Positions 1 through 64,000 of a stretch of 64,000 bases of DNA are shown in pieces. The notes below the pieces were generated by a model. It was not told the origin of the DNA, ran no database searches, and saw only the letters and a program-made list of their open reading frames with translations. Within the stretch, counting starts at the first letter, position 1. Each line of letters opens with the position of its first letter. A program made the position numbers and the translations under genes. Source of the stretch: a virus; IMG/VR virus record IMGVR_UViG_3300046167_000032, positions 1 to 64,000 of that record. The stretch is one strand, 5' to 3'.

Positions 1-209
1 TCTGGGTCTTTTACTGTAGTATATCTATAGAGTAATCCATTTATATCTACACCACCAATACTAGGTAAGATAGAATCCATAGACCAACCTAATGCACCTG
101 ATGCCGCATTACCTGTAGCTCCATACGTATATGGTTCAGAGTAGGAGTAAGAAGGCAAGAGTACTAAAGATAACACCCAAGCCAATCTTAGTTTCACTGT
201 TCTCATCAA
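1..209 (-). CDS. 5' part of secreted protein (allele of 53904-54776), truncated by window edge
   Basis: Nucleotide match to 54568-54776. Confidence 0.85.
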   Translation of the reverse strand, partial: MMRTVKLRLAWVLSLVLLPSYSYSEPYTYGATGNAASGALGWSMDSILPSIGGVDINGLLYRYTTVKDP

Positions 210-693
210 ACATCTTTCTGATTACATTATTTTGATCTCGTTCGATCTCATCTTTAACTGCTTCCATATCCCATGCTAGTCTAGCTTGATCACCAACTAA
301 TCCATCTTTAGGACATGGTGTACCTGCATTCATCATAGCATCGAACACTCTTTCGTCTTGACACATTACTGATACTGCGGCTACCTTCATGCCCATGTCA
401 TACATAGTCTTAGCATTCTTGAGCTTCTCACAGTTCATGTCACGTACTGTACGACCTGCTGAGATACCTAGTATCTGTGTCTGTACCGCCCCTGCTACAC
501 CTACAGTACATAAGTCAGAGTTACTTGCACTTATCTGTGGAGATATGGCTGATGGTGGTGGGCTATTGATTGTAGTATCCATAGACCCATTAGATGTTAT
601 AGTACTGTTTGTATCAGTATATATTGTGTCATCATCATTGGCATATACAGTACTGCCAATTAGTAGGGTAAGTAATATAAGTAAGAGTTTCAT
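136..693 (-). CDS. Secreted Cys-containing protein with C-terminal membrane anchor (copy A)
   Basis: Sec-type signal MKLLLILLTLLIGSTVYA, 4 Cys, hydrophobic C-terminus; allele at 54703-55257. Confidence 0.8.
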   Translation of the reverse strand: MKLLLILLTLLIGSTVYANDDDTIYTDTNSTITSNGSMDTTINSPPPSAISPQISASNSDLCTVGVAGAVQTQILGISAGRTVRDMNCEKLKNAKTMYDMGMKVAAVSVMCQDERVFDAMMNAGTPCPKDGLVGDQARLAWDMEAVKDEIERDQNNVIRKMFDENSETKIGLGVIFSTLAFLLLL

Positions 694-956
694 TTATTAT
701 CTTGTTCTGCCATTCTCTCTACTAGGTTACGAATAGCTTTAATGTTTTCATCAATACGACCTAGAGAGACAGCTTGCATTTGTACTGTTTTCTCTAGTGT
801 ATTTATACGAGTTTCTTGACGAACTAAATCACGAGCATTATTTTTGACGGAAGAGTCTAATGAAGACACATACCATACAAGTGATATAGTTTGTAGTACG
901 ATAGCTACGATTAACGTAACTGGTACTGACTTAGAAAGATGCCAACTCTCGGTCAT
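690..956 (-). CDS. Single-TM coiled-coil membrane protein (copy A)
   Basis: TM segment VPVTLIVAIVLQTISLVWYV followed by a heptad-rich tail; identical protein at 55254-55520. Confidence 0.8.
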   Translation of the reverse strand: MTESWHLSKSVPVTLIVAIVLQTISLVWYVSSLDSSVKNNARDLVRQETRINTLEKTVQMQAVSLGRIDENIKAIRNLVERMAEQDNK

Positions 957-976
957 GGTTTAATATAATCCCCTCA

Positions 977-3334
977 TTAAGATATTCTGACCCATATTCC
1001 ACCCGGATATCGACCACTGATATTTGTAGTCATACTTGACATAAACCGCCAAGTACCTGAAGGTGCGCTTTCGACACCATGCCATACACCACCATTTACA
1101 GAACGTTCATTACCGTCTCCGCCAGTGTTCCAACCTAAACCTGCAGGTCTTAAAGTAGAGCCAGCTTTTGTAGCACCGCCCGAAATAGTTCCGTTATTCT
1201 GCAAATGATATCCAAATATATAAGTACCAACAGCACCATAAGATGTACTACCGCCAACACCTGTTAGGTTAGAGCCATCGCCTGTGTATGACGTTGCGGC
1301 TACTGTGCCTGTTACTGTGACACCACTTGATGTTGTTTCAAGTTTCTTAGAACCATTATGGTATAAGTCACACGAGCCATTTCTCTTAAATGCAGCAATA
1401 ATTTCGGAAAAATCACCGTTTGCAATCGTTAACCCACTCCCACTCATGGGCATGTTAAGCCAACCAGAGGTTAATGCATGTTTTATATAAGAGTTACTAC
1501 CATCATGGTAAATCTCTAAATCGTCATGTGTTCCGCAAATTAACTTATCGTTATCTGTTAAATTTACTCCGCCATTAAAAGATGCACCAGCATTGAAATA
1601 AGCACGACCTGCATTTGACATATCAAGGGTAAGGGCTGTGATAGTTGAACCACCATCGTTACCCATAAAGACTATATCTTTATCTTGCTGTCCTGCAACA
1701 AGTCTAAAATCATTAGCTCCTGAATTCTGCAAGAAACCTATGTTAGTTCCACCATCTTTAAAATAAATACCTCCACCATCAGCATCAAGGGTAATGTTTC
1801 CTGCAACGTCTAGTGTTAGGTCGCCAGATGGACTAGCTATAGAGCCATCTAAGTAGAAGTCTTTAAAACGGCGGCTTGTACTCCCTAAATCAACAGTATT
1901 ATTTGATGTAGTGCCATAATTGTTAGTTGGTATGATATTGCCATATCCGAAAGACAAACCAACATGATTTGTAGTTGATGAATGTATTACAAGGTCATCA
2001 GATTTAGTCCCAATACTACCTACAGTTGCGCCGTCTTTGCGGAAGTCTACAATATCACCATCGTTTGTTTGTCTATTAAAAAAAGCAACTTGCCCACCGC
2101 TTCTTGCAACGGATAAGGTAGTAGGAGAAATCTGAATGCCCTGAACACTACTAGAAGATGCAACACCTGCAGTAGTAGTACCCACCAACACGTTGCCTGA
2201 TGAGTCTATGCGCATACGTTCTGTAGATCCACCTGTACCAAGAATGGTATGTGTACCCACTGCGCCTATAAAAGCACCTCCCGAAGAACCACTATCTTTT
2301 ATAACAATATATGCGTTTGCATCACCACTGCTTTGAAAAGTAGCTACTGTATCTACTGTACCTGAGTCCACAGTCAGCCCATCGCTGGTCACTGTGCCTG
2401 TTACATCAATGCCTAAATCTGTTGTCTCAAAGCGTTTACTGTCATTATAATTAAGCTGTACTTTACCGCCTTCAGTAAACATAGCATAAGTTGCGTTAAC
2501 TGCACTATTAACAAATCGCATATTAGATGCGCCGCCAATGTATAAATCACCATTGCCGTTTTCTATTATTTTACTATCGTTACCATCATGGTAAATCTGT
2601 AAATCAGACCCAGCACCAAACTTAGCTTTGACGTTATCATTATACAGTACATCGCCTGTCATTGTGCCACCAGCTAAAGGTAACTTAGTAGCCAATGCTG
2701 TTGTGAGTGTAGAGTTATAATTAGCATCATCATTGATAGCCGCCGCTAACTCATTCAAGTCATTGAGTGTACTAGGTGCGCCACCAATAAGTGTTGTAAT
2801 TTTATCTGTAACGTAAGCTGTTGTAGCTACTTTAGTACTATCATCAGACTCAGCTTGTGTAGTTGCTGTAGTAGTAGATGCTATAGCACCACTAAGTGTA
2901 CCGCTAAGTGAACCACTGATAGTACCTGTAGCTGTTATGTTACGGAAGCCTGTTATATCTTTGTTTGTATTGACTACGACAGCTTTAGATGCTGATACTG
3001 TACCTGCAGTAATACCATCAATACTCTCTAAGTCATTCTCATTAATATCAGCACTACCTATTACAAAGCTACCACCTGTTATAGCACCTGTAGTTGTTAT
3101 AGTAGATGAGCCATTGTCTATATTACCAAAGCCTGACGTTATGCTACCACTATTCAATGCACCTGTAGAGGTTATGTTAGTTGTAGTGATACCATCGACG
3201 TATGCTTTGATAGACTGCTGACTAGCTATACCAGTAGCAGAGTCACTAGCAAGATTATCCTCATCAAGGAAGCTCTTACCATCTAAGATGTTTATCTCTT
3301 GAGCACTATCTGCTAAGTCTCTTGCCTTACTCAT
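977..3334 (-). CDS. Tail fibre 2 (allele A)
   Basis: APSTLNDLNELAAAINDD and GGTMTG fibre motifs, ERMRIDSSG repeat, C-terminal GTWR..M...WVRIS tip domain. Confidence 0.88.
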   Translation of the reverse strand: MSKARDLADSAQEINILDGKSFLDEDNLASDSATGIASQQSIKAYVDGITTTNITSTGALNSGSITSGFGNIDNGSSTITTTGAITGGSFVIGSADINENDLESIDGITAGTVSASKAVVVNTNKDITGFRNITATGTISGSLSGTLSGAIASTTTATTQAESDDSTKVATTAYVTDKITTLIGGAPSTLNDLNELAAAINDDANYNSTLTTALATKLPLAGGTMTGDVLYNDNVKAKFGAGSDLQIYHDGNDSKIIENGNGDLYIGGASNMRFVNSAVNATYAMFTEGGKVQLNYNDSKRFETTDLGIDVTGTVTSDGLTVDSGTVDTVATFQSSGDANAYIVIKDSGSSGGAFIGAVGTHTILGTGGSTERMRIDSSGNVLVGTTTAGVASSSSVQGIQISPTTLSVARSGGQVAFFNRQTNDGDIVDFRKDGATVGSIGTKSDDLVIHSSTTNHVGLSFGYGNIIPTNNYGTTSNNTVDLGSTSRRFKDFYLDGSIASPSGDLTLDVAGNITLDADGGGIYFKDGGTNIGFLQNSGANDFRLVAGQQDKDIVFMGNDGGSTITALTLDMSNAGRAYFNAGASFNGGVNLTDNDKLICGTHDDLEIYHDGSNSYIKHALTSGWLNMPMSGSGLTIANGDFSEIIAAFKRNGSCDLYHNGSKKLETTSSGVTVTGTVAATSYTGDGSNLTGVGGSTSYGAVGTYIFGYHLQNNGTISGGATKAGSTLRPAGLGWNTGGDGNERSVNGGVWHGVESAPSGTWRFMSSMTTNISGRYPGGIWVRIS

Positions 3335-3345
3335 ATTTTATATCC

Positions 3346-3762
3346 TTATGTTGGCTTTGTAGGCCATGTTACTGTATTCGGAAAACCTGCTTGATCTGGT
3401 AGGTTTAGCAAGTCAGTTCGGTATTGTGTCCACTCTGCTTGTTTAACATCTGTAAGTTCAGCCCAACGTAGAGGGTTAGTTACTATAGGGTCTACTTCTT
3501 CTACTAACCTTTGGTCACGCTGACCTCTTAGGTTTGCCGCTAGTTCTGCATCTAGCTCTGCTTGAGTAGGTGCTACATAAGCCGCATAGTCTGAACCGAT
3601 AAGTTCAAGCAATACGCTGTTGTCTACAGTATTATCTGTATCATCAGGCATTAATGAATAAGGTATCCAATCAAACTCTGGATGGTTAATTTCTAGTTCA
3701 AATGCAGTATTCTCTGCGTTTAATGATTGTGCGTTACGCACTTCTGTTATTGTTATTGTCAT
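3346..3762 (-). CDS. Tail fibre assembly chaperone-like protein
   Basis: C-terminal W..YR..LL.LP.QAGFP..V.WPTKP motif; start MTITITE has an AAGGA RBS. Confidence 0.8.
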   Translation of the reverse strand: MTITITEVRNAQSLNAENTAFELEINHPEFDWIPYSLMPDDTDNTVDNSVLLELIGSDYAAYVAPTQAELDAELAANLRGQRDQRLVEEVDPIVTNPLRWAELTDVKQAEWTQYRTDLLNLPDQAGFPNTVTWPTKPT

Positions 3763-3773
3763 TTTTATTTCCT

Positions 3774-6700
3774 TTACGATATTCTGACCCAAAGTGTTGG
3801 TGCTCTTACACCAAACTGCGCACCTGTAGCCGTACCGCCCATGTTTCTCCATGTACCTGAAAGACCACAACTTGCTGCACCATTAAAATCTGTAGCTAAT
3901 GGTCGTTGGTGTGTAGAGCTATAGTAATCTGTTACAAGCGTATTACCTGCCGCAGTAGCCCCAGCCGCTATAGATGTGCTGTTACTATTAGACGTAGCAC
4001 CTACAGTATAAGTACCAACATCGCCACGGGTTGTACTACCTCCAACACCTGTTAGGTTAGAGCCATCGCCGTAATATGTTACAGCGTGTACTTCTTTAAA
4101 ACGACCTCCTGTATAACCAAGCTTAACAGCATTATCTCTTGTTGCTCCAACTTCTGTCGAAGGAAACACTAGGTCGTCAGTAGCAAAGAAACCTAAACCT
4201 GTATCTCCCTGCCCAACACCAAGTGAACCACTGGTAACACCAATACTACCTACATCTGCCCCGCCTTTGCGGAGTTGTATAATAGTGCCATCATTAGTAA
4301 GTCTATCAAAGAAAGCCGCCGCACCACTTGCTCGTCTTGCTTGCACAAAACCTGCTTGACCTATTGTAACAGCATTTTGTGAGCCTTGTAATGTAGAGCC
4401 AATTACAACATAGCCATTTGAGTCTATGCGCATACGTTCTGATGCTGAAGTGCTAAAATGCATATGGTCATCAGAGTGGTCGTAGGTAATAATACCTCTA
4501 TTTGGTGCATTTCCAGTTGTTCCATCAGCAAAATGTATTGAACCATTACTAGCAGTACCAGTTCTAATGGTCATACCAAAATCTCCACCACTATTACCAA
4601 TAACTAAATCATCAGCAGCAGTGTTAAAATCTCCCGGTGTATCTTGTGCTATACCAACTCGCCCTGACGAGTCGATGCGCATACGTTCTGTGTTGTTAGT
4701 GCCTAGTATTAAGTGGCTGTTTGACCTGTTAAACATCCCAACGCCAGTGCCTGAGTAAAGTTCCATCGTGTCTGCTGAGGTTGCGTCTAACCAGATACGT
4801 GCATCGGAAGTGTCTGCAACGTGCAAATCAGCAATAGCGTTAGGTGAACTCGTCCCAATACCAACATTACCTGATGCGTCTATGCGCATGGCTTCTGTGC
4901 CGTTAGGTCTAAACACAATAGGATTGTTGTCTGTGTGTAACAACAAGTCATTAGCTGAATAACTACCAGATATAGAAGCCCCATCACCAACGTAAACTTC
5001 TGTGTTATAACGGGTAAAACCACTGAGGTAGAGGTCTTTCCAACGTACATTTGATGCACCTAAATTTACATTTGCATCGTTAAAAGCACCAGAGTTTGTC
5101 GCTGGGAGTAGAGCATCGGTAATTTTAATACCTTTACCAGATGTGCCGTGAGAACCAATATAAGGGTATGAGCCATTAGCACCAATACTACCTACAGTTG
5201 TGTTGTCTTTTCGGAACTGTGCAATAGTGCCATCAGAAGTTGTTCTGTTAAGGGTTAAAGGTTGTGCAGACGCACGAGTTGATATTAAATCTCCGTTTGG
5301 ACGCATTTCTGCGCCTACAGTAGAAGCTCCTACAGCACTCGTCTTACCCACCAACAAGTTACCTGATGAGTCTATACGCATGGCTTCTGTGTTGTTTGTT
5401 CGTAAAATTAAGGGTTGGTTAGTTTTAGAACCTACAAATGTACCTGTGTTGTCTGCATACAAACGCCCATATGCTGTTGTTACATCTCCAAAATCAATAG
5501 TACCATTTGAACCACTATCCACAGTCAGCCCAGTAGTTGTAAGCGCACCCGTCATTGTACCACCAGCTAGTGGTAGTTTAGTAGCAATAGAGTTTGTTAT
5601 AGTAGTACTAAATGATGCATCATCGTTTAAAGCTGCGGCTAACTCATTAAGTGTATCAAGAGAACCCGGTGAGCTATCTACAAGGTTAGCAATAGCTGTG
5701 TCTGTATAAGCTTTGATAGACTGTTGTGTGGCTAGTGCTGTTGCACTGTTAGATGCCATGTTATCTTCATCAAGTATGTTTGTAATAGACACAGAGCCTG
5801 TACCAGATAAACTATCAAACTCAACTGATCCACCAACGTCTAAGTTACCTGTCATAGTACCGCCAGATAAGTTTAGTTTTTCTGTATCATTAGCTAATGG
5901 AATCCAGTTACCTGCATGTGCGAAGTAACCTTTACCTGTTGCATGAACATGAGCAAACATACCGTGATAAGTTGATGCACTTGGTAGGTCTGATAATTGA
6001 GAATATACGTTACCGAATAAAACTTTATTGCCGTTACCATCAATGTCACCTGTCATAGTGCCACCAGCTAGACCTAAGAACCTAGCATCTGCCGCAGTCT
6101 TACTGTAGTGATCTGCAAGTTGGAATGTACCATAACCTACGATGTCAATAATATCACCAGCAGTAGCACCTGCACTTAGTACTACAGTAGAACCACTTGT
6201 AGCTGTTACGTCTGTACCAACTAAAAGTTTTACACCATTAAGATATACATCTACATAGCCTACATCATATGTTGCAGAGAACGTAGTCTGTCCTGATGTA
6301 GCAGTATATGTGTTACGACCAGATGTACCATTAACTGATGAACCTGCCGCTTGCCAACCACCCGATCCACTACGAACAAACATAATGTTACTTGTAGTGT
6401 TAAAATACAATGCACCTGCTATTAAAGCGTCACCGTCATTGTCTACTGAAGGAGCAGATGATTTAGCACCTAAGTATCTGTCGTCAAAGTCATCATAAGA
6501 ATTAGCGGCATTAGTAGCACTGGTAGCCGCAGCTGTTGCTGAGTTAGCTGAGTTTGTAGCTGATGTTGCCGCATTGGTAGCTGAAGTAGCCGCTTGAGTA
6601 GCACTTGCCGCCGCCGCAGTATTAGAACCTGCGATACTATCAACATAAGTTTTTGTAGCCGCATCAGTATTAGCAGTAGGTGTACCTAATCCAGTAATCT

Positions 6701-8385
6701 TATTGCCACCCATAGCTATAGCAGATGCCATAGTACCACCTGATTTTAGTAAGGCAGTTGTGTCAACGTAGTTCTTAGTAGCACCATCTTGGTTAGCAGT
6801 AGGATCACCTAGTCCAGTTATCTTACTTGTACCCATAGCTATAGCACCAGACATAGTGCCGCCTGATAAGTTTAACTTAGTAGCATCTTGTGCATCTACA
6901 TAACCTTTACGAGATAGCTCATCATTTGTTGCAGGGTTAGCTGTAGATGTTACAGCATTAGTACCCATTACAATGTCACCAGTTAGTGTTCCACCTGCAA
7001 GAGGTAACTTAGTAGCTATAGAATTAGTAATAGTAGTTGAGAAGTTTGCATCGTCATTGATTGCCGCAGCTAACTCGTTAAGAGTGTTTAGTGCATCAGG
7101 AGATGAGTCAACTAAAGCAGATACCTCAGTGTCTACATATCCCTTAGTAGCGGCATCTGTTGAAGCACTTGGAGCACCTAAGCCTGTTACTTTACTACCG
7201 CCCATAGCAATAGCACCTGACATAGTTCCACCAGACAGGTTAAGCTTTAGTGCATCTGCAGTATCTACATAGTTCTTTGTAGCCGCATCTTGAGCACTGG
7301 TTGGATCAGTAACATTAGCAATAGTTGTACCTGTAACATCTAGTGTACCGTTTACAGTTACATTGTTAAATGTAGATAAACCTGACCCTGCAGTTACATT
7401 ACCTGTTACATTGCCTGTAAGATTACCAGTAACGTTACCTGTGATATTACCTGTTACGTTACCTGTAAGTGGGCCTACAAGACTTGAACCTGTAATTGTT
7501 GTACCTGTGATTGCGGCTGTAGAAGAAGCACCAATAATAGTACCATCAATATTACCACCGTTTATATCTACAGTAGCTAACGTAGCCTGACCAGATGTAG
7601 AGACTGTAGTAAAGCTACCAGCAACGGCTGTTGATGCACCTATAACTGTATTGTCTATGTTACCTGCATTAATGTCTACAGTAGTTAGTGTTGATGTTCC
7701 TGTAGCAGTTAGGTCTGTCACAGTAGCAGGTGAAGCTGATGAAGCACCAATAGTTGTACCATCAATAGCACCTGCATTAATGTCCACAGTAGCCAGAGTA
7801 GCAGTTCCTGTAGCACTCAGTGTAGTAAATGAGCCAGCACCTGCAGTTGTACCACCTATAGGTTACGTTATCTATAGCACCAGAGTTAATGTCTACAGAA
7901 GTAATAACACCTGTAGTAATATTAGCTGTGCTTAGAGTAGTTGTTCCAGTAACACCTAATGTACTTCCTATAGTAAACGTACCTGCAACTGCACCATTAA
8001 TATCTACATCTAGTGTATCTATGTGTGCTGTACCATCTAAGTATAAATCTTTAAACTCTAAACCAGATGTACCTAAGTCTATATCATTAGTTATTACAGG
8101 TATAATAGCCCCATCAGAGAAGCGTATTTGTTCTACTGCGGCTGAAGATACCTCTACAAAGACACCTACTTGATTAGTAGCAGTGTTTATGACAACTTTG
8201 TTTAGTGCGTCAACATCACCAATAAGAGGAATGTAACCACCTTCTCCTATTGATCCATCGTGTTTGTGTCCACTTGACACTGCAAATGCATCACGGAGTT
8301 TGTTGTACTCGGCGTTAATAGGTGCTGCACGAAGTGTAGCTGTTGGTATTATGTCTGCTGAAGACTGTCTTACGTAACCTGCCAA
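3774..8385 (-). CDS. Tail fibre 1 (allele A), split by one extra base at about 7861
   Basis: ORFs 7777-8412 and 3774-7787 join into the protein that is intact at 59035-63813. Copy A reads ACCTATAGGTTACG and copy B reads ACCTATAGTTACG. TTG start at 8385 follows AGGAG. Confidence 0.88.
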
Positions 8386-8389
8386 AGTA

Positions 8390-9931
8390 TTATCTCCTGT
8401 CGGCTGTCTCATACGTCAAGGCTACTGCCTGTATAGTATGACTTGCATTTGTATTATTCGTAACGTAACTTATCGAAACAGAGTTACCTGATCCAGATAT
8501 ATTTGTAAGTGTTTTAGGTGAGGGATTACCATCATATATACCACCTGCTCCATATATAGCTGTACCATAAATTGAAGCCGCACCCTCTGTAGTAAACTCA
8601 TAGTTAGTAGGGTTGCTTGTCCCTGTGTCATCGTAGTCATAAGAGACACCAACAAAAACTTCTGTATCACCCTCTGATTTTAAGTAAGTGTTTACTTTAT
8701 GTACTATCTTACGTACTTCTGGGTCTTCCATATAGTAATAGGGTGTTTGATATAAACTAAAGATAGAGTTACCACCAAAGCTATTACCTTTTTCTTGTCT
8801 ATGTACTCTACCAGAACCATCTCCATGTATTACATGTTCAAATTGTCCTATGTATCCACTAGCTACACAATTTGCTTCCATACCAGTAAGCTGACTATAC
8901 TCAAAAATACTCTGCTTATTCTGACTCTTACGTATACCACCTATTAAAGATAGAGAAGCATCGTTTTTAAAGAAGAATCTAAACTGTGACTTCTTCCTAA
9001 GTACTACAATAGCTATATCTTCTATTTGTTCTGATAGATAATAATTATCAAATATAGATTGTATCTCTTTAGATACAGTAGCAAGTTCAACATCACCAAT
9101 TTTATCAGTACCAGAAACAGGACGTATACCATCAGGTCCTAAGAAAAGTAAATCACCACCAAACTCTACCACAGAATCAGGTGCAAGGCAACCCATATTT
9201 GAAGTAACATTTTCTAATATAAAATTAGACGAATTATTACCTGTTAGTCTTTTAATATTATTAGAACCAAAAATATATAATTGATTACGAAACTTTTTAA
9301 CTGCTGTTATAGTATAGCCTACATTAATAACACCAGCACCATTAGCAGGGCTAAAATCAGAATAATTTAATGGAGCACTAAAGTATAGGTTGTATGGCTC
9401 AGAAGAATCCCCACACAAAAATAAATGAGATGCAAACTCTTCAGAATACTTAGGGTTGTTTGGAGCTTGTGCGTGTGTTATCTGTGTGTATGCAGTACCA
9501 TCATATGTTGCCGCAGGGTTGATACCATCTGTAAGTAGTATAACTTCTCCTGACCAGTTAAAACTAGTAAAACGAATCCTACTAACATTAGTCATGTCAG
9601 GATTACCAGCTTCTGGTATAGCTACCCAAGAACTATTAGAGTTCTGCCATCTATATAGATAGTCATGACCAGATGTAGGTTTTCTACAGGCAAATATACC
9701 ATCGTGTAAATTACCATTGACTGTAAGGCCAAGTATAGCACCTGTACCGGGAACAGTACCATAGTCGTTAGCATAACCACTGATACGACGATACCCACCC
9801 GAAAGGGCAGGTTCATAGTTAATCATTCTTATAGCACTACCCGATAAGTTAGTAGCTTGGGTTAGCGGGTCTATATTAGTGACCAACCCCCCAGCACAAA
9901 CTGATAAGTATGTACTTAGTCTATCTGCCAT
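8390..9931 (-). CDS. Tail tubular/nozzle protein B-like (podovirus tail)
   Basis: 513-aa beta-rich protein between adaptor and fibre genes. Confidence 0.65.
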   Translation of the reverse strand: MADRLSTYLSVCAGGLVTNIDPLTQATNLSGSAIRMINYEPALSGGYRRISGYANDYGTVPGTGAILGLTVNGNLHDGIFACRKPTSGHDYLYRWQNSNSSWVAIPEAGNPDMTNVSRIRFTSFNWSGEVILLTDGINPAATYDGTAYTQITHAQAPNNPKYSEEFASHLFLCGDSSEPYNLYFSAPLNYSDFSPANGAGVINVGYTITAVKKFRNQLYIFGSNNIKRLTGNNSSNFILENVTSNMGCLAPDSVVEFGGDLLFLGPDGIRPVSGTDKIGDVELATVSKEIQSIFDNYYLSEQIEDIAIVVLRKKSQFRFFFKNDASLSLIGGIRKSQNKQSIFEYSQLTGMEANCVASGYIGQFEHVIHGDGSGRVHRQEKGNSFGGNSIFSLYQTPYYYMEDPEVRKIVHKVNTYLKSEGDTEVFVGVSYDYDDTGTSNPTNYEFTTEGAASIYGTAIYGAGGIYDGNPSPKTLTNISGSGNSVSISYVTNNTNASHTIQAVALTYETADRR

Positions 9932-10642
9932 TTAAATAATATTCTTATATAAAGAGTTACCTGATCTATGTATTACAGTTGAACGTAAATAGTCTTTGCT
10001 ATCTACTAGTAATCTACGCATAGATTTAATGCCCGTTCTAAACTTAGCATCGTGTAACTGTGCTGATTGCTCATTAGACCTAAAGTGCATTAGGTACATC
10101 ATAGCACCGTCAAGTACTACATGTTTAAATCTATCGGGAATAATACACACATCAGTACTTAGCACTAGATCAGCAGGTACTTTCCAGTATCTGTATTCTA
10201 TAATGTAAGTATTATCTGGTACAGGTGAAACACCAAACTTATCTTCTTGTGTTTTATATACTACATCAGGTTTTTGATAACCATCTGTTCCAGCTACATC
10301 ATCAAGACTTCTTCTATCACTTATGTATGATTCATACGAAATGCTAGGCAGTTGTGTTGGATGTGCAGATTGTGCATTAGTTAAATAAAATGTTTCCCAA
10401 TCTGCTTTAGAATAGTCAGAAGGGAAGTCATAGGTCTTTGTGCCTACTGCAAGTGTTTGTTCGTAAGTTACTAATGTGAAAGGCCACTCTTGTGCCTCTT
10501 GTAGTATCTCACGTACTGAAGAATTAATAGAGTCTTTAGCTAGTGACTGTACATTTTTAGTTGTGGCAAAATCAGCCTCACCAATCTCAACCTCGTTAAG
10601 ACGACGAAGTAACTCATTCACTAGATTTATATACGAAGCCAT
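9932..10642 (-). CDS. Tail tubular protein A / head-tail adaptor
   Basis: N-terminal YINLVNELLRRLNE and later EWPF pattern; follows the capsid gene. Confidence 0.7.
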   Translation of the reverse strand: MASYINLVNELLRRLNEVEIGEADFATTKNVQSLAKDSINSSVREILQEAQEWPFTLVTYEQTLAVGTKTYDFPSDYSKADWETFYLTNAQSAHPTQLPSISYESYISDRRSLDDVAGTDGYQKPDVVYKTQEDKFGVSPVPDNTYIIEYRYWKVPADLVLSTDVCIIPDRFKHVVLDGAMMYLMHFRSNEQSAQLHDAKFRTGIKSMRRLLVDSKDYLRSTVIHRSGNSLYKNII

Positions 10643-10662
10643 ATTAATTCCTACTGTTACAG

Positions 10663-10690
10663 ATATAAGTGGGCTAGTTTCCCAGCCCAC
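10663..10690 (-). terminator. Probable weak intrinsic terminator after capsid gene
   Basis: GTGGGCT/AGCCCAC stem followed by TTATAT on the minus strand. Confidence 0.5.
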
Positions 10691-10705
10691 CTACAGTATT
10701 TTATA

Positions 10706-11776
10706 TTATGCTAAGTTGTATTTAGCAGTGACTAATGCTTCTGGACGAAGAATCTTGCGTCCATATAGATGCATGCCACGAACAATATCAGCAAATGAGT
10801 CTGGATCACGGTATGATTCAGTTTTGTTGATTTGTTCCGCAGTTGCAACCGCAGAGTCATGACCAGCACAGATAACACCGTAGTTAGTGTTCTGGTTAGC
10901 CGCACCTGTTGTAGATGCACCAGTACCTACTGATGGTAAGTTGTTTGAAACGTATACACGGAAACCGTGGAAGTTGTTCAAGACTAGACCATTCTTTAGG
11001 CCATCACCACCAAAGTCAGCATTTAATAGACGTGAATCTTCATCACGAAGCACTTCCATCATCACCGGGTCAATTACGATCCAACGACCTTGAGTGTCTA
11101 CGTTTTGAACGTCTAACAAACGGCTCATACGTGCCACCAACATAGCTGGTGAAACAGTAGCTGTAGGTAACGCAGTAGCTCCCGGCAGACGTGCTGCAAC
11201 TGGAATCGAGTGATCGCCAGCAGAAGTTGTTGTGATGTTACCAAATGAACCTTTGATAAGCTTGTTCGCTGCAAGTAGTTCGTCTGAACCAGCTGCTGAG
11301 TTAGCTTTAGTACCATTTACTACATTGTTTACCGCACCAGCATTTGCATGTAATGCAGACTGTTTGTAACCAGATAAGTAACCAAGAACATCTTGGTCAT
11401 ACTGATCAGCCAAACGATATGCCGCACGATCCGAAGCCAAGCTTTGGAAGTTTACATGTGAGTGCGCTTCTTCGATGTCATCAACTTTAAATGCAAAGTA
11501 GTTTGCTTTGTCGATTGTTAGTGAAAAATCGTTGTCTGAAAGGTCCTGTGTTGAGATAGTAGTACCACGTAGATACGCAGTTACTGAAATCTCAGGTTCT
11601 TTTATGATTTTTACTGAGTCGCCCATTTGAGCGATTTCTCCGAAATAGTCAGAGTTAGTGATAGCTTCACAGATAGCAGATTTGCGAAATGCAAGTTGCA
11701 CCTGTTTGCTGTAAATAACGGGCGAGAAGTTACCGTTTGGTAAGTTTGTGTAGCCCGAAGCCTTTCCAAATGCCAT
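10706..11776 (-). CDS. Major capsid protein
   Basis: 356 aa, P22/N4-coat-like motifs (FSPVIYSK, GDSVKI, DIVRGMHLYGRKILRPEAL), strong RBS, follows the scaffold gene. Confidence 0.9.
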   Translation of the reverse strand: MAFGKASGYTNLPNGNFSPVIYSKQVQLAFRKSAICEAITNSDYFGEIAQMGDSVKIIKEPEISVTAYLRGTTISTQDLSDNDFSLTIDKANYFAFKVDDIEEAHSHVNFQSLASDRAAYRLADQYDQDVLGYLSGYKQSALHANAGAVNNVVNGTKANSAAGSDELLAANKLIKGSFGNITTTSAGDHSIPVAARLPGATALPTATVSPAMLVARMSRLLDVQNVDTQGRWIVIDPVMMEVLRDEDSRLLNADFGGDGLKNGLVLNNFHGFRVYVSNNLPSVGTGASTTGAANQNTNYGVICAGHDSAVATAEQINKTESYRDPDSFADIVRGMHLYGRKILRPEALVTAKYNLA

Positions 11777-11799
11777 TTTAATTCTCCTTTAGCATTAGA

Positions 11800-11985
11800 T
11801 TACAGATGCAAACGACTATTCACTTATATAGAGGCTAAGTACTTGTAGGGTGCGTTACTATGAAAGTTGGCCTACCTTCAGTATAACGGGCCATAAGACA
11901 TTAGGTTGTCAAGAAGTATTTTGTTGTTTGCGTGGGTTTAGTCGTAGTGTGAGTAACCTGTGTCTTAGGGGTCACACTACTACAT
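11800..11985 (-). ncRNA. Candidate structured 5' leader RNA of capsid gene
   Basis: Several nested helices (see findings) between a promoter at about 12000 and the capsid RBS. Confidence 0.45.
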
Positions 11986-11993
11986 TGTACATA

Positions 11994-12023
11994 TAGTTAT
12001 ATCATAAATATATTATATGTCAA
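11994..12023 (-). promoter_or_regulatory. Promoter upstream of capsid leader
   Basis: TTGACA-N16-TATAACTA. Confidence 0.65.
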
Positions 12024-12028
12024 TAGCT

Positions 12029-12901
12029 TTATCGAGCATTGCCCGACATATCGTAAATAAACTTACCAGTACGAATGGCTTCCATAATAGCGTCAGAAGC
12101 TTTTTCATACTGTTGTGCTGTCATCTTATTCACTTGTGATTCTTTAAATACATTCTTAGAATCATCTGAATCAGGTGTAGCGTTACTACGACTGTTTACT
12201 GAACGTGCGGCATCTTTATTGTTGCTCGCAGGTTTCTTTGTTTGAATATTCATATCAGCTTTATACAAATCAATTGCACGTGCGGCTGATCGTGAGTCAC
12301 TAGCATTCTCATATAGAGCATCCTGTACCCACTTAGGTTGTTCATCTACCCAATTATGAAACGCATCATCATCTCTAATCTCACCAAAGTCAGGGTGTGC
12401 AGTCATTAACTCTACTTCAGCTTTCTTGCGTGCCGCATCAGCTTTCATTTCATCAATTTCTTTTACACGTTCTTCTAATCCAGCAGCTTGTTCTTTTGCT
12501 TTTTTGATTGCAATAGTTTCTACTATAGCCGCTACATCTGGGTATTGTTCTGCCCAAGCTTCAATGTCTCCATCAGACTTAGGTAGTTTAATTTCTTGTT
12601 TAGTTGAGTCTTCAAGTTGACGTTGTAACGTTTTAAACTTGTCATCCCAATCTTTTTCTTTGTCTTGCATATGTCGTCTAAGATCACCGTAGCGTTTCTT
12701 AAAACTTTTTTCTTCAGCATTAATAGGTTCAGCTTCAGCTACTTCCTCTGTAGCTTCTGTTGTTTCACCTTTTTGTTCAGCAATAAGTTGTTCGAGTTCT
12801 TCCTCTTCCATCTTACGCTTATCTTCATTAGAGTATTTACGATTTGCAAATGCAACTTTAGTTTCTGGCTTTACTTCTTCTGCCATTATTTTATCATTCA
12901 T
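12029..12901 (-). CDS. Capsid scaffolding protein
   Basis: Acidic coiled-coil with FKKRYGDLRRH motif, directly upstream of capsid gene. Confidence 0.8.
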   Translation of the reverse strand: MNDKIMAEEVKPETKVAFANRKYSNEDKRKMEEEELEQLIAEQKGETTEATEEVAEAEPINAEEKSFKKRYGDLRRHMQDKEKDWDDKFKTLQRQLEDSTKQEIKLPKSDGDIEAWAEQYPDVAAIVETIAIKKAKEQAAGLEERVKEIDEMKADAARKKAEVELMTAHPDFGEIRDDDAFHNWVDEQPKWVQDALYENASDSRSAARAIDLYKADMNIQTKKPASNNKDAARSVNSRSNATPDSDDSKNVFKESQVNKMTAQQYEKASDAIMEAIRTGKFIYDMSGNAR

Positions 12902-12979
12902 GTTTCAGTCTTTCATACTGGGGCCGCCGTAGCCTAGTGTTGGTAGGGGGATGGGTAGCCAGTTCAAATTTAGCAGAGG

Positions 12980-13189
12980 TTAAATAATTGGTGCTGCTAA
13001 TCCACGTCTTACAGGTGCTGTAGGTTGTTCTGTTTCTGGTGCACCTAAATCTAATAGTTCACTTCCTAGTATACTTATAATAGTTTGTCCTATAGGAGTT
13101 CTCATTAGTTCAATTATTTGTTGTTGATCTTCTTCTGCTAATGCATCAAACCTACTTGACACACTAAGTTTATATTCTTCAAAATCCAT
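12980..13189 (-). CDS. Hypothetical protein
   Basis: ORF in operon; start MDFEEYK abuts the upstream stop. Confidence 0.6.
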   Translation of the reverse strand: MDFEEYKLSVSSRFDALAEEDQQQIIELMRTPIGQTIISILGSELLDLGAPETEQPTAPVRRGLAAPII

Positions 13190-13190
13190 A

Positions 13191-16100
13191 TCATTTATTC
13201 CTAAACATTTTGTATGCACCTACTAAGTAACAGATTGGTTCTAATATAGCTCTATAGAAACGTCCTAACTTATCACGTTTTTTATTTTGCATCTCTGCTC
13301 TAAGGTCTGCAGTACGATGTCTCGCAATATTCTCTAGTGTTTTACGCACATACTTATAATCTTTTTGATATGCAAGTTCTACTAAAGGTAGGAATAATGT
13401 ATGGTATCCTACTTCATGTTCTTTTGTCAAGTTATTATTTGAGTATTTTAACCACACAGCCTGACGGTATGAACCAAAGCCATAAGACTCATTCATAGCA
13501 GTACATACTATTTTACTACTACTACTATTTCCTTTATTACCACTATCTTTATTGCTTTTTGTTTTTGTTACAGGTGCTGCTTTAGTTTCTTTCTTTGGGA
13601 ATGTACGAGTTAATACATTAGTTCCCGGTTGACTAGTCCATACTGCACCTGCCATATTAGGATCACCACCACTAGCATCTGTACCAATTTTAGCTTTAGC
13701 AGTTTTAGATAACTGATTCTTTTTAGCTGGTGTGACAGCAGTTTTCTTATTCGTACTTGCAATACTTGCTTCTTTGTCATTAAACTTACCAGCAGGTTTA
13801 TATTTATCAGCACCTTCAAATACTCTTTCGTAAACTGTAGATTTAACTACTGGTACATCATAATCATCATTTCTATAAACAACTCTATTTTCTGCATTGC
13901 GTAATGCAAACCCTTCTTTATCTGCATACACACCTTGTGATTTACCATCGGTAATAGCACCAACAGCATAACCATCTACTGCAGTACCACCCGTTGTTGC
14001 ATACCTTCTGTTTAAGTCAGCGGCTTGTGCTAAATTTGCGTCTGGTAAGTTTTGCCATGCTGTAGCTTGATTAGAATCACCAGCTTTATATGTTTGAGCA
14101 GGTGTAGATGTTTTAGAACCTAAACCACTTGGGCGCATCTTAGGTGTTGCTGATGTAATACTTAAAGGTATTTCTGAAGCATTAGTTCTAGCTGCACGAT
14201 CCGCATCTGTAGTATCTACTAATGAAAAATTAGTTCTAGCGGCTTTTTCATCCTCAGTGTTAATTTGTGGAAATGGGCTATATCCATCATCTGCTGTTAC
14301 TTGAGATGGGTCTGCGCCTCTTGGTGGTATAGGTGCTGTATAACCTTCACCATAGTTAGAAGCAGAACCACCACCAACAGTAGCTGTTGTCGGAAATACC
14401 TGAGAGTTTCTTTGTAAATCAGTAGGTGTATATGTACCTGCTCTGGGGTCTGAAGCAGTAAATGCAGGATTTGTAGCGTCTGTTGGGAAGTTATATACTT
14501 GATCTGGAAAAACATCAGGTTGTTGATCTGCTCTTGGTGGTAGCATATCGTTATTAAAAAATTTATTAGTGGCTTCTAAGTCTTGTGTGGGAGGTAATAA
14601 ACTATCTATATAATTATCTTTACGTGTTACACCCCTAGTTAAATTAAAAACATCTGTACCCATTATATTATCTGCAGTTGGTTTTTTACCAGCTAATTGA
14701 TTTTTAAGGGCTTCATTAACACTATTAGTTGGTAGTTGTGTAACTGGGAAAGTACTAGTTTCACTAGGGTCATTACTGGCATTTGTAAATGGTAAAGTAC
14801 TGGTTGCACTAGGATCACCGTATGCGTCAGTACGTATAGGTGGAGTTGGTCTATAACCATCATCTGCTGTTTGGGGTGGTGGTAAAAACCTATCTTTTTC
14901 ACTACTTGCTAGTGTGTAAGGATCAGGTGTAGATGTAACTATAGGAGCTTCTAATTGTTCTAAACCAGTTAACTCTGGTGTAATAATAGGCGTAGTAGTA
15001 CCTGTTGGTAGTTTAGCACCCACACCTGCTACAGATACTGTAGATGCACGTTTGGCTTGTTCTTCTGGTGACATATCTCTGTAAGTTGTAAGTGGAGTAC
15101 CTTGCAATGCTTTAACAGCACCTACTGGTGCAACATCAGCCATTGCTTCTCTAGCTAAGTCATAATCATCTGGAAGAACACCTCCAGTTGGTGCAAAGAC
15201 TGCATCTGATAAAGCTTGTCGTTGCTCTTCTGTGACATTGCCCCTTACTTTATTTGTAAGCATCTCTGTCATTTGTTGATCTGTAGTAGTTGCAGGTACA
15301 TCTTTCAATACGGATTCTACAGCATCTTGTACAGAAACAGTAAGTTCAGTAGCACCTGACGTTGGGTTTACTCTAAATATTGGAAGATCAGTACTTGTTT
15401 TCTTATCTACTTCAACACTAGTCTTTTTAGCAGCTTCAATCTCTTCTGGTGTTTTGCCTAATAAACCACCTATAAAATCTACTACACCACCAATTAATCC
15501 ACCAGAACCTTTTGCTAACAGACCAAGAACCTCTGTAAACTCACCCTTTAAATCCTTTCCAATAATACCAGAGGCTATTCGTTTATTAATAGTATCTTGT
15601 ATTTTTTTACTTTGATGTGACATAGCCATCATACCAAAAATACCTAAAGGTCCCATAAAACCCATTGCAACTTTTACAAGAGTACCCTTTGTACCCGTTT
15701 GATCTTGCGCAAGTTTTAACAACTCTTCATTACTAATATTATCATAATCAACAGGTTTAGGGGCTACTGCAACGTCAGTACGATCATCACTACCTCTTGA
15801 ACGTATTTCTTGCGTAGCGGCATTAGTATCTGCGACTATATCATCGGTTGGTGTAGTACCTGTACCTACAGAACCTTCACCTGTATACAAGAAGTACCCA
15901 TCTGGAATAGGGAATGTAGCTACACCACCTATGAATGGTATCATAATATTATTACCAGCTGCATTACGATATTCTTTGTATTCAATAGCAGCTTCACCCA
16001 TAAGTTTCTTGAAGTCTATTGTAGTACGTACAGGTTGTGTAATCTCTGGTGTGAGTCTACGAGTAGCTGTTGTAGTAGGTGCAACAGGTTGTCCACCAGT

Positions 16101-16529
16101 ATATACAGGTTCTTGTCCAGTACGTACAACATTTGTAGTACCAGTAGTTAAACCACCAACAGCCATGTTAAGTTCACCACCATCATCATCAGGTTCACCA
16201 CTAGCTACAATAATTAAATCATCCATACCAAAAGGTAAATCGTCTGGCATTGTAGCTTCATCACTATTACCCATTTGTCCCATAGCTTCCATTTTCTTTA
16301 GACCCATCTTAGCTTCTTGTCGTAAGTTCATAAGCTTCTCAAGCCCGTGGTATCTTGTAACCTCTTCAGATAGAATAAACTCACCTTTACTTACGTTAGC
16401 TTCAATATCATCACGAACACCTTCACGAGTTCCACCAATAGGAACTTCATTACCAGACTCTTCGTCAATCATACCGCCCTCATCTTTTAAGCCACCACGT
16501 GCGAATAGTTCCATTTGTTTTTCCATCAT
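13191..16529 (-). CDS. Large putative virion protein with Pro/Thr-rich middle
   Basis: 1112 aa between portal and scaffold; DDIEANVSKGEFIL motif; C-terminal KIVCTAM domain. Confidence 0.6.
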   Translation of the reverse strand: MMEKQMELFARGGLKDEGGMIDEESGNEVPIGGTREGVRDDIEANVSKGEFILSEEVTRYHGLEKLMNLRQEAKMGLKKMEAMGQMGNSDEATMPDDLPFGMDDLIIVASGEPDDDGGELNMAVGGLTTGTTNVVRTGQEPVYTGGQPVAPTTTATRRLTPEITQPVRTTIDFKKLMGEAAIEYKEYRNAAGNNIMIPFIGGVATFPIPDGYFLYTGEGSVGTGTTPTDDIVADTNAATQEIRSRGSDDRTDVAVAPKPVDYDNISNEELLKLAQDQTGTKGTLVKVAMGFMGPLGIFGMMAMSHQSKKIQDTINKRIASGIIGKDLKGEFTEVLGLLAKGSGGLIGGVVDFIGGLLGKTPEEIEAAKKTSVEVDKKTSTDLPIFRVNPTSGATELTVSVQDAVESVLKDVPATTTDQQMTEMLTNKVRGNVTEEQRQALSDAVFAPTGGVLPDDYDLAREAMADVAPVGAVKALQGTPLTTYRDMSPEEQAKRASTVSVAGVGAKLPTGTTTPIITPELTGLEQLEAPIVTSTPDPYTLASSEKDRFLPPPQTADDGYRPTPPIRTDAYGDPSATSTLPFTNASNDPSETSTFPVTQLPTNSVNEALKNQLAGKKPTADNIMGTDVFNLTRGVTRKDNYIDSLLPPTQDLEATNKFFNNDMLPPRADQQPDVFPDQVYNFPTDATNPAFTASDPRAGTYTPTDLQRNSQVFPTTATVGGGSASNYGEGYTAPIPPRGADPSQVTADDGYSPFPQINTEDEKAARTNFSLVDTTDADRAARTNASEIPLSITSATPKMRPSGLGSKTSTPAQTYKAGDSNQATAWQNLPDANLAQAADLNRRYATTGGTAVDGYAVGAITDGKSQGVYADKEGFALRNAENRVVYRNDDYDVPVVKSTVYERVFEGADKYKPAGKFNDKEASIASTNKKTAVTPAKKNQLSKTAKAKIGTDASGGDPNMAGAVWTSQPGTNVLTRTFPKKETKAAPVTKTKSNKDSGNKGNSSSSKIVCTAMNESYGFGSYRQAVWLKYSNNNLTKEHEVGYHTLFLPLVELAYQKDYKYVRKTLENIARHRTADLRAEMQNKKRDKLGRFYRAILEPICYLVGAYKMFRNK

Positions 16530-16540
16530 AGGATGTTTCC

Positions 16541-16759
16541 TTATTTGTGTTTTAATACTTCGTCACGTAATAATTTTATTCTACGTAATTGAAAGATCGC
16601 ACCTTGTGCTCGGTATATGATCTTATCATTGTCAGCTTGTTCCATAGTTCTGTGCTGTTGAGCTATTAGAGAATCTATATAACTATTGAACTGTTCCCAT
16701 TGCTGGTGGTTGCTGACCATTGCCTTGAGCTTGCTCAGGTGCTCCTTGTCCTTCTGCAT
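16541..16759 (-). CDS. Small protein downstream of portal
   Basis: IYRAQG motif typical of small genes following podovirus portals. Confidence 0.6.
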   Translation of the reverse strand: MQKDKEHLSKLKAMVSNHQQWEQFNSYIDSLIAQQHRTMEQADNDKIIYRAQGAIFQLRRIKLLRDEVLKHK

Positions 16760-18833
16760 TTCCGCTAAATCCTTGTTCTTGTGGTAGAGGTGCTTGTCCT
16801 GTACCTATGTTTCCACCACCTGCGCCTGTAGGGTCTGCTGGGTTAGCACCTGCTGGTGCACCTTGCTGATCTGTTGGCTGTTGTGGTTGTTGAAAACCTT
16901 TCATGAGTTCAGCTTGAATAGCTGCCTCGTCCATATTGTTAGTAACCTTATCTGGGTCTAACTCAAGAGACTTTGCAATCTCCCGTATAATATACTGAAA
17001 TTTTGCAAAAGGTGCAAGGGCTGGACTAGAAGAAATTTGCATAAACTGCATTAATCTTTGGCTACGTACTTCATTAGCCATCAAGCTTTCTGTACCACGA
17101 GCCTTAACCTCTAAATCACCTTTGATCTTAGGATCATAATCAAACTGCATATTGAATCTAAATAAGTTCTCACCTAGTGGACGCAATAGGTAGTCATCAA
17201 TATTCTTGATAACATTCTTAATGCCACCTTGTGCAGCACCCATTAACATACTAATACCAGAAGCGGTACGACCTACACCTGACACACCTGTCTGACCATG
17301 TGCGAAAGATGGAAATCCTGTAGACTCATCTGCAAGGACACGTGCCTTGTCAAAGAGTTGCAAGTTCTCCTGAGCAACATTAGGAAACTTAGTTCCAAAA
17401 ATGCTTTGTCCGGGTGCACCACCTTGGCGACGAAAGACTTTGCCGGGATACACGGACATATCCTGTCCCGGTACTAAGTTAGTTTCGTCTACCTCTATCA
17501 ACAAGTTTCCTGATAGTACAGCATTGTCTACAGCCATACGCATGAAACCATTCATTAGTGTTTGTGTATCATCCATGTTCTCAGCAATACCTACACCAAA
17601 GAAGCTGTAAGGATTGAGTTCGTATGGTACAGCCATGTAAGGGATACGTGCAGGTTTAAACGGATTCATAACCATGCGTAGTAGTTTACCATTACAAATC
17701 CATACATTAGCTTGTAACTCATCTACATTAGATAATTCATCTGGTATATCTACACCTTGCTCTATCAGCATTTCGACATCTACCATGCCCCAATACTCTA
17801 GTACTTCAAAGCGTTCAATACCATGCTCAGGTGCATAATCAGATAAATCATCTTCCCAATGTTCTTTACTATAGTTTTCACCTAGTGAGATAGCTTCATC
17901 AATTACAGATGAACGGAAGTGTGGTCTACGTTTAAGTGAACGTAACTGTGTCCTTGACATCTTATGACGTTCAATAACAAACTGTGCTTCATCCATATTA
18001 GTAGCATCAGGATCAGGATAAAAGTTCCATACTGATACGTGAGATACTTGTGGGATTGTTTTCATTACTGGTGAATACTCACCATCTTCATCCCAGTTAG
18101 GGTATTCTTTATCTACTGCGAATGGTCCTTTCATTACGCCAGTACCAAACAGTGCCATCTCAAATGCTGTACTACGTAAATGTTTACTAGCACTAGACTC
18201 TTCTAACTGATCATGTATTTTCTTTTGCATCATCTTAGCCGCTATCATAGCAGGGCTAAATGTAACAGATGTAGGAGTTTTACCTACACCCTCACGGACA
18301 TTATCAATCTCACCTAATTTATCTTTGAGTGGTCCAATACTATCAAGTAATGTTTTAGCAGTAGCACCTGCAGGTAAGTCTTTACCATCACCAGCAAAAC
18401 CATATGGGTTTACTTCTTCGTTTAGTTCTGACTCACGTAATTGCTCAGGTTCTTTAGGATCGAAGTGTACATCAGATACTACGCCTTCTGGTAGTTCGGT
18501 AGGATCAACTGTTAACGGAAACTTCTGCCCAGCAAATAGTACATCTACTATCTGACCATAAGCAGCAAGTGTCTTAGTTTTAGTTACTTTAATAAATACT
18601 CTTGACTTCTCAGCCTCAGTAAACTGTACATCAGGACTATATAAACCACGATAGTTACGATATGCTTGTAACCAACGTTGTTCATCTTGTTGTCTGTAGT
18701 CATCAGCACGATTGTACTTCTCCATAATAAATGGAATTATCTTTGCTGTATCTGCATCATCAACCGTAGAGTCATCAGTATCCTCTAGGATAATTGCATC
18801 ATCTTCGATAAAGCCTTCGTTTTCTTCTGCCAT
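16683..18833 (-). CDS. Portal protein
   Basis: 716 aa after terminase; P22-like portal motifs (RTASGISMLM), Gln-rich tail. Confidence 0.88.
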   Translation of the reverse strand: MAEENEGFIEDDAIILEDTDDSTVDDADTAKIIPFIMEKYNRADDYRQQDEQRWLQAYRNYRGLYSPDVQFTEAEKSRVFIKVTKTKTLAAYGQIVDVLFAGQKFPLTVDPTELPEGVVSDVHFDPKEPEQLRESELNEEVNPYGFAGDGKDLPAGATAKTLLDSIGPLKDKLGEIDNVREGVGKTPTSVTFSPAMIAAKMMQKKIHDQLEESSASKHLRSTAFEMALFGTGVMKGPFAVDKEYPNWDEDGEYSPVMKTIPQVSHVSVWNFYPDPDATNMDEAQFVIERHKMSRTQLRSLKRRPHFRSSVIDEAISLGENYSKEHWEDDLSDYAPEHGIERFEVLEYWGMVDVEMLIEQGVDIPDELSNVDELQANVWICNGKLLRMVMNPFKPARIPYMAVPYELNPYSFFGVGIAENMDDTQTLMNGFMRMAVDNAVLSGNLLIEVDETNLVPGQDMSVYPGKVFRRQGGAPGQSIFGTKFPNVAQENLQLFDKARVLADESTGFPSFAHGQTGVSGVGRTASGISMLMGAAQGGIKNVIKNIDDYLLRPLGENLFRFNMQFDYDPKIKGDLEVKARGTESLMANEVRSQRLMQFMQISSSPALAPFAKFQYIIREIAKSLELDPDKVTNNMDEAAIQAELMKGFQQPQQPTDQQGAPAGANPADPTGAGGGNIGTGQAPLPQEQGFSGNAEGQGAPEQAQGNGQQPPAMGTVQ

Positions 18834-18843
18834 TTATTTGTCC

Positions 18844-20424
18844 TTAATATCCAAACGTGGAATCTGCTACATTCATACCACCTGATGGTCGCCCATTTGG
18901 ATCATAATCAAATATGCTAAACCGTGGTCTTGACATGATACCATAACGTAATGCATCGTACAAGTGATCTTCTGAGGTAGTATCTATATCTTCTGGGTTT
19001 CTTTTGTCTATGGGTAACGCAGGTAATTGAGCTACCATGTTAGTACATGTATCAAAGAATACTAAGCGTGGTTCTTCGGTATATTCATCTACCTGTAACC
19101 TTCTATGTATCTCATTCTTACCTGCTACACGTGAACCTTTTGATCTATCTGATGGTCGCCATCTGCAACCTCTTTGAACCATTTGTTCTGCTAGGGAAGG
19201 TCCTGTATCACCACGCTTGTGCCATAGTGAGCTATCAAGTACTCCATACTTAATATTACCATCTCCAGCTTCTAAGTCAAGTACTTGATCAGCTAAATCT
19301 GCGGCTAATACTTTACTTACATATAACTCACGATATACTATTAGTTGTTCACTAGGTGATACCGCAAACCATACTACACCAGATTTACTACCATATCCAT
19401 AATCACACGCTCTAAACTTAACCCAGTTACTTGGTATATCGAATGGTTCAATTACGTGTTTAGTTCTATCGAACTCAGTAAACGCTGCACCTTCTTTGAT
19501 ATCCCAATCACCTTCTAGTAATTGTCTTCTTTGCTGTTCTGGTAGTGATAGAAGCATTGCTTCGTAATCACCTTGTTCAGCTAAGTATGGATTATCTGAT
19601 AATCTTGCAGGTATAAATTTACGTTTGAATAAAGCTTTACCAGCTTTCTCGTGACCTGCAGGGTATCTTAATACTTCAGTTGTTTCAATATCAGTAGCAT
19701 CAAATGATTTATTATGAGGTGCTGGATCAATAAACATCTTCTTAACCCAATGATGACCTCTACCACCGGGGTTAGTCGTAGCCCTCATGTATACAGGTAA
19801 ATCACTTGCAGTAGATCGTAAACGTGAGCGCATGTAGTTCCAAGCAAATGGTGTAGGCCACTGTGTAAGTTCGTCAAAGCCTATCCAACTAAATGCTAAA
19901 CCTTGGTATCTTAATACATCATCCTCTTTATCTAGGTATGACATCCACAGTCTTGCACCTGATGGTGCTGTCCATTGCATCTTACGTTCTGACCATTTGA
20001 TACCCGGCCATATTTTAGGATACATTTCTTGAGACTTAAATATAAGTTCTCTTAGTTCTTCTGTAGTATGTCTTAGTAGCAACCCTGAGAATGATGGGTG
20101 TCCCATGAAACGTAGTGGATCAGCTAACATAGCATATGATTTACCACCACCAGCACTGCCACCATATAGTACTTCACGTTCACCTGCGGCAAGGAAGTCA
20201 GTCTGTGGTCCAGCATTAGGTTTAAATATTACATTATGCTGTTCTTCAACTTTAGCTAAATCATGATCAACTAAAACTTTAGGCGGCTCTGGTTTCTTCT
20301 GTGTCTTCTTTTTCTTTTGCACCGAGTCTTGTGCGCTCGATTTCTTCCGCTTTGGCGATTGCCTTTTTCGCATAGTCTGCCCATCTGCGAAGGCTTCCAG
20401 CTTTGTTTTTTCTTTGTCGCTCAT
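18844..20424 (-). CDS. terL: Terminase large subunit
   Basis: Walker A YGGSAGGGKS, Walker B WIGFDE, TTNPGG coupling motif, nuclease DYG...DHLYDALRY. Confidence 0.95.
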   Translation of the reverse strand: MSDKEKTKLEAFADGQTMRKRQSPKRKKSSAQDSVQKKKKTQKKPEPPKVLVDHDLAKVEEQHNVIFKPNAGPQTDFLAAGEREVLYGGSAGGGKSYAMLADPLRFMGHPSFSGLLLRHTTEELRELIFKSQEMYPKIWPGIKWSERKMQWTAPSGARLWMSYLDKEDDVLRYQGLAFSWIGFDELTQWPTPFAWNYMRSRLRSTASDLPVYMRATTNPGGRGHHWVKKMFIDPAPHNKSFDATDIETTEVLRYPAGHEKAGKALFKRKFIPARLSDNPYLAEQGDYEAMLLSLPEQQRRQLLEGDWDIKEGAAFTEFDRTKHVIEPFDIPSNWVKFRACDYGYGSKSGVVWFAVSPSEQLIVYRELYVSKVLAADLADQVLDLEAGDGNIKYGVLDSSLWHKRGDTGPSLAEQMVQRGCRWRPSDRSKGSRVAGKNEIHRRLQVDEYTEEPRLVFFDTCTNMVAQLPALPIDKRNPEDIDTTSEDHLYDALRYGIMSRPRFSIFDYDPNGRPSGGMNVADSTFGY

Positions 20425-20707
20425 TATCTAACCGTTTCTTTAAACCTACATGAGAAATAGTTCTACCAGTATTTCTAGTCAACCAGTTAGCAACTTCTCG
20501 ATATGAATACTGTTTTAAGTATTTCTGTGCTTGCTCAAGCATATCAAGTTCTGCACTGATTGGCAAGAGTATTCCTTTATCTTTTGGGTCTAATTCATAA
20601 CCAAAGGGAATTGTTCTTGCTACACGTGGGATTGCTACCCATCTACTATTTTCTTTAAGGTCTGTCGGTTGCGGTAATTTCCATTTACCTAATGGTTTAG
20701 TCATCAT
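20279..20707 (-). CDS. Putative DNA-binding protein (recombinase-type PFGY...HTH)
   Basis: RTIPFGYEL and YSYREVANWL motifs. Confidence 0.55.
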   Translation of the reverse strand: MMTKPLGKWKLPQPTDLKENSRWVAIPRVARTIPFGYELDPKDKGILLPISAELDMLEQAQKYLKQYSYREVANWLTRNTGRTISHVGLKKRLDNERQRKNKAGSLRRWADYAKKAIAKAEEIERTRLGAKEKEDTEETRAA

Positions 20708-21071
20708 CTTCCTGTGCTTTTTTAGCTGGCATCAACATAACACCACCCTTAGCTTCTACTTGCATCTTCTCAGTTTTAACTAAGCCAGTACGATCAAGTA
20801 GTTCTTTTGCTGCAGTCATCTTATCACGTATACCTAACTCAGTAGGATCGTATAGTGCACCTACCATAGCCATAGCCGCTTTAGGTACATTACGTGCTAA
20901 GTAGCTGTGAGTAACATCAATGATTTCTTCTTTGAGACTATTCGTTATTTCTGTGTTAGAAGTATTAGCTGAATAACCTGCAATGATCTTAGCACTGGTA
21001 ATATCTCCACCAGCTTCATCCATAAGGACTGCTAAGAACTTCTTCTGTCTATCTGTTAACTCACGTGCCAT
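20697..21071 (-). CDS. Terminase small subunit-like protein
   Basis: LTDRQKKFL...AKIIAGYS N-terminus, AAKELLDR motif, upstream of terL. Confidence 0.65.
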   Translation of the reverse strand: MARELTDRQKKFLAVLMDEAGGDITSAKIIAGYSANTSNTEITNSLKEEIIDVTHSYLARNVPKAAMAMVGALYDPTELGIRDKMTAAKELLDRTGLVKTEKMQVEAKGGVMLMPAKKAQEDDD

Positions 21072-21075
21072 ATTA

Positions 21076-21588
21076 TTATTCCACCATGTGTAATGCTTGT
21101 TCAAGCGTTTCTTTGTTACGCCTAGACCAACCACGTCCAAATGTTTTGTACGTATCTAATCCTTCATAGAACCCTTGTCTTACTGTATATACATAATCAA
21201 TAATATACTTAGGGTCTTTCTCCATAACAAGTTGTAGTGTCTTAGGACCAATAGCACCATCTGCTGTAGCACCTACTGCACGTTGTATAGCTTTAGCAGG
21301 TCTACCACTACCACTATTAACAGCCCAATCGAATGCACACCAATCTACCCCCGATGGAAGTTGATCACCTTTGACTCTATCCCAATAGTTCTGTTTATAT
21401 ATTGGGGCTACATCTTCTGGTGTTAAATCACGCATCTCTTCTTCTGTAGACTCACGACCAATCCATTCGTCATATACACGTTTAGTTACACCAAGATTAG
21501 TCATGCCACCGGGATCACTAGGATGATTAACGTAACCACCCTCGTGTTCCAGTAGCATTTCTAAACATTCATTAAAATTACTCTTCAT
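21076..21588 (-). CDS. Endolysin, glycoside hydrolase family 108 with peptidoglycan-binding domain
   Basis: HEGGYVNHPSDPGGMTNLGVT, FDWAVNSG, DGAIGPKT, FGRGW. Confidence 0.93.
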   Translation of the reverse strand: MKSNFNECLEMLLEHEGGYVNHPSDPGGMTNLGVTKRVYDEWIGRESTEEEMRDLTPEDVAPIYKQNYWDRVKGDQLPSGVDWCAFDWAVNSGSGRPAKAIQRAVGATADGAIGPKTLQLVMEKDPKYIIDYVYTVRQGFYEGLDTYKTFGRGWSRRNKETLEQALHMVE

Positions 21589-21590
21589 TA

Positions 21591-21950
21591 TTATTTTTTC
21601 CCACCGAAGAACTTACTTACGCCACGCATACCAATGCTGGCACTAACGATTCCACCTAAAGAGTACTGATACCAATCAGGCATAACCTCTAACGCAGTAA
21701 AACCTGCTTGTACTATTTCATTACCCCAATCACCACAGAAGGCTAAAATCAAAGGAATGGAAAACAATAAAGTAATCCATTCATCTTTCCAGCTATTCTG
21801 TGTGGCTTTCATAGCCTCAATATCCCAGTCTATTTCACCTGTGGCTATCTTCATTTTTGTTTCAGCTTCTGCTTTCTTTACAGCAGTCTTGCCTTCTATA
21901 ACTGTACCAGCAAGATTAGCTACTTGACCTATTAAGTTTAGTCCTAACAT
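21591..21950 (-). CDS. Putative holin
   Basis: Two to three hydrophobic segments, SWKDEW motif, basic C-terminus, adjacent to endolysin. Confidence 0.65.
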   Translation of the reverse strand: MLGLNLIGQVANLAGTVIEGKTAVKKAEAETKMKIATGEIDWDIEAMKATQNSWKDEWITLLFSIPLILAFCGDWGNEIVQAGFTALEVMPDWYQYSLGGIVSASIGMRGVSKFFGGKK

Positions 21951-22279
21951 TATCCGTTGTTACCTTTCACTTCTTTCTTGCTCATGTTAGTTACTCCGAA
22001 GAATACACCAACTATACCAGCTACAGATAAGAAATATATAGAGGCCATAGAGCCAATGATGTCAGCGGCTTGATCAGCACCTACAATAGTACATAGCAAT
22101 ACTAGAAATGGATATGCAAGCATACCAACTAAGCAGAACCATGCCATACGTCTTTGTGCATCTCTCTGAGCATCTTCATCATCGAGTCTACGTCTACGAT
22201 CTTCTAACGCTAAAGCATCCCACTCAGTCTTGTCTATAGAGCCATTGTTGTCTACATCTACTTCTTCAAAGCTAGTCAT
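21950..22279 (-). CDS. Membrane protein with N-terminal EF-hand loop
   Basis: DVDNNGSIDKTE loop plus two TM helices. Confidence 0.65.
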   Translation of the reverse strand: MTSFEEVDVDNNGSIDKTEWDALALEDRRRRLDDEDAQRDAQRRMAWFCLVGMLAYPFLVLLCTIVGADQAADIIGSMASIYFLSVAGIVGVFFGVTNMSKKEVKGNNG

Positions 22280-22281
22280 TC

Positions 22282-22539
22282 TTAGACTTTCCTATACCTT
22301 TTAGAAGTTTTAGCAGCGCCTTTAGGCTGTTTAGAAAACTGTTTACCAGCTTTAGTATCTTTACGCTTTTTTGCAGTAGTAGCTGCGTACTGCGAACTAG
22401 ACATCGCTTTAAGAGCTGCAGCAGGTAAATAACGTTCCCCTGTAGCTTTACTACCTTGAGTCGAAGGTTTTCCACTTTTAGTCCCCCACTTTTGACGAGT
22501 CCATTTATTAAGACTCTTTTGTGATTTGGAAAGGGCCAT
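22282..22539 (-). CDS. Small basic protein
   Basis: Lys-rich; WTRQKWGTKSG...TGERYLP. Confidence 0.7.
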   Translation of the reverse strand: MALSKSQKSLNKWTRQKWGTKSGKPSTQGSKATGERYLPAAALKAMSSSQYAATTAKKRKDTKAGKQFSKQPKGAAKTSKRYRKV

Positions 22540-22724
22540 TATTTATAGCCCCCACCTGCAGCTTTATAGGCTTTAGCGAGCATCTGTGCTTTACGTGCGG
22601 ACCATTGATTGGCCTTGCCCCCCTTAGTTCCCCGTTTAATACGTTCAAACAAACGCTTCCGCATAGTAGGCTTAGTATAATTTCCTGCCTCATTTACCTT
22701 TGACTTTGCTTTCGATTTCGCCAC
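22539..22724 (-). CDS. Small basic protein
   Basis: NYTKP...QWSARKAQMLAKAYKAAGGGYK; translationally coupled to the next gene. Confidence 0.7.
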   Translation of the reverse strand: MAKSKAKSKVNEAGNYTKPTMRKRLFERIKRGTKGGKANQWSARKAQMLAKAYKAAGGGYK

Positions 22725-22833
22725 GAGTAATACCTATATCTCTCAAATCTTTATCAGACATATTATTTAGTAACCATAAGTCGGCACTTGCTTGTCTGCT
22801 ACGCTCTATGCGCTTGAATAATCTTTTAAACAT
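22690..22833 (-). CDS. DUF1127 (YjiS-like) small protein, 47 aa, not in ORF track
   Basis: MFKRLFKRIERSRQASADLWLLNNMSDKDLRDIGITRGEIESKVKGK; MSDxxLxDIGIxR signature; GGAGA RBS. Confidence 0.85.
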   Translation of the reverse strand: MFKRLFKRIERSRQASADLWLLNNMSDKDLRDIGITRGEIESKVKGK

Positions 22834-22895
22834 TTTAACTATCTCCGTTATGTTAGTAAGGCTTGTTTACCTTACAGAGATAGTTATACCATACT

Positions 22896-22926
22896 TAGTT
22901 ATATCATAATACAGATAATAATGCAA
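22896..22926 (-). promoter_or_regulatory. Promoter for DUF1127 gene
   Basis: TTGCAT-N17-TATAACTA, with a second TATAACTA 15 nt downstream. Confidence 0.5.
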
Positions 22927-22931
22927 CCCCG

Positions 22932-23303
22932 TTATGCATTCCTAGCAGGGTCATAGTATTCTTCTAGTGAAACCATTACATCAATTGTGTTAGTAGTCTC
23001 ACCATATGCTAATAGCTTATCACCAGCGTGCAGGTTAAAGTAACCACCATTAACTAAGTTATCTACAGAGTGACCTGCCATACTTAATCCATTAGCTATA
23101 TAATGATATGCATTATCTTCTTTGTGATAGAATTGTACGTATACCTTTTTAGTTGAGTTACTATTATTACTCAAGTGTAGATATCGTACTATAGCACTGA
23201 AGTTATTAGGGCATGTGTACAACACAGTAGCACTTGCATCTGCAGCAGTAGCGGATACAAGATAACCTTGTGTGTGAAACTTGGCGTTGTTTAAATTAGC
23301 CAT
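22932..23303 (-). CDS. Hypothetical beta-rich protein
   Basis: 123-aa ORF coupled to the upstream stop. Confidence 0.7.
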   Translation of the reverse strand: MANLNNAKFHTQGYLVSATAADASATVLYTCPNNFSAIVRYLHLSNNSNSTKKVYVQFYHKEDNAYHYIANGLSMAGHSVDNLVNGGYFNLHAGDKLLAYGETTNTIDVMVSLEEYYDPARNA

Positions 23304-23395
23304 TACTTACCTGCGTCTTGACACTTACCTGTGGCAGAACAGTTAGCTGGTGTAGTACAGCCCTTACATGTTTTAAATTTACCTGTAGAATACAT
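23303..23395 (-). CDS. 30-aa four-Cys microprotein, not in ORF track
   Basis: MYSTGKFKTCKGCTTPANCSATGKCQDAGK; AGGA RBS; stop overlaps the next start (TAATG). Confidence 0.65.
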   Translation of the reverse strand: MYSTGKFKTCKGCTTPANCSATGKCQDAGK

Positions 23396-23409
23396 TTATA
23401 TTTTTCCTA

Positions 23410-23703
23410 TTACCATTTAACTTTGTGTGACCAGTACTTAGCACTTAGCTTACTAGTCGGTTTACCTTGAGCATTATGTCTAGCATAGTAACTCTTCTTA
23501 CGAGCTTTATCTTTAGCTGATGTAGGATTCTTACCTGCACCACGTACACCCTGTTGTCCAAAGCGAATAAACTTATACGTGTCCCCTTCTTTAGCCATCA
23601 CACAGTGAGACTTCTTAGGGTGACTAGGTGTCCTCTTAGGCTTGTTTACACCCTTGAGTCCTTCCTCTTTCATTTTATTCTTGACTCGCTCAGGTATTGC
23701 CAT
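23410..23703 (-). CDS. Small basic phage protein
   Basis: IRFGQQG...RKKSYYARH...SAKYWSHKVKW. Confidence 0.75.
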   Translation of the reverse strand: MAIPERVKNKMKEEGLKGVNKPKRTPSHPKKSHCVMAKEGDTYKFIRFGQQGVRGAGKNPTSAKDKARKKSYYARHNAQGKPTSKLSAKYWSHKVKW

Positions 23704-23902
23704 CTGTCCAACCTTCTTTTTTCATTGCCCACTCTACGTGTTCTAAAGTAAACTTACGACCATAGTAGGCTTCCACTGCAGTTCTTACGTAGAATACATC
23801 ACTGTGAGGGATATGTAAGTTCTTTAAATTACCATCAAGTAAATGATCGTAGAATTGTTTAAGAACATCGTCTGTATATAGTTTTACTGATTTCTTTGCC
23901 AT
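23690..23902 (-). CDS. Hypothetical protein
   Basis: First ORF of the leftward operon. Confidence 0.6.
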   Translation of the reverse strand: MAKKSVKLYTDDVLKQFYDHLLDGNLKNLHIPHSDVFYVRTAVEAYYGRKFTLEHVEWAMKKEGWTDGNT

Positions 23903-23908
23903 TGTCAA
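23879..23908 (-). promoter_or_regulatory. Leftward promoter
   Basis: TTGACA-N16-TAAAACTA. Confidence 0.5.
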
Positions 23909-24716
23909 TAGTTAATTGCACAAAGTCCTCGCCTAAGAAGGCGATTTCTATGTACGTACATACCTCATTGCTATTGCTTATCACTGTACATGTATACTTA
24001 TATGTTTATATAGTTTAAGTATTATATAATTATAAGTATATATCATAGTACATGTATACTGTACGTGTATCACTTATAGTGACCCTACCCGGAATATACT
24101 ATATACATAGTTTTACACACTCTGTACCCCATGTCAACCCCTAATCGTACATTGGTAACAAACTGTGATGATATTGTAATATATTGTAACATATAGTGAT
24201 AGTATTTTGTGATCACAAATATACCCTGCACGTATACATAACACCATATCTGTATAGTGGTTAACACTCTCATATTTCTGATCTGTGTAATTGTACATAT
24301 CATACTAACGTACACCCCCCGTATGCCCCCTGCCCACCCTAGCTTGAGGTCGTTTGCGTGCGCCCACAGGCACATGTACACGCATGGTGAGAGCATAATG
24401 CATAGGCACATACACCACACACGAGGAATATTCCACAATAACAATCACTTATAGTGATATGACAACTGTTATACAATCAGTTGCCTTCACATATGGTGCA
24501 AGCATAGGCATGCTACGAGCAAGTGACGTGTGTTGCGCAGTTGATGCACATATACACCCACCCATAGGCATGACCTACACATCACGTGCATCACACGCTC
24601 GGCTGCCTACACGTATACGCATGCGCACTCGCACTGAGAGCTGATTCGTTTTGCCCTCCAAAAAGTGATTCGTTTTTACCCTAACAAGTCCCACATTGGA
24701 CTTAATTTGCTCCATA
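23909..24716. other. Non-coding divergence region; candidate genome-end, packaging or origin region
   Basis: No credible gene; alternating purine-pyrimidine tracts, short direct repeats and palindromes; lies between divergent transcription units. Confidence 0.5.
24108..24137 (-). promoter_or_regulatory. Leftward promoter
   Basis: TTGACA-N16-TAAAACTA. Confidence 0.6.
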
Positions 24717-24784
24717 TACTACTACGTAGTAAAATAGGTGTTGACACCATCGGATTTATCTGATCTAACTGATTGCATCGAAAC
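24717..24784 (+). promoter_or_regulatory. Early promoter element 1
   Basis: TACTACTACGTAGTAAAATAG-N3-TTGACA-N9-TTATCTGAT-N10-GCATCGnAAC; duplicated at 26707. Confidence 0.7.
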
Positions 24785-24818
24785 GGCGAACTTGCCAAAC
24801 TCAAAAAGGAAAAATCTT

Positions 24819-25430
24819 ATGACAAATACAAACACAGCTAACACCGACACAAACACAGCAGTACTTGCTACACTTGAGCTACAAGGTGCTGACATAGCTC
24901 GACAATGGAAAGCTATCACCAAAGGTGACAAAGCACGCTTCACTCAGCATACACAAGCCAATGGCTTCGACATGCAGTTAGGCAAGCTTATGGTTGCACT
25001 TTCAGAAGAGTGTGAAGGTCGTATCAAGTCAACTAGACTTGCTGATTGTGGCATCAACATAGTTGATAAGAGAAGACGTAGCGAAGCTAAATGGTTCGTT
25101 GAAAACGAAGTTGAATGCCGTGAGTTTATTGCTAAAAGCAAGAAAGGCTTCACATCACTTACAGCATTGCAAAGTGCAATGTCAAAAGCCAACAAGCAAG
25201 CATCATCTACTGATGATAAAGCGTCAACAGGTAAATCTAGCAAAGCTAGTGCAACACCAACTGAGGCTACTAGCGAAGCTAAACCTGCAACTAAAGAGAC
25301 AATCTTTAAAGAGTTGCTTGCCATATGTAAGGCTAGTGATGTGAACATCATGGACATTGCAGAGATGCTTATGCTTGAAGCAGAAATGCTTACACCAGAA
25401 GAATTAGCAGATGAAAAAAAGGTAGCATAA
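24819..25430 (+). CDS. First early gene, hypothetical protein
   Basis: AAAGGA RBS before MTNTNT; about 203 aa. Confidence 0.8.
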   Translation: MTNTNTANTDTNTAVLATLELQGADIARQWKAITKGDKARFTQHTQANGFDMQLGKLMVALSEECEGRIKSTRLADCGINIVDKRRRSEAKWFVENEVECREFIAKSKKGFTSLTALQSAMSKANKQASSTDDKASTGKSSKASATPTEATSEAKPATKETIFKELLAICKASDVNIMDIAEMLMLEAEMLTPEELADEKKVA

Positions 25431-25434
25431 TATA

Positions 25435-25497
25435 AGTTTACTTATAGGTTACATCTGGCTCTCTCTCCCTAGCTAGGTGTAACTTTATAAGTTAACT
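25435..25497 (+). other. Long RNA hairpin (processing site or terminator candidate)
   Basis: About 25-bp stem with G-U pairs on the + strand and a CTCTCTCCCT loop. Confidence 0.6.
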
Positions 25498-25535
25498 AGT
25501 CCAACGTTGGACTTACATATGAAAGGAAATGTCAA

Positions 25536-25670
25536 ATGGCATACAGAACATCAAGGCAACGTAAGCGTCAAGAACAGCTACGTGAAGCATTCAAGCACAC
25601 AGTCATGGGTGCAATGATGGGTTTTATTTTGGGTAGTGCTTTATTTCTACCATTTTTATTGAAAGGTTAA
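25536..25670 (+). CDS. 44-aa membrane peptide, not in ORF track
   Basis: MAYRTSRQRKRQEQLREAFKHTVMGAMMGFILGSALFLPFLLKG; GAAAGGA RBS. Confidence 0.7.
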   Translation: MAYRTSRQRKRQEQLREAFKHTVMGAMMGFILGSALFLPFLLKG

Positions 25671-25674
25671 TGTT

Positions 25675-25869
25675 ATGTTAATTGAACGTAAATCAATTTA
25701 TTCTGGCACTATAAGTGCAATGGATATTGATGTAACACCAACGCAGATTAATGCATGGTACTGGCAGGGTGAGCTTATCCAAAATGCTATGCCTAACATA
25801 TCTGCACAAGAACGTGAGTTCATTGCTACAGGTATCACACCCACAGAGTGGGACGAAATGTTTAACTAG
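25675..25869 (+). CDS. Hypothetical phage protein
   Basis: LIQNAMPNISAQEREFIATGITPTEWDEMF; RBS present. Confidence 0.75.
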   Translation: MLIERKSIYSGTISAMDIDVTPTQINAWYWQGELIQNAMPNISAQEREFIATGITPTEWDEMFN

Positions 25870-25905
25870 TCCAATGTTGGACTTATATCTTGAAAGGATA
25901 TTAAA

Positions 25906-26133
25906 ATGATTAAAGTAATCAATGCTGATAAGGCTGTAACAATTGCGTTTGAAAAAAGAACTAAGTATCTTAAAGACGTATTAGAACTTGCTATAAGTGA
26001 GGGCAGAAATGCTTTGAGTGTTTCATCACACAAAACTAATTCTGTAGATGTGGCACAATTGCGTGAGTATGGCTACGATGTTTGGGTAAATCCAGACAAT
26101 GGTGATGCAGTCATAAGTTGGGGTATTGTATAA
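25906..26133 (+). CDS. Hypothetical protein
   Basis: GAAAGGA RBS following a palindrome copy. Confidence 0.75.
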   Translation: MIKVINADKAVTIAFEKRTKYLKDVLELAISEGRNALSVSSHKTNSVDVAQLREYGYDVWVNPDNGDAVISWGIV

Positions 26134-26465
26134 TGGGTAATCGAGCGACACTTGAAGTAATAAATCAAGACTATTCTTGGCAAGAAACACCTTGCTACAT
26201 ATATGTACACTGGTCAGGTAGCCCTGAGACTGTGACTGAACTAGTAAAAGGTGCATCATCTAACATGCGTAAGTCTGATGTTAACTATGCTACTGCTAGA
26301 CTAATAGCTCACATATGTAACTATGTGGAGGGTGGTTTGTCTGTAGGTGTACAAAAGAACAAAGAAGATTGGGATAATGGACACTATGTCATAGATATGA
26401 GTAATGGTAATATCAAGAATGATGATACGCTTATAGCTGAAGGCATACAGTTTGGTAATTTTTAA
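26133..26465 (+). CDS. Hypothetical phage protein
   Basis: MGNRA...IYVHWSG; TAATG coupling. Confidence 0.75.
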   Translation: MGNRATLEVINQDYSWQETPCYIYVHWSGSPETVTELVKGASSNMRKSDVNYATARLIAHICNYVEGGLSVGVQKNKEDWDNGHYVIDMSNGNIKNDDTLIAEGIQFGNF

Positions 26466-26505
26466 CTTAGTCCAATGTTGGACTTAATATTATGAAAGGA
26501 TTTAT

Positions 26506-26703
26506 ATGAAATTTAAATTGCATACAAACACACATTACACCATGCCAAAGCCTAGTCGTGCAGATCGTATAGCTCGGCTGCGAGCACGTATTGAGTTACA
26601 GCGTAAGTGTGCTTCACCTGTTGTCGATGTAGTGTATGACAACAAAAATAATGTAGTAGAGTTTGTGAGTGACTCAGGTTGGAAAACCTACAGCAAATCA
26701 TAA
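26506..26703 (+). CDS. Hypothetical protein
   Basis: GAAAGGA RBS following a palindrome copy. Confidence 0.7.
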   Translation: MKFKLHTNTHYTMPKPSRADRIARLRARIELQRKCASPVVDVVYDNKNNVVEFVSDSGWKTYSKS

Positions 26704-26706
26704 TAC

Positions 26707-26774
26707 TACTACTACGTAGTAAAATAGTGCTTGACAACAGGTTGGTTATCTGATTTGTTGTTAAGCATCGGAAC
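26707..26774 (+). promoter_or_regulatory. Early promoter element 2
   Basis: Same architecture as 24717-24784; immediately followed by a palindrome copy. Confidence 0.7.
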
Positions 26775-26814
26775 TAGTCCAACGTTGGACTTCACATAAA
26801 AAGGATTACATACA

Positions 26815-26991
26815 ATGAAAAAGAATAACATGTTCAACACTCCTGATTCAGTTGATCAGATACCTGCATTGATAAAGAACGTAATAAAGTTTATTGAAGC
26901 ACCTAAAGGTAAAGGTGATACAGTTGAAGCAATAGTTTCAATCATGATGATAAATAATTTTATTGCAGATAACAATGGGGATACACAGTAA
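26815..26991 (+). CDS. 58-aa hypothetical protein, not in ORF track
   Basis: AAAGGA RBS; MKKNNMFNTP...; stop overlaps the next ATG. Confidence 0.65.
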   Translation: MKKNNMFNTPDSVDQIPALIKNVIKFIEAPKGKGDTVEAIVSIMMINNFIADNNGDTQ

Positions 26992-27611
26992 TGTATAGTC
27001 GTGATGTAAGAGAAATCAAATCGTTTGTCCGTTGGGGTGGTACAGATGCATTTGTAAACACTGGCCTGTTTGTATTGCTAACGATACAAGCAGGTTTATC
27101 CACAGTAAAAGGTAGCATGGAAAAAGTAAGCATAGATGGTGTGAAAGCTAATTGCTTATGGGGCAAGAAAGGTGAAGGTTACAAGTACCTTATCAAGCAT
27201 GGTGACTACTTACGTGGTGAGATGTACAAGATTGCAGATGCAAAAGGCTACAAAAGTGTTGAAGCTTGTGCTGATGTTGTTGAGTTATTTATGCAAGTAC
27301 CTAACTTGGGTATGGTCAAGGCATCTTTCCTTGCTCAATGCCTAGGTTTCAATGTAGCTTGTATTGATGGACACAATGTCAAGCGACTAGGTATCAATCC
27401 CAACGCTGTAAAGACACCACCAAAGGCTATGAAGCCAGAGACTGCACGTCGAAAGGTTGAAGAGTACATAGTACTTACTCAACGTGCTGGTTCAAAGTAT
27501 TGGTGGAACACATGGTGCGAGTATGTTGCAGGTAACAAAGCTAATCGTAAGCTTACTACAGGCAATGTCGTATCTAAATTTCATGTAGAATGTATAACAT
27601 ACGGGAGGTAA
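26991..27611 (+). CDS. Helix-hairpin-helix DNA glycosylase-fold protein
   Basis: VPNLGMVKASFLAQCLG (HhH with Lys) followed by ACIDGH (Asp-x-His). Confidence 0.6.
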   Translation: MYSRDVREIKSFVRWGGTDAFVNTGLFVLLTIQAGLSTVKGSMEKVSIDGVKANCLWGKKGEGYKYLIKHGDYLRGEMYKIADAKGYKSVEACADVVELFMQVPNLGMVKASFLAQCLGFNVACIDGHNVKRLGINPNAVKTPPKAMKPETARRKVEEYIVLTQRAGSKYWWNTWCEYVAGNKANRKLTTGNVVSKFHVECITYGR

Positions 27612-27618
27612 CATATGA

Positions 27619-27792
27619 ATGCAGTATACTATGAAGAACTTTATTAAGTTCACTAAGTCCAATGTTGGACTAACTACTAAGAAGAAGAAGCCTAAGCGTG
27701 ATGATTGGAAGCGTGAGCGTTCAACAGCACGTAAGATTAAAACTAATATGCAAAGAGGCATAACAGATTACAAACCAAAACGTATAGCATAA
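27619..27792 (+). CDS. 57-aa basic protein containing a palindrome copy, not in ORF track
   Basis: GGAGG RBS; MQYTMKNFIKFTKSNVGLTTKKKKPKRDDW... Confidence 0.6.
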   Translation: MQYTMKNFIKFTKSNVGLTTKKKKPKRDDWKRERSTARKIKTNMQRGITDYKPKRIA

Positions 27793-27806
27793 GGAGCTAA
27801 CATAAA

Positions 27807-28133
27807 ATGACTACTATTTCAAAACCACTAGTAAAGAACACTAACCCAGAACTATATGTGAAGCACACAGCACACATGTCAAGAGCAGGTATTCATACCT
27901 ACAACTATGCGTCTGTTGATGATTACATTCTACAGAACTGGAGAGTGTCTACTATAAAACAGATTGCATCTGACTTAAACGAATACCCTAATCGTATTGT
28001 ATATAGGGTACAAGTACTACAATCTGTAGGTTTAATAGGTAGCAAGTACACTACTAAGCGTGCTACATTGAAGACACAACAAAAGATGCTTGTCACTTGG
28101 TTGGCAGATATCAAACAACAATTGGAGGCGTAA
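27807..28133 (+). CDS. Putative HTH DNA-binding protein
   Basis: STIKQIASDLNEYPNRIVYRVQVLQSVGLI resembles a winged HTH; AAGGAG RBS. Confidence 0.55.
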   Translation: MTTISKPLVKNTNPELYVKHTAHMSRAGIHTYNYASVDDYILQNWRVSTIKQIASDLNEYPNRIVYRVQVLQSVGLIGSKYTTKRATLKTQQKMLVTWLADIKQQLEA

Positions 28134-28138
28134 TAACA

Positions 28139-28378
28139 ATGTCAAATAAAACACAAGCACAGTGGAAAGCTGAACGTATGGCTAGGTATAAGGTAAATAA
28201 AAAGTTATTGGCTAGTATGTCTAAGGAACAGCGTGAAGCTATCGAAGAAGCTCAAGAGGTTTTGCGTGACACGTATTCTATGGCTACAGAAGCGCATGAT
28301 CTATACATGTCAGACATAGGTAAGATTGAGTCAGCTTGGTATTCACTGAGGTTTGCATTCAAAACTGAGGAAGAGTAA
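28139..28378 (+). CDS. Hypothetical protein
   Basis: GGAGG RBS before MSNKTQ. Confidence 0.7.
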   Translation: MSNKTQAQWKAERMARYKVNKKLLASMSKEQREAIEEAQEVLRDTYSMATEAHDLYMSDIGKIESAWYSLRFAFKTEEE

Positions 28379-28381
28379 CGT

Positions 28382-28618
28382 ATGCCTGTTATGGCATATG
28401 AAGTCACGTTAGCCATTGACAGTGAGAATACTATCGTTAAGTTAGATGATACGTATCCTTCTGTAAGTGACTGGCGTACAGCTTCGGAGTTTGCTATTCA
28501 TATGATGATGCGTAGCAAACCTGATTCACGAGTTGAGTTTGTCGATTGTAGTGAGAGAGTACATGAGGTATACTCATCATGGGGATACATAAGTGAAACC
28601 CCACCATCAATTCAATAA
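28382..28618 (+). CDS. Hypothetical protein
   Basis: ORF whose stop overlaps a palindrome copy. Confidence 0.7.
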   Translation: MPVMAYEVTLAIDSENTIVKLDDTYPSVSDWRTASEFAIHMMMRSKPDSRVEFVDCSERVHEVYSSWGYISETPPSIQ

Positions 28619-28654
28619 GTCCAACGTTGGACTAACCATGAAAGGAAATATAAA

Positions 28655-28963
28655 ATGCATTGGGATACATACTTAGTTGATTTAGATATACCAAAAGAAT
28701 GGAAGTGTACAAGCCATCATCATGATGAACTACCAAGCTACCAAGTAAATGGTCTACACATATGGATGGGCAGCCATGATGCAAATGTGCGTGAGGCTGA
28801 TGCAAAAAACATTTGGGGTACAGATTGGGGTATGTTTACACGTTTCATAGTTCAATTGGCAAGCACCTACAATGGTGAGTCAGATGATCATGCATGGCTA
28901 TGTAGTACTGATAGCTTTGAAGAGCTACAACAATTTGTAAAGGAATATAACAATGAAGATTAG
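28655..28963 (+). CDS. Hypothetical protein
   Basis: GAAAGGA RBS following a palindrome copy. Confidence 0.75.
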   Translation: MHWDTYLVDLDIPKEWKCTSHHHDELPSYQVNGLHIWMGSHDANVREADAKNIWGTDWGMFTRFIVQLASTYNGESDDHAWLCSTDSFEELQQFVKEYNNED

Positions 28964-30058
28964 AACACAACTATCCTTATGTGATGGCTTATCAGGTGGT
29001 CAGATAGCAGGTGATAAGATAGGCTTACGTGCTGATACTTATATAGCTAGTGAGATAGACCCACATGCTATTAAAATTACACAGAAAAATTATCCTGAAC
29101 ACTGTACAAGTAGGTGATATGACTGAGTGGAGATCATGGGATATTGATTGGTCTAAAGTTGATCTAGTTACAGCAGGTTTCCCGTGTCAGGCATGGTCAG
29201 TTGCAGGTCAACAGAAGGGTGATCGTGATCCACGAGGTCAATTGTTTTGGGTAGTACTAGACATCATGCAACATGTGCTAGAGCACAACCCTAATGCTAA
29301 GTATCTAATGGAGAATGTTAGAATGTCGAATGCTTTTGAGGAGTACATCACGTATCACACTGAGCAAGCATTGCCTAATGTAAACAAGTACCTAATCAAC
29401 AGTGCGCTAGTGTCTGCACAGAATAGGAAACGTTTCTATTGGACTAACATCGAAGGTATTCAACAGCCAGAAGACAAAGGTATAGTATTGAAAGATATAC
29501 TCGAAGGATGGTTTGACTGACAGAACTAAGTCACATTGTCTTGATGCTAACTATTTCAAGGGTGGTAATCTCAAGTCATACTTCGAGAAGCATCGCAGAC
29601 AGTTGGTGTTTAGTCCTAGTGGTATGTGCCACGTAGGTGACGCTGATTTGAATGGCAATCAGTCTATCAAGCGTGTGTATGCAGCCGAAGGTAAAGCACC
29701 TACCTTGACTACTATGGGTGGTGGACACAGAGAACCTAAAGTATTGGTGAAGGGTGGACGTATGGTTGGGCGTAGACTAGATGCTAATGGTACTCGTAAA
29801 GACTATGACACATCTATACCAATCAAACAGATGATTGAAGTTAGAGAAGATGATAAAACTAATTGTCTAACTACAGTGACTAAGGACAGTATCTTGATTG
29901 AGGATATGTCTTGGCGTAAGCTAACACCATTAGAATGTGAACGCTTACAAACAATACCAGATGGGTACACTGAAGGTGTATCAAACACACAGCGTTACAA
30001 GATGCTCGGTAATGGGTGGACTGTAGACGTGATAGCACACATATTGAAAGGGTTATGA
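28953..30058 (+). CDS. C5 cytosine DNA methyltransferase, split by two single-base insertions (about 29098 and 29505)
   Basis: Motif I LSLCDGLSGG, SEID, GFPCQ (IV), ENV (VI), QNRKRFYW (VIII), RKLTPLECERLQT (IX), YKMLGNGW (X), spread over three frames. Confidence 0.9.
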
Positions 30059-30059
30059 T

Positions 30060-30233
30060 ATGACAATTAAAGAGCTAATACTGCAACTTGAACAAGCACT
30101 AGAGTCTCACTATTCAGATGAACTTGTGTGTATTTATGATCAAGATACAGGTGAGCGTATAGATATAGAAATTGTAGATGATACAATTGATGGTGAAGTA
30201 CAACTAAATGTAAAGGAGTTTTACAATGACTGA
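30060..30233 (+). CDS. 57-aa acidic protein, not in ORF track
   Basis: MTIKELILQLEQ... fills the gap in the operon. Confidence 0.65.
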   Translation: MTIKELILQLEQALESHYSDELVCIYDQDTGERIDIEIVDDTIDGEVQLNVKEFYND

Positions 30234-30411
30234 TGAAATACAAACATATAGTGTATCCAAAGCTTTAAGGGCTTATGCAGAAGGTTATGCAGTATACATA
30301 GCACACCCTCTTGATGAAGACCCAGATGATAGACTGTTTAGCGCAGATGAAATCATGAGAGCTGATGGACATTTATTTATAATAAAAGAAGTAGTGTTTG
30401 AGTACACATAA
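30226..30411 (+). CDS. Hypothetical protein
   Basis: AAGGAG RBS. Confidence 0.7.
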   Translation: MTDEIQTYSVSKALRAYAEGYAVYIAHPLDEDPDDRLFSADEIMRADGHLFIIKEVVFEYT

Positions 30412-30432
30412 ATATATTAAAAGGAGAAACAA

Positions 30433-30609
30433 ATGACACAATATAAACCATACTACAGAAGTAAACCTGTAACAGTACAAGCACGCAAAGAGAAACGTGA
30501 TGCAACTATAATGACTATAGCTGTAGTAATATTCACAGCATTTGCTATGTTAGGTATTGGCTTTGCCTTCTCAGTATTAGTTCGCTATGTAACTGGTTTG
30601 ATATTATGA
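30433..30609 (+). CDS. 58-aa membrane protein, not in ORF track
   Basis: AAGGAG RBS; basic N-terminus followed by a hydrophobic helix. Confidence 0.65.
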   Translation: MTQYKPYYRSKPVTVQARKEKRDATIMTIAVVIFTAFAMLGIGFAFSVLVRYVTGLIL

Positions 30610-30660
30610 AGCATTGACATTACTATACAAACATGGCACAGTTGCCACATACTTAAACAA

Positions 30661-31500
30661 ATGGAGAATAATATGACTTATATACCTGATCACCTAGACT
30701 TCAAAGTAGCATTTGAACCAACAAAAATGCACGATAAGAAGTACGTTATCAATGAAGATACAGGTGAATACCTTGGCATTGTGGGTAATACATTCCAGTG
30801 TGCAGCACATGGTGATTTCTTTCGTGGTGTAATGGACACTGCTACACAAGAGCTAGGTGCTGATGCATTAGATGGTGCAGTCAATCAGTTTAGAACAGCA
30901 CGTAATGGTGCATGGGCTATGCTTGACGTGACACTACCTAACATCAAGACTAAAATTACAACTGACAAAGCTGAGACTGAGATTGGTAACAGGATCATCA
31001 GCTTACATGGTATTGATGGATCATGTAGTAACCAAGTATTCTTTGGTGCTATAGATTTCTTCTGTACTAACGGCATGATTACAGGTGATCACGACAAGGT
31101 GCGTAAGAAGAACACATCTAACTTTACTATGGATAGTTTTATCTACGAACTAAATCGTGCTCGTACTGACTTCTTTGATCAAGCTAAGAGGATGCAAGTG
31201 TGGGCAGAGACTAGCCTCAAGTTCATCAATGTAAAAGATTTGATTGAGAGTATCATTAGTTCTAAGACTAAGGCTGAGAAGATGTTCAGCTTGTATAATG
31301 CTGAGGCTAGTGTGCGTGGACACAACAAGTTTGCACTGTATTCTGCCTTCACTAACTACGCTAGTTATGCTGATGAACGTAATGGTTTCAACCTACGTAA
31401 CACGGGACATGACACACAAGCTATCAACATGTGGTCACGTGAGCAAGAGGTATCCAAGTGGGTAAGCAGTAATCAGTTTCGTGTATTGGATGTTGCTTAA
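30661..31500 (+). CDS. DUF932-family protein
   Basis: HGIDGS...FFCTNG motif and N-terminal LGIVG..FQ. Confidence 0.75.
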   Translation: MENNMTYIPDHLDFKVAFEPTKMHDKKYVINEDTGEYLGIVGNTFQCAAHGDFFRGVMDTATQELGADALDGAVNQFRTARNGAWAMLDVTLPNIKTKITTDKAETEIGNRIISLHGIDGSCSNQVFFGAIDFFCTNGMITGDHDKVRKKNTSNFTMDSFIYELNRARTDFFDQAKRMQVWAETSLKFINVKDLIESIISSKTKAEKMFSLYNAEASVRGHNKFALYSAFTNYASYADERNGFNLRNTGHDTQAINMWSREQEVSKWVSSNQFRVLDVA

Positions 31501-32622
31501 TGCCTAAGCTACCTAGATATGTACAAGAGAGAGTATCACCTCACGGGGTGATCTCTTACAGATTTAATCCGCCGCAGAACTTAGTGGATGAGGGTGTGGT
31601 ATCACGTCAAGAGTATGGCACTGATCTCAAGGAAGTGCGTAGTATTGTGAAGGAGTTGAACGCAGACATTGACCATTGGCGTGAACAAAAAGCGACAGTG
31701 GTACAGATAAAGCCATCAAGTAAGGTGACAGATTTGATTAACTACTACTATCAATCTAATGATTTCAATATGTTACGAGACACAACTAAGGTGGATTACA
31801 GATACTTCCTAACCATACTCCATCAGACTATGGGTGGTAAGAAGTACGACAGTGTAACAACTAAGGTTGCCAAGCAAGCATATGAAGGAGTGGGTTAAGC
31901 GTGGTATTAGTTTCGCTAATCATGCTGCAACATGTGCAAGTAGGGTATACAACTACGCTATTGACATGGAACATGCCACACAAAATCCTTGGACTAGCAT
32001 CAAGCGTAAGGCATTGCCACAGCGTAAGGTTGTATGGTCACATGGTGATGTTGTCAGGTTTCTTGATTATTCGTACAGCGATTTTGACTACAGGAATGTG
32101 GGATTGATTGTGCACATGGCATATGAATGGTGTCAACGTCTAGGTGACATGCGTACACTGAAGTGGGAGAACATTGACTTGCGTACACAGCGACTAGAGT
32201 TAGAGCAGAGTAAGCGTAGGGCAGATGTATCACTACCAATATCAGATGATCTATGCCACATGCTGAATGAACAGCGTAATGACTTTGGCTTTCAAGATTA
32301 TGTAGCACCACACCCACGACCAATGGGCGGTAAGTACCAACCATATGCAATGGAACGTTTGTCTAAGGTAGGTAGACGTGTCATGAGATTAGCTAAGTTA
32401 CCAGAAGAGTTACGTCTAATGGACTTACGTAGAACAGGTGTGACACAGATGGTTGATGCAGGTGTACCAATTGGACAAGTGATGTCTGTTACTGGACACA
32501 ATCATGTGTCTTCTGTGCAACCATATATGAAACATACATATGATTCTGCAAATAATGCCTTGACACAGAGAAATGTAAGTGTACAATCGAGTGCAGCGAG
32601 TAACATAGAAAGTGATACATAA
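31500..32622 (+). CDS. int: Tyrosine integrase/recombinase, split by one extra base at about 31886
   Basis: CQRLGD (R), QSKR (K), MDLRRT (R), VTGH (H), QPY (Y); TATGAAGGAGTGG gives Y-E-E-W when one base is removed. Confidence 0.88.
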
Positions 32623-33386
32623 TGAATATACTTAGTATTATAAATGATTTGTCACTTACTAATGGTGAAACAAAGCGTATGACATGTCCTATGTGTAATA
32701 CTAAGAATACATTTACTGTCACAAACAATATGGGTTCTATTGTATGGAACTGTTACAAAGCTAGTTGTACAGCTAGTGGCGGTACTCGTACTACACTTAC
32801 TGCTGAGGACATACGTAAGTCATTAGGACGTGTTGCAGAAGAGACACATGCTATAAGTTTCTCAAAACCTGAGTGGTTTGTACGAGATTACGAAAGCATA
32901 TCAGGCTTCTGTGATACGTGGGGTCTTGATGCACAACATCTAGGTCTATTATATGATGTGAAGGAACATCGTGTGGTGTTCCCTGTTGTACACAATGGAG
33001 TTATGGTAGATGCTACAGGCAGATCACTTGGAAAACGTATACCTAAGTGGAAGAGATATGGTAAGAGTGACTTGCCATATGCATTTGGATGTGGTAAAAC
33101 TGCTGTAGTTGTTGAGGACTGCGTAAGTGCTGCCGTTGTAAGTGAGAGTGGTGTATATGTCGGGGTTGCAGTGTTGGGTACGTCATTATCTAATGGACAC
33201 AAGAGGTACTTGTCGCAGTTCTCATCAGCAATAGTTGCATTAGACCCCGATGCATTACCGAAGACACTGCAATTTGCAAAAGATTTACGTGGTTACATTG
33301 ATGATGTCAAAGTACTACGACTAGAAGACGACCTTAAATATAGACTGCCATCCGACATGGCTAACCTTTCAACACTAGGAGAATAA
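32622..33386 (+). CDS. DNA primase
   Basis: CPMC...CYKASC zinc finger, VVEDCVSA and LDPDA TOPRIM motifs. Confidence 0.9.
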   Translation: MNILSIINDLSLTNGETKRMTCPMCNTKNTFTVTNNMGSIVWNCYKASCTASGGTRTTLTAEDIRKSLGRVAEETHAISFSKPEWFVRDYESISGFCDTWGLDAQHLGLLYDVKEHRVVFPVVHNGVMVDATGRSLGKRIPKWKRYGKSDLPYAFGCGKTAVVVEDCVSAAVVSESGVYVGVAVLGTSLSNGHKRYLSQFSSAIVALDPDALPKTLQFAKDLRGYIDDVKVLRLEDDLKYRLPSDMANLSTLGE

Positions 33387-33391
33387 AACAT

Positions 33392-34615
33392 ATGGAACTA
33401 TCCCTCATACGTAGCTTGATGGACAAAGATTTCTATGATGATCACAAGGGCGCACGTTGCCCAGACAGATTGTTTAGTAAAGATGTTCGCAAGATCAAGC
33501 AAGCAATTGATGCAGCCATGAATACATACGAGCGTAGTATTACACCTGCTGAGATTGAGGCATTGTTTATGTCTAACAACCCAACGCTTACAACTGCACA
33601 GCGTCAAGCATACAGTGCATTGTTTCGTCAGGTAAACAAAGAACAACCAATGGGTAGTGATGTAGCACAAGAGGTGTTATCAAAACTATTCCAACAGGTA
33701 ATTGGTGAGGACATTGCTAACCTTGGCTTTGATTATGTCAATGGTAGTAAGTCTAGCTTAGAACCTTTACGTCAAATGCTTGAACAGTATGGTGACGACT
33801 TCACACCTAATCTAAAGGTTGAGTGGGAAGACATTGACCTTGATACTATCATTGCTATGACTGACCTTGAGTCACAGTGGACGTTCAACATACCCACACT
33901 CACACGTAAGGTGGAAGGTATCAATGCAGGTCACTTGATTGAAGTAGGTGCTAGACCTAATACTGGTAAGACTTCTTTCCATGCGTCACTTGTTGCAGGT
34001 CCTAATGGGTTTGCGTGGCAGGGTGCTAAGACAGTTGTGCTATGTAATGAGGAAGGATACCATCGTGTAGCACACAGATACATTACTGCTGCAACTGGTA
34101 TGGACAAGCATGAGATCGTTAAGAATAGAGCGCATGCTATGGCTACGTTTGCTAAGATACGACCTAACATCATGTTCAAAGATGCAACAGGACGTGATAT
34201 GAATTGGGTTGAGTCAGTATGTAAGTCATACAAACCTGATGTAGTTATACTAGACATGGGTGACAAGTTTGCACGCACTTCAGGTTTCTCACGTCCTGAT
34301 GAAGCACTCAAGGCCAACGCAATACAAGCTAGGCAGATAGCTAAACAACAGGACTGTGCAGTATTCTATATGTCTCAGCTATCAGCCGAGGCAGAAGGTA
34401 AGGTTGTACTCAACCAAGCTATGATGGAAGGCTCACGTACAGGTAAAGCAGCAGAAGCTGACTTGATGATTATGATTAGTAAGAACCCAACTGTAGAAGG
34501 ACAAGAAGAAGAAGACAATCAACGACACATCAATATAGTTAAGAACAAACTATCTGGATGGCATGGCATTGTACACACCGACCTTGAGTACAAGATTGCT
34601 AGGTACGTATGTTGA
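33392..34615 (+). CDS. DnaB-like replicative helicase
   Basis: GARPNTGKT Walker A, VILD, MSQLS, KNK motifs. Confidence 0.93.
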   Translation: MELSLIRSLMDKDFYDDHKGARCPDRLFSKDVRKIKQAIDAAMNTYERSITPAEIEALFMSNNPTLTTAQRQAYSALFRQVNKEQPMGSDVAQEVLSKLFQQVIGEDIANLGFDYVNGSKSSLEPLRQMLEQYGDDFTPNLKVEWEDIDLDTIIAMTDLESQWTFNIPTLTRKVEGINAGHLIEVGARPNTGKTSFHASLVAGPNGFAWQGAKTVVLCNEEGYHRVAHRYITAATGMDKHEIVKNRAHAMATFAKIRPNIMFKDATGRDMNWVESVCKSYKPDVVILDMGDKFARTSGFSRPDEALKANAIQARQIAKQQDCAVFYMSQLSAEAEGKVVLNQAMMEGSRTGKAAEADLMIMISKNPTVEGQEEEDNQRHINIVKNKLSGWHGIVHTDLEYKIARYVC

Positions 34616-34818
34616 TAACGTGGTTAGATGTATCATTACTGGGGTTGGTTGCAATACTTGCATTCAATCTCTGGGAACAGAATAGACAAAGAGCATTACT
34701 TGAGAATATACTACGTGATGTATATGATTTAGTAAACAAACATAACTCATTGGCAGATGCCTTCGTAGAATTGGCTAATGACTTTGACGAACAACAGGAG
34801 ATTAATAATAATGGCTAA
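34609..34818 (+). CDS. Small membrane protein
   Basis: N-terminal TM plus coiled coil. Confidence 0.6.
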   Translation: MLITWLDVSLLGLVAILAFNLWEQNRQRALLENILRDVYDLVNKHNSLADAFVELANDFDEQQEINNNG

Positions 34819-35080
34819 GTGGAAAGAGTTTGAAATAATGAAAGAGCATCATGTGTTTGATCCTGTTGAGCGACCTGCACATTACAATCAAGATGGTATT
34901 GAATGTATAGATTATATACGTCAGGTGTTAGGAATAGATGGGTTCATTGCATATTGTCATGGTAACATGATCAAGTATCAGCATCGGTATCGTTACAAAG
35001 GTAATGGTGTAGAGGACATGAAGAAAGCTGAGTGGTATGTAAAGAGAATGAATGAGGCATTAGGGGAGAAACATAAATGA
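34811..35080 (+). CDS. DUF3310 / T7 gp1.7-like nucleotide kinase
   Basis: DPVERPAHY...IECID...GNMIKY..RYRYKGNGVEDMKKAEWY. Confidence 0.85.
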   Translation: MAKWKEFEIMKEHHVFDPVERPAHYNQDGIECIDYIRQVLGIDGFIAYCHGNMIKYQHRYRYKGNGVEDMKKAEWYVKRMNEALGEKHK

Positions 35081-35607
35081 AATGTAATAGATGTGACGTA
35101 GTATTAACAGAAGAAAATCAACCACCTTCATGGAGAAAAACAAACAGATCATCCTGTAAAAACTGTTCGAAAGAAAATAATCAATCAAGTAATCCAGATA
35201 GAATGTTTATCAATGGTAAGTATATACCTAAGACGCATCCTTTACACAAGGCAGGTAACTACAAATCATTTGGTGATCTAGCCTTTGGTTCTCTTAACAA
35301 CTACAAACAAATAAAAGAAGGTTATGTGTATGCAATTAGTAACTCCGCATGGCCTGATTGGATCAAGATAGGTATGGCTATTGATGCAGAAGATAGACTG
35401 AGTAGCTACCAAACAAGCTCACCTATGCGTAACTACAGATTAGTACACTCTGTATACTGTAAAGATCGCAGTGAGTCTGAGCGTTCAGCACATATACTTG
35501 CAGCACGTAAGGCGAATACACCTTGGAGTAAACAAGACAATGGTGAGTGGTTTAATATAACTGAGTCAGAAGCTGTTGATATACTAAAGGAGATTGCAGT
35601 TGATTGA
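35077..35607 (+). CDS. T5orf172/GIY-YIG-like endonuclease with N-terminal Cys pairs
   Basis: GYVYAI...IKIG...RL..YQTSSP...E..AH...GEWF. Confidence 0.8.
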   Translation: MKCNRCDVVLTEENQPPSWRKTNRSSCKNCSKENNQSSNPDRMFINGKYIPKTHPLHKAGNYKSFGDLAFGSLNNYKQIKEGYVYAISNSAWPDWIKIGMAIDAEDRLSSYQTSSPMRNYRLVHSVYCKDRSESERSAHILAARKANTPWSKQDNGEWFNITESEAVDILKEIAVD

Positions 35608-36256
35608 AGCAACATACATAGATCATATGGGTAATGACTTGTCTGTAGTTAATGCAGCTCGTGTTAGCTTCGGTAAGAAACACACAAAGTTTATTGATGC
35701 GGATAGTAATTTGATACGCTATCTTGCGGAACACAAACACATGTCACCCTTTGGGCATTGCTTTGCATCCTTCCACATTAACGCACCAATCTTTGTGGCA
35801 CGTCAGTTAGTTAAACATAAGTTTCTACGTTGGAATGAGATTAGTAGAAGGTATGTAGATGAAGATGTTGATCTGTATTACCCACCTAATGACGTATGGC
35901 GTGGACGTAGTGAGGATAAAAAACAGGGATCAGATGGTGAAGTAGACCTAAAGTACCCTGCAATGAATGGGTTCTTGCTTGACGATTTAATAGAAGAAAA
36001 CGAATCGCAGCGATTATTATATAGAAACCTATTGAAAGCTGGAGTAGCTCCAGAGCAAGCACGTATGGTACTACCACAAAGTACAATGACTGAGTGGTAT
36101 TGGTCTGGTAGCTTAGATGCCTTTGCTGATATGTGTAACTTACGTTGCAAGAATGACACACAATATGAAACAAGAGTAGTTGCTAACAAGATTAGTAAAA
36201 AACTTCTTGACTTGTTTCCTGTTTCATGGGAAGCATTAAAGGAGAATGATAGATAG
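35594..36256 (+). CDS. thyX: FAD-dependent thymidylate synthase
   Basis: VVNAARVSF, HMSPF, ARQLVKH...NEISRRY, EQARMVLP. Confidence 0.95.
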   Translation: MQLIEATYIDHMGNDLSVVNAARVSFGKKHTKFIDADSNLIRYLAEHKHMSPFGHCFASFHINAPIFVARQLVKHKFLRWNEISRRYVDEDVDLYYPPNDVWRGRSEDKKQGSDGEVDLKYPAMNGFLLDDLIEENESQRLLYRNLLKAGVAPEQARMVLPQSTMTEWYWSGSLDAFADMCNLRCKNDTQYETRVVANKISKKLLDLFPVSWEALKENDR

Positions 36257-36268
36257 ATTGGAGTTGGT

Positions 36269-38314
36269 ATGATACTTACCTTAGATGTAGAGAACACAGT
36301 AGTAAAAAGAAATGGTAAGCTTCACCTTGACCCATTCGAGCCTGAGAACACACTTGTTATGGTGGGTATGCTAGATGATAACAATAACGAAACTATTATT
36401 ACATTCGATCATTCAGAGCAAACACCAACTGCAAATGGACGAGCTATTGTTCAAGATAAATTGGACAAGACTCGTCTGCTTGTAGCACACAATGCACCCC
36501 ATGATCTACTGTGGTTGTGGGAGTCAGGCTTTACATACGATGGTGATGTATTCGACACTATGCTTGGCGAGTACGTATTACAACGTGGTCAGAAGCAACC
36601 ACTATCCCTTGAGGCATGTGCAGAACGTTACATGCTAGAGACACAGAAGCAAGACTCATTGAAGGAGTGGCTCAAGGCAGGTAAGTCAGTACGTGACATG
36701 AATCACGCTGAGTTATCAGAGTACTTGTCTGCTGACCTTCATGCTACACAGCAATTGTATGATCGTTTGCGGATATCATACGAGGGATGCAGTACACTAG
36801 AACCAACCATCAAGCTGACTAATCAGTTAGCTGTACACCTAGCACGTATATACCAACGTGGTTTGAAGGTTGATATGAATGCACTAAACTCTGTTAGAGA
36901 AGAGTTCGAACAAGAACGTAATCAACTAACAGTTTCACTTGAGCAGCAGACTGCAGAGCTAATGGGTGACAGACCTATTAACCTCAACAGTCCAGAGCAA
37001 TTGTCTTGGGTTATATATAGTCGTAAGCCACATGATAAGAAGTTCTGGAAAGAATTGTTTGATGATCGTATGCCTGACGCAGAATACAAACGTAATGTAA
37101 ATGCGTACAGTAGTAAGTTATTCAAACAGAAAGCTAGTCAATGCCGTACATGTAATGGCACTGGCAAAACATGGAAACAAAAGAAGGATGGTACACCATA
37201 TGCTAAACCAAATAGATGCGTTAGTTGTGACGCTACAGGATATAGTTTTACTGATATTGATAGTAGGGTGGCTGGGCTAAAGTTCACACCACCTACTGCT
37301 AAGTGGATCAGTGCCAATGGTTTTGGTACAGGCAAGGACAATCTATTATTCCTTGAAGGTATTGCAAGATCAAGAGGTATGAAAGAAGCTGAGACATTCT
37401 TACGTAATGTACGTAGGTTGTCTGCAGTTGAGACTTACCTCAGCAGTTTTGTTGAGGGCATTGCTAACTTCGTCAAGCCTGATGGCCTACTGCATGTACG
37501 TTTATTACAGCATCGTACAGGTACAGGCAGACTATCAGGTGCTGACCCTAACATGCAGAACATGCCACGTGGTGGTACATTCCCTGTTAAGAAGGTGTTT
37601 GTGTCACGTTGGAAAGGTGGACAGATCATGGAAGCTGACTTCGCACAGCTTGAGTTCAGAGTTGCTGCATACTTATCACAAGATATGACTGCCATTGACG
37701 AGGTGACTACAGGCTTTGATGTGCATAGCTATACAGCTAAGGTTATCAGTGATGCAGGTCAACCTATGTCACGTCAAGAAGCCAAGGCACACACATTTGC
37801 TCCTCTATATGGGGCGAGTGGTTTCGGTAGATCACAAGCAGAAGCTGCGTACTACAAACAGTTCACTACTAAGTATGCAGGTATTGCTAAGTGGCATACT
37901 GCACTTGCCAAAGAAGCACTAAACACTGGCAAGATAACAACTCCATCAGGGCGTGAGTTTGCATTCCCTGATGTACAGCGTAGACGATTCGGGGGTGTGA
38001 CATATTTCACACAGATTAAAAATTATCCTGTACAATCGTTTGCTACAGCAGACATCGTACCTATCTCACTGATATACATAGATAAGTTATTGATGGCTAA
38101 CAAGTTACACAGTTGTGTTGTGAACACAGTCCACGATTCAATTGTAATTGACATACACCCAGATGAAGAGGAAATAGTATTGAAGATCATACAGGTAGCC
38201 AACGACAAGTTGATACCTATAGTAAATAAGAAGTGGTCACTGGACTTTAACATACCACTATTATTAGAAGCAAAAATTGGCCCTAACTGGCTTGACACAA
38301 AAGACGTAGTGTGA
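36269..38314 (+). CDS. polA: Family A DNA polymerase with DnaJ-type zinc-finger insertion
   Basis: Exonuclease LDVE/AHN, TGRLS, DFAQLEFR, RQEAKAHTFAPLYG, VHDS; insert CRTCNGTG...CVSCDATG. Confidence 0.97.
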   Translation: MILTLDVENTVVKRNGKLHLDPFEPENTLVMVGMLDDNNNETIITFDHSEQTPTANGRAIVQDKLDKTRLLVAHNAPHDLLWLWESGFTYDGDVFDTMLGEYVLQRGQKQPLSLEACAERYMLETQKQDSLKEWLKAGKSVRDMNHAELSEYLSADLHATQQLYDRLRISYEGCSTLEPTIKLTNQLAVHLARIYQRGLKVDMNALNSVREEFEQERNQLTVSLEQQTAELMGDRPINLNSPEQLSWVIYSRKPHDKKFWKELFDDRMPDAEYKRNVNAYSSKLFKQKASQCRTCNGTGKTWKQKKDGTPYAKPNRCVSCDATGYSFTDIDSRVAGLKFTPPTAKWISANGFGTGKDNLLFLEGIARSRGMKEAETFLRNVRRLSAVETYLSSFVEGIANFVKPDGLLHVRLLQHRTGTGRLSGADPNMQNMPRGGTFPVKKVFVSRWKGGQIMEADFAQLEFRVAAYLSQDMTAIDEVTTGFDVHSYTAKVISDAGQPMSRQEAKAHTFAPLYGASGFGRSQAEAAYYKQFTTKYAGIAKWHTALAKEALNTGKITTPSGREFAFPDVQRRRFGGVTYFTQIKNYPVQSFATADIVPISLIYIDKLLMANKLHSCVVNTVHDSIVIDIHPDEEEIVLKIIQVANDKLIPIVNKKWSLDFNIPLLLEAKIGPNWLDTKDVV

Positions 38315-38322
38315 TATAACTA
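38292..38322 (+). promoter_or_regulatory. Sigma70-type promoter
   Basis: TTGACA-N17-TATAACTA. Confidence 0.75.
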
Positions 38323-38359
38323 CCTTTCGTCTGATAAACATATATAGGAGATAAGACAT

Positions 38360-39253
38360 ATGAACACAGTAACAACAGTAGACACAAACAACTTTGCAGA
38401 GATGGCACAAGCTATGGGTATGGGTGCTGACTCACCTAAGACTAGCAAGTCAGCTAGTACATTGGCACGTCTACGCATTCATCACACACCCATCATGGGT
38501 CAGCAAGAGATTGCAGGTAAGATGAAGAACGTAGAAGTCATTGGCGGCGGTGCATATAAACTAGAGATACCAGATGGTCCTACGTACTACGCTGATCAAG
38601 TATCTATCCGACCATTCCTACAGCGATTCATGTATAAGAAGTTCGTCAAGGGTAGTGATAAGACACCTAACAAGTTCGTCAAGACTGTCATGGCTAATGA
38701 TCTTAACAGTGACATGAAGGACAACGATGGTGGCTTCAACTGTGGTAAACCTGCAGGGTTCATCAAGGATTGGGCATCACTACCTGACAGTATGAAAGAC
38801 TTAATCAAGTCAATCAAACGTGTGCGTGCATTGTTTGGTACAGTAGAGTTGGTTAATCCTACTGATGCTGATGGTAATCCTGTTGATGTAGATACTACTG
38901 CATTCATCTGGGAGATTGATAATCGTGATGCATTCAAAACATTAGGTGAACAGTTTGCCAAGTTATCTAAGATGCGTAGGCTACCACCACAGCATTACAT
39001 TACCTCTACTACTAAGGAAGTACCACTACCAAATGGTAGCAGTTTCTATGTACCAGAGACTGACATTGACTTGTCTAACACACTAGACATGGACAATGAG
39101 TCGCAAGCAGTCTTTGCTAACTTTGTTGCGTGGATTGAGAACTACAATACATACATTCTCAATGCATGGAATGAGAACATGCACAAGAATGAAGAGGTAG
39201 ACACAGATACTGTCGAAGCCTTTGTGGACATTGACGCAGAGGACTTCGTATAA
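38360..39253 (+). CDS. Putative ssDNA-binding protein
   Basis: Follows the polymerase, has its own promoter, acidic C-terminal tail ending in aromatic/hydrophobic residues. Confidence 0.55.
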   Translation: MNTVTTVDTNNFAEMAQAMGMGADSPKTSKSASTLARLRIHHTPIMGQQEIAGKMKNVEVIGGGAYKLEIPDGPTYYADQVSIRPFLQRFMYKKFVKGSDKTPNKFVKTVMANDLNSDMKDNDGGFNCGKPAGFIKDWASLPDSMKDLIKSIKRVRALFGTVELVNPTDADGNPVDVDTTAFIWEIDNRDAFKTLGEQFAKLSKMRRLPPQHYITSTTKEVPLPNGSSFYVPETDIDLSNTLDMDNESQAVFANFVAWIENYNTYILNAWNENMHKNEEVDTDTVEAFVDIDAEDFV

Positions 39254-40107
39254 TGAACCACCCTGCTGAACTGGCGATAAATCAGTATCTTGAAGATGCT
39301 ACATCTGGTAAATCTAGTATGTCTGAAGAGACTATACAACAGATTGGTAAGGATGTAATGGATTCAGTACGCCGCCAGTTCGGTGGGGGCAACAGTCGTG
39401 ATGAGTTTCGTTTACGTATGTCTAACATAGGTAAGCCTACTTGTCAGCTTTGGTTTGCTAAGAACAAGCCAGAGAAAGCGTTGCCCAAACCGACAACTTT
39501 CGTGATGAACATGTTACTTGGAGACATAGTCGAAGCTGCATTTAAAGGTATCATTACCGAAGCAGGTGTAGCCTATGAAGACGAAGATAACTTTGTTCAA
39601 CTTGAATTAAACGAAGATACAATACATGGGTCATACGATCTTATTATGGATGGTGCATTAGATGATGTTAAGTCAGCATCTGATTGGTCATATCGTAACA
39701 AGTTTGAATCGTATGATACACTCAGTAAGGGTGATTCATTTGGTTACATTGGTCAGCTTGCAGGTTATGCAAAGGCTACTGGTAAGAAAGCTGGTGGTTG
39801 GTGGGTAGTCAACAAGGCTAATGGTAACATCAAGTATGTACCTGCCGATGGACTTGACTTGGATACAGAGATAGCTAAGATACAAGACACTGTAGACACA
39901 GTTAATAAGAATGAGTTTAAAAGATGTTTCAATCCCGTACCAGAAACGTTTCGGGGTAAGCCATCAGGTAATACTATTCTAAATCCTAACTGTAAGTTCT
40001 GTGACTTTAGGTTTGAATGCTTTCCAGAACTACAAGAGTTACCATCTAAGGTATCACAAGCTAGAGTTAAACCAACAGTAAGTTATATTACTGTAAACGA
40101 GGGTTAA
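39253..40107 (+). CDS. PD-(D/E)XK (Cas4-like) exonuclease
   Basis: GSYD...DDVKS, QLAGY, C-terminal CKFCDFRFEC. Confidence 0.8.
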   Translation: MNHPAELAINQYLEDATSGKSSMSEETIQQIGKDVMDSVRRQFGGGNSRDEFRLRMSNIGKPTCQLWFAKNKPEKALPKPTTFVMNMLLGDIVEAAFKGIITEAGVAYEDEDNFVQLELNEDTIHGSYDLIMDGALDDVKSASDWSYRNKFESYDTLSKGDSFGYIGQLAGYAKATGKKAGGWWVVNKANGNIKYVPADGLDLDTEIAKIQDTVDTVNKNEFKRCFNPVPETFRGKPSGNTILNPNCKFCDFRFECFPELQELPSKVSQARVKPTVSYITVNEG

Positions 40108-40110
40108 ACC

Positions 40111-40563
40111 ATGAAGGCAAAGCAGTACGCTGCCGCAAGGAAGCATGGGTATAGGAGTGGGTTAGAGGTCAGGACAAGAGACTATCTAATTGAGCATGAG
40201 ATGCCATTCAAATATGAGGAGATCAAGATTGAATGGGAAGACCTTATGTACCGCACCTATACCCCTGACTTTGTATTGAAGAACGGCATTATAATTGAGA
40301 CAAAAGGAATGTTCAAAGCTGAAGATCGCCGTAAACATCTATTAATAAAGAAGCAACACCCTAAGTTAGACATACGATTTGTATTTACTAACAGTCGTTC
40401 TAAGATAAGTAAGGGTGCTAAAACTAGCTATGGACAATGGTGTGAGAAAAATGGTATACAGTATCATGATCGTATCATTCCATTGGAGTGGCTGAAAGAA
40501 AAAGGCAAAGACAAACATCCAGATTTAATTAACTGCCCATACAAAAAGATAAAGAGAGGATAG
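40111..40563 (+). CDS. T7 endonuclease I-like Holliday junction resolvase
   Basis: YRSGLE, YTPDF, IETKG, LDIRFVF, YGQWCEK. Confidence 0.93.
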   Translation: MKAKQYAAARKHGYRSGLEVRTRDYLIEHEMPFKYEEIKIEWEDLMYRTYTPDFVLKNGIIIETKGMFKAEDRRKHLLIKKQHPKLDIRFVFTNSRSKISKGAKTSYGQWCEKNGIQYHDRIIPLEWLKEKGKDKHPDLINCPYKKIKRG

Positions 40564-40570
40564 CGCAGAC

Positions 40571-40924
40571 ATGAATGAAGAGAATGTATTAATAGATTTC
40601 CATCCTAATGATTATATTATCAAGCTATCTCCATTTTTAGATGAGAAGGGTAACTGGACAGGAGAGTTGATGGTAGGCACTATATCTACAGAAGATAATG
40701 TGATGAATGATAATGATCACTACCAACTCACACATCTAACTCAGATGATTTGTGCCTCTATACCTGCTATGGAAGAGAGTGCAGAAGTTCGTGATCTACT
40801 AAGTGAGATAGTAGAGGAAGCTAAGAATGAAGGTATCTTAACAGAGTTACCAGAAGAGAAAACTAAAAAGAAACCAGATATAACCAGTGTAGATAAAAAT
40901 ATAATCAACGTTAAGTTTCATTAA
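40571..40924 (+). CDS. Hypothetical protein
   Basis: ORF with RBS in replication operon. Confidence 0.7.
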   Translation: MNEENVLIDFHPNDYIIKLSPFLDEKGNWTGELMVGTISTEDNVMNDNDHYQLTHLTQMICASIPAMEESAEVRDLLSEIVEEAKNEGILTELPEEKTKKKPDITSVDKNIINVKFH

Positions 40925-40937
40925 GGGGGACAATGAT

Positions 40938-41096
40938 ATGATAGTAAAAATATTTCTAACTCTTGATTTAGATGAAGATGAGTATCCTGTACCTGTAGAT
41001 GGAAAGATACACGATGAAGTAGAAGACGCATTAAAAGAGTTTATATATGATGTTGACGGGATGGAAATCCAATCAATCAAAACAATAGTGGAGTAG
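40938..41096 (+). CDS. 52-aa acidic protein, not in ORF track
   Basis: MIVKIFLTLDLDEDEYPVPVDG...; GGGGG RBS. Confidence 0.65.
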   Translation: MIVKIFLTLDLDEDEYPVPVDGKIHDEVEDALKEFIYDVDGMEIQSIKTIVE

Positions 41097-41097
41097 T

Positions 41098-43011
41098 ATG
41101 AATATGAATAACCATTTACCAACTGACTATCAATCTTTCATACACAAGTCACGTTATGCACGTTGGCTTGAGGAAGAAGGCCGTAGAGAAACGTGGTCAG
41201 AAACAGTAGGACGATACATGACGAACCTAGTGCAACCAGCATTAGGTGATAACCCTAAACAGATAGCAGAGATTGAACGGGCTATACTAGGACTAGAAGT
41301 GATGCCTTCTATGCGAGCATTAATGACTGCTGGTCCAGCTTTAGCTCGTGACAATACAGCAGGTTACAATTGCTCGTATCTAGCAGTAGACGATGTTAAA
41401 TCTTTTGATGAAGCTATGTTTATTCTGTTGTGTGGTACAGGTGTTGGGTTCTCAGTTGAACGTCAATCTGTGACTAAACTACCAGAAGTACCAGAGCATA
41501 TGTATGATAGTGAAACTACTATTGTAGTTAAAGATAGCAAAGAAGGTTGGGCTAAAGCATTACGTCAGATGATTGCACTACTATATAGTGGTGAGATACC
41601 AAGATGGGATGTGTCTAAGGTACGACCTGCAGGTGCAAAGCTAAAGACATTTGGTGGTAGAGCATCAGGTCCTATGCCTTTGATTGATCTGTTTAACTTT
41701 GTTATCAAGACATTTAAAGATGCCAAAGGACGTAAGCTATCGTCACTAGAGTGTCACGACATCATGTGTAAGATAGGTGAGGTAGTAGTCGTAGGTGGAG
41801 TACGCCGTAGTGCTATGATTTCATTGAGTAATTTATCAGATGATAGAATGCGACATGCTAAGTCAGGCTCATGGTGGGACAATGATCCTCAACGTGCATT
41901 GGCTAACAACTCTGTGTCATACACTGAGAAGCCTGATAGTTTATCTTTCATGCGTGAGTGGATGGCGTTAGTTGAGTCAGGCTCAGGTGAACGTGGTATC
42001 TTCAACAGACAAGCATCTAAGAAACAAGCGGCTAAGAATGGAAGACGTGACCCTAACTATGAGTTCGGAACTAACCCATGCAGCGAGATAATTTTGAGGA
42101 AGAATCAATTCTGTAATCTAACAGAGGTAGTTGTAAGAGCTACTGATAGTACAGAAGACTTAGAACGTAAGGTACGTATAGCTACAATACTAGGTACAAT
42201 ACAATCATCATTCACTAAGTTCCCATACTTACGTAAGTCATGGCAAACTAATACAGAAGAAGAAAGATTACTTGGTGTATCTATGACAGGTATCATGGAT
42301 AACCCATTGACTACAAAAGCTAACAAAGGATTGGAGAAAACTCTTGAACACCTCAAACAAATCGCCGTTGCTACTAATGCTAAGTGGGCTGAACGCCTTG
42401 ATATCCCTGTCAGTACTGCTATCAGCTGTGTTAAACCAAGCGGTACTGTCAGCCAACTGGTTGACTCTAGCAGTGGCATACACGCTCGTCACTCAGCCTA
42501 TTATATTCGCACTGTACGTGGAGACAACAAAGACCCGTTGACACAGTTCATGATTGATCAAGGTATACCTAACGAGCCAGATGTAATGAAGCCTGATCAG
42601 ACTACAGTGTTCAGCTTCCCTATGAAAGCTCCACAAGGTGCAACAGTTACTGCTGACATGACTGCTATAGAACAGCTAGAGATGTGGTTAGCCTATCAGA
42701 GATCATGGTGTGAACACAAACCATCTGTTACGATTAATGTAAAGAATAACGAGTGGTTTGAGGTAGGTGCATTTGTGTATAAACATTTTGATGAGATGTC
42801 AGGTGTATCATTCTTACCATTCAATGAACACACTTATCAGCAAGCACCTTACCAAGATGTAGAAGAGAAGACATACCTAGAGTTACTAGGGTCTATGCCT
42901 TCATCTATTGATTGGAGTGAACTATCTGAGTACGAACAGGAAGACAACACAGCAGGTAGCCAGACACTAGCATGTTCTGGAGATAGCTGTGAGATTGTTG
43001 ACTTAGTATAA
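41098..43011 (+). CDS. nrdJ: Class II (adenosylcobalamin-dependent) ribonucleotide reductase
   Basis: YNCS, GTNPCSEI, CNL, VKPSGT, C-terminal ACSGDSCE; no beta-subunit gene. Confidence 0.92.
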   Translation: MNMNNHLPTDYQSFIHKSRYARWLEEEGRRETWSETVGRYMTNLVQPALGDNPKQIAEIERAILGLEVMPSMRALMTAGPALARDNTAGYNCSYLAVDDVKSFDEAMFILLCGTGVGFSVERQSVTKLPEVPEHMYDSETTIVVKDSKEGWAKALRQMIALLYSGEIPRWDVSKVRPAGAKLKTFGGRASGPMPLIDLFNFVIKTFKDAKGRKLSSLECHDIMCKIGEVVVVGGVRRSAMISLSNLSDDRMRHAKSGSWWDNDPQRALANNSVSYTEKPDSLSFMREWMALVESGSGERGIFNRQASKKQAAKNGRRDPNYEFGTNPCSEIILRKNQFCNLTEVVVRATDSTEDLERKVRIATILGTIQSSFTKFPYLRKSWQTNTEEERLLGVSMTGIMDNPLTTKANKGLEKTLEHLKQIAVATNAKWAERLDIPVSTAISCVKPSGTVSQLVDSSSGIHARHSAYYIRTVRGDNKDPLTQFMIDQGIPNEPDVMKPDQTTVFSFPMKAPQGATVTADMTAIEQLEMWLAYQRSWCEHKPSVTINVKNNEWFEVGAFVYKHFDEMSGVSFLPFNEHTYQQAPYQDVEEKTYLELLGSMPSSIDWSELSEYEQEDNTAGSQTLACSGDSCEIVDLV

Positions 43012-43250
43012 TGTTTGTGGTAATATCCAGAGACAATTGTAGCTTTTGTAATATGTCAAAAGATTTAATATATCTTTACAATCAAAGTTACAGAGAGTAT
43101 AATGTGGAATCAGGCAGTTCAAAATGGATACTGTCTTTATTAAAAAAGGCAGGGTACAAAACTGTACCTCAAATATATGCTCCCGATGGCTCATACATCG
43201 GGGGTTATGAATCACTACTAACCTATATGAAGGAGAATCACAATGGCTAA
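43011..43250 (+). CDS. Glutaredoxin
   Basis: CSFC, TVPQI, IGGY. Confidence 0.92.
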   Translation: MFVVISRDNCSFCNMSKDLIYLYNQSYREYNVESGSSKWILSLLKKAGYKTVPQIYAPDGSYIGGYESLLTYMKENHNG

Positions 43251-43455
43251 AGTAACGATAGATGAGGTTGAATATGAATCAGATGATTTTACAGATACTC
43301 AGAAGAATCTTTTACAAGAGATCACAATCAATAACAATATCCAATCACAAAAGAACTACGAGATACACTGTCTCAAGTTCACTAATGAAACACTGGTGGC
43401 TAAACTAAAGGAAGAGTTAAACGCACCAGAAGCTGAAGAACCTAAGAAGGAATAA
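43243..43455 (+). CDS. Hypothetical protein
   Basis: AAGGAG RBS; VTIDEVEY N-terminus. Confidence 0.7.
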   Translation: MAKVTIDEVEYESDDFTDTQKNLLQEITINNNIQSQKNYEIHCLKFTNETLVAKLKEELNAPEAEEPKKE

Positions 43456-43470
43456 CATAGGATAATCCTT

Positions 43471-43728
43471 ATGATTAAACGTACAAGAGAATCACGTGGT
43501 CTGGGTAAGTATGACGCACCGCTAAAGCTACAACATCAAATGGGATACAGTAGTTTTAAACGTGGTAGTACTAAGAACCCATTCAGTGAAGATACTATGC
43601 AGTATCGTGAGTGGAATAGAGGGTATAGTAAAGCCTTCTATGATAATTTAAAACGGGTAACTACCGATGAACTTAGAACAAGAAGCCGAGCAATTTATGA
43701 AGGAGAAGTACAACATGGTAGAGTTTAA
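43471..43728 (+). CDS. Hypothetical protein, possible Rmf/CrpP-like fold
   Basis: GY...G...NPF......EW.RGY pattern. Confidence 0.45.
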   Translation: MIKRTRESRGLGKYDAPLKLQHQMGYSSFKRGSTKNPFSEDTMQYREWNRGYSKAFYDNLKRVTTDELRTRSRAIYEGEVQHGRV

Positions 43729-44044
43729 CGTGTACCAAACTACCGCATCTGATACTGCTATATATGACGATCAGTACAAAATCCTATACCCTGCTCTTGG
43801 TTTAGCAGGTGAAGCAGGTGAGATTGCAAATAAGGTGAAGAAACTAATACGTGACGGACCAGTTAACAGGCCACCAGATTGGCGTGAACAAATATCTGAT
43901 GAGCTAGGAGATGTTCTATGGTATTGTGCTGCACTAGCTACTGATCTTAATCTGACATTGGGTAAGGTTGCAGGTGATAACATAAACAAACTTGCTGCAC
44001 GTAAAGAAGCTGGCACTATAGGTGGTAGCGGAGACAAACGATAG
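43667..44044 (+). CDS. mazG: MazG-like nucleotide pyrophosphohydrolase
   Basis: LGLAGEAGE..NKVKK, DELGDVLWY, N..KL..R, GSGDKR. Confidence 0.92.
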   Translation: MNLEQEAEQFMKEKYNMVEFNVYQTTASDTAIYDDQYKILYPALGLAGEAGEIANKVKKLIRDGPVNRPPDWREQISDELGDVLWYCAALATDLNLTLGKVAGDNINKLAARKEAGTIGGSGDKR

Positions 44045-44046
44045 AC

Positions 44047-44080
44047 AAAAAAGAAGGGGCTTAATTGCCCCTTTTTCTTA
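44047..44080. terminator. Bidirectional intrinsic terminator
   Basis: A-tract, AAGGGGC-ttaatt-GCCCCTT, T-tract between convergent operons. Confidence 0.88.
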
Positions 44081-44100
44081 TTCATTGTTTTGATACACTC

Positions 44101-47100
44101 TTACATAGCTTTACCATATCCAATCAACTCTATTAAGTTGTCAATAGCTGTATCAACTTCTTCTTCAGTGCTACCTGATATACTAGGTTCATGATTATTA
44201 CTATCGAAGAACTCACTACTAGCAAATCTACGTTGAGCTTTAGTTAGTTTGGCATACTGTGATCGTAACATTGCTAACTCACTTGTGTCTTCAGACATAT
44301 CCATAGATACACTACTCTTTAAGTTATTTATTTCTTTCTGTAGCTTACCTCTTAACGTATTATTTATATATTGATCTTCTGTATATTTCTTTTTAAATGG
44401 ATCGTCACTTGGGCGTTTATTATATTCTTTACGTAAACCTACTTCTAATCCTTTAAAAATATCTACTATACTAGGTAAAAACTCTTGTAAAATTTTGTTT
44501 TCTGCCCTACGTGTACTAGACATACGTGATCTACTACCCAGTTCAAACTCTGTAAATCCTTTATCTGTTAAGTATTCTCCATACTCTTCATCCTTAGTAA
44601 ATTTTGTTATACCAAGTAACAAACTACTCATCAAACCTTTACGTTCTTTATCGGGAGAGAATACAAACTCTCTTTCAGTTTCATCAAACTCTTCGCTTGG
44701 TCTGAATATATTACTAACACCACGTTGCGCAAACCCACGTTTAATTTCACCTAATATAGAAGGAGCTTCATCAGTAGATTTATCTATATATGTAGAGGGT
44801 CTGTAACCAGTAACCCTCTGTGCTTCTACCACCTGAGTTATGGGTATAGCCCACGTAGTCAAGTAATCTGCTATCAACCTACCTGCTGCCTTTTGTAACT
44901 TTTCTTCGCCAACAAGATCACCACCATCAGAAAGTATATTTGAAATCTCATTTATAAAAACATTTGATGCGCCCGTTCTAGCCGAAGCACCTAAGAAAGT
45001 TTCGGATGCTTCTTTAGCATCAAACCAATCCATAAATGTACCTGTACCCGTATCTTCTTCTTTCCTACCCATAAGAGAACCAATTTTATTTGCTACCACA
45101 ACTCTAGGTATATATTTTTGAGCGTCAGGGTCTAATCTTTTAGCTGCTTCTGCCATCCATAAAAATTGTCTCATCGGATACTGTGCTGTAACATCTATAA
45201 CATTACCTTCTTCAGCATTAATCTCTTTATATTCGGCAGGTGCATCTTCTGATGTGCGGTACTGATAGGCGGCAGTAAAAGCCACAATACCACTAATATT
45301 ACGTGATATATTCTGTCTATCTTTAGCGTCTAACGGACCTTTCTTAGCACGAGTCACTCGTTGTATTGCTGGCATAAACGCACCACCAGAGTACTGTCCC
45401 ATTAATTCTATTGAGTTAAACATAAACCTTGGGAATGGTGTAGTGAATGCAGTTAAACCATTACGTGTTAAAAAGTTAGCTGTTTCTCTAAACAAAGGTA
45501 CGTCAGGCGCTTTTGCATATGTAACATCTAACGCTTTACGTGTACTATCTTCTATCAATTGAGCAAACTGAGGTGTACCTTTAGGTCTATACTTACTAGA
45601 GTTAGACATCAACTCATTCAAGTCACCTTTCTTTAAGACATCCATTAATTCTACACCATAGTCTCTTAACACTAGGCGTTCAAGCTCACCCATAAATACA
45701 CCACGGCGAATAACAAACTCCTGTATTCTGTTAGGTACATTTAACATATTGACTACGTCTTCACCTCTACTCAATACAAAATCTGTAACACCACCCTTGC
45801 CTCTACCTGTAGCAGTTTGATATTCATTTATATTATCAAATAAAGCTGTGAATTGATTACTAAACTCAGGTCTGTCTAGCAAATAGTCTGTTATTTCTTT
45901 AGCCTGTATTGGATTTGCGTACATTCTTTTTAGTGCTCGTGTACTACCCTTCCAATTACTAGGAGATACAAAAGTTTTAGCACCCGTAGCCATTGCCTTA
46001 GCACCTGCTAATACCTTACCACTACCTGTGGTATCAGCAAACTCTTGAGACATTTTGTAAAGTGTTGTATCAAAGACGTTCTCTAACGCTTCCATAGGAG
46101 TTCTTATCATAGCAGATTGAAAGTTACGTGCTGCAGTTTTTATCATAGAAACCATAGTACCACGGCGCATATTCTCTACTCTACGCCATGCCTTTACTAT
46201 TTCACTTTGCCCTTTTTCAATCATGCGCTCTTGTGCGTTTGCTATTTCATCTAAAGAACCTGCACGCCTTATTTGAGACAACTTGTTTAATATCTTACCA
46301 GCCTCAGAACCAGAACCTACAACTGTAAGAACATAATCATCAAAAGTTAATCCATATTTAGCCAAAGAGTCTGCTAAATCCTGACTCTCAACAAGTTTAT
46401 CATCTACAGTTAATCTAAATAAACTGTCAACAATACTCTCGCCTTTTTTAAACTCATTTGGATTTGCTTTTTTAAAGTCTGAAGCAACTGCTACAATAGC
46501 ATCAAATTTTTCTGGTATAAGTAGTGGGCTAACTAAGTCATCAACCTCATCTGCCATACCACTGTATGCCTGTGCCTCACTTACACCTGTCTCTCTGTAC
46601 AGGGCATCTTTTTCTCTTTGTTTACGTAGTCTTTCATTCTTAGATATATTATTGCCAGAAATACCAGAGTTTTCAATCTTTGCATATCTCTCAGCTATAG
46701 ATGTTTGTAGTTCAACTACATCTTTAGACACTTCTTTACCTGCTACACGAGCCAGATCACCATCTATTACTTTATTACCTTCTTTACCAGTAGATATAAC
46801 TTTACCTGTAGACTCTTCAAACTCTTTTATTAACTGCTGTGATAGAGCCTTATTATCTTCAGCCACTTTCTTGGCTGCAAGCCTCTTAGCTGCAATAGTT
46901 TCTGCATCAGCTTTAAGTATGCTAGTCATTTGTTCACTAACACCACCCTTGAGAAATTTTGTACCCTTACGTACTACTGTACCAGTACCTAATGCGGAGG
47001 CAACCATTTCAACTGTGTTTATACCTACATACTTAGCGGCCTCACCGTATTCACCACGATCATAGAACAATTTAGCTTGCCTAAAATTTTCTGGTACATC

Positions 47101-47760
47101 CATTAGACCCATAGCCGCACCAAGAAATGGTGTAAACTCTACGCCATTTATAATAGCATTAATGTCTGTAGCTTTCATGCCTTTGTCTAGCATAGCACTA
47201 GCCATACTTGAGCGTATAACATTAGGGCCATTAAGCATATTATTAACGTCACTAACAGCATCTTTAAAGTGTTGACCACGTGTCTCGGCTAATGTACTTG
47301 TAAGCTCTGTACCTTGTGGCTTAGGCATTGTCAGTGCTGTTTGTGTCCCATACTTCTCATCGTATGCTTTCGCATTTGCAAATCGTATATTGTAGTTATC
47401 TATCTGTGCTTGTGCGTCTTTCATAGCATCATCTTGATATGCCTGTGCATCACCTAAACCTTGATCAATTTGTGAGGCTAGACGTGGGTCAAGTTCTGAA
47501 ACCTCACCATCATCATTTAAAGTTTCCCTAACTACATTCTCAGTACCCACAACAGATGGTGCTTCAAGACCCCCTATAGTTGGCAGTTTACTTGCACTAG
47601 AAAATATACTTTCTTCATCTGTATCTATAGTAACAGCTTCTTCTTCTTCTTCTGGTATTTCCACATTTAGTAGTTCTTCATTTTCTTCTGAAGAAGTTTC
47701 TGCATCACCAATAGTAGGAAGTTCATTTATATTAGAAAATATACTTGTTTCTTCTTCCAT
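44101..47760 (-). CDS. Large putative internal virion (ejection) protein
   Basis: 1219 aa, helical, last gene of the late cluster. Confidence 0.6.
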   Translation of the reverse strand: MEEETSIFSNINELPTIGDAETSSEENEELLNVEIPEEEEEAVTIDTDEESIFSSASKLPTIGGLEAPSVVGTENVVRETLNDDGEVSELDPRLASQIDQGLGDAQAYQDDAMKDAQAQIDNYNIRFANAKAYDEKYGTQTALTMPKPQGTELTSTLAETRGQHFKDAVSDVNNMLNGPNVIRSSMASAMLDKGMKATDINAIINGVEFTPFLGAAMGLMDVPENFRQAKLFYDRGEYGEAAKYVGINTVEMVASALGTGTVVRKGTKFLKGGVSEQMTSILKADAETIAAKRLAAKKVAEDNKALSQQLIKEFEESTGKVISTGKEGNKVIDGDLARVAGKEVSKDVVELQTSIAERYAKIENSGISGNNISKNERLRKQREKDALYRETGVSEAQAYSGMADEVDDLVSPLLIPEKFDAIVAVASDFKKANPNEFKKGESIVDSLFRLTVDDKLVESQDLADSLAKYGLTFDDYVLTVVGSGSEAGKILNKLSQIRRAGSLDEIANAQERMIEKGQSEIVKAWRRVENMRRGTMVSMIKTAARNFQSAMIRTPMEALENVFDTTLYKMSQEFADTTGSGKVLAGAKAMATGAKTFVSPSNWKGSTRALKRMYANPIQAKEITDYLLDRPEFSNQFTALFDNINEYQTATGRGKGGVTDFVLSRGEDVVNMLNVPNRIQEFVIRRGVFMGELERLVLRDYGVELMDVLKKGDLNELMSNSSKYRPKGTPQFAQLIEDSTRKALDVTYAKAPDVPLFRETANFLTRNGLTAFTTPFPRFMFNSIELMGQYSGGAFMPAIQRVTRAKKGPLDAKDRQNISRNISGIVAFTAAYQYRTSEDAPAEYKEINAEEGNVIDVTAQYPMRQFLWMAEAAKRLDPDAQKYIPRVVVANKIGSLMGRKEEDTGTGTFMDWFDAKEASETFLGASARTGASNVFINEISNILSDGGDLVGEEKLQKAAGRLIADYLTTWAIPITQVVEAQRVTGYRPSTYIDKSTDEAPSILGEIKRGFAQRGVSNIFRPSEEFDETEREFVFSPDKERKGLMSSLLLGITKFTKDEEYGEYLTDKGFTEFELGSRSRMSSTRRAENKILQEFLPSIVDIFKGLEVGLRKEYNKRPSDDPFKKKYTEDQYINNTLRGKLQKEINNLKSSVSMDMSEDTSELAMLRSQYAKLTKAQRRFASSEFFDSNNHEPSISGSTEEEVDTAIDNLIELIGYGKAM

Positions 47761-47764
47761 TTAA

Positions 47765-48880
47765 TTACTCCGCATTAAAAAATTTAGCATCTACATTAGC
47801 CGCATTTAGATAACTTGGTATGCCTAAATCTTTGTATGTACTACCAACGTATGTACCTATTAAGTAACCGCCTTCGGGATTAGCAACTGCATAAACAGAA
47901 CCTATAGGCAATGCACCACTAGCTGCGGCTTCTTTCATAAGAGTTTCACTCTCAAACATTTTATACGTGTCTTCATCTTTTGATAATATTTTACTCTGTG
48001 CGTAATTGTCTAAAGTAACCTTAGCATTTTTTGCTATAGCTTTAATTTCACCATATAGAGATTCTTCTTTTGCAACAACATCGTTTTGATTTTGTAGCAT
48101 AATTGCTGTATCTAACTCTGCCATACCTAGCTTATTAGTACCTTTATACTTGCCTACTAATTGTCCCATAGAACCCACAGATAAATCTAAAGTATTTCGT
48201 GCTATAGTACGTTGATTCTTTATTAACTCTAATCTTTGAGAAGGGCTATAAAACTCTTTTATACCATCTACATCATCTGGCTTACGCTTGGCATCCTCTA
48301 ACTTAGAAGCCTGTGCAAAAAACTGTCTTTCTTTTTCATCTACAATAGCAATTTTATCGGGATCATCACCTGCATCAATACGTTCTTGTAATAGTGCTAC
48401 CTGAAAGGCTGCTATAGTTTTAAACTCTTTCGTTGGTTTTATTGGTGTAAATCTACTAGCAAAACTATCAATACCCATTCCTTCTGGAACATCTGCTGTT
48501 TTAGATATTTCACCAATACTTGTTGTATTTGCTGTGTCTATACTAGCAATATCATTATTAGGCATAGTATACATAGAGGAAGCAGACATACCTTTTTCAT
48601 CATAAAACTTTCCTTTACTTACAGCATGTGCAACAGCAATTTTACCCCTTGGTACTATGTCTTCTATTTGCTCAGGTGTAAAATACAAAGATAAACTTTC
48701 TACTAAGTTATCTGCTATCTCTTGTTCTTCATCACGTTTGGCTTGTTTAGCTAACCTCTGACGTGTTGCAATCATAGCTTCATCGTCTGCTAACTTGTTT
48801 ATACGATCTCGTTTATCATCTAAATCTTCAGTAAGTTTTTTAGCAAAACCAGCACCAAATGCTTGTAAGTTAAATGCCAT
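47765..48880 (-). CDS. Putative internal virion protein
   Basis: N-terminal AFGAGFAK amphipathic segment; gene position. Confidence 0.5.
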   Translation of the reverse strand: MAFNLQAFGAGFAKKLTEDLDDKRDRINKLADDEAMIATRQRLAKQAKRDEEQEIADNLVESLSLYFTPEQIEDIVPRGKIAVAHAVSKGKFYDEKGMSASSMYTMPNNDIASIDTANTTSIGEISKTADVPEGMGIDSFASRFTPIKPTKEFKTIAAFQVALLQERIDAGDDPDKIAIVDEKERQFFAQASKLEDAKRKPDDVDGIKEFYSPSQRLELIKNQRTIARNTLDLSVGSMGQLVGKYKGTNKLGMAELDTAIMLQNQNDVVAKEESLYGEIKAIAKNAKVTLDNYAQSKILSKDEDTYKMFESETLMKEAAASGALPIGSVYAVANPEGGYLIGTYVGSTYKDLGIPSYLNAANVDAKFFNAE

Positions 48881-49404
48881 TATACTCTCCTTGCCATAAG
48901 ACCACTAGGCTGTGGCTCTTCATCAACTGTATCTTCCATAGGCATATCAGATTTTTCATCAACTTTAATATTGTCTATTGCTTTAGGTAATCTTTCACGC
49001 ATCTTTTTCATGGCTATTGCAATCTTAGACTCACTAATTTTATCTTCGTCAACAGCTTTTTCAGTACCTAATGTATATTCAATACCAGCTTCATCACCTA
49101 TAAATGCAAGCATCTCAATGATTACAGGCATAGCTAATATACCTACGTCTATTGTATGTAACCCCTGCATCACCGCCGTTGATTGCATTGAGTCTGCCAT
49201 AGTTGTTAGTGGTATACCCAGTTCCATACTGTCGAGTAGTGCATCGTAAACATCGTCAGATGTAAGTCTTGGTATATAAAACTCAAGTGCTTCTTCTACT
49301 GTGTTATACTTTGGTGGGTTCTGCCAAGGTCTACCGCCAACTTCAGCAGTCATGCCTTGTCCGGGAATAGGATAGTTAAAAGAGGGAGAAGGTTTATCGA
49401 CCAT
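48880..49404 (-). CDS. Hypothetical virion-associated protein
   Basis: PIPGQGMT...PWQNPP; ends GLMARR. Confidence 0.6.
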   Translation of the reverse strand: MVDKPSPSFNYPIPGQGMTAEVGGRPWQNPPKYNTVEEALEFYIPRLTSDDVYDALLDSMELGIPLTTMADSMQSTAVMQGLHTIDVGILAMPVIIEMLAFIGDEAGIEYTLGTEKAVDEDKISESKIAIAMKKMRERLPKAIDNIKVDEKSDMPMEDTVDEEPQPSGLMARRV

Positions 49405-49609
49405 TGGTAAGTTGCTTTCTCTTTTTACGGATAGAGGTTACATAGTCTCGCACTCTATCAATTGGTTCATTTAATTTTTCTTTAGGTTCAGCTTCACGTT
49501 TACGAGATAGAAGACCCATACCCATAGAAGATTTCTTAGGCATATCTTCAAGTTCTGCATCTGTAATGTTTAAGTTTGAATATGCTGTAACTGCTGGGTT
49601 AATATTCAT
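49394..49609 (-). CDS. Hypothetical protein
   Basis: ORF with AAGGA RBS in operon. Confidence 0.6.
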   Translation of the reverse strand: MNINPAVTAYSNLNITDAELEDMPKKSSMGMGLLSRKREAEPKEKLNEPIDRVRDYVTSIRKKRKQLTNGR

Positions 49610-49621
49610 TATTGTATTCCT

Positions 49622-52048
49622 TTATCCTAAGATTGCACCTATACCCTTACCAAGTAAGGTATCGCCACCGATAGGTGATGTAAACATTGTAGCTACTAAA
49701 CCACCCCATGCAGATGCAGAGTTATAGTCAGCTTGTAGTGCCGCAATATCTGCTTTAGCATCTATCTGTAGTTTAATTGAAGCTAGATCAACAATACGTT
49801 GTCTTTCATTTTCAGCACTATTCCATGCCCACTCCATACTATCAGAGTAGTATGACCACAAATCATTGTATGCAGTATTAGATATGTCAAGTACATTCTG
49901 TGCATTGATTTCATTAGCACGATTGATTGCTACAGTATCTGCAGTAGCAACTTGTCTACGCCACTGTGCATTATTCTGATCAATAACTAATCTATTTTGT
50001 GCATTGAACTGATCACGTTGATTCATCATCTCTGCCGCAAATCTATTCTGTGCGTTCATCTCACCTGCATTAAACTGGTTCTGTGCATTAGTTTGTGCAG
50101 TATTAAACTGTGATGTTTGTGCGGCTAAGTTAGCAAAGAACTGATCGGTTTGATTTTGACTTGATGCATTAAACTGTGCCGCCGCATTAGTTGCCGCTTG
50201 ATCTGTAAACAAAGACTGTACTTGTTGTTGTGATTTAAACAACTCAGTTTGTTGTATGTTACTCAAGTTAGTTAAGTCCATTTGCATAAATGCTTGTGCA
50301 TTCATTACAGCCGCTTGTTGTCGATTACTTAGGTTAGCCATATCTAAGTTAGACAATGCCGCTGCTTCTGCCATTACCATAGCTTGTCTATTAGACAGGT
50401 TAGCTATATTAACAGTGTTAGCATTACGACTATTCTCCAAAGCAACCTGTTGTTCAGCAGTGAAGTTCATATTAGCTACGTCACTAATCTTACTGGCATT
50501 CATAACACGTGATTGGAATGCCTGATCAAACTCTTGACCCATGAATGTTGCACGTTGCTGTGCCGCAAGCATAGCACGTTGTTGTCTGTTTGACAAGTTC
50601 TGTGTTTCAAAGGATGCTTGTGTCTGTGCATCAGCCATTGCGATAGGTAATGCTGACTCCATAGCGGCCTGTACAATGGCTTGACCTGCCATACTACTAG
50701 CACCTAAGCCACGTGCCGCCATAGTCGCTGTAGCAGTCCTCATAGCCCCTGCAGCCCATGCTGGTGTAGCTCCACCCTCAAAGTTTGTCATTAATGTGTC
50801 AAGTTGCCCTGCCACAGTAGCTTTCTGAGATGGTGATGCAGTAGCCGCTTGCACTTCTTCTGTAAATTTAGCTGCAGTTTCAGCATTTGCTACACCACTT
50901 ATAAGTTCACCATTTTCAATCTTACGCTGTACTGGGTTCTCCATTAATATGGATGTACCTTGTGCCGCATCTAACTCACTTACACTAGTTGCAGTTGCAG
51001 TCTTAGCATCTACAATAGCTTGTGGATTAACTGTACCTGTAGCCGCTTGTGTTTGTGCCAGTGCTTTTGCTACTTCATCTGCCGATGTAGCCGCAGTCAT
51101 AGTAGCCGCATCTGTAGGTGCAACAGCACCAGCTTGTGCAACAGTAGCTGTAGTTACAGGAGTAGATATATTACCTTCAACCTGCCCACTACGAGGATCA
51201 ATTATCTGATCACTAGTTATCTGCGTACCTACAGGTTGTACTGTAGCACCATAGGCTAGTGATGGATCAATAGCTCTATTAGCAATTAACTCAGATACAG
51301 ATTGACCTTCATATGCACCTGTCTGTGGTACACCACCGACTGAAGTACTTGTACTTTGAGTACTGTTTGCGTTTATATTTGGCGTAGTATCACTGGGGCC
51401 GGGACCTCTTGCAATAGCATCTGCAATAGCCTTAGCTTCAGCAGGTGATTTTACATCACGTTGTGCCTGTCTACTGACAGCCTGATCATATGTGTAGTTA
51501 TATGTCTGTGGGCTTGTATTAATTGTACCCATATTACCTTGCGCATCTATAGGACCTGTACGTGGGTCTAAAGTTCCTGATTGTTTAGCTAAATAAGCTT
51601 CATATGCTTTATCTTGCGCCTTACCAATACTACCAGAACCCATCTGACCAAAGTAAGGGCTATAGTACATATCTTGAGTACCCATAGTATTACTATTTTT
51701 AAAGTCTGTGTACTCTTGTGAATTGAAAAAGTCTTGGTTTATTTCTGGTAATCGAGGGCGGTTTAATATACCATCAGTCTTTGAACCTTCACCTGCAAAC
51801 ATGTTAGGTCTAATATTCATTTGAGAACCAGTAGCTGATGTAGTCACACCACCAACAGCATAGCTAGGTTTCTTTACCATACCACCCTTAGCCATTTCCA
51901 TAGCTTTGTTTTGATACATATTCATCTTACTCATTTTATCAGGGTTCTGATTTAAGTAATCATTAAAGCCACTCATATCACCTTGATAACCTAAGTTACC
52001 TGCAATGCGTTGCATAGCCTGTGGTTTAAATCCTTTGAACTGCATCAT
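49622..52048 (-). CDS. Putative internal virion protein, Ala/Gln/Asn-rich
   Basis: NLSNRQQ and QFNA repeats; Gly-rich hydrophobic C-terminus. Confidence 0.6.
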   Translation of the reverse strand: MMQFKGFKPQAMQRIAGNLGYQGDMSGFNDYLNQNPDKMSKMNMYQNKAMEMAKGGMVKKPSYAVGGVTTSATGSQMNIRPNMFAGEGSKTDGILNRPRLPEINQDFFNSQEYTDFKNSNTMGTQDMYYSPYFGQMGSGSIGKAQDKAYEAYLAKQSGTLDPRTGPIDAQGNMGTINTSPQTYNYTYDQAVSRQAQRDVKSPAEAKAIADAIARGPGPSDTTPNINANSTQSTSTSVGGVPQTGAYEGQSVSELIANRAIDPSLAYGATVQPVGTQITSDQIIDPRSGQVEGNISTPVTTATVAQAGAVAPTDAATMTAATSADEVAKALAQTQAATGTVNPQAIVDAKTATATSVSELDAAQGTSILMENPVQRKIENGELISGVANAETAAKFTEEVQAATASPSQKATVAGQLDTLMTNFEGGATPAWAAGAMRTATATMAARGLGASSMAGQAIVQAAMESALPIAMADAQTQASFETQNLSNRQQRAMLAAQQRATFMGQEFDQAFQSRVMNASKISDVANMNFTAEQQVALENSRNANTVNIANLSNRQAMVMAEAAALSNLDMANLSNRQQAAVMNAQAFMQMDLTNLSNIQQTELFKSQQQVQSLFTDQAATNAAAQFNASSQNQTDQFFANLAAQTSQFNTAQTNAQNQFNAGEMNAQNRFAAEMMNQRDQFNAQNRLVIDQNNAQWRRQVATADTVAINRANEINAQNVLDISNTAYNDLWSYYSDSMEWAWNSAENERQRIVDLASIKLQIDAKADIAALQADYNSASAWGGLVATMFTSPIGGDTLLGKGIGAILG

Positions 52049-52080
52049 TCTTCTATCTTCCTTATGTTGTCATGTGACAA

Positions 52081-52109
52081 ATTATACTCTATCTTAATAT
52101 CTGTGTCAA
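52081..52109 (-). promoter_or_regulatory. Perfect sigma70 consensus promoter
   Basis: TTGACA-N17-TATAAT. Confidence 0.85.
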
Positions 52110-52117
52110 GCATTAAC

Positions 52118-52618
52118 TTAATCTGCTAGTGGATTATCTAGTGCACGTTGTAATTTAGTTACTAGTCTATCTTCTAGTTCTTTCATTTCTGAAGACTGTG
52201 ATGCCCTTACACGTTCTCGTTGATTCTCAAACCTTATTTCAGCATCATCTATCATAGTACGTACCTTGTCTTCATTGTCACGTACCATATCCTCAATACG
52301 ATCTGTCTGTTGTTCTATTCTTAACAGATCATCTTTCAGACCATTCTTAATATCTCTAGTGTACTCTACACTCTCTTCAACCTTCTCAGATATACCAGAC
52401 ACTTTAGCATCCATTACATCCATTTGTTGTTGATATGCACCTAAGTCTAACCCTGCAACTTCTTCTATCTTTTGGTATAGAGTGAAGCCACCATACAGAC
52501 CACCAACTACTGTAGACAAGAAAGCTATTATAGCTAGTACTGAACTTGCTGTTAGTTTTACACCACCAGCTTTTACTTCTTTATCTGCTAGGCTTTCAAC
52601 GTTTGTTAAATCTACCAT
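52118..52618 (-). CDS. Membrane-anchored coiled-coil protein
   Basis: TM VLAIIAFLSTVVGGLYGGF followed by a long coiled coil ending DNPLAD. Confidence 0.75.
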   Translation of the reverse strand: MVDLTNVESLADKEVKAGGVKLTASSVLAIIAFLSTVVGGLYGGFTLYQKIEEVAGLDLGAYQQQMDVMDAKVSGISEKVEESVEYTRDIKNGLKDDLLRIEQQTDRIEDMVRDNEDKVRTMIDDAEIRFENQRERVRASQSSEMKELEDRLVTKLQRALDNPLAD

Positions 52619-53034
52619 TAGTTCTCAAAGTCCATACCACCTGTCTGTTGCAGGTTCTTTAATGCTTCTAGCTCATTACGTAGTTGTTGTATCTCTAGTC
52701 TACGTTGAGCTAACTCTACCTGATACAAGTCGTCACAATTAATACGAGACTTAGGTTTATCAAGAGGTATAACAACACGAGCATATAATCCTACATCTTT
52801 ACTTTGGTGTGCAAAACTTGATGGACTAAATGTACCACCTACATTGTTGACTACACCTGTAACACCAAACTCTAAGTTTACACCACCACCTACAGCATTA
52901 CTACAGTCTAAGTTACCTGCCCTAAATCTATCTGACTGATAGTTCATTGGTGGGTTAGGTAGTGTTAGAGCTAGGTTGTTACTCTCAGCTACTGCTGAAC
53001 TAGCTACGACACATAATGCCAATGCTAATCTCAT
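52618..53034 (-). CDS. Secreted protein with C-terminal coiled coil
   Basis: Signal MRLALALCVVASSAVA, Cys pair, amphipathic beta-strands VNLEFGV / VGLYARVVIPL. Confidence 0.75.
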   Translation of the reverse strand: MRLALALCVVASSAVAESNNLALTLPNPPMNYQSDRFRAGNLDCSNAVGGGVNLEFGVTGVVNNVGGTFSPSSFAHQSKDVGLYARVVIPLDKPKSRINCDDLYQVELAQRRLEIQQLRNELEALKNLQQTGGMDFEN

Positions 53035-53417
53035 GCAGGTTCACCATCAATACGAGAGCATATCCTAGAGACAACCAAAGTTCTTGAGTCTGTCTTTTTT
53101 CTTACCTTTGATGTAGTACAAATATATGTAGCTTCATCTAAATCTAACTCACGTATATACACAATAAAATCTTTACGTTCTTTATAACCTACTTTAATGA
53201 TCCTATACTTAGATGAGAATGGTAGGTTTGTAAAGTTTAAATCAAATAAATCTATCTGATAATATTCTACATCTTCTCGTGAGTTAAACAAAGACATCTC
53301 TGCTTTAACTACACCTGCAACATACGTAGGTTTTAACATTGGGTAGGCTGGTGTCATTTCATGTGCAGAAACAACAGTAGCCCAACCCATAAACGCTATG
53401 ATTAGTTTATTTAGCAA
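53031..53417 (-). CDS. Secreted Ig-like protein (periplasmic pilus-chaperone-like)
   Basis: TTG start, signal ...WATVVSA, HEMTP...SLFNSR pattern, Cys pair. Confidence 0.5.
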   Translation of the reverse strand: MLNKLIIAFMGWATVVSAHEMTPAYPMLKPTYVAGVVKAEMSLFNSREDVEYYQIDLFDLNFTNLPFSSKYRIIKVGYKERKDFIVYIRELDLDEATYICTTSKVRKKTDSRTLVVSRICSRIDGEPA

Positions 53418-53895
53418 TACAAGTAGCCTGTACAACTGCAGTGTACGTACCTCCCGGCAAAGGTTTAGCTGAACCGTAGACTGCACTTGATGCAGTAGAG
53501 AACCATGTTGAACCTGCAAGAGTTAGGTTAAAGATAGTGGTACTATCTACTACAACTTTTGCATCATTATAAGCTGACATTCCTGACACAGAAGTTTTAG
53601 TTACACTTGTACTTCCTGTCCATGCAAGTGTATCTGTAAGGTTGGGTGAAGAGCTAAAGGATGTAGGGTGAGTTATGTTTGCAGTGTATGAGTCTGCAAT
53701 AGATACATCAAACCTAATTACAGGTAGTACACCACCATCTGAAGGTGTTGTGCTTAACTTACTGGCAATAGGGTTGCCGTATACACCAGCTTTATCTGCT
53801 TGAATAACACACTTGGCGGCTACGCTTCCTGTAATATCTACAGTAGCAAATGCTGGTAATGCACAAAGTGATAGTAGTGCTGTTAAATATTTCAT
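53407..53895 (-). CDS. Secreted fimbrial-subunit-like protein
   Basis: Signal MKYLTALLSLCALPAFA; VDITGSVAAKC N-terminus; PGGTYTAVVQAT C-terminus. Confidence 0.55.
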   Translation of the reverse strand: MKYLTALLSLCALPAFATVDITGSVAAKCVIQADKAGVYGNPIASKLSTTPSDGGVLPVIRFDVSIADSYTANITHPTSFSSSPNLTDTLAWTGSTSVTKTSVSGMSAYNDAKVVVDSTTIFNLTLAGSTWFSTASSAVYGSAKPLPGGTYTAVVQATCIAK

Positions 53896-53903
53896 TGTAT
53901 TCC

Positions 53904-54776
53904 TCATTTGTTATACTGCATGTCTACCATTTTTTCATGTAGTACTTGTTGGGCTAAATTGTTTCGTAAGGCTTTCTTATTGTCGGGTATAGTTCCATCT
54001 TTTAATCCAGCCGCATCGTTTAGTGTACCGCCGTTTATCTTTGCATTATAATACATATTGATATTAGTTTGTTTGTTTAGGGCTAATATTATATCGCTTT
54101 GATTCTGTGCCTTGAATAGTGTAAGAGCATTAGCAGAGGCAGTTAATCCCATCTCTATGCGTGTCTCCTCTTCTTCCTCTTCTTCATCTAGTATAAGTTT
54201 ACCATCTTCGTCATACTGAAACTCTTCAGCTTCTAGTGTATCTACAACTGCATCATCTTCTAGTGCATCATAGACTATAACCTCTGGTAATACTGGCATA
54301 GGCTTTACATAACCTACACAAGATGGGTCAGACTGTGGATCATAGCATTTGTCTAACCTGTAGTTGTATATTACAACAGCATCTTTAACAGTTCCTTCAC
54401 CCTCAACTTCAACAAACCCAGTACCCCATTTAGATGCTGGTATATTTGAAAGAGGGAAAGACTTAACAATAGTATTTCCGGGTACGCCAGACCAGTCATC
54501 AGTCTCTCTAAATGTATAACCATCTCCACTTGCGTTGTGATTACCTACATGTACCTTCATGTCAGCATCTGGGTCTTTTACTGTAGTGTACCTATATAGT
54601 AATCCATTTATATCTACACCACCGATACTAGGTAAGATAGAGTCCATAGCCCAACTTAATGCATTAGATGCCGCATTACCTGTAGCTCCATACGTATATG
54701 GTTCAGAGTAGGAGTAAGAAGGCAAGAGTACTAAAGATAACACCCAAGCCAATCTTAGTTTCACTGTTCTCATCAA
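53904..54776 (-). CDS. Secreted protein with acidic linker
   Basis: Signal-like N-terminus, CYDPQSDPSC, poly-Glu tract. Confidence 0.75.
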   Translation of the reverse strand: MMRTVKLRLAWVLSLVLLPSYSYSEPYTYGATGNAASNALSWAMDSILPSIGGVDINGLLYRYTTVKDPDADMKVHVGNHNASGDGYTFRETDDWSGVPGNTIVKSFPLSNIPASKWGTGFVEVEGEGTVKDAVVIYNYRLDKCYDPQSDPSCVGYVKPMPVLPEVIVYDALEDDAVVDTLEAEEFQYDEDGKLILDEEEEEEETRIEMGLTASANALTLFKAQNQSDIILALNKQTNINMYYNAKINGGTLNDAAGLKDGTIPDNKKALRNNLAQQVLHEKMVDMQYNK

Positions 54777-55257
54777 ACATCTTTCTGATTACATCGTTTT
54801 GATCTCGTTCGATCTCATCTTTAACTGCTTCCATATCCCATGCTAGTCTAGCTTGATCACCAACTAATCCATCTTTAGGGCATGGTGTACCTGCATTCAT
54901 CATAGCATCAAACACTCTTTCGTCTTGACACATTACTGATACTGCGGCTACCTTCATGCCCATGTCATACATAGTCTTAGCATTCTTGAGCTTCTCACAG
55001 TTCATGTCACGTACTGTACGACCTGCTGAGATACCTAGTATCTGTGTCTGTACTGCCCCTGCTACACCTACAGTACATAAGTCAGAGTTACTTGCACTTA
55101 TCTGTGGAGATATAGCCGATGGTGGTGGGCTATTGATTGTAGTATCCATAGAACCATTTGAAGTTATAGTACTATTAGTGTCAGTCTTTATAACATCATC
55201 ATCGGCATGTGCAATACTACCGATTAGTAGGGTAAATAGTATAAGTAAGAGTTTCAT
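54703..55257 (-). CDS. Secreted Cys-containing protein with C-terminal anchor (copy B)
   Basis: Allele of 136-693. Confidence 0.8.
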   Translation of the reverse strand: MKLLLILFTLLIGSIAHADDDVIKTDTNSTITSNGSMDTTINSPPPSAISPQISASNSDLCTVGVAGAVQTQILGISAGRTVRDMNCEKLKNAKTMYDMGMKVAAVSVMCQDERVFDAMMNAGTPCPKDGLVGDQARLAWDMEAVKDEIERDQNDVIRKMFDENSETKIGLGVIFSTLAFLLLL

Positions 55258-55520
55258 TTATTATCTTGTTCTGCCATTCTCTCTACTAGGTTACGAATAG
55301 CTTTAATGTTTTCATCAATACGTCCTAGAGAGACAGCTTGCATTTGTACTGTCTTCTCTAGTGTATTTATACGAGTTTCTTGGCGAACTAAATCACGAGC
55401 ATTATTTTTGACGGAAGAGTCTAATGAAGACACATACCATACAAGTGATATAGTTTGTAGTACGATAGCTACGATTAACGTAACTGGTACTGACTTAGAA
55501 AGATGCCAACTCTCAGTCAT
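55254..55520 (-). CDS. Single-TM coiled-coil protein (copy B)
   Basis: Same protein as 690-956, synonymous SNPs only. Confidence 0.8.
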   Translation of the reverse strand: MTESWHLSKSVPVTLIVAIVLQTISLVWYVSSLDSSVKNNARDLVRQETRINTLEKTVQMQAVSLGRIDENIKAIRNLVERMAEQDNK

Positions 55521-55533
55521 GGTTTAGTATTCC

Positions 55534-55761
55534 TTATTCTGGTTTAGTAGGCCATGTTATATTATTTGGGAAGCCATCTTGATCTGTAACGTCCAAAAGA
55601 GCTTGGCGATAATTTTTCCATGCAGTCTTCTGTTCATCAGATTTTGCTTCCCATTCAATAAATCTGCTAGGCATTGGGTCAACTTCAGTTTCTAAAAGTT
55701 GATCTCTTATTAACCTAACGGCGCTTTCCATTTGCTCTACTGAGTGTTCTTCACTAGACAT
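55534..55761 (-). CDS. Tail fibre assembly chaperone-like protein
   Basis: WKNYRQALLDVTDQDGFPNNITWPTKP. Confidence 0.8.
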   Translation of the reverse strand: MSSEEHSVEQMESAVRLIRDQLLETEVDPMPSRFIEWEAKSDEQKTAWKNYRQALLDVTDQDGFPNNITWPTKPE

Positions 55762-55780
55762 TTTTAATACCTTTTTTTAA

Positions 55781-57718
55781 TTAAAGTGGGATTATAGCTA
55801 ATTGCATTGAGGAATCATACCATTGAAGATAGCCTTGGTTTTGAGTTTCATGTTCCCCAGCCGTAACTCTAATTTTCTGACCTGAAGAAAGATATGCACT
55901 ACTCCAACTGCCAAACGGATTACTGATACTGCCTGTACTTGAGCTAGGAGAACCGCCATAAAACGGATTTGTGCTATTAACGACATTACCATTAACATAT
56001 ACTCTATATGAGTAGCCATAATAACCACCTGTTGAAGTATAATACCTATATTTTAGTAGGGCACTTATCGCAAATACAAGACAATCAGAAGTTGCAGTAT
56101 ATTCCAGCAAATACTGACCAGCATTGTATTTTTCTAAAGCACCCTTGTCGTCATTATATGCCGCATTATTACCAGAAGTTATTGTAACAACGCTCGCTCC
56201 ACCAGCAGGGTCTGTCCATTGAGCAGTACCAGCAGATGCGTATGTAAGCAGTTGGTTTGCAGAACCGCCACTAGGGATGTGATTGTTACCATTACCTGTT
56301 GGGTGTGTGTAGTTATTAGCACTTGTTGCTATGCCATCAAGCTTAGAACCATCTGATGCTACATCACGTCCGTCTACTGTACCTGATACAGCTATATTGC
56401 CTGTTACGTCAACTCCGCTTGATGTTGTTTCAATTTTCTTTGAATTGTCGTAACGTAGATTTACAGCACCATCCTTACTAGCACCTATATAAACTTCACC
56501 TGATGAACTACCAATCTCAACATAATTATCATCTTGTATATACATATTACCAGTAGTATTAGTAACAAATGTATGTGAACCATTGTGATAAATCTGTAGG
56601 TCATCAGCATTACCAAATCTAGCTTTCTCATTATCTCCAAAGCTAATTGAGTGACCATTGACATCTAAAGCTCCACCTAGTTGTGGTGTAGTGTCACTCA
56701 CAATGTCTGTGCTTAGATTATCAAATGATGTTTTAAACGCTGCTATGTCTACACCATCTACTGTACCTGATACTGCAACGTTGCCTGTTACTGATATGCC
56801 TGTTGATGTTGTGGCTAGTTTAAGGTTGTTGTCGTAGTAAAGTTTTACTGCGCCATCTTTTATAAACTCAGACATTTTTCCGTTTGCGCCGCTACCATCA
56901 CTTACTAACTGTATCATTGAACCGTTAGTATCTATAGATAGTATGCCATCCCCCACATCTTCTATGTATGAGTTATTACCGTCATGGTATATTCTAAAAT
57001 CAGACCCAGCACCGAATATGGCTTTGTCGTTGTCACCGAATGACAAGTCACCTGTCATTGTGCCACCAGCTTTTGGTAACTTGGTAGCCAATGCTGTTGT
57101 GAGTGTAGAATTATAGTTAGCATCATCATTGATAGCCGCAGCTAACTCATTCAAATCATTGAGTGTGCTTGGTGCGCCACCTATAAGTGTTGTAATCTTA
57201 TCTGTAACGTAAGCTGTTGTAGCTACCTTAGTACTATCATCAGACTCAGCTTGTGTTGTTGCTGTAGTAGTAGATGATAGAGAACCGCTAAGTGTACCAC
57301 TGATAGTACCTGTAGCTGTTATGTTACGGAAACCTGTTATATCTTTGTTTGTATTGACTACGACAGCTTTAGATGCTGATACTGTACCTGCAGTAATACC
57401 ATCAATGCTCTCTAAGTCATTCTCATTAATATCAGCACTACCTATTACAAAGCTACCGCCTGAGATAGCACCTGTAGTTGTTATAGTAGATGAGCCGTTG
57501 TCTATATTACCAAAGCCTGACGTTATGCTACCACTATTCAATGAACCTGTAGAGGTGATGTTAGTTGTAGTGATACCATCGACGTATGCTTTGATAGACT
57601 GCTGACTAGCAATACCAGTAGCAGAGTCACTAGCAAGATTATCCTCATCAAGGAAGCTCTTACCATCTAAGATGTTTATCTCTTGAGCACTATCTGCTAA
57701 GTCTCTTGCCTTACTCAT
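55781..57718 (-). CDS. Tail fibre 2 (allele B)
   Basis: First ~220 aa nearly identical to 977-3334; different C-terminal part. Confidence 0.88.
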   Translation of the reverse strand: MSKARDLADSAQEINILDGKSFLDEDNLASDSATGIASQQSIKAYVDGITTTNITSTGSLNSGSITSGFGNIDNGSSTITTTGAISGGSFVIGSADINENDLESIDGITAGTVSASKAVVVNTNKDITGFRNITATGTISGTLSGSLSSTTTATTQAESDDSTKVATTAYVTDKITTLIGGAPSTLNDLNELAAAINDDANYNSTLTTALATKLPKAGGTMTGDLSFGDNDKAIFGAGSDFRIYHDGNNSYIEDVGDGILSIDTNGSMIQLVSDGSGANGKMSEFIKDGAVKLYYDNNLKLATTSTGISVTGNVAVSGTVDGVDIAAFKTSFDNLSTDIVSDTTPQLGGALDVNGHSISFGDNEKARFGNADDLQIYHNGSHTFVTNTTGNMYIQDDNYVEIGSSSGEVYIGASKDGAVNLRYDNSKKIETTSSGVDVTGNIAVSGTVDGRDVASDGSKLDGIATSANNYTHPTGNGNNHIPSGGSANQLLTYASAGTAQWTDPAGGASVVTITSGNNAAYNDDKGALEKYNAGQYLLEYTATSDCLVFAISALLKYRYYTSTGGYYGYSYRVYVNGNVVNSTNPFYGGSPSSSTGSISNPFGSWSSAYLSSGQKIRVTAGEHETQNQGYLQWYDSSMQLAIIPL

Positions 57719-57737
57719 GTTTGATCTCCTATGTAAA

Positions 57738-58046
57738 TCATTCTTCTACTAACATCCAAGATGTAATATCTTCATTCCAAATATATTTGTTTTCTATATC
57801 AGGTATTTCTACTGGTGCATTCCATTGACAAGTAGTTTCGTTTAATACCCATGAAGGGTATGGTTTTGGGTGTATAAAAGCGTCTCTAGTGCTATCGTAA
57901 GTACCACCTACACTAGCATAATTTTTTCTTATGTTGCTATTGTATGAGGTTTGTACCCACGTACCTTCAAGCTCACTAATATAATCTTCATCAGCAACAA
58001 TTACCTCTACAACTGTGCCTTCTATAATCTTTGCGTAATGTGCCAT
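57738..58046 (-). CDS. Small partner of glycine-rich fibre-tip protein
   Basis: MAHYAKI...WVQTSYN..IRKNYA..G.TYD..RDAFI.PKPYPSW.L.E.TC.W.AP. Confidence 0.7.
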   Translation of the reverse strand: MAHYAKIIEGTVVEVIVADEDYISELEGTWVQTSYNSNIRKNYASVGGTYDSTRDAFIHPKPYPSWVLNETTCQWNAPVEIPDIENKYIWNEDITSWMLVEE

Positions 58047-58059
58047 ATTTTATTTACCT

Positions 58060-59031
58060 TTAAGAGATAGCGTATCTAACAATAACAATTCCAGAACCGC
58101 CACCGCCACCATATCTAGTGCCATCGTAACCAAGAGATCGGCCACCACCGCCACCTCCACCTGTGTTAGCAGAAGCTGAAGGGGCATAGGGTTGGCTTCC
58201 ACTAGCACCATTTGCACCGCCACCAGACCCACCAGAACCACCTGAGTAATCCCAAGCACCACCACCTCCGCCACCAGCGTAGTAAGTTCCATTTAGCCAC
58301 TGAGAACCATTACCTCCAGCAGTACCATTAGAGCTACCATAACCTGTTTGATTAGTCCCAGATTGACTTGCGCCTCCACCGCCAGCACCAGCAGAATAAT
58401 AGCTGTTAGTTCTATTACCTCCACTATTACCTTGACCTGAAGTTCCTGAACCACCTGATTTATTATCTGGCCCACCTGATGCTCCACCACCAGAACCCCC
58501 AGAGTTACCATTATAGCCTTCACCACCACCGCCACCGCCGCCAGTTGAGGTCAAACCAAAGCCAGAACTGTTAGAACCATTGCTACCTGATGATAAATAA
58601 CCACCGCCGTTACCGCCAGCACCTATAGTAATACTATATCCTTGAGCAGAAGAGTTAGCAGAACCTGTCCTGTACCCTCCAGCACCACCACCGCCGCCGT
58701 GGGCTGTACCACCGCCTCCACCACCAGCTACTACAAGATACTGTAAAGTGTTTGAACCTGCGGCATTTCCAATAGAGCTGACAGTAAATGTACCTGACGA
58801 AGTAAAGACATGATATTTATAACCACCAGAAGTAGATGTTGTACCACCAGAGGCTGAAATATACTGTGCATTAGCCTTACCATGACCTTGAGACATAGCA
58901 ATTTGACCATCAGCATCATCAAATAGAGTTCTTACAGCACTGTCATTCATGGTGATTTGTGCTGTACCACTTAGGCCAAGCTCTACATTTACGTCATTTA
59001 AAGATATCTGTCCGCTAGATGGTAACGTCAT
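58060..59031 (-). CDS. Glycine-rich putative adhesin / fibre-tip protein
   Basis: MTLPSSGQISLNDVNVELG attachment-type N-terminus, many polyglycine runs, GGGGSGIVIVRY end. Confidence 0.75.
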   Translation of the reverse strand: MTLPSSGQISLNDVNVELGLSGTAQITMNDSAVRTLFDDADGQIAMSQGHGKANAQYISASGGTTSTSGGYKYHVFTSSGTFTVSSIGNAAGSNTLQYLVVAGGGGGGTAHGGGGGAGGYRTGSANSSAQGYSITIGAGGNGGGYLSSGSNGSNSSGFGLTSTGGGGGGGEGYNGNSGGSGGGASGGPDNKSGGSGTSGQGNSGGNRTNSYYSAGAGGGGASQSGTNQTGYGSSNGTAGGNGSQWLNGTYYAGGGGGGAWDYSGGSGGSGGGANGASGSQPYAPSASANTGGGGGGGRSLGYDGTRYGGGGGSGIVIVRYAIS

Positions 59032-59034
59032 GTG

Positions 59035-62000
59035 TTATCTCGCCTTTAGTTCTTCGATTTCAGCTTTAAGTTCTTTGATTGCTTCAATCATTAATCCATG
59101 AAGTTGATCATACTGCACTGTCTTGTATTCAGTCTCATCATCTTCACCCATCTTGAGAGGTAATGTACTTTCAGTAATTGCACTTGGCATTACCTTCTCG
59201 ACTTCTTGGGCGATAACACCAGCAGACTTTTTGCCATCGGCTAGGTATTCAAATGTGTAACCATTTAGCTGTGATACTTTATCTAAGGCATTGTCTATCT
59301 TCACGATGTCTTTCTTTAGACGCTCATCAGAGACTGTTGTAGAATAAGCAACAACGTTACCTTCAACGTGTAGGTCGCCATCATTCTCAAGGCGCATGTC
59401 TTCTGCACCATCTAAATACCACTTGTGAGTTGTCGTTCCAACAAGGTAGTAATCGTTAGTGTCACGACCCATGTAGAAAATCTCACCACGACAGTCGCCG
59501 CCGTTGATTGTGCCTGTTACTGTGACACCGCTTGATGTTGTTTCAAATTTCTTGGAGTTGTTGTGGTATAGCTCTACTGCTCCATTCGGTATAGCTTTAA
59601 TCATATTTTCGGATGCAGTTTTAATCTGGATTGGGTGGTCATTTACAGCAACAATCTGATTGAAGCCGCCAGCATCATGGTAAATCTTTAAATCATGTGA
59701 GTTACCAACTCTTAATTCTTTGTTATCTGCTAATTCAATGTGAGAACCAAATGTAGCAATCCCACCTTCAGACATATCAAGTGTGAGGGCTGTAATACCA
59801 GAACCGCCATCATTGCCTTTAAATACAATGTCTCCGTCTTGTTCCCCAGACCTTAACACAAAATTACTAGAAGCCTTTTCAACTACTCCGTAAATAGTTC
59901 CAGCGTCTTGAAAATAAACTGTACCACTATTATCAGCATCAAGTTTTATAACTCCTGCAACATCTAAGGTTAGGTCGCCGTTATCTGCAAAAATCCTACC
60001 GTTTGTTCCATCGCTGTTTATGGATAAATCTGCCCCTGCTCCCATCTTGACATAAGCGCCATCAGGAAAAGTTGCATCGTGATTAAAGATTGCTGTACCA
60101 GCATCAGACATATCAAGACGAAGGGCTTCTCTCTCTACGCCACCATCATTACCTCTAAAAATAATGTCTTTGTCTTCGATTATAGATTTAAAAACTGCAT
60201 CTTCACCATTCCTTCTAATACTTGCAAAGTGTAATCCACCATCCTTAAAAATGATATCAGCACCATCCGCATCAAGAATAATCTCCCCTGCGGAATCTAG
60301 TGTTAGGTCGCCAGATGGACTAGCTATAGAGCCATCTAAGTAGAAGTCTTTAAAACGGCGGCTTGTACTCCCTAGATCAACAGTATTATTTGATGTAGTA
60401 CCATAATTGTTAGTTGGTATGACACTGCCAGATGCGAAAGACAAACCAACATGATTTGTAGTTGATGAATATATTACAAGGTCATCAGATTTAGTCCCAA
60501 TATTACCTACAGTTGTGCTGTCTTTGCGGAAGTTGAGTATGTCGCCATCAGAGTTTAGCCTTCCAAAATATCCTGATGTCTGACCATCAGCCACAGCGGC
60601 TATTGCATCAAGGTCTGACCTAAGTTTTATACCTTGACTTACTGTTGCTTGGCTAGTAGTACCCACCAACAAGTTGCCTGATGAGTCTATACGCATTGTC
60701 TCCCCCGACCCACCAACATTTGTAAAAACAAGAGGTGCGGCAGAAGATGATGAGGTAGCAGTTCCACTTTGAATATAATTTACGCCGCCTGTGCTAACAA
60801 GCCGCATGGCAGAGTTACTGCTGGAAATATACTGCTCACCAGCGGTTGAGTTATAAACGTGCAAACCCCCACTAGGCGAACTCGTCCCAATACCAACTCG
60901 GCCTGACGAATCTAATGTCATAGCAGTGCTTGATGCATTATCATCAATACCTGTAGATTCAAAACCTGCAATAGTACCAGTCATAGTACCACCAGCTAGT
61001 GGTAGTTTAGTAGCAATAGAGTTTGTTATAGTAGTACTAAATGATGCATCATCGTTTAAAGCTGCGGCTAACTCATTAAGTGTATTAAGAGAACCCGGTG
61101 AGCTATCTACAAGGTTAGCAATAGCTGTGTCTGTATAAGCTTTGATAGACTGTTGTGTGGCTAGTGCTGTTGCACTGTTAGATGCCATATTATCTTCATC
61201 AAGTATGTTTGTAATAGACACAGAGCCTGTACCAGATAAACTATCAAACTCAACCGATCCACCAACGTCTAAGTTACCTGTCATAGTACCGCCAGATAAG
61301 TTTAGTTTTTCTGTATCATTAGCTAATGGAATCCAGTTACCTGCATGTGCGAAGTAACCTTTACCTGTTGCATGAACGTGAGCAAACATACCGTGATAAG
61401 TTGATGCACTTGGTAAGTCTGATAATTGAGAATATACGTTACCGAATAGAACTTTATTGCCGTTACCATCAATGTCACCTGTCATAGTGCCACCAGCTAG
61501 ACCTAAGAACCTAGCATCAGATGCTGTCTTACTATAGTGATCTGCAAGTTGGAATGTACCGTAACCTACGATGTCAATAATATCACCAGCAGTAGCACCT
61601 GCACTTAGTACTACAGTAGAACCGCTTGTAGCTGTTACGTCTGTACCGACTAAAAGTTTTACACCATTAAGATATACATCTACGTAGCCTACATCATATG
61701 TTGCAGAGAATGTAGTCTGTCCTGATGTAGCAGTATATGTGTTACGACCAGATGTACCATTAACTGATGAACCTGCCGCTTGCCAACCACCTGATCCACT
61801 ACGAACAAACATAATGTTACTTGTAGTGTTAAAATACAATGCACCTGCTATTAAAGCGTCACCATCATTGTCTACTGAAGGAGCAGATGATTTAGCACCT
61901 AAGTATCTGTCGTCAAAGTCATCATAAGAATTAGCGGCATTAGTAGCACTGGTAGCCGCAGCTGTTGCTGAGTTAGCTGAGTTTGTAGCTGATGTTGCCG

Positions 62001-63813
62001 CTTGAGTAGCTGAAGTAGCCGCTTGAGTAGCACTTGCCGCCGCCGCTGTATTAGAACCTGCGATACTATCAACATACAGTTTTGTTGCCGCATCAGTATT
62101 AACAGTAGGTGTACCTAATCCAGTAATCTTATTGCCACCCATAGCTATAGCAGATGCCATAGTACCACCTGATTTTAGTAAGGCAGTTGTGTCAACGTAG
62201 TTCTTAGTAGCACCATCTTGATTAGCAGTAGGATCACCTAGTCCAGTTATCTTACTTGTACCCATAGCTATAGCACCAGACATAGTGCCACCTGATAAGT
62301 TTAACTTAGTAGCATCTTGTGCATCTACATAACCTTTACGAGATAGCTCATCATTTGTTGCAGGGTTAGCTGTAGATGTTACAGCGTTAGTACCCATTAC
62401 AATGTCACCTGTTAGTGTTCCACCAGCTAGAGGTAACTTAGTAGCTATAGAATTAGTAATAGTAGTTGAGAAGTTTGCATCGTCATTGATTGCCGCAGCT
62501 AACTCGTTAAGAGTATTTAGGGCATCAGGAGATGAGTCAACTAAAGCAGACACCTCAGTGTCTACATATCCCTTAGTAGCGGCATCTGTTGAAGCACTTG
62601 GAGCACCTAAGCCTGTTACTTTACTACCGCCCATAGCAATAGCACCTGACATAGTTCCACCAGACAAGTTAAGCTTTAGTGCATCTGCAGTATCTACATA
62701 GTTCTTTGTAGCCGCATCTTGAGCACTGGTTGGATCAGTAACATTAGCAATAGTTGTACCTGTAACATCTAGTGTACCGTTTACAGTTACATTGTTAAAT
62801 GTAGATAAACCTGACCCTGCAGTTACATTACCCGTCACATTGCCTGTAAGATTACCAGTAACGTTACCTGTGATATTGCCTATTACGTTACCTGTAAGTG
62901 GGCCTACAAGACTTGAACCTGTAATTGTTGTACCTGTGATTGCGGCTGTAGAAGAAGCACCAATAATAGTACCATCAATATTACCACCGTTTATATCTAC
63001 AGTAGCTAACGTAGCCTGACCAGATGTAGAGACTGTAGTAAAGCTACCAGCAACGGCTGTTGATGCACCTATAACTGTATTGTCTATATTACCTGCATTA
63101 ATGTCTACAGTAGTTAATGTTGATGTTCCTGTAGCTGTTAGGTCTGTCACAGTAGCAGGTGAAGCTGATGAAGCACCAATAGTTGTACCATCAATAGAAC
63201 CTGCATTAATATCTACAGTAGCAAGAGTAGAAGTACCTGTAGCACTTAGTGTAGTAAATGAACCAGCACCAGCAGTTGTACCACCTATAGTTACGTTATC
63301 TATAGCACCAGAGTTTATGTCTACAGAAGTAATAACACCTGTAGTTATATTAGCTGTGCTTAGGGTAGTTGTTCCAGTAACACCTAATGTACTTCCTATA
63401 GTAAACGTACCTGCAACTGCACCATTAATATCTACATCTAGTGTATCTATGTGTGCTGTACCATCTAAGTATAAATCTTTAAACTCTAAACCAGATGTAC
63501 CTAAGTCTATATCATTAGTTATTACAGGTATAATAGCCCCATCAGAGAAGCGTATTTGTTCTACTGCGGCTGAAGATACCTCTACAAAGACACCTACTTG
63601 ATTAGTAGCAGTGTTTATGACGACTTTGTTTAGTGCGTCAACATCACCGATAAGAGGAATGTAACCACCTTCTCCTGTTGAGCCATCGTGCTTGTGTCCA
63701 CTTGATACAGCGAATGCATCACGGAGTTTGTTATACTCGGCGTTAATAGGCGCTGCACGAACTGTAGCTGTTGGTATTATGTCTGCTGAAGACTGTCTTA
63801 CGTAACCTGCCAA
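59035..63813 (-). CDS. Tail fibre 1 (allele B) with C-terminal peptidase S74 intramolecular chaperone
   Basis: SDERLKKDI...GVIAQEVEKVMP...IEAIKEL; N-terminal ~945 aa shared with allele A. Confidence 0.92.
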   Translation of the reverse strand: MAGYVRQSSADIIPTATVRAAPINAEYNKLRDAFAVSSGHKHDGSTGEGGYIPLIGDVDALNKVVINTATNQVGVFVEVSSAAVEQIRFSDGAIIPVITNDIDLGTSGLEFKDLYLDGTAHIDTLDVDINGAVAGTFTIGSTLGVTGTTTLSTANITTGVITSVDINSGAIDNVTIGGTTAGAGSFTTLSATGTSTLATVDINAGSIDGTTIGASSASPATVTDLTATGTSTLTTVDINAGNIDNTVIGASTAVAGSFTTVSTSGQATLATVDINGGNIDGTIIGASSTAAITGTTITGSSLVGPLTGNVIGNITGNVTGNLTGNVTGNVTAGSGLSTFNNVTVNGTLDVTGTTIANVTDPTSAQDAATKNYVDTADALKLNLSGGTMSGAIAMGGSKVTGLGAPSASTDAATKGYVDTEVSALVDSSPDALNTLNELAAAINDDANFSTTITNSIATKLPLAGGTLTGDIVMGTNAVTSTANPATNDELSRKGYVDAQDATKLNLSGGTMSGAIAMGTSKITGLGDPTANQDGATKNYVDTTALLKSGGTMASAIAMGGNKITGLGTPTVNTDAATKLYVDSIAGSNTAAAASATQAATSATQAATSATNSANSATAAATSATNAANSYDDFDDRYLGAKSSAPSVDNDGDALIAGALYFNTTSNIMFVRSGSGGWQAAGSSVNGTSGRNTYTATSGQTTFSATYDVGYVDVYLNGVKLLVGTDVTATSGSTVVLSAGATAGDIIDIVGYGTFQLADHYSKTASDARFLGLAGGTMTGDIDGNGNKVLFGNVYSQLSDLPSASTYHGMFAHVHATGKGYFAHAGNWIPLANDTEKLNLSGGTMTGNLDVGGSVEFDSLSGTGSVSITNILDEDNMASNSATALATQQSIKAYTDTAIANLVDSSPGSLNTLNELAAALNDDASFSTTITNSIATKLPLAGGTMTGTIAGFESTGIDDNASSTAMTLDSSGRVGIGTSSPSGGLHVYNSTAGEQYISSSNSAMRLVSTGGVNYIQSGTATSSSSAAPLVFTNVGGSGETMRIDSSGNLLVGTTSQATVSQGIKLRSDLDAIAAVADGQTSGYFGRLNSDGDILNFRKDSTTVGNIGTKSDDLVIYSSTTNHVGLSFASGSVIPTNNYGTTSNNTVDLGSTSRRFKDFYLDGSIASPSGDLTLDSAGEIILDADGADIIFKDGGLHFASIRRNGEDAVFKSIIEDKDIIFRGNDGGVEREALRLDMSDAGTAIFNHDATFPDGAYVKMGAGADLSINSDGTNGRIFADNGDLTLDVAGVIKLDADNSGTVYFQDAGTIYGVVEKASSNFVLRSGEQDGDIVFKGNDGGSGITALTLDMSEGGIATFGSHIELADNKELRVGNSHDLKIYHDAGGFNQIVAVNDHPIQIKTASENMIKAIPNGAVELYHNNSKKFETTSSGVTVTGTINGGDCRGEIFYMGRDTNDYYLVGTTTHKWYLDGAEDMRLENDGDLHVEGNVVAYSTTVSDERLKKDIVKIDNALDKVSQLNGYTFEYLADGKKSAGVIAQEVEKVMPSAITESTLPLKMGEDDETEYKTVQYDQLHGLMIEAIKELKAEIEELKAR

Positions 63814-63817
63814 AGTA

Positions 63818-64000
63818 TTATCTCCTGTCGGCTGTCTCATACGTCAAGGCTACTGCCTGTATAGTATGACTTGCATTTGTATTATTCGTAACATAACTTA
63901 TTGAAACAGAGTTACCTGATCCAGATATATTTGTAAGTGTTTTAGGTGAGGGATTACCATCATATATACCACCTGCTCCATATATAGCTGTACCATAAAT
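63818..64000 (-). CDS. 3' end of tail tubular protein B (copy B), truncated by window edge
   Basis: Matches 8390-8572 with two SNPs. Confidence 0.9.
   Translation of the reverse strand: MYGTAIYGAGGIYDGNPSPKTLTNISGSGNSVSISYVTNNTNASHTIQAVALTYETADRR

Follow-up and report, generated by a model that had tools for sequence, protein, structure and literature searches.

A mobile marine phage cassette of predicted envelope proteins with a pilin-like and chaperone-like pair and a putative role at lysis

Gene layout and predicted export

The window analyzed here, 64,000 nucleotides of the viral record IMGVR_UViG_3300046167_000032, contains an HMO-2011-type marine podovirus that is abundant in the ocean. 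Its genome of ~54.5 kb is represented by two haplotypes within the window. Seven open reading frames, g1 to g7, lie densely packed on the minus strand at 52118-55520, and a partial second copy opens the window:

g1, 55254..55520, minus strand: 88 aa; by hydropathy, one N-terminal membrane segment and a coiled-coil-like tail
g2, 54703..55257, minus strand: 184 aa; signal peptide, 4-Cys domain, C-terminal hydrophobic anchor
g3, 53904..54776, minus strand: ~289 aa; signal peptide, then a beta-rich N-domain joined by a poly-Glu linker to a conserved C-terminal part
g4, 53407..53895, minus strand: 162 aa; pilin-like subunit with signal peptide and beta-sandwich
g5, 53031..53417, minus strand: 128 aa, TTG start; chaperone-like cap with signal peptide and single Ig-like domain
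g6, 52618..53034, minus strand: 138 aa; signal peptide, not a lipoprotein; heptad-patterned C-terminus
g7, 52118..52618, minus strand: 166 aa; one membrane segment and ~120 coiled-coil-like residues
Sigma-70 perfect consensus (TTGACA, 17 nt, TATAAT), 52081..52109, minus strand: pattern match only
Second haplotype copy, 1..956, minus strand: 96% identical direct repeat with g1 (690-956), g2 (136-693) and the start of g3 (1-209)

All seven frames of the first-pass annotation are present, and the tight coupling it described is evident in overlaps of 4 nt (g1/g2), 74 nt (g2/g3), 11 nt (g4/g5), 4 nt (g5/g6) and 1 nt (g6/g7), with an 8-nt gap separating g3 from g4. In this genome the cassette follows tail-fibre genes inside the tail and internal-protein block, 31 kb away from the lysis genes. 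The sigma-70-like site falls within the 69-nt gap between g7 and an 808-aa gene; this consensus match notwithstanding, the total of promoter-like sites in the region is no higher than chance.

Each of g2-g6 has an N-terminus with a basic residue and a hydrophobic core, and with small residues in positions -3/-1. This pattern agrees with the Sec-type signal peptides initially assigned to five genes, and a crude scan of 76 non-overlapping ORFs found it nearly restricted to this module. Past the predicted cleavage sites, g2 has four cysteines and g3, g4, g5 and g6 two each, the even numbers noted before, and all of them are invariant across the alignments. Judged from sequence, g2-g7 very probably constitute an exported envelope cassette. 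The two flanking genes, g1 and g7, do carry a single hydrophobic segment each, but the coiled coils ascribed to them are sequence patterns with weak, sub-threshold matches. For g1 these are with DUF7365 (E 1.7e-5) and with holin and Rz-like families of PHROG (Rz-like E 2e-3).

As had been noticed, the start of the module occurs in both strain copies, with divergence concentrated around the g2 cleavage site. The differences, a 3-nt indel among them, cluster where the g2 signal peptide ends and its mature chain starts. Similarity is lost upstream of g1, and the variable start of mature g2 adjoins the point at which the tail-fibre module is swapped between haplotypes.

Conservation and mobility of the cassette

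A synteny survey recovered g2-g7 in the same order in ~120 viral contigs, and the order is constant across ~70 close loci and all 55 distant loci. Co-conservation as a unit is therefore upheld for six of the seven genes originally grouped together; g1 is restricted to the closest relatives, seen at few related loci, and the conserved unit is, by synteny, g2-g7 with g1 excluded. Carriers have unrelated backbones, among them a phage of 328 kb, whose genome is complete, and one of 60.6 kb in which the TerL of this genome has no detectable match (positive controls worked); the portal of another carrier is just 23% identical. The cassette is set among sugar-metabolism genes in the 328-kb phage and flanked by opposite-strand genes at a further locus (L136). 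To judge by these settings, it is horizontally mobile. The earlier remark that no usher is present holds for this genome and for the complete 328-kb carrier: PF00577 had no match in either, nor in three further carrier records (two of the five are complete).

Following its signal peptide, g2 has a variable Thr/Asn-rich stretch, a PPPSAISP motif, a nearly invariant 4-Cys domain and the C-terminal hydrophobic anchor. It matches PHROG 20531 (E 1.4e-13), and its 4-Cys domain is common to the pelagiphages HTVC033P, 115P, 202P, 023P and Mosig, the roseophages CRP-207 and CRP-810, and Ralstonia phage RSP15. g3 has one Cys pair in its beta-rich N-domain, a C-terminal part that ends in MVDMQY, and no family match in Pfam or NCBIfam; the domains of g3-type proteins vary, and one such protein, HTVC033P gp45, carries a carbohydrate-binding annotation. 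g6 belongs to a viruses-only family (PHROG 37374, E 2.7e-6; no match in Pfam), with a conserved L-x-L-x-L-P-x-P-P N-terminus and the C-terminal end EFEN. Its C44 and C100 are invariant, C8 is not conserved, and the Gly-rich strand pair that the two invariant cysteines bracket may be read as a clamped hairpin. g7 always closes the cassette and has a homologue in HTVC115P gp49 (E 5e-14). With a short N-terminus and a conserved C-terminal NPLAD, it appears shaped like an inner-membrane spanin subunit, a plan based on hydropathy and sequence pattern, and it matched no spanin family.

A predicted complex of g4 and g5

The first-pass annotation had likened g4 to fimbrial subunits on the strength of an N-terminal ITGSV..C and a C-terminal GTYTA pattern, and both are present and conserved across 90 relatives. 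In the N-terminal V-x-I-x-G-x-V strand, I21 and V25 are 100% and G23 94% conserved; V19 and A27 are also part of the alternating pattern, and the residues in between are variable. C29 and C159 are 100% conserved, the latter in a C-terminal strand of the form G-x-Y-x-A-x-V-x-A-x-C. The N-terminal motif agrees in register with E. coli pilins and is the sole profile-profile match to them: in hhalign comparisons with 21 pilins of E. coli K-12 the probability was 17%, over only 17 columns, all within the motif. Fimbrial family HMMs (PF00419, PF05229) gave no Pfam match at E up to 1 and no NCBIfam match. For the AF2 model (pLDDT 90), Foldseek ranks chaperone-usher pilins first at weak E-values of 2.6e-3 to 0.06, and VIA-align finds a generic beta-sandwich closest to MSCRAMM-type domains (Z 7.8), with no chaperone-usher pilin among the 50 matches listed (lowest Z 6.1). 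The pilin likeness of g4 resides in its motifs, its weak Foldseek ranking and its modelled complex with g5, and does not extend to fimbrial HMMs or to the VIA-align fold. After the g2 core, g4 is the most conserved cassette protein (80-100% identity).

g5 has an invariant mature N-terminus, HExTPAYP, and an Ig-like domain with a C100-C120 pair. The top Foldseek matches of its AF2 model (pLDDT 79) are Caf1M, PapD, DraB and FimC at E about 1e-3. VIA-align places SafB (Z 9.7), FimC (9.6), MSP domains (8.5-9.2), YadV (8.8), PapD (8.3), FaeE (8.1), and CupB2 and CsuC (both 8.0) high, with 91-107 residues aligned per match, in a field where 920 chains reach Z >= 5 and an unrelated CsxA domain ranks first (10.3). 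Alignments to FimC, PapD and FaeE begin at the mature N-termini of both partners, and an Atlas lead gives PapD_N at 0.82. The PapD_N HMM has no match at E up to 1, nor up to 10 in six frames, and hhalign against 11 E. coli chaperones gave a probability of 0.4%. The two-domain boomerang of such chaperones (PF00345 + PF02753) is absent: the mature ~110 residues model as one domain, with no second domain adjacent. As modelled, g5 is a single PapD/MSP-like Ig domain, so the chaperone likeness proposed for it survives at the level of fold but not of HMM matches. Its invariant H19, at the predicted mature N-terminus, falls in the predicted g4 interface; by comparison with histidine-brace copper proteins (CopC/YcnI/LPMO-like), g5 is without a second invariant His, and its matches to copper-protein folds (Z 7.8-7.9) rank lower than those to PapD-like folds.

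The g4:g5 complex is predicted at an ipSAE of 0.79, against 0.00 for the best control; this mark was attained by 58 of the 80 complexes with solved structures and by 2 of the 110 mismatched pairs, though the alignments used here were not of the calibrated kind. Across the three runs at least 96% of contacts are shared, and partner pLDDT is at least 87. Residues 114-120 of g5 lie parallel to g4 154-159 and also against g4 29-31, which sets the last g5 strand against the first (A) and last (F) strands of g4, parallel to F, and leaves the N-terminal V-x-I-x-G-x-V strand of g4 free. Interface residues are conserved above the rest in both proteins (p 0.024 for g4, p 0.01 for g5), and 8 of the 13 g5 positions conserved at >= 97% are in the interface; I21, G23 and V25 of g4 are kept despite lying outside it.

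We consider it probable that g4 and g5 form a strand-complemented pair, as in donor-strand complementation. Solved chaperone-subunit structures that the model has memorized could, however, account for this score. A disulfide between C29 and C159 might also clash with a fully inserted strand, as both cysteines sit on the g4 strands that flank the donated strand. The pilin-like and chaperone-like assignments nevertheless did better than anticipated, with a PapD/MSP-like model of g5 and a donor-strand-like interface in a predicted complex that passed its controls.

Linkage to lysis genes

In this genome the lysis genes form a trio at 21076..22279:

Holin-like gene, EF-hand plus 2-TM, 21950-22279, minus strand
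PHROG 2524 membrane protein, 21591-21950, minus strand
GH108 endolysin, 21076-21588, minus strand

The endolysin is indeed distant from the cassette here, as had been noted of the lysis genes, but this separation is particular to the genome type, and 54 of 62 close relatives have the cassette directly next to the holin-like gene and endolysin. At nearly all of these loci 11-18 nt separate g7 from the start of the holin-like EF-hand/2-TM gene, which is followed by the PHROG 2524 protein and then the endolysin. Many distant relatives likewise have holin-like and endolysin genes next to the cassette or inside it, and at five distant loci the holin-like gene stands between g6 and g7. g2-like genes also adjoin lysozymes in HTVC033P and CRP-810. 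Marine phages, then, usually carry the cassette beside or within their lysis genes.

Spanin genes occur alongside it. In one lineage (L160, L176, L177), overlapped Rz-like spanin genes (E 1e-12, 1.5e-16) and a lysozyme lie directly upstream of g2, and another cassette (L133) contains a u-spanin-like gene with a lipobox and C-terminal anchor. Because of this co-occurrence, the cassette is not a simple spanin replacement. The window has no lipobox ORF on a coding frame, and therefore no canonical outer-membrane spanin; nor is a lipobox conserved in g2-g6.

Proposed function and alternatives

A role of the cassette at lysis seems to us plausible, if a little short of an even prospect; its adjacency to lysis genes may instead reflect a shared late-expression hotspot for accessory genes. 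Slightly more tentatively, we propose that its products form a periplasmic complex without an usher that is active at lysis, and is neither a surface pilus nor part of the virion. Late in infection, the proteins would assemble in the periplasm unaided by an usher. The complex would be tethered to the inner membrane by g7, and possibly also by the C-terminal segment of g2, and would reach the wall or outer membrane via g6, g4 and g3. There it could help to break or release the outer layers at lysis, or set the timing of this step. The broader claim of a phage-encoded cell-envelope apparatus is borne out, as is its co-conservation as a unit; among the options listed for it, a mini-pilus now ranks behind a putative lysis-linked envelope device.

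A more specific, and unlikely, form of this proposal is a g7-anchored, periplasm-spanning lysis or egress machine built by usher-less donor-strand exchange. Either the L-x-L-x-L N-terminus of g6 or the N-terminal strand of g4 itself would displace the g5 cap, and the chain so formed would link up with the outer layers via g3 and g2. If true, chaperone-usher assembly would gain its first usher-independent relative, and a virus would be seen to use its mechanism for the first time.

On our estimate unlikely to a similar degree is a device for superinfection exclusion, receptor masking or lysis inhibition that blocks or senses a second phage. T4 Imm/Sp and RI and T5 Llp are precedents for exclusion and lysis inhibition. 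Every product is envelope-targeted, the cassette comes after tail-fibre genes with the variable g2 start adjoining the haplotype fibre swap, and a place beside holin-like genes would also suit a lysis-timing sensor. The association of g2 variation with the fibre swap can, however, be mere linkage, an arms-race interface is at odds with the near-invariant g2 core and g4, and the cassette shows no recognized similarity to known exclusion systems, which to our knowledge consist of one or two proteins each as against six here. We give somewhat less credence to an extracellular fibre or adhesin, in which g4 would polymerize by donor-strand exchange and be displayed on infected cells after crossing the outer membrane through a g6 or g3 pore or a host usher. 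The pilin-like terminal strands of g4, its chaperone-like predicted complex with g5 and its Foldseek ranking all suit a fibre, and the Cys-bracketed strand pair and heptad-patterned tail of g6 could oligomerize. Against this, two complete carrier genomes have no usher, the conservation of g4 is atypical of a surface-exposed fibre, and lysis linkage with late-block expression leaves little time for a pilus to matter.

A strict spanin replacement is improbable; here g7 would serve as inner-membrane subunit, and g6, together with g2-g5, would be its non-lipoprotein counterpart on the outer side, to fuse or rupture the outer membrane. The spanin plan of g7, its translational coupling to g6 (both coiled-coil-like by pattern), the absence of a lipobox ORF from the window and the holin and endolysin genes directly downstream in most relatives would fit, but g2-g6 have no conserved lipobox, six proteins far exceed the needs of a spanin, and one lineage has Rz-like pairs together with the full cassette, while another has a u-spanin-like gene. 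Least probable is periplasmic cargo freed at lysis, for example a binding protein that is secreted or a complex resembling a toxin, that lies near lysis genes only for late expression, as morons do in lambdoid late operons. Export and disulfide bonding are predicted for the proteins, the cassette is a mobile, self-contained unit, as its sugar-metabolism and opposite-strand surroundings illustrate, and g3-type proteins have variable, in one case carbohydrate-binding, domains; yet g2 and g7 have membrane anchors, several lineages have a holin-like gene inserted within the cassette, and Pfam and NCBIfam revealed no toxin-like or enzyme domain. We therefore retain the lysis-linked periplasmic complex as our preferred, if tentative, reading.

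Comparison with known systems

Chaperone-usher pili (FimC-FimA, PapD-PapA/G, Caf1M-Caf1, CsuC-CsuA/B) are among the closest known systems. As in these systems, g4 is a predicted Sec-exported subunit whose free N-terminal strand alternates hydrophobic residues about a central Gly, with a Cys after it, and whose C-terminal strand reads G-x-aromatic-x-A; its partner has a PapD-like Ig fold and is predicted to bind through its last strand, parallel to the last strand of g4. Unlike them, g4 and g5 have no HMM- or profile-level homology to pilins and chaperones, g5 has one domain of ~110 residues instead of two, the g4 Cys pair would join the first and last strands, the g4 sandwich is larger and nearer to MSCRAMM-type domains by VIA-align, and the cassette is found without an usher gene, in lytic-type phages beside lysis genes.

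With lambda Rz/Rz1 spanins the cassette shares coupled genes, the N-terminal anchor and coiled-coil-like plan that g7 (and g1) have by hydropathy and sequence pattern, and proximity to holin-like and endolysin genes in most relatives. It differs in having six genes rather than two and no lipoprotein partner, and in coexisting with bona fide Rz-like pairs in one lineage (L176). g2 resembles the phage T1 gp11 u-spanin in its N-terminal export signal and hydrophobic anchor at the extreme C-terminus, but the signal is of the signal-peptidase-I type without a lipobox Cys, which would leave the N-terminus of g2 without an outer-membrane tether.

Pelagiphages HTVC115P (gp54-gp53-gp49) and HTVC033P (gp46-gp45-gp44) carry trios annotated as hypothetical, apart from the carbohydrate-binding HTVC033P gp45, and have no g4, g5 or g6. 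Both trios include g2 homologues (E 1e-39 and 3e-30). By eye, and without a significant score for the motifs, HTVC115P gp53 and HTVC033P gp45 occupy the g3 position with the same signal, beta-domain and acidic-linker plan, gp53 has the C-terminal ..VDMQY motif in common with g3, and HTVC033P gp44 has a g7-like plan that ends in an NPLxx motif.

Results

Our sequence comparisons delineate a six-gene cassette for putatively exported proteins, g2-g7, which appears common to unrelated phage backbones, tied to lysis genes and outside any described family. With g1 it forms a run of seven tightly coupled minus-strand open reading frames (ORFs), all present in the window as the first-pass annotation had described.

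Genes of the run (window coordinates, strand, description)
g1, 55254-55520, minus, flanking gene
g2, 54703-55257, minus, first gene with a signal peptide
g3, 53904-54776, minus, signal peptide
g4, 53407-53895, minus, signal peptide, candidate pilin-like subunit
g5, 53031-53417, minus, signal peptide, candidate chaperone-like partner
g6, 52618-53034, minus, signal peptide
g7, 52118-52618, minus, flanking gene

The signal peptides claimed for g2-g6 hold up by sequence pattern, each with a basic residue, then a hydrophobic core, with small residues placed at -3/-1. A crude scan of 76 ORFs chosen without overlaps showed such N-termini almost exclusively in this module. The even cysteine numbers were likewise recovered (four in mature g2; two each in g3, g4, g5 and g6), and every mature-chain cysteine is invariant in alignments of relatives. 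The flanking genes, described as membrane-anchored and coiled-coil, do carry one membrane segment each, but their coiled-coil-like sequence is backed by weak family matches only. Over a 74-nt overlap (54703-54776), two frames encode the C-terminal hydrophobic anchor of g2 and the signal peptide of g3; relatives show comparable overlaps, and two metagenome proteins (P0335 and P0329) are in-frame g2-g3 fusions that may be real or assembly errors. Two assignments were ruled out: g6 as a lipoprotein, as C8 is not conserved, and g2 as a u-spanin, as it has no lipobox.

The window is part of an IMG/VR virus record of 80,374 bases. Its large structural proteins share 32-38% identity with those of Puniceispirillum phage HMO-2011 and roseophages CRP-345 and CRP-1, and the 808-aa protein encoded directly after g7 shows 62-63% identity over its C-terminal two thirds; because of these identities, we assign the genome on sequence grounds to the HMO-2011-type marine podoviruses. 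Bases 1 to ~9400 repeat 54568-64000 at ~96% identity, with ~54.5 kb between the copies, and the record therefore joins two haplotypes of one phage. As noted at first pass, the haplotypes diverge around the g2 cleavage site, most of their differences falling where the signal peptide ends and the mature protein starts. Their similarity ends just upstream of g1, near 956 / 55520, which marks a recombination boundary; past it lies a tail-fibre assembly gene in one copy and another tail-fibre module in the other. The gap of 69 nt that separates g7 from the 808-aa gene contains a perfect consensus TTGACA / 17 nt / TATAAT (52081-52109, minus strand), which may give the internal-protein genes downstream their own promoter.

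Across ~70 IMG/VR loci whose g4 is 80-100% identical, the g2-g7 order is kept wherever the contig allows. Starting from a g4 relative of 41% identity, another scan added 55 loci in which profile searches found g2-g3-g4-g5-g6-g7 in that order wherever the locus reached. The proposed co-conservation thus stands for g2-g7 in the surveyed loci, but g1 belongs to the closest loci only. The window TerL matched itself and one 54.9-kb sibling; it had no match in a 60.6-kb record that is 99% complete and has an 88%-identical g4, nor in a complete record of 328 kb bearing terminal repeats, nor in several carrier fragments of 70-100 kb, and the portal of one carrier is just 23% identical to that of the window. 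Since carriers differ in TerL and portal, the cassette moves among marine phages whatever their virion architecture. A virion component is unlikely, because the proteins have export signals and conserved cysteine pairs and the cassette is carried by phages with unrelated virions. The isolated pelagiphages HTVC115P and HTVC033P have a shorter version in the same place, with a g2 homologue and g3-like and g7-like proteins and without g4-g6; the g3-like relation, and the g7-like one in HTVC033P, were recognized by eye from a shared plan and C-terminal motifs. In Roseobacter phage CRP-810, an unannotated 86-aa ORF with a lipobox (LSAC; 3558-3818 of locus L087) directly follows a membrane-anchor and coiled-coil-like gene, precedes the g2-like gp53 and weakly matches part of the g2 four-cysteine domain (E 1.2e-3).

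No family HMM in Pfam or NCBIfam matched g2-g6. For the set g1-g7, these two collections and PHROGs returned just PHROG groups of unknown function and weak coiled-coil matches. Profile searches of g2, g3 and g6 alignments against PDB sequences yielded nothing meaningful. Among 1.8 billion representatives, g4 had just 77 matches, mostly fragments of the same family, with no link to any named family. Word-index searches related 391 proteins to g4 and scored nearly 8,000 hits against the g2 domain; the matches listed were all unnamed or hypothetical. Longer forms of g2 comprised N-terminally extended versions and two g2-g3 fused ORFs, with no informative domain fusion. In the ESM Atlas, g5 drew a sub-threshold lead to PapD_N (0.82) and g6 drew none, and the literature that we searched describes neither phage-borne chaperone/pilin pairs nor the g2-g7 module.

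The g5 model (pLDDT 79) is a single Ig-like sandwich. Its best Foldseek rows are Caf1M, PapD, DraB, FimC, CsuC and MSP domains (E about 1e-3), and VIA-align returned SafB (Z 9.7), FimC (9.6), MSP (8.5-9.2), YadV (8.8) and PapD (8.3), several of these alignments matching the two proteins from their mature N-termini onwards. Since Ig-like folds are widespread and the VIA-align list is headed by an unrelated domain (Z 10.3), the matches show a predicted fold type, not family membership. The earlier reading of g5 as a single Ig-fold chaperone is matched by its PapD-like model and by no family HMM. Residue 19 of g5 (53361-53363), an invariant His within HExTPAYP, is the predicted mature N-terminus, a placement reminiscent of histidine-brace copper sites. 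This residue touches g4 in the predicted complex, and we have demoted a histidine brace to a low-probability side idea.

g4 is modelled (pLDDT 90) as a larger sandwich whose N-terminal stretch is unstructured. As to the pilin-like label given to g4, Foldseek ranked chaperone-usher pilins first, weakly; no family HMM matched, and VIA-align placed MSCRAMM-type domains first at a middling Z of 7.8. In profile-profile comparison with 21 E. coli pilins, the sole match was the N-terminal motif (probability 17%). The predicted g4:g5 complex reached an ipSAE of 0.79 versus 0.00 for the best of three controls; 58 of 80 solved complexes attained that mark, as did 2 of 110 mismatched pairs. Three runs share at least 96% of contacts, with partner pLDDT of at least 87. 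In the predicted complex, g5 114-120 forms an in-register, parallel pairing with g4 154-159 and also touches g4 29-31. Such strand pairing is the geometry of donor-strand complementation in Fim, Pap and Caf structures. Because the model may be recalling those chaperone-subunit structures, the prediction shows likeness to donor-strand pairs rather than binding. Conservation in both proteins is higher at the interface than elsewhere, and the g4 N-terminal pattern V19, I21, G23, V25 is nearly invariant though outside the g5 interface, as would be expected of a strand kept for exchange. Together with the pilin motif match, these conservation patterns lend the pair modest independent support.

Discussion

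We propose that the cassette encodes a usher-less periplasmic assembly whose core would be a strand-complemented g4:g5 pair and whose anchor would be g7. We infer that it acts at lysis, where it could help to break or free the outer layers or control the timing. The first-pass annotation placed the holin and endolysin genes elsewhere, which is true of the window, where a holin-like gene, a PHROG 2524 membrane protein and a GH108 endolysin occupy 21076-22279, but not of most relatives. The first of these is listed here.

21950-22279, minus, gene for a 109-aa protein in holin position, with an EF-hand motif at its N-terminus and two membrane segments

Among 62 close loci with enough flank, 54 carry homologues of the window lysis genes within 1 kb after g7; the holin-like gene starts 11-18 nt after g7 in nearly all of the 54, and the endolysin is of GH108 or PHROG 181 type. 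The remaining eight share the window's own arrangement. Distant relatives place the holin-like gene between g6 and g7 (5 loci), or have a homologue of a queried lysis gene within 1 kb after g7 (16 loci) or just upstream (2 loci). Where distant loci have none of these, other wall hydrolases occur close by: a PHROG 938 endolysin in L150, and SleB-like sequences, recognized by eye, in L162 and L173. In addition, g2-like genes adjoin lysozymes in HTVC033P and CRP-810. The lysis neighbourhood is therefore the usual place of the cassette. Homologues of the EF-hand protein are cassette-linked in many phage lineages, including the 328-kb phage; we know of no described calcium-binding holin-like protein.

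Rival readings stand beside this one. A strict spanin replacement would have the cassette stand in for the spanins, and the window has no lipobox ORF. In L176, however, an overlapped Rz-like pair (4452-5169; PHROG 739, E 1.3e-12; PHROG 812, E 1.5e-16) lies with a lysozyme directly upstream of g2, and L133 carries a u-spanin-like gene with a lipobox and C-terminal anchor (7222-7602) between g6 and g7. Because canonical-looking spanin genes sit beside or inside the cassette, it is no simple replacement for spanins. The other rivals are cargo set free at lysis, a sensor for superinfection or lysis inhibition, and a surface fibre, which would draw on the pilin-like features of g4.

Phages of the HMO-2011 type and their relatives rank with the most abundant marine viruses, and by lysing SAR11, SAR116 and roseobacter-type hosts they drive carbon turnover. 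To our knowledge, the means by which they breach the outer envelope are largely unannotated, and several thousand database proteins related to the cassette genes offer a target for annotation. If g4:g5 strand complementation is real, a virus would encode a minimal one-domain chaperone and pilin-like subunit with no usher, which would extend donor-strand assembly beyond its known range and provide a small, tractable model of it. The cassette departs from chaperone-usher systems in that g5 would be a one-domain chaperone, the g4 cysteine pair joins the first and last strands, unlike that of chaperone-usher pilins, and, as first reported, the usher is missing, with none found in two complete carrier genomes. 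These differences argue against membership of the chaperone-usher family.
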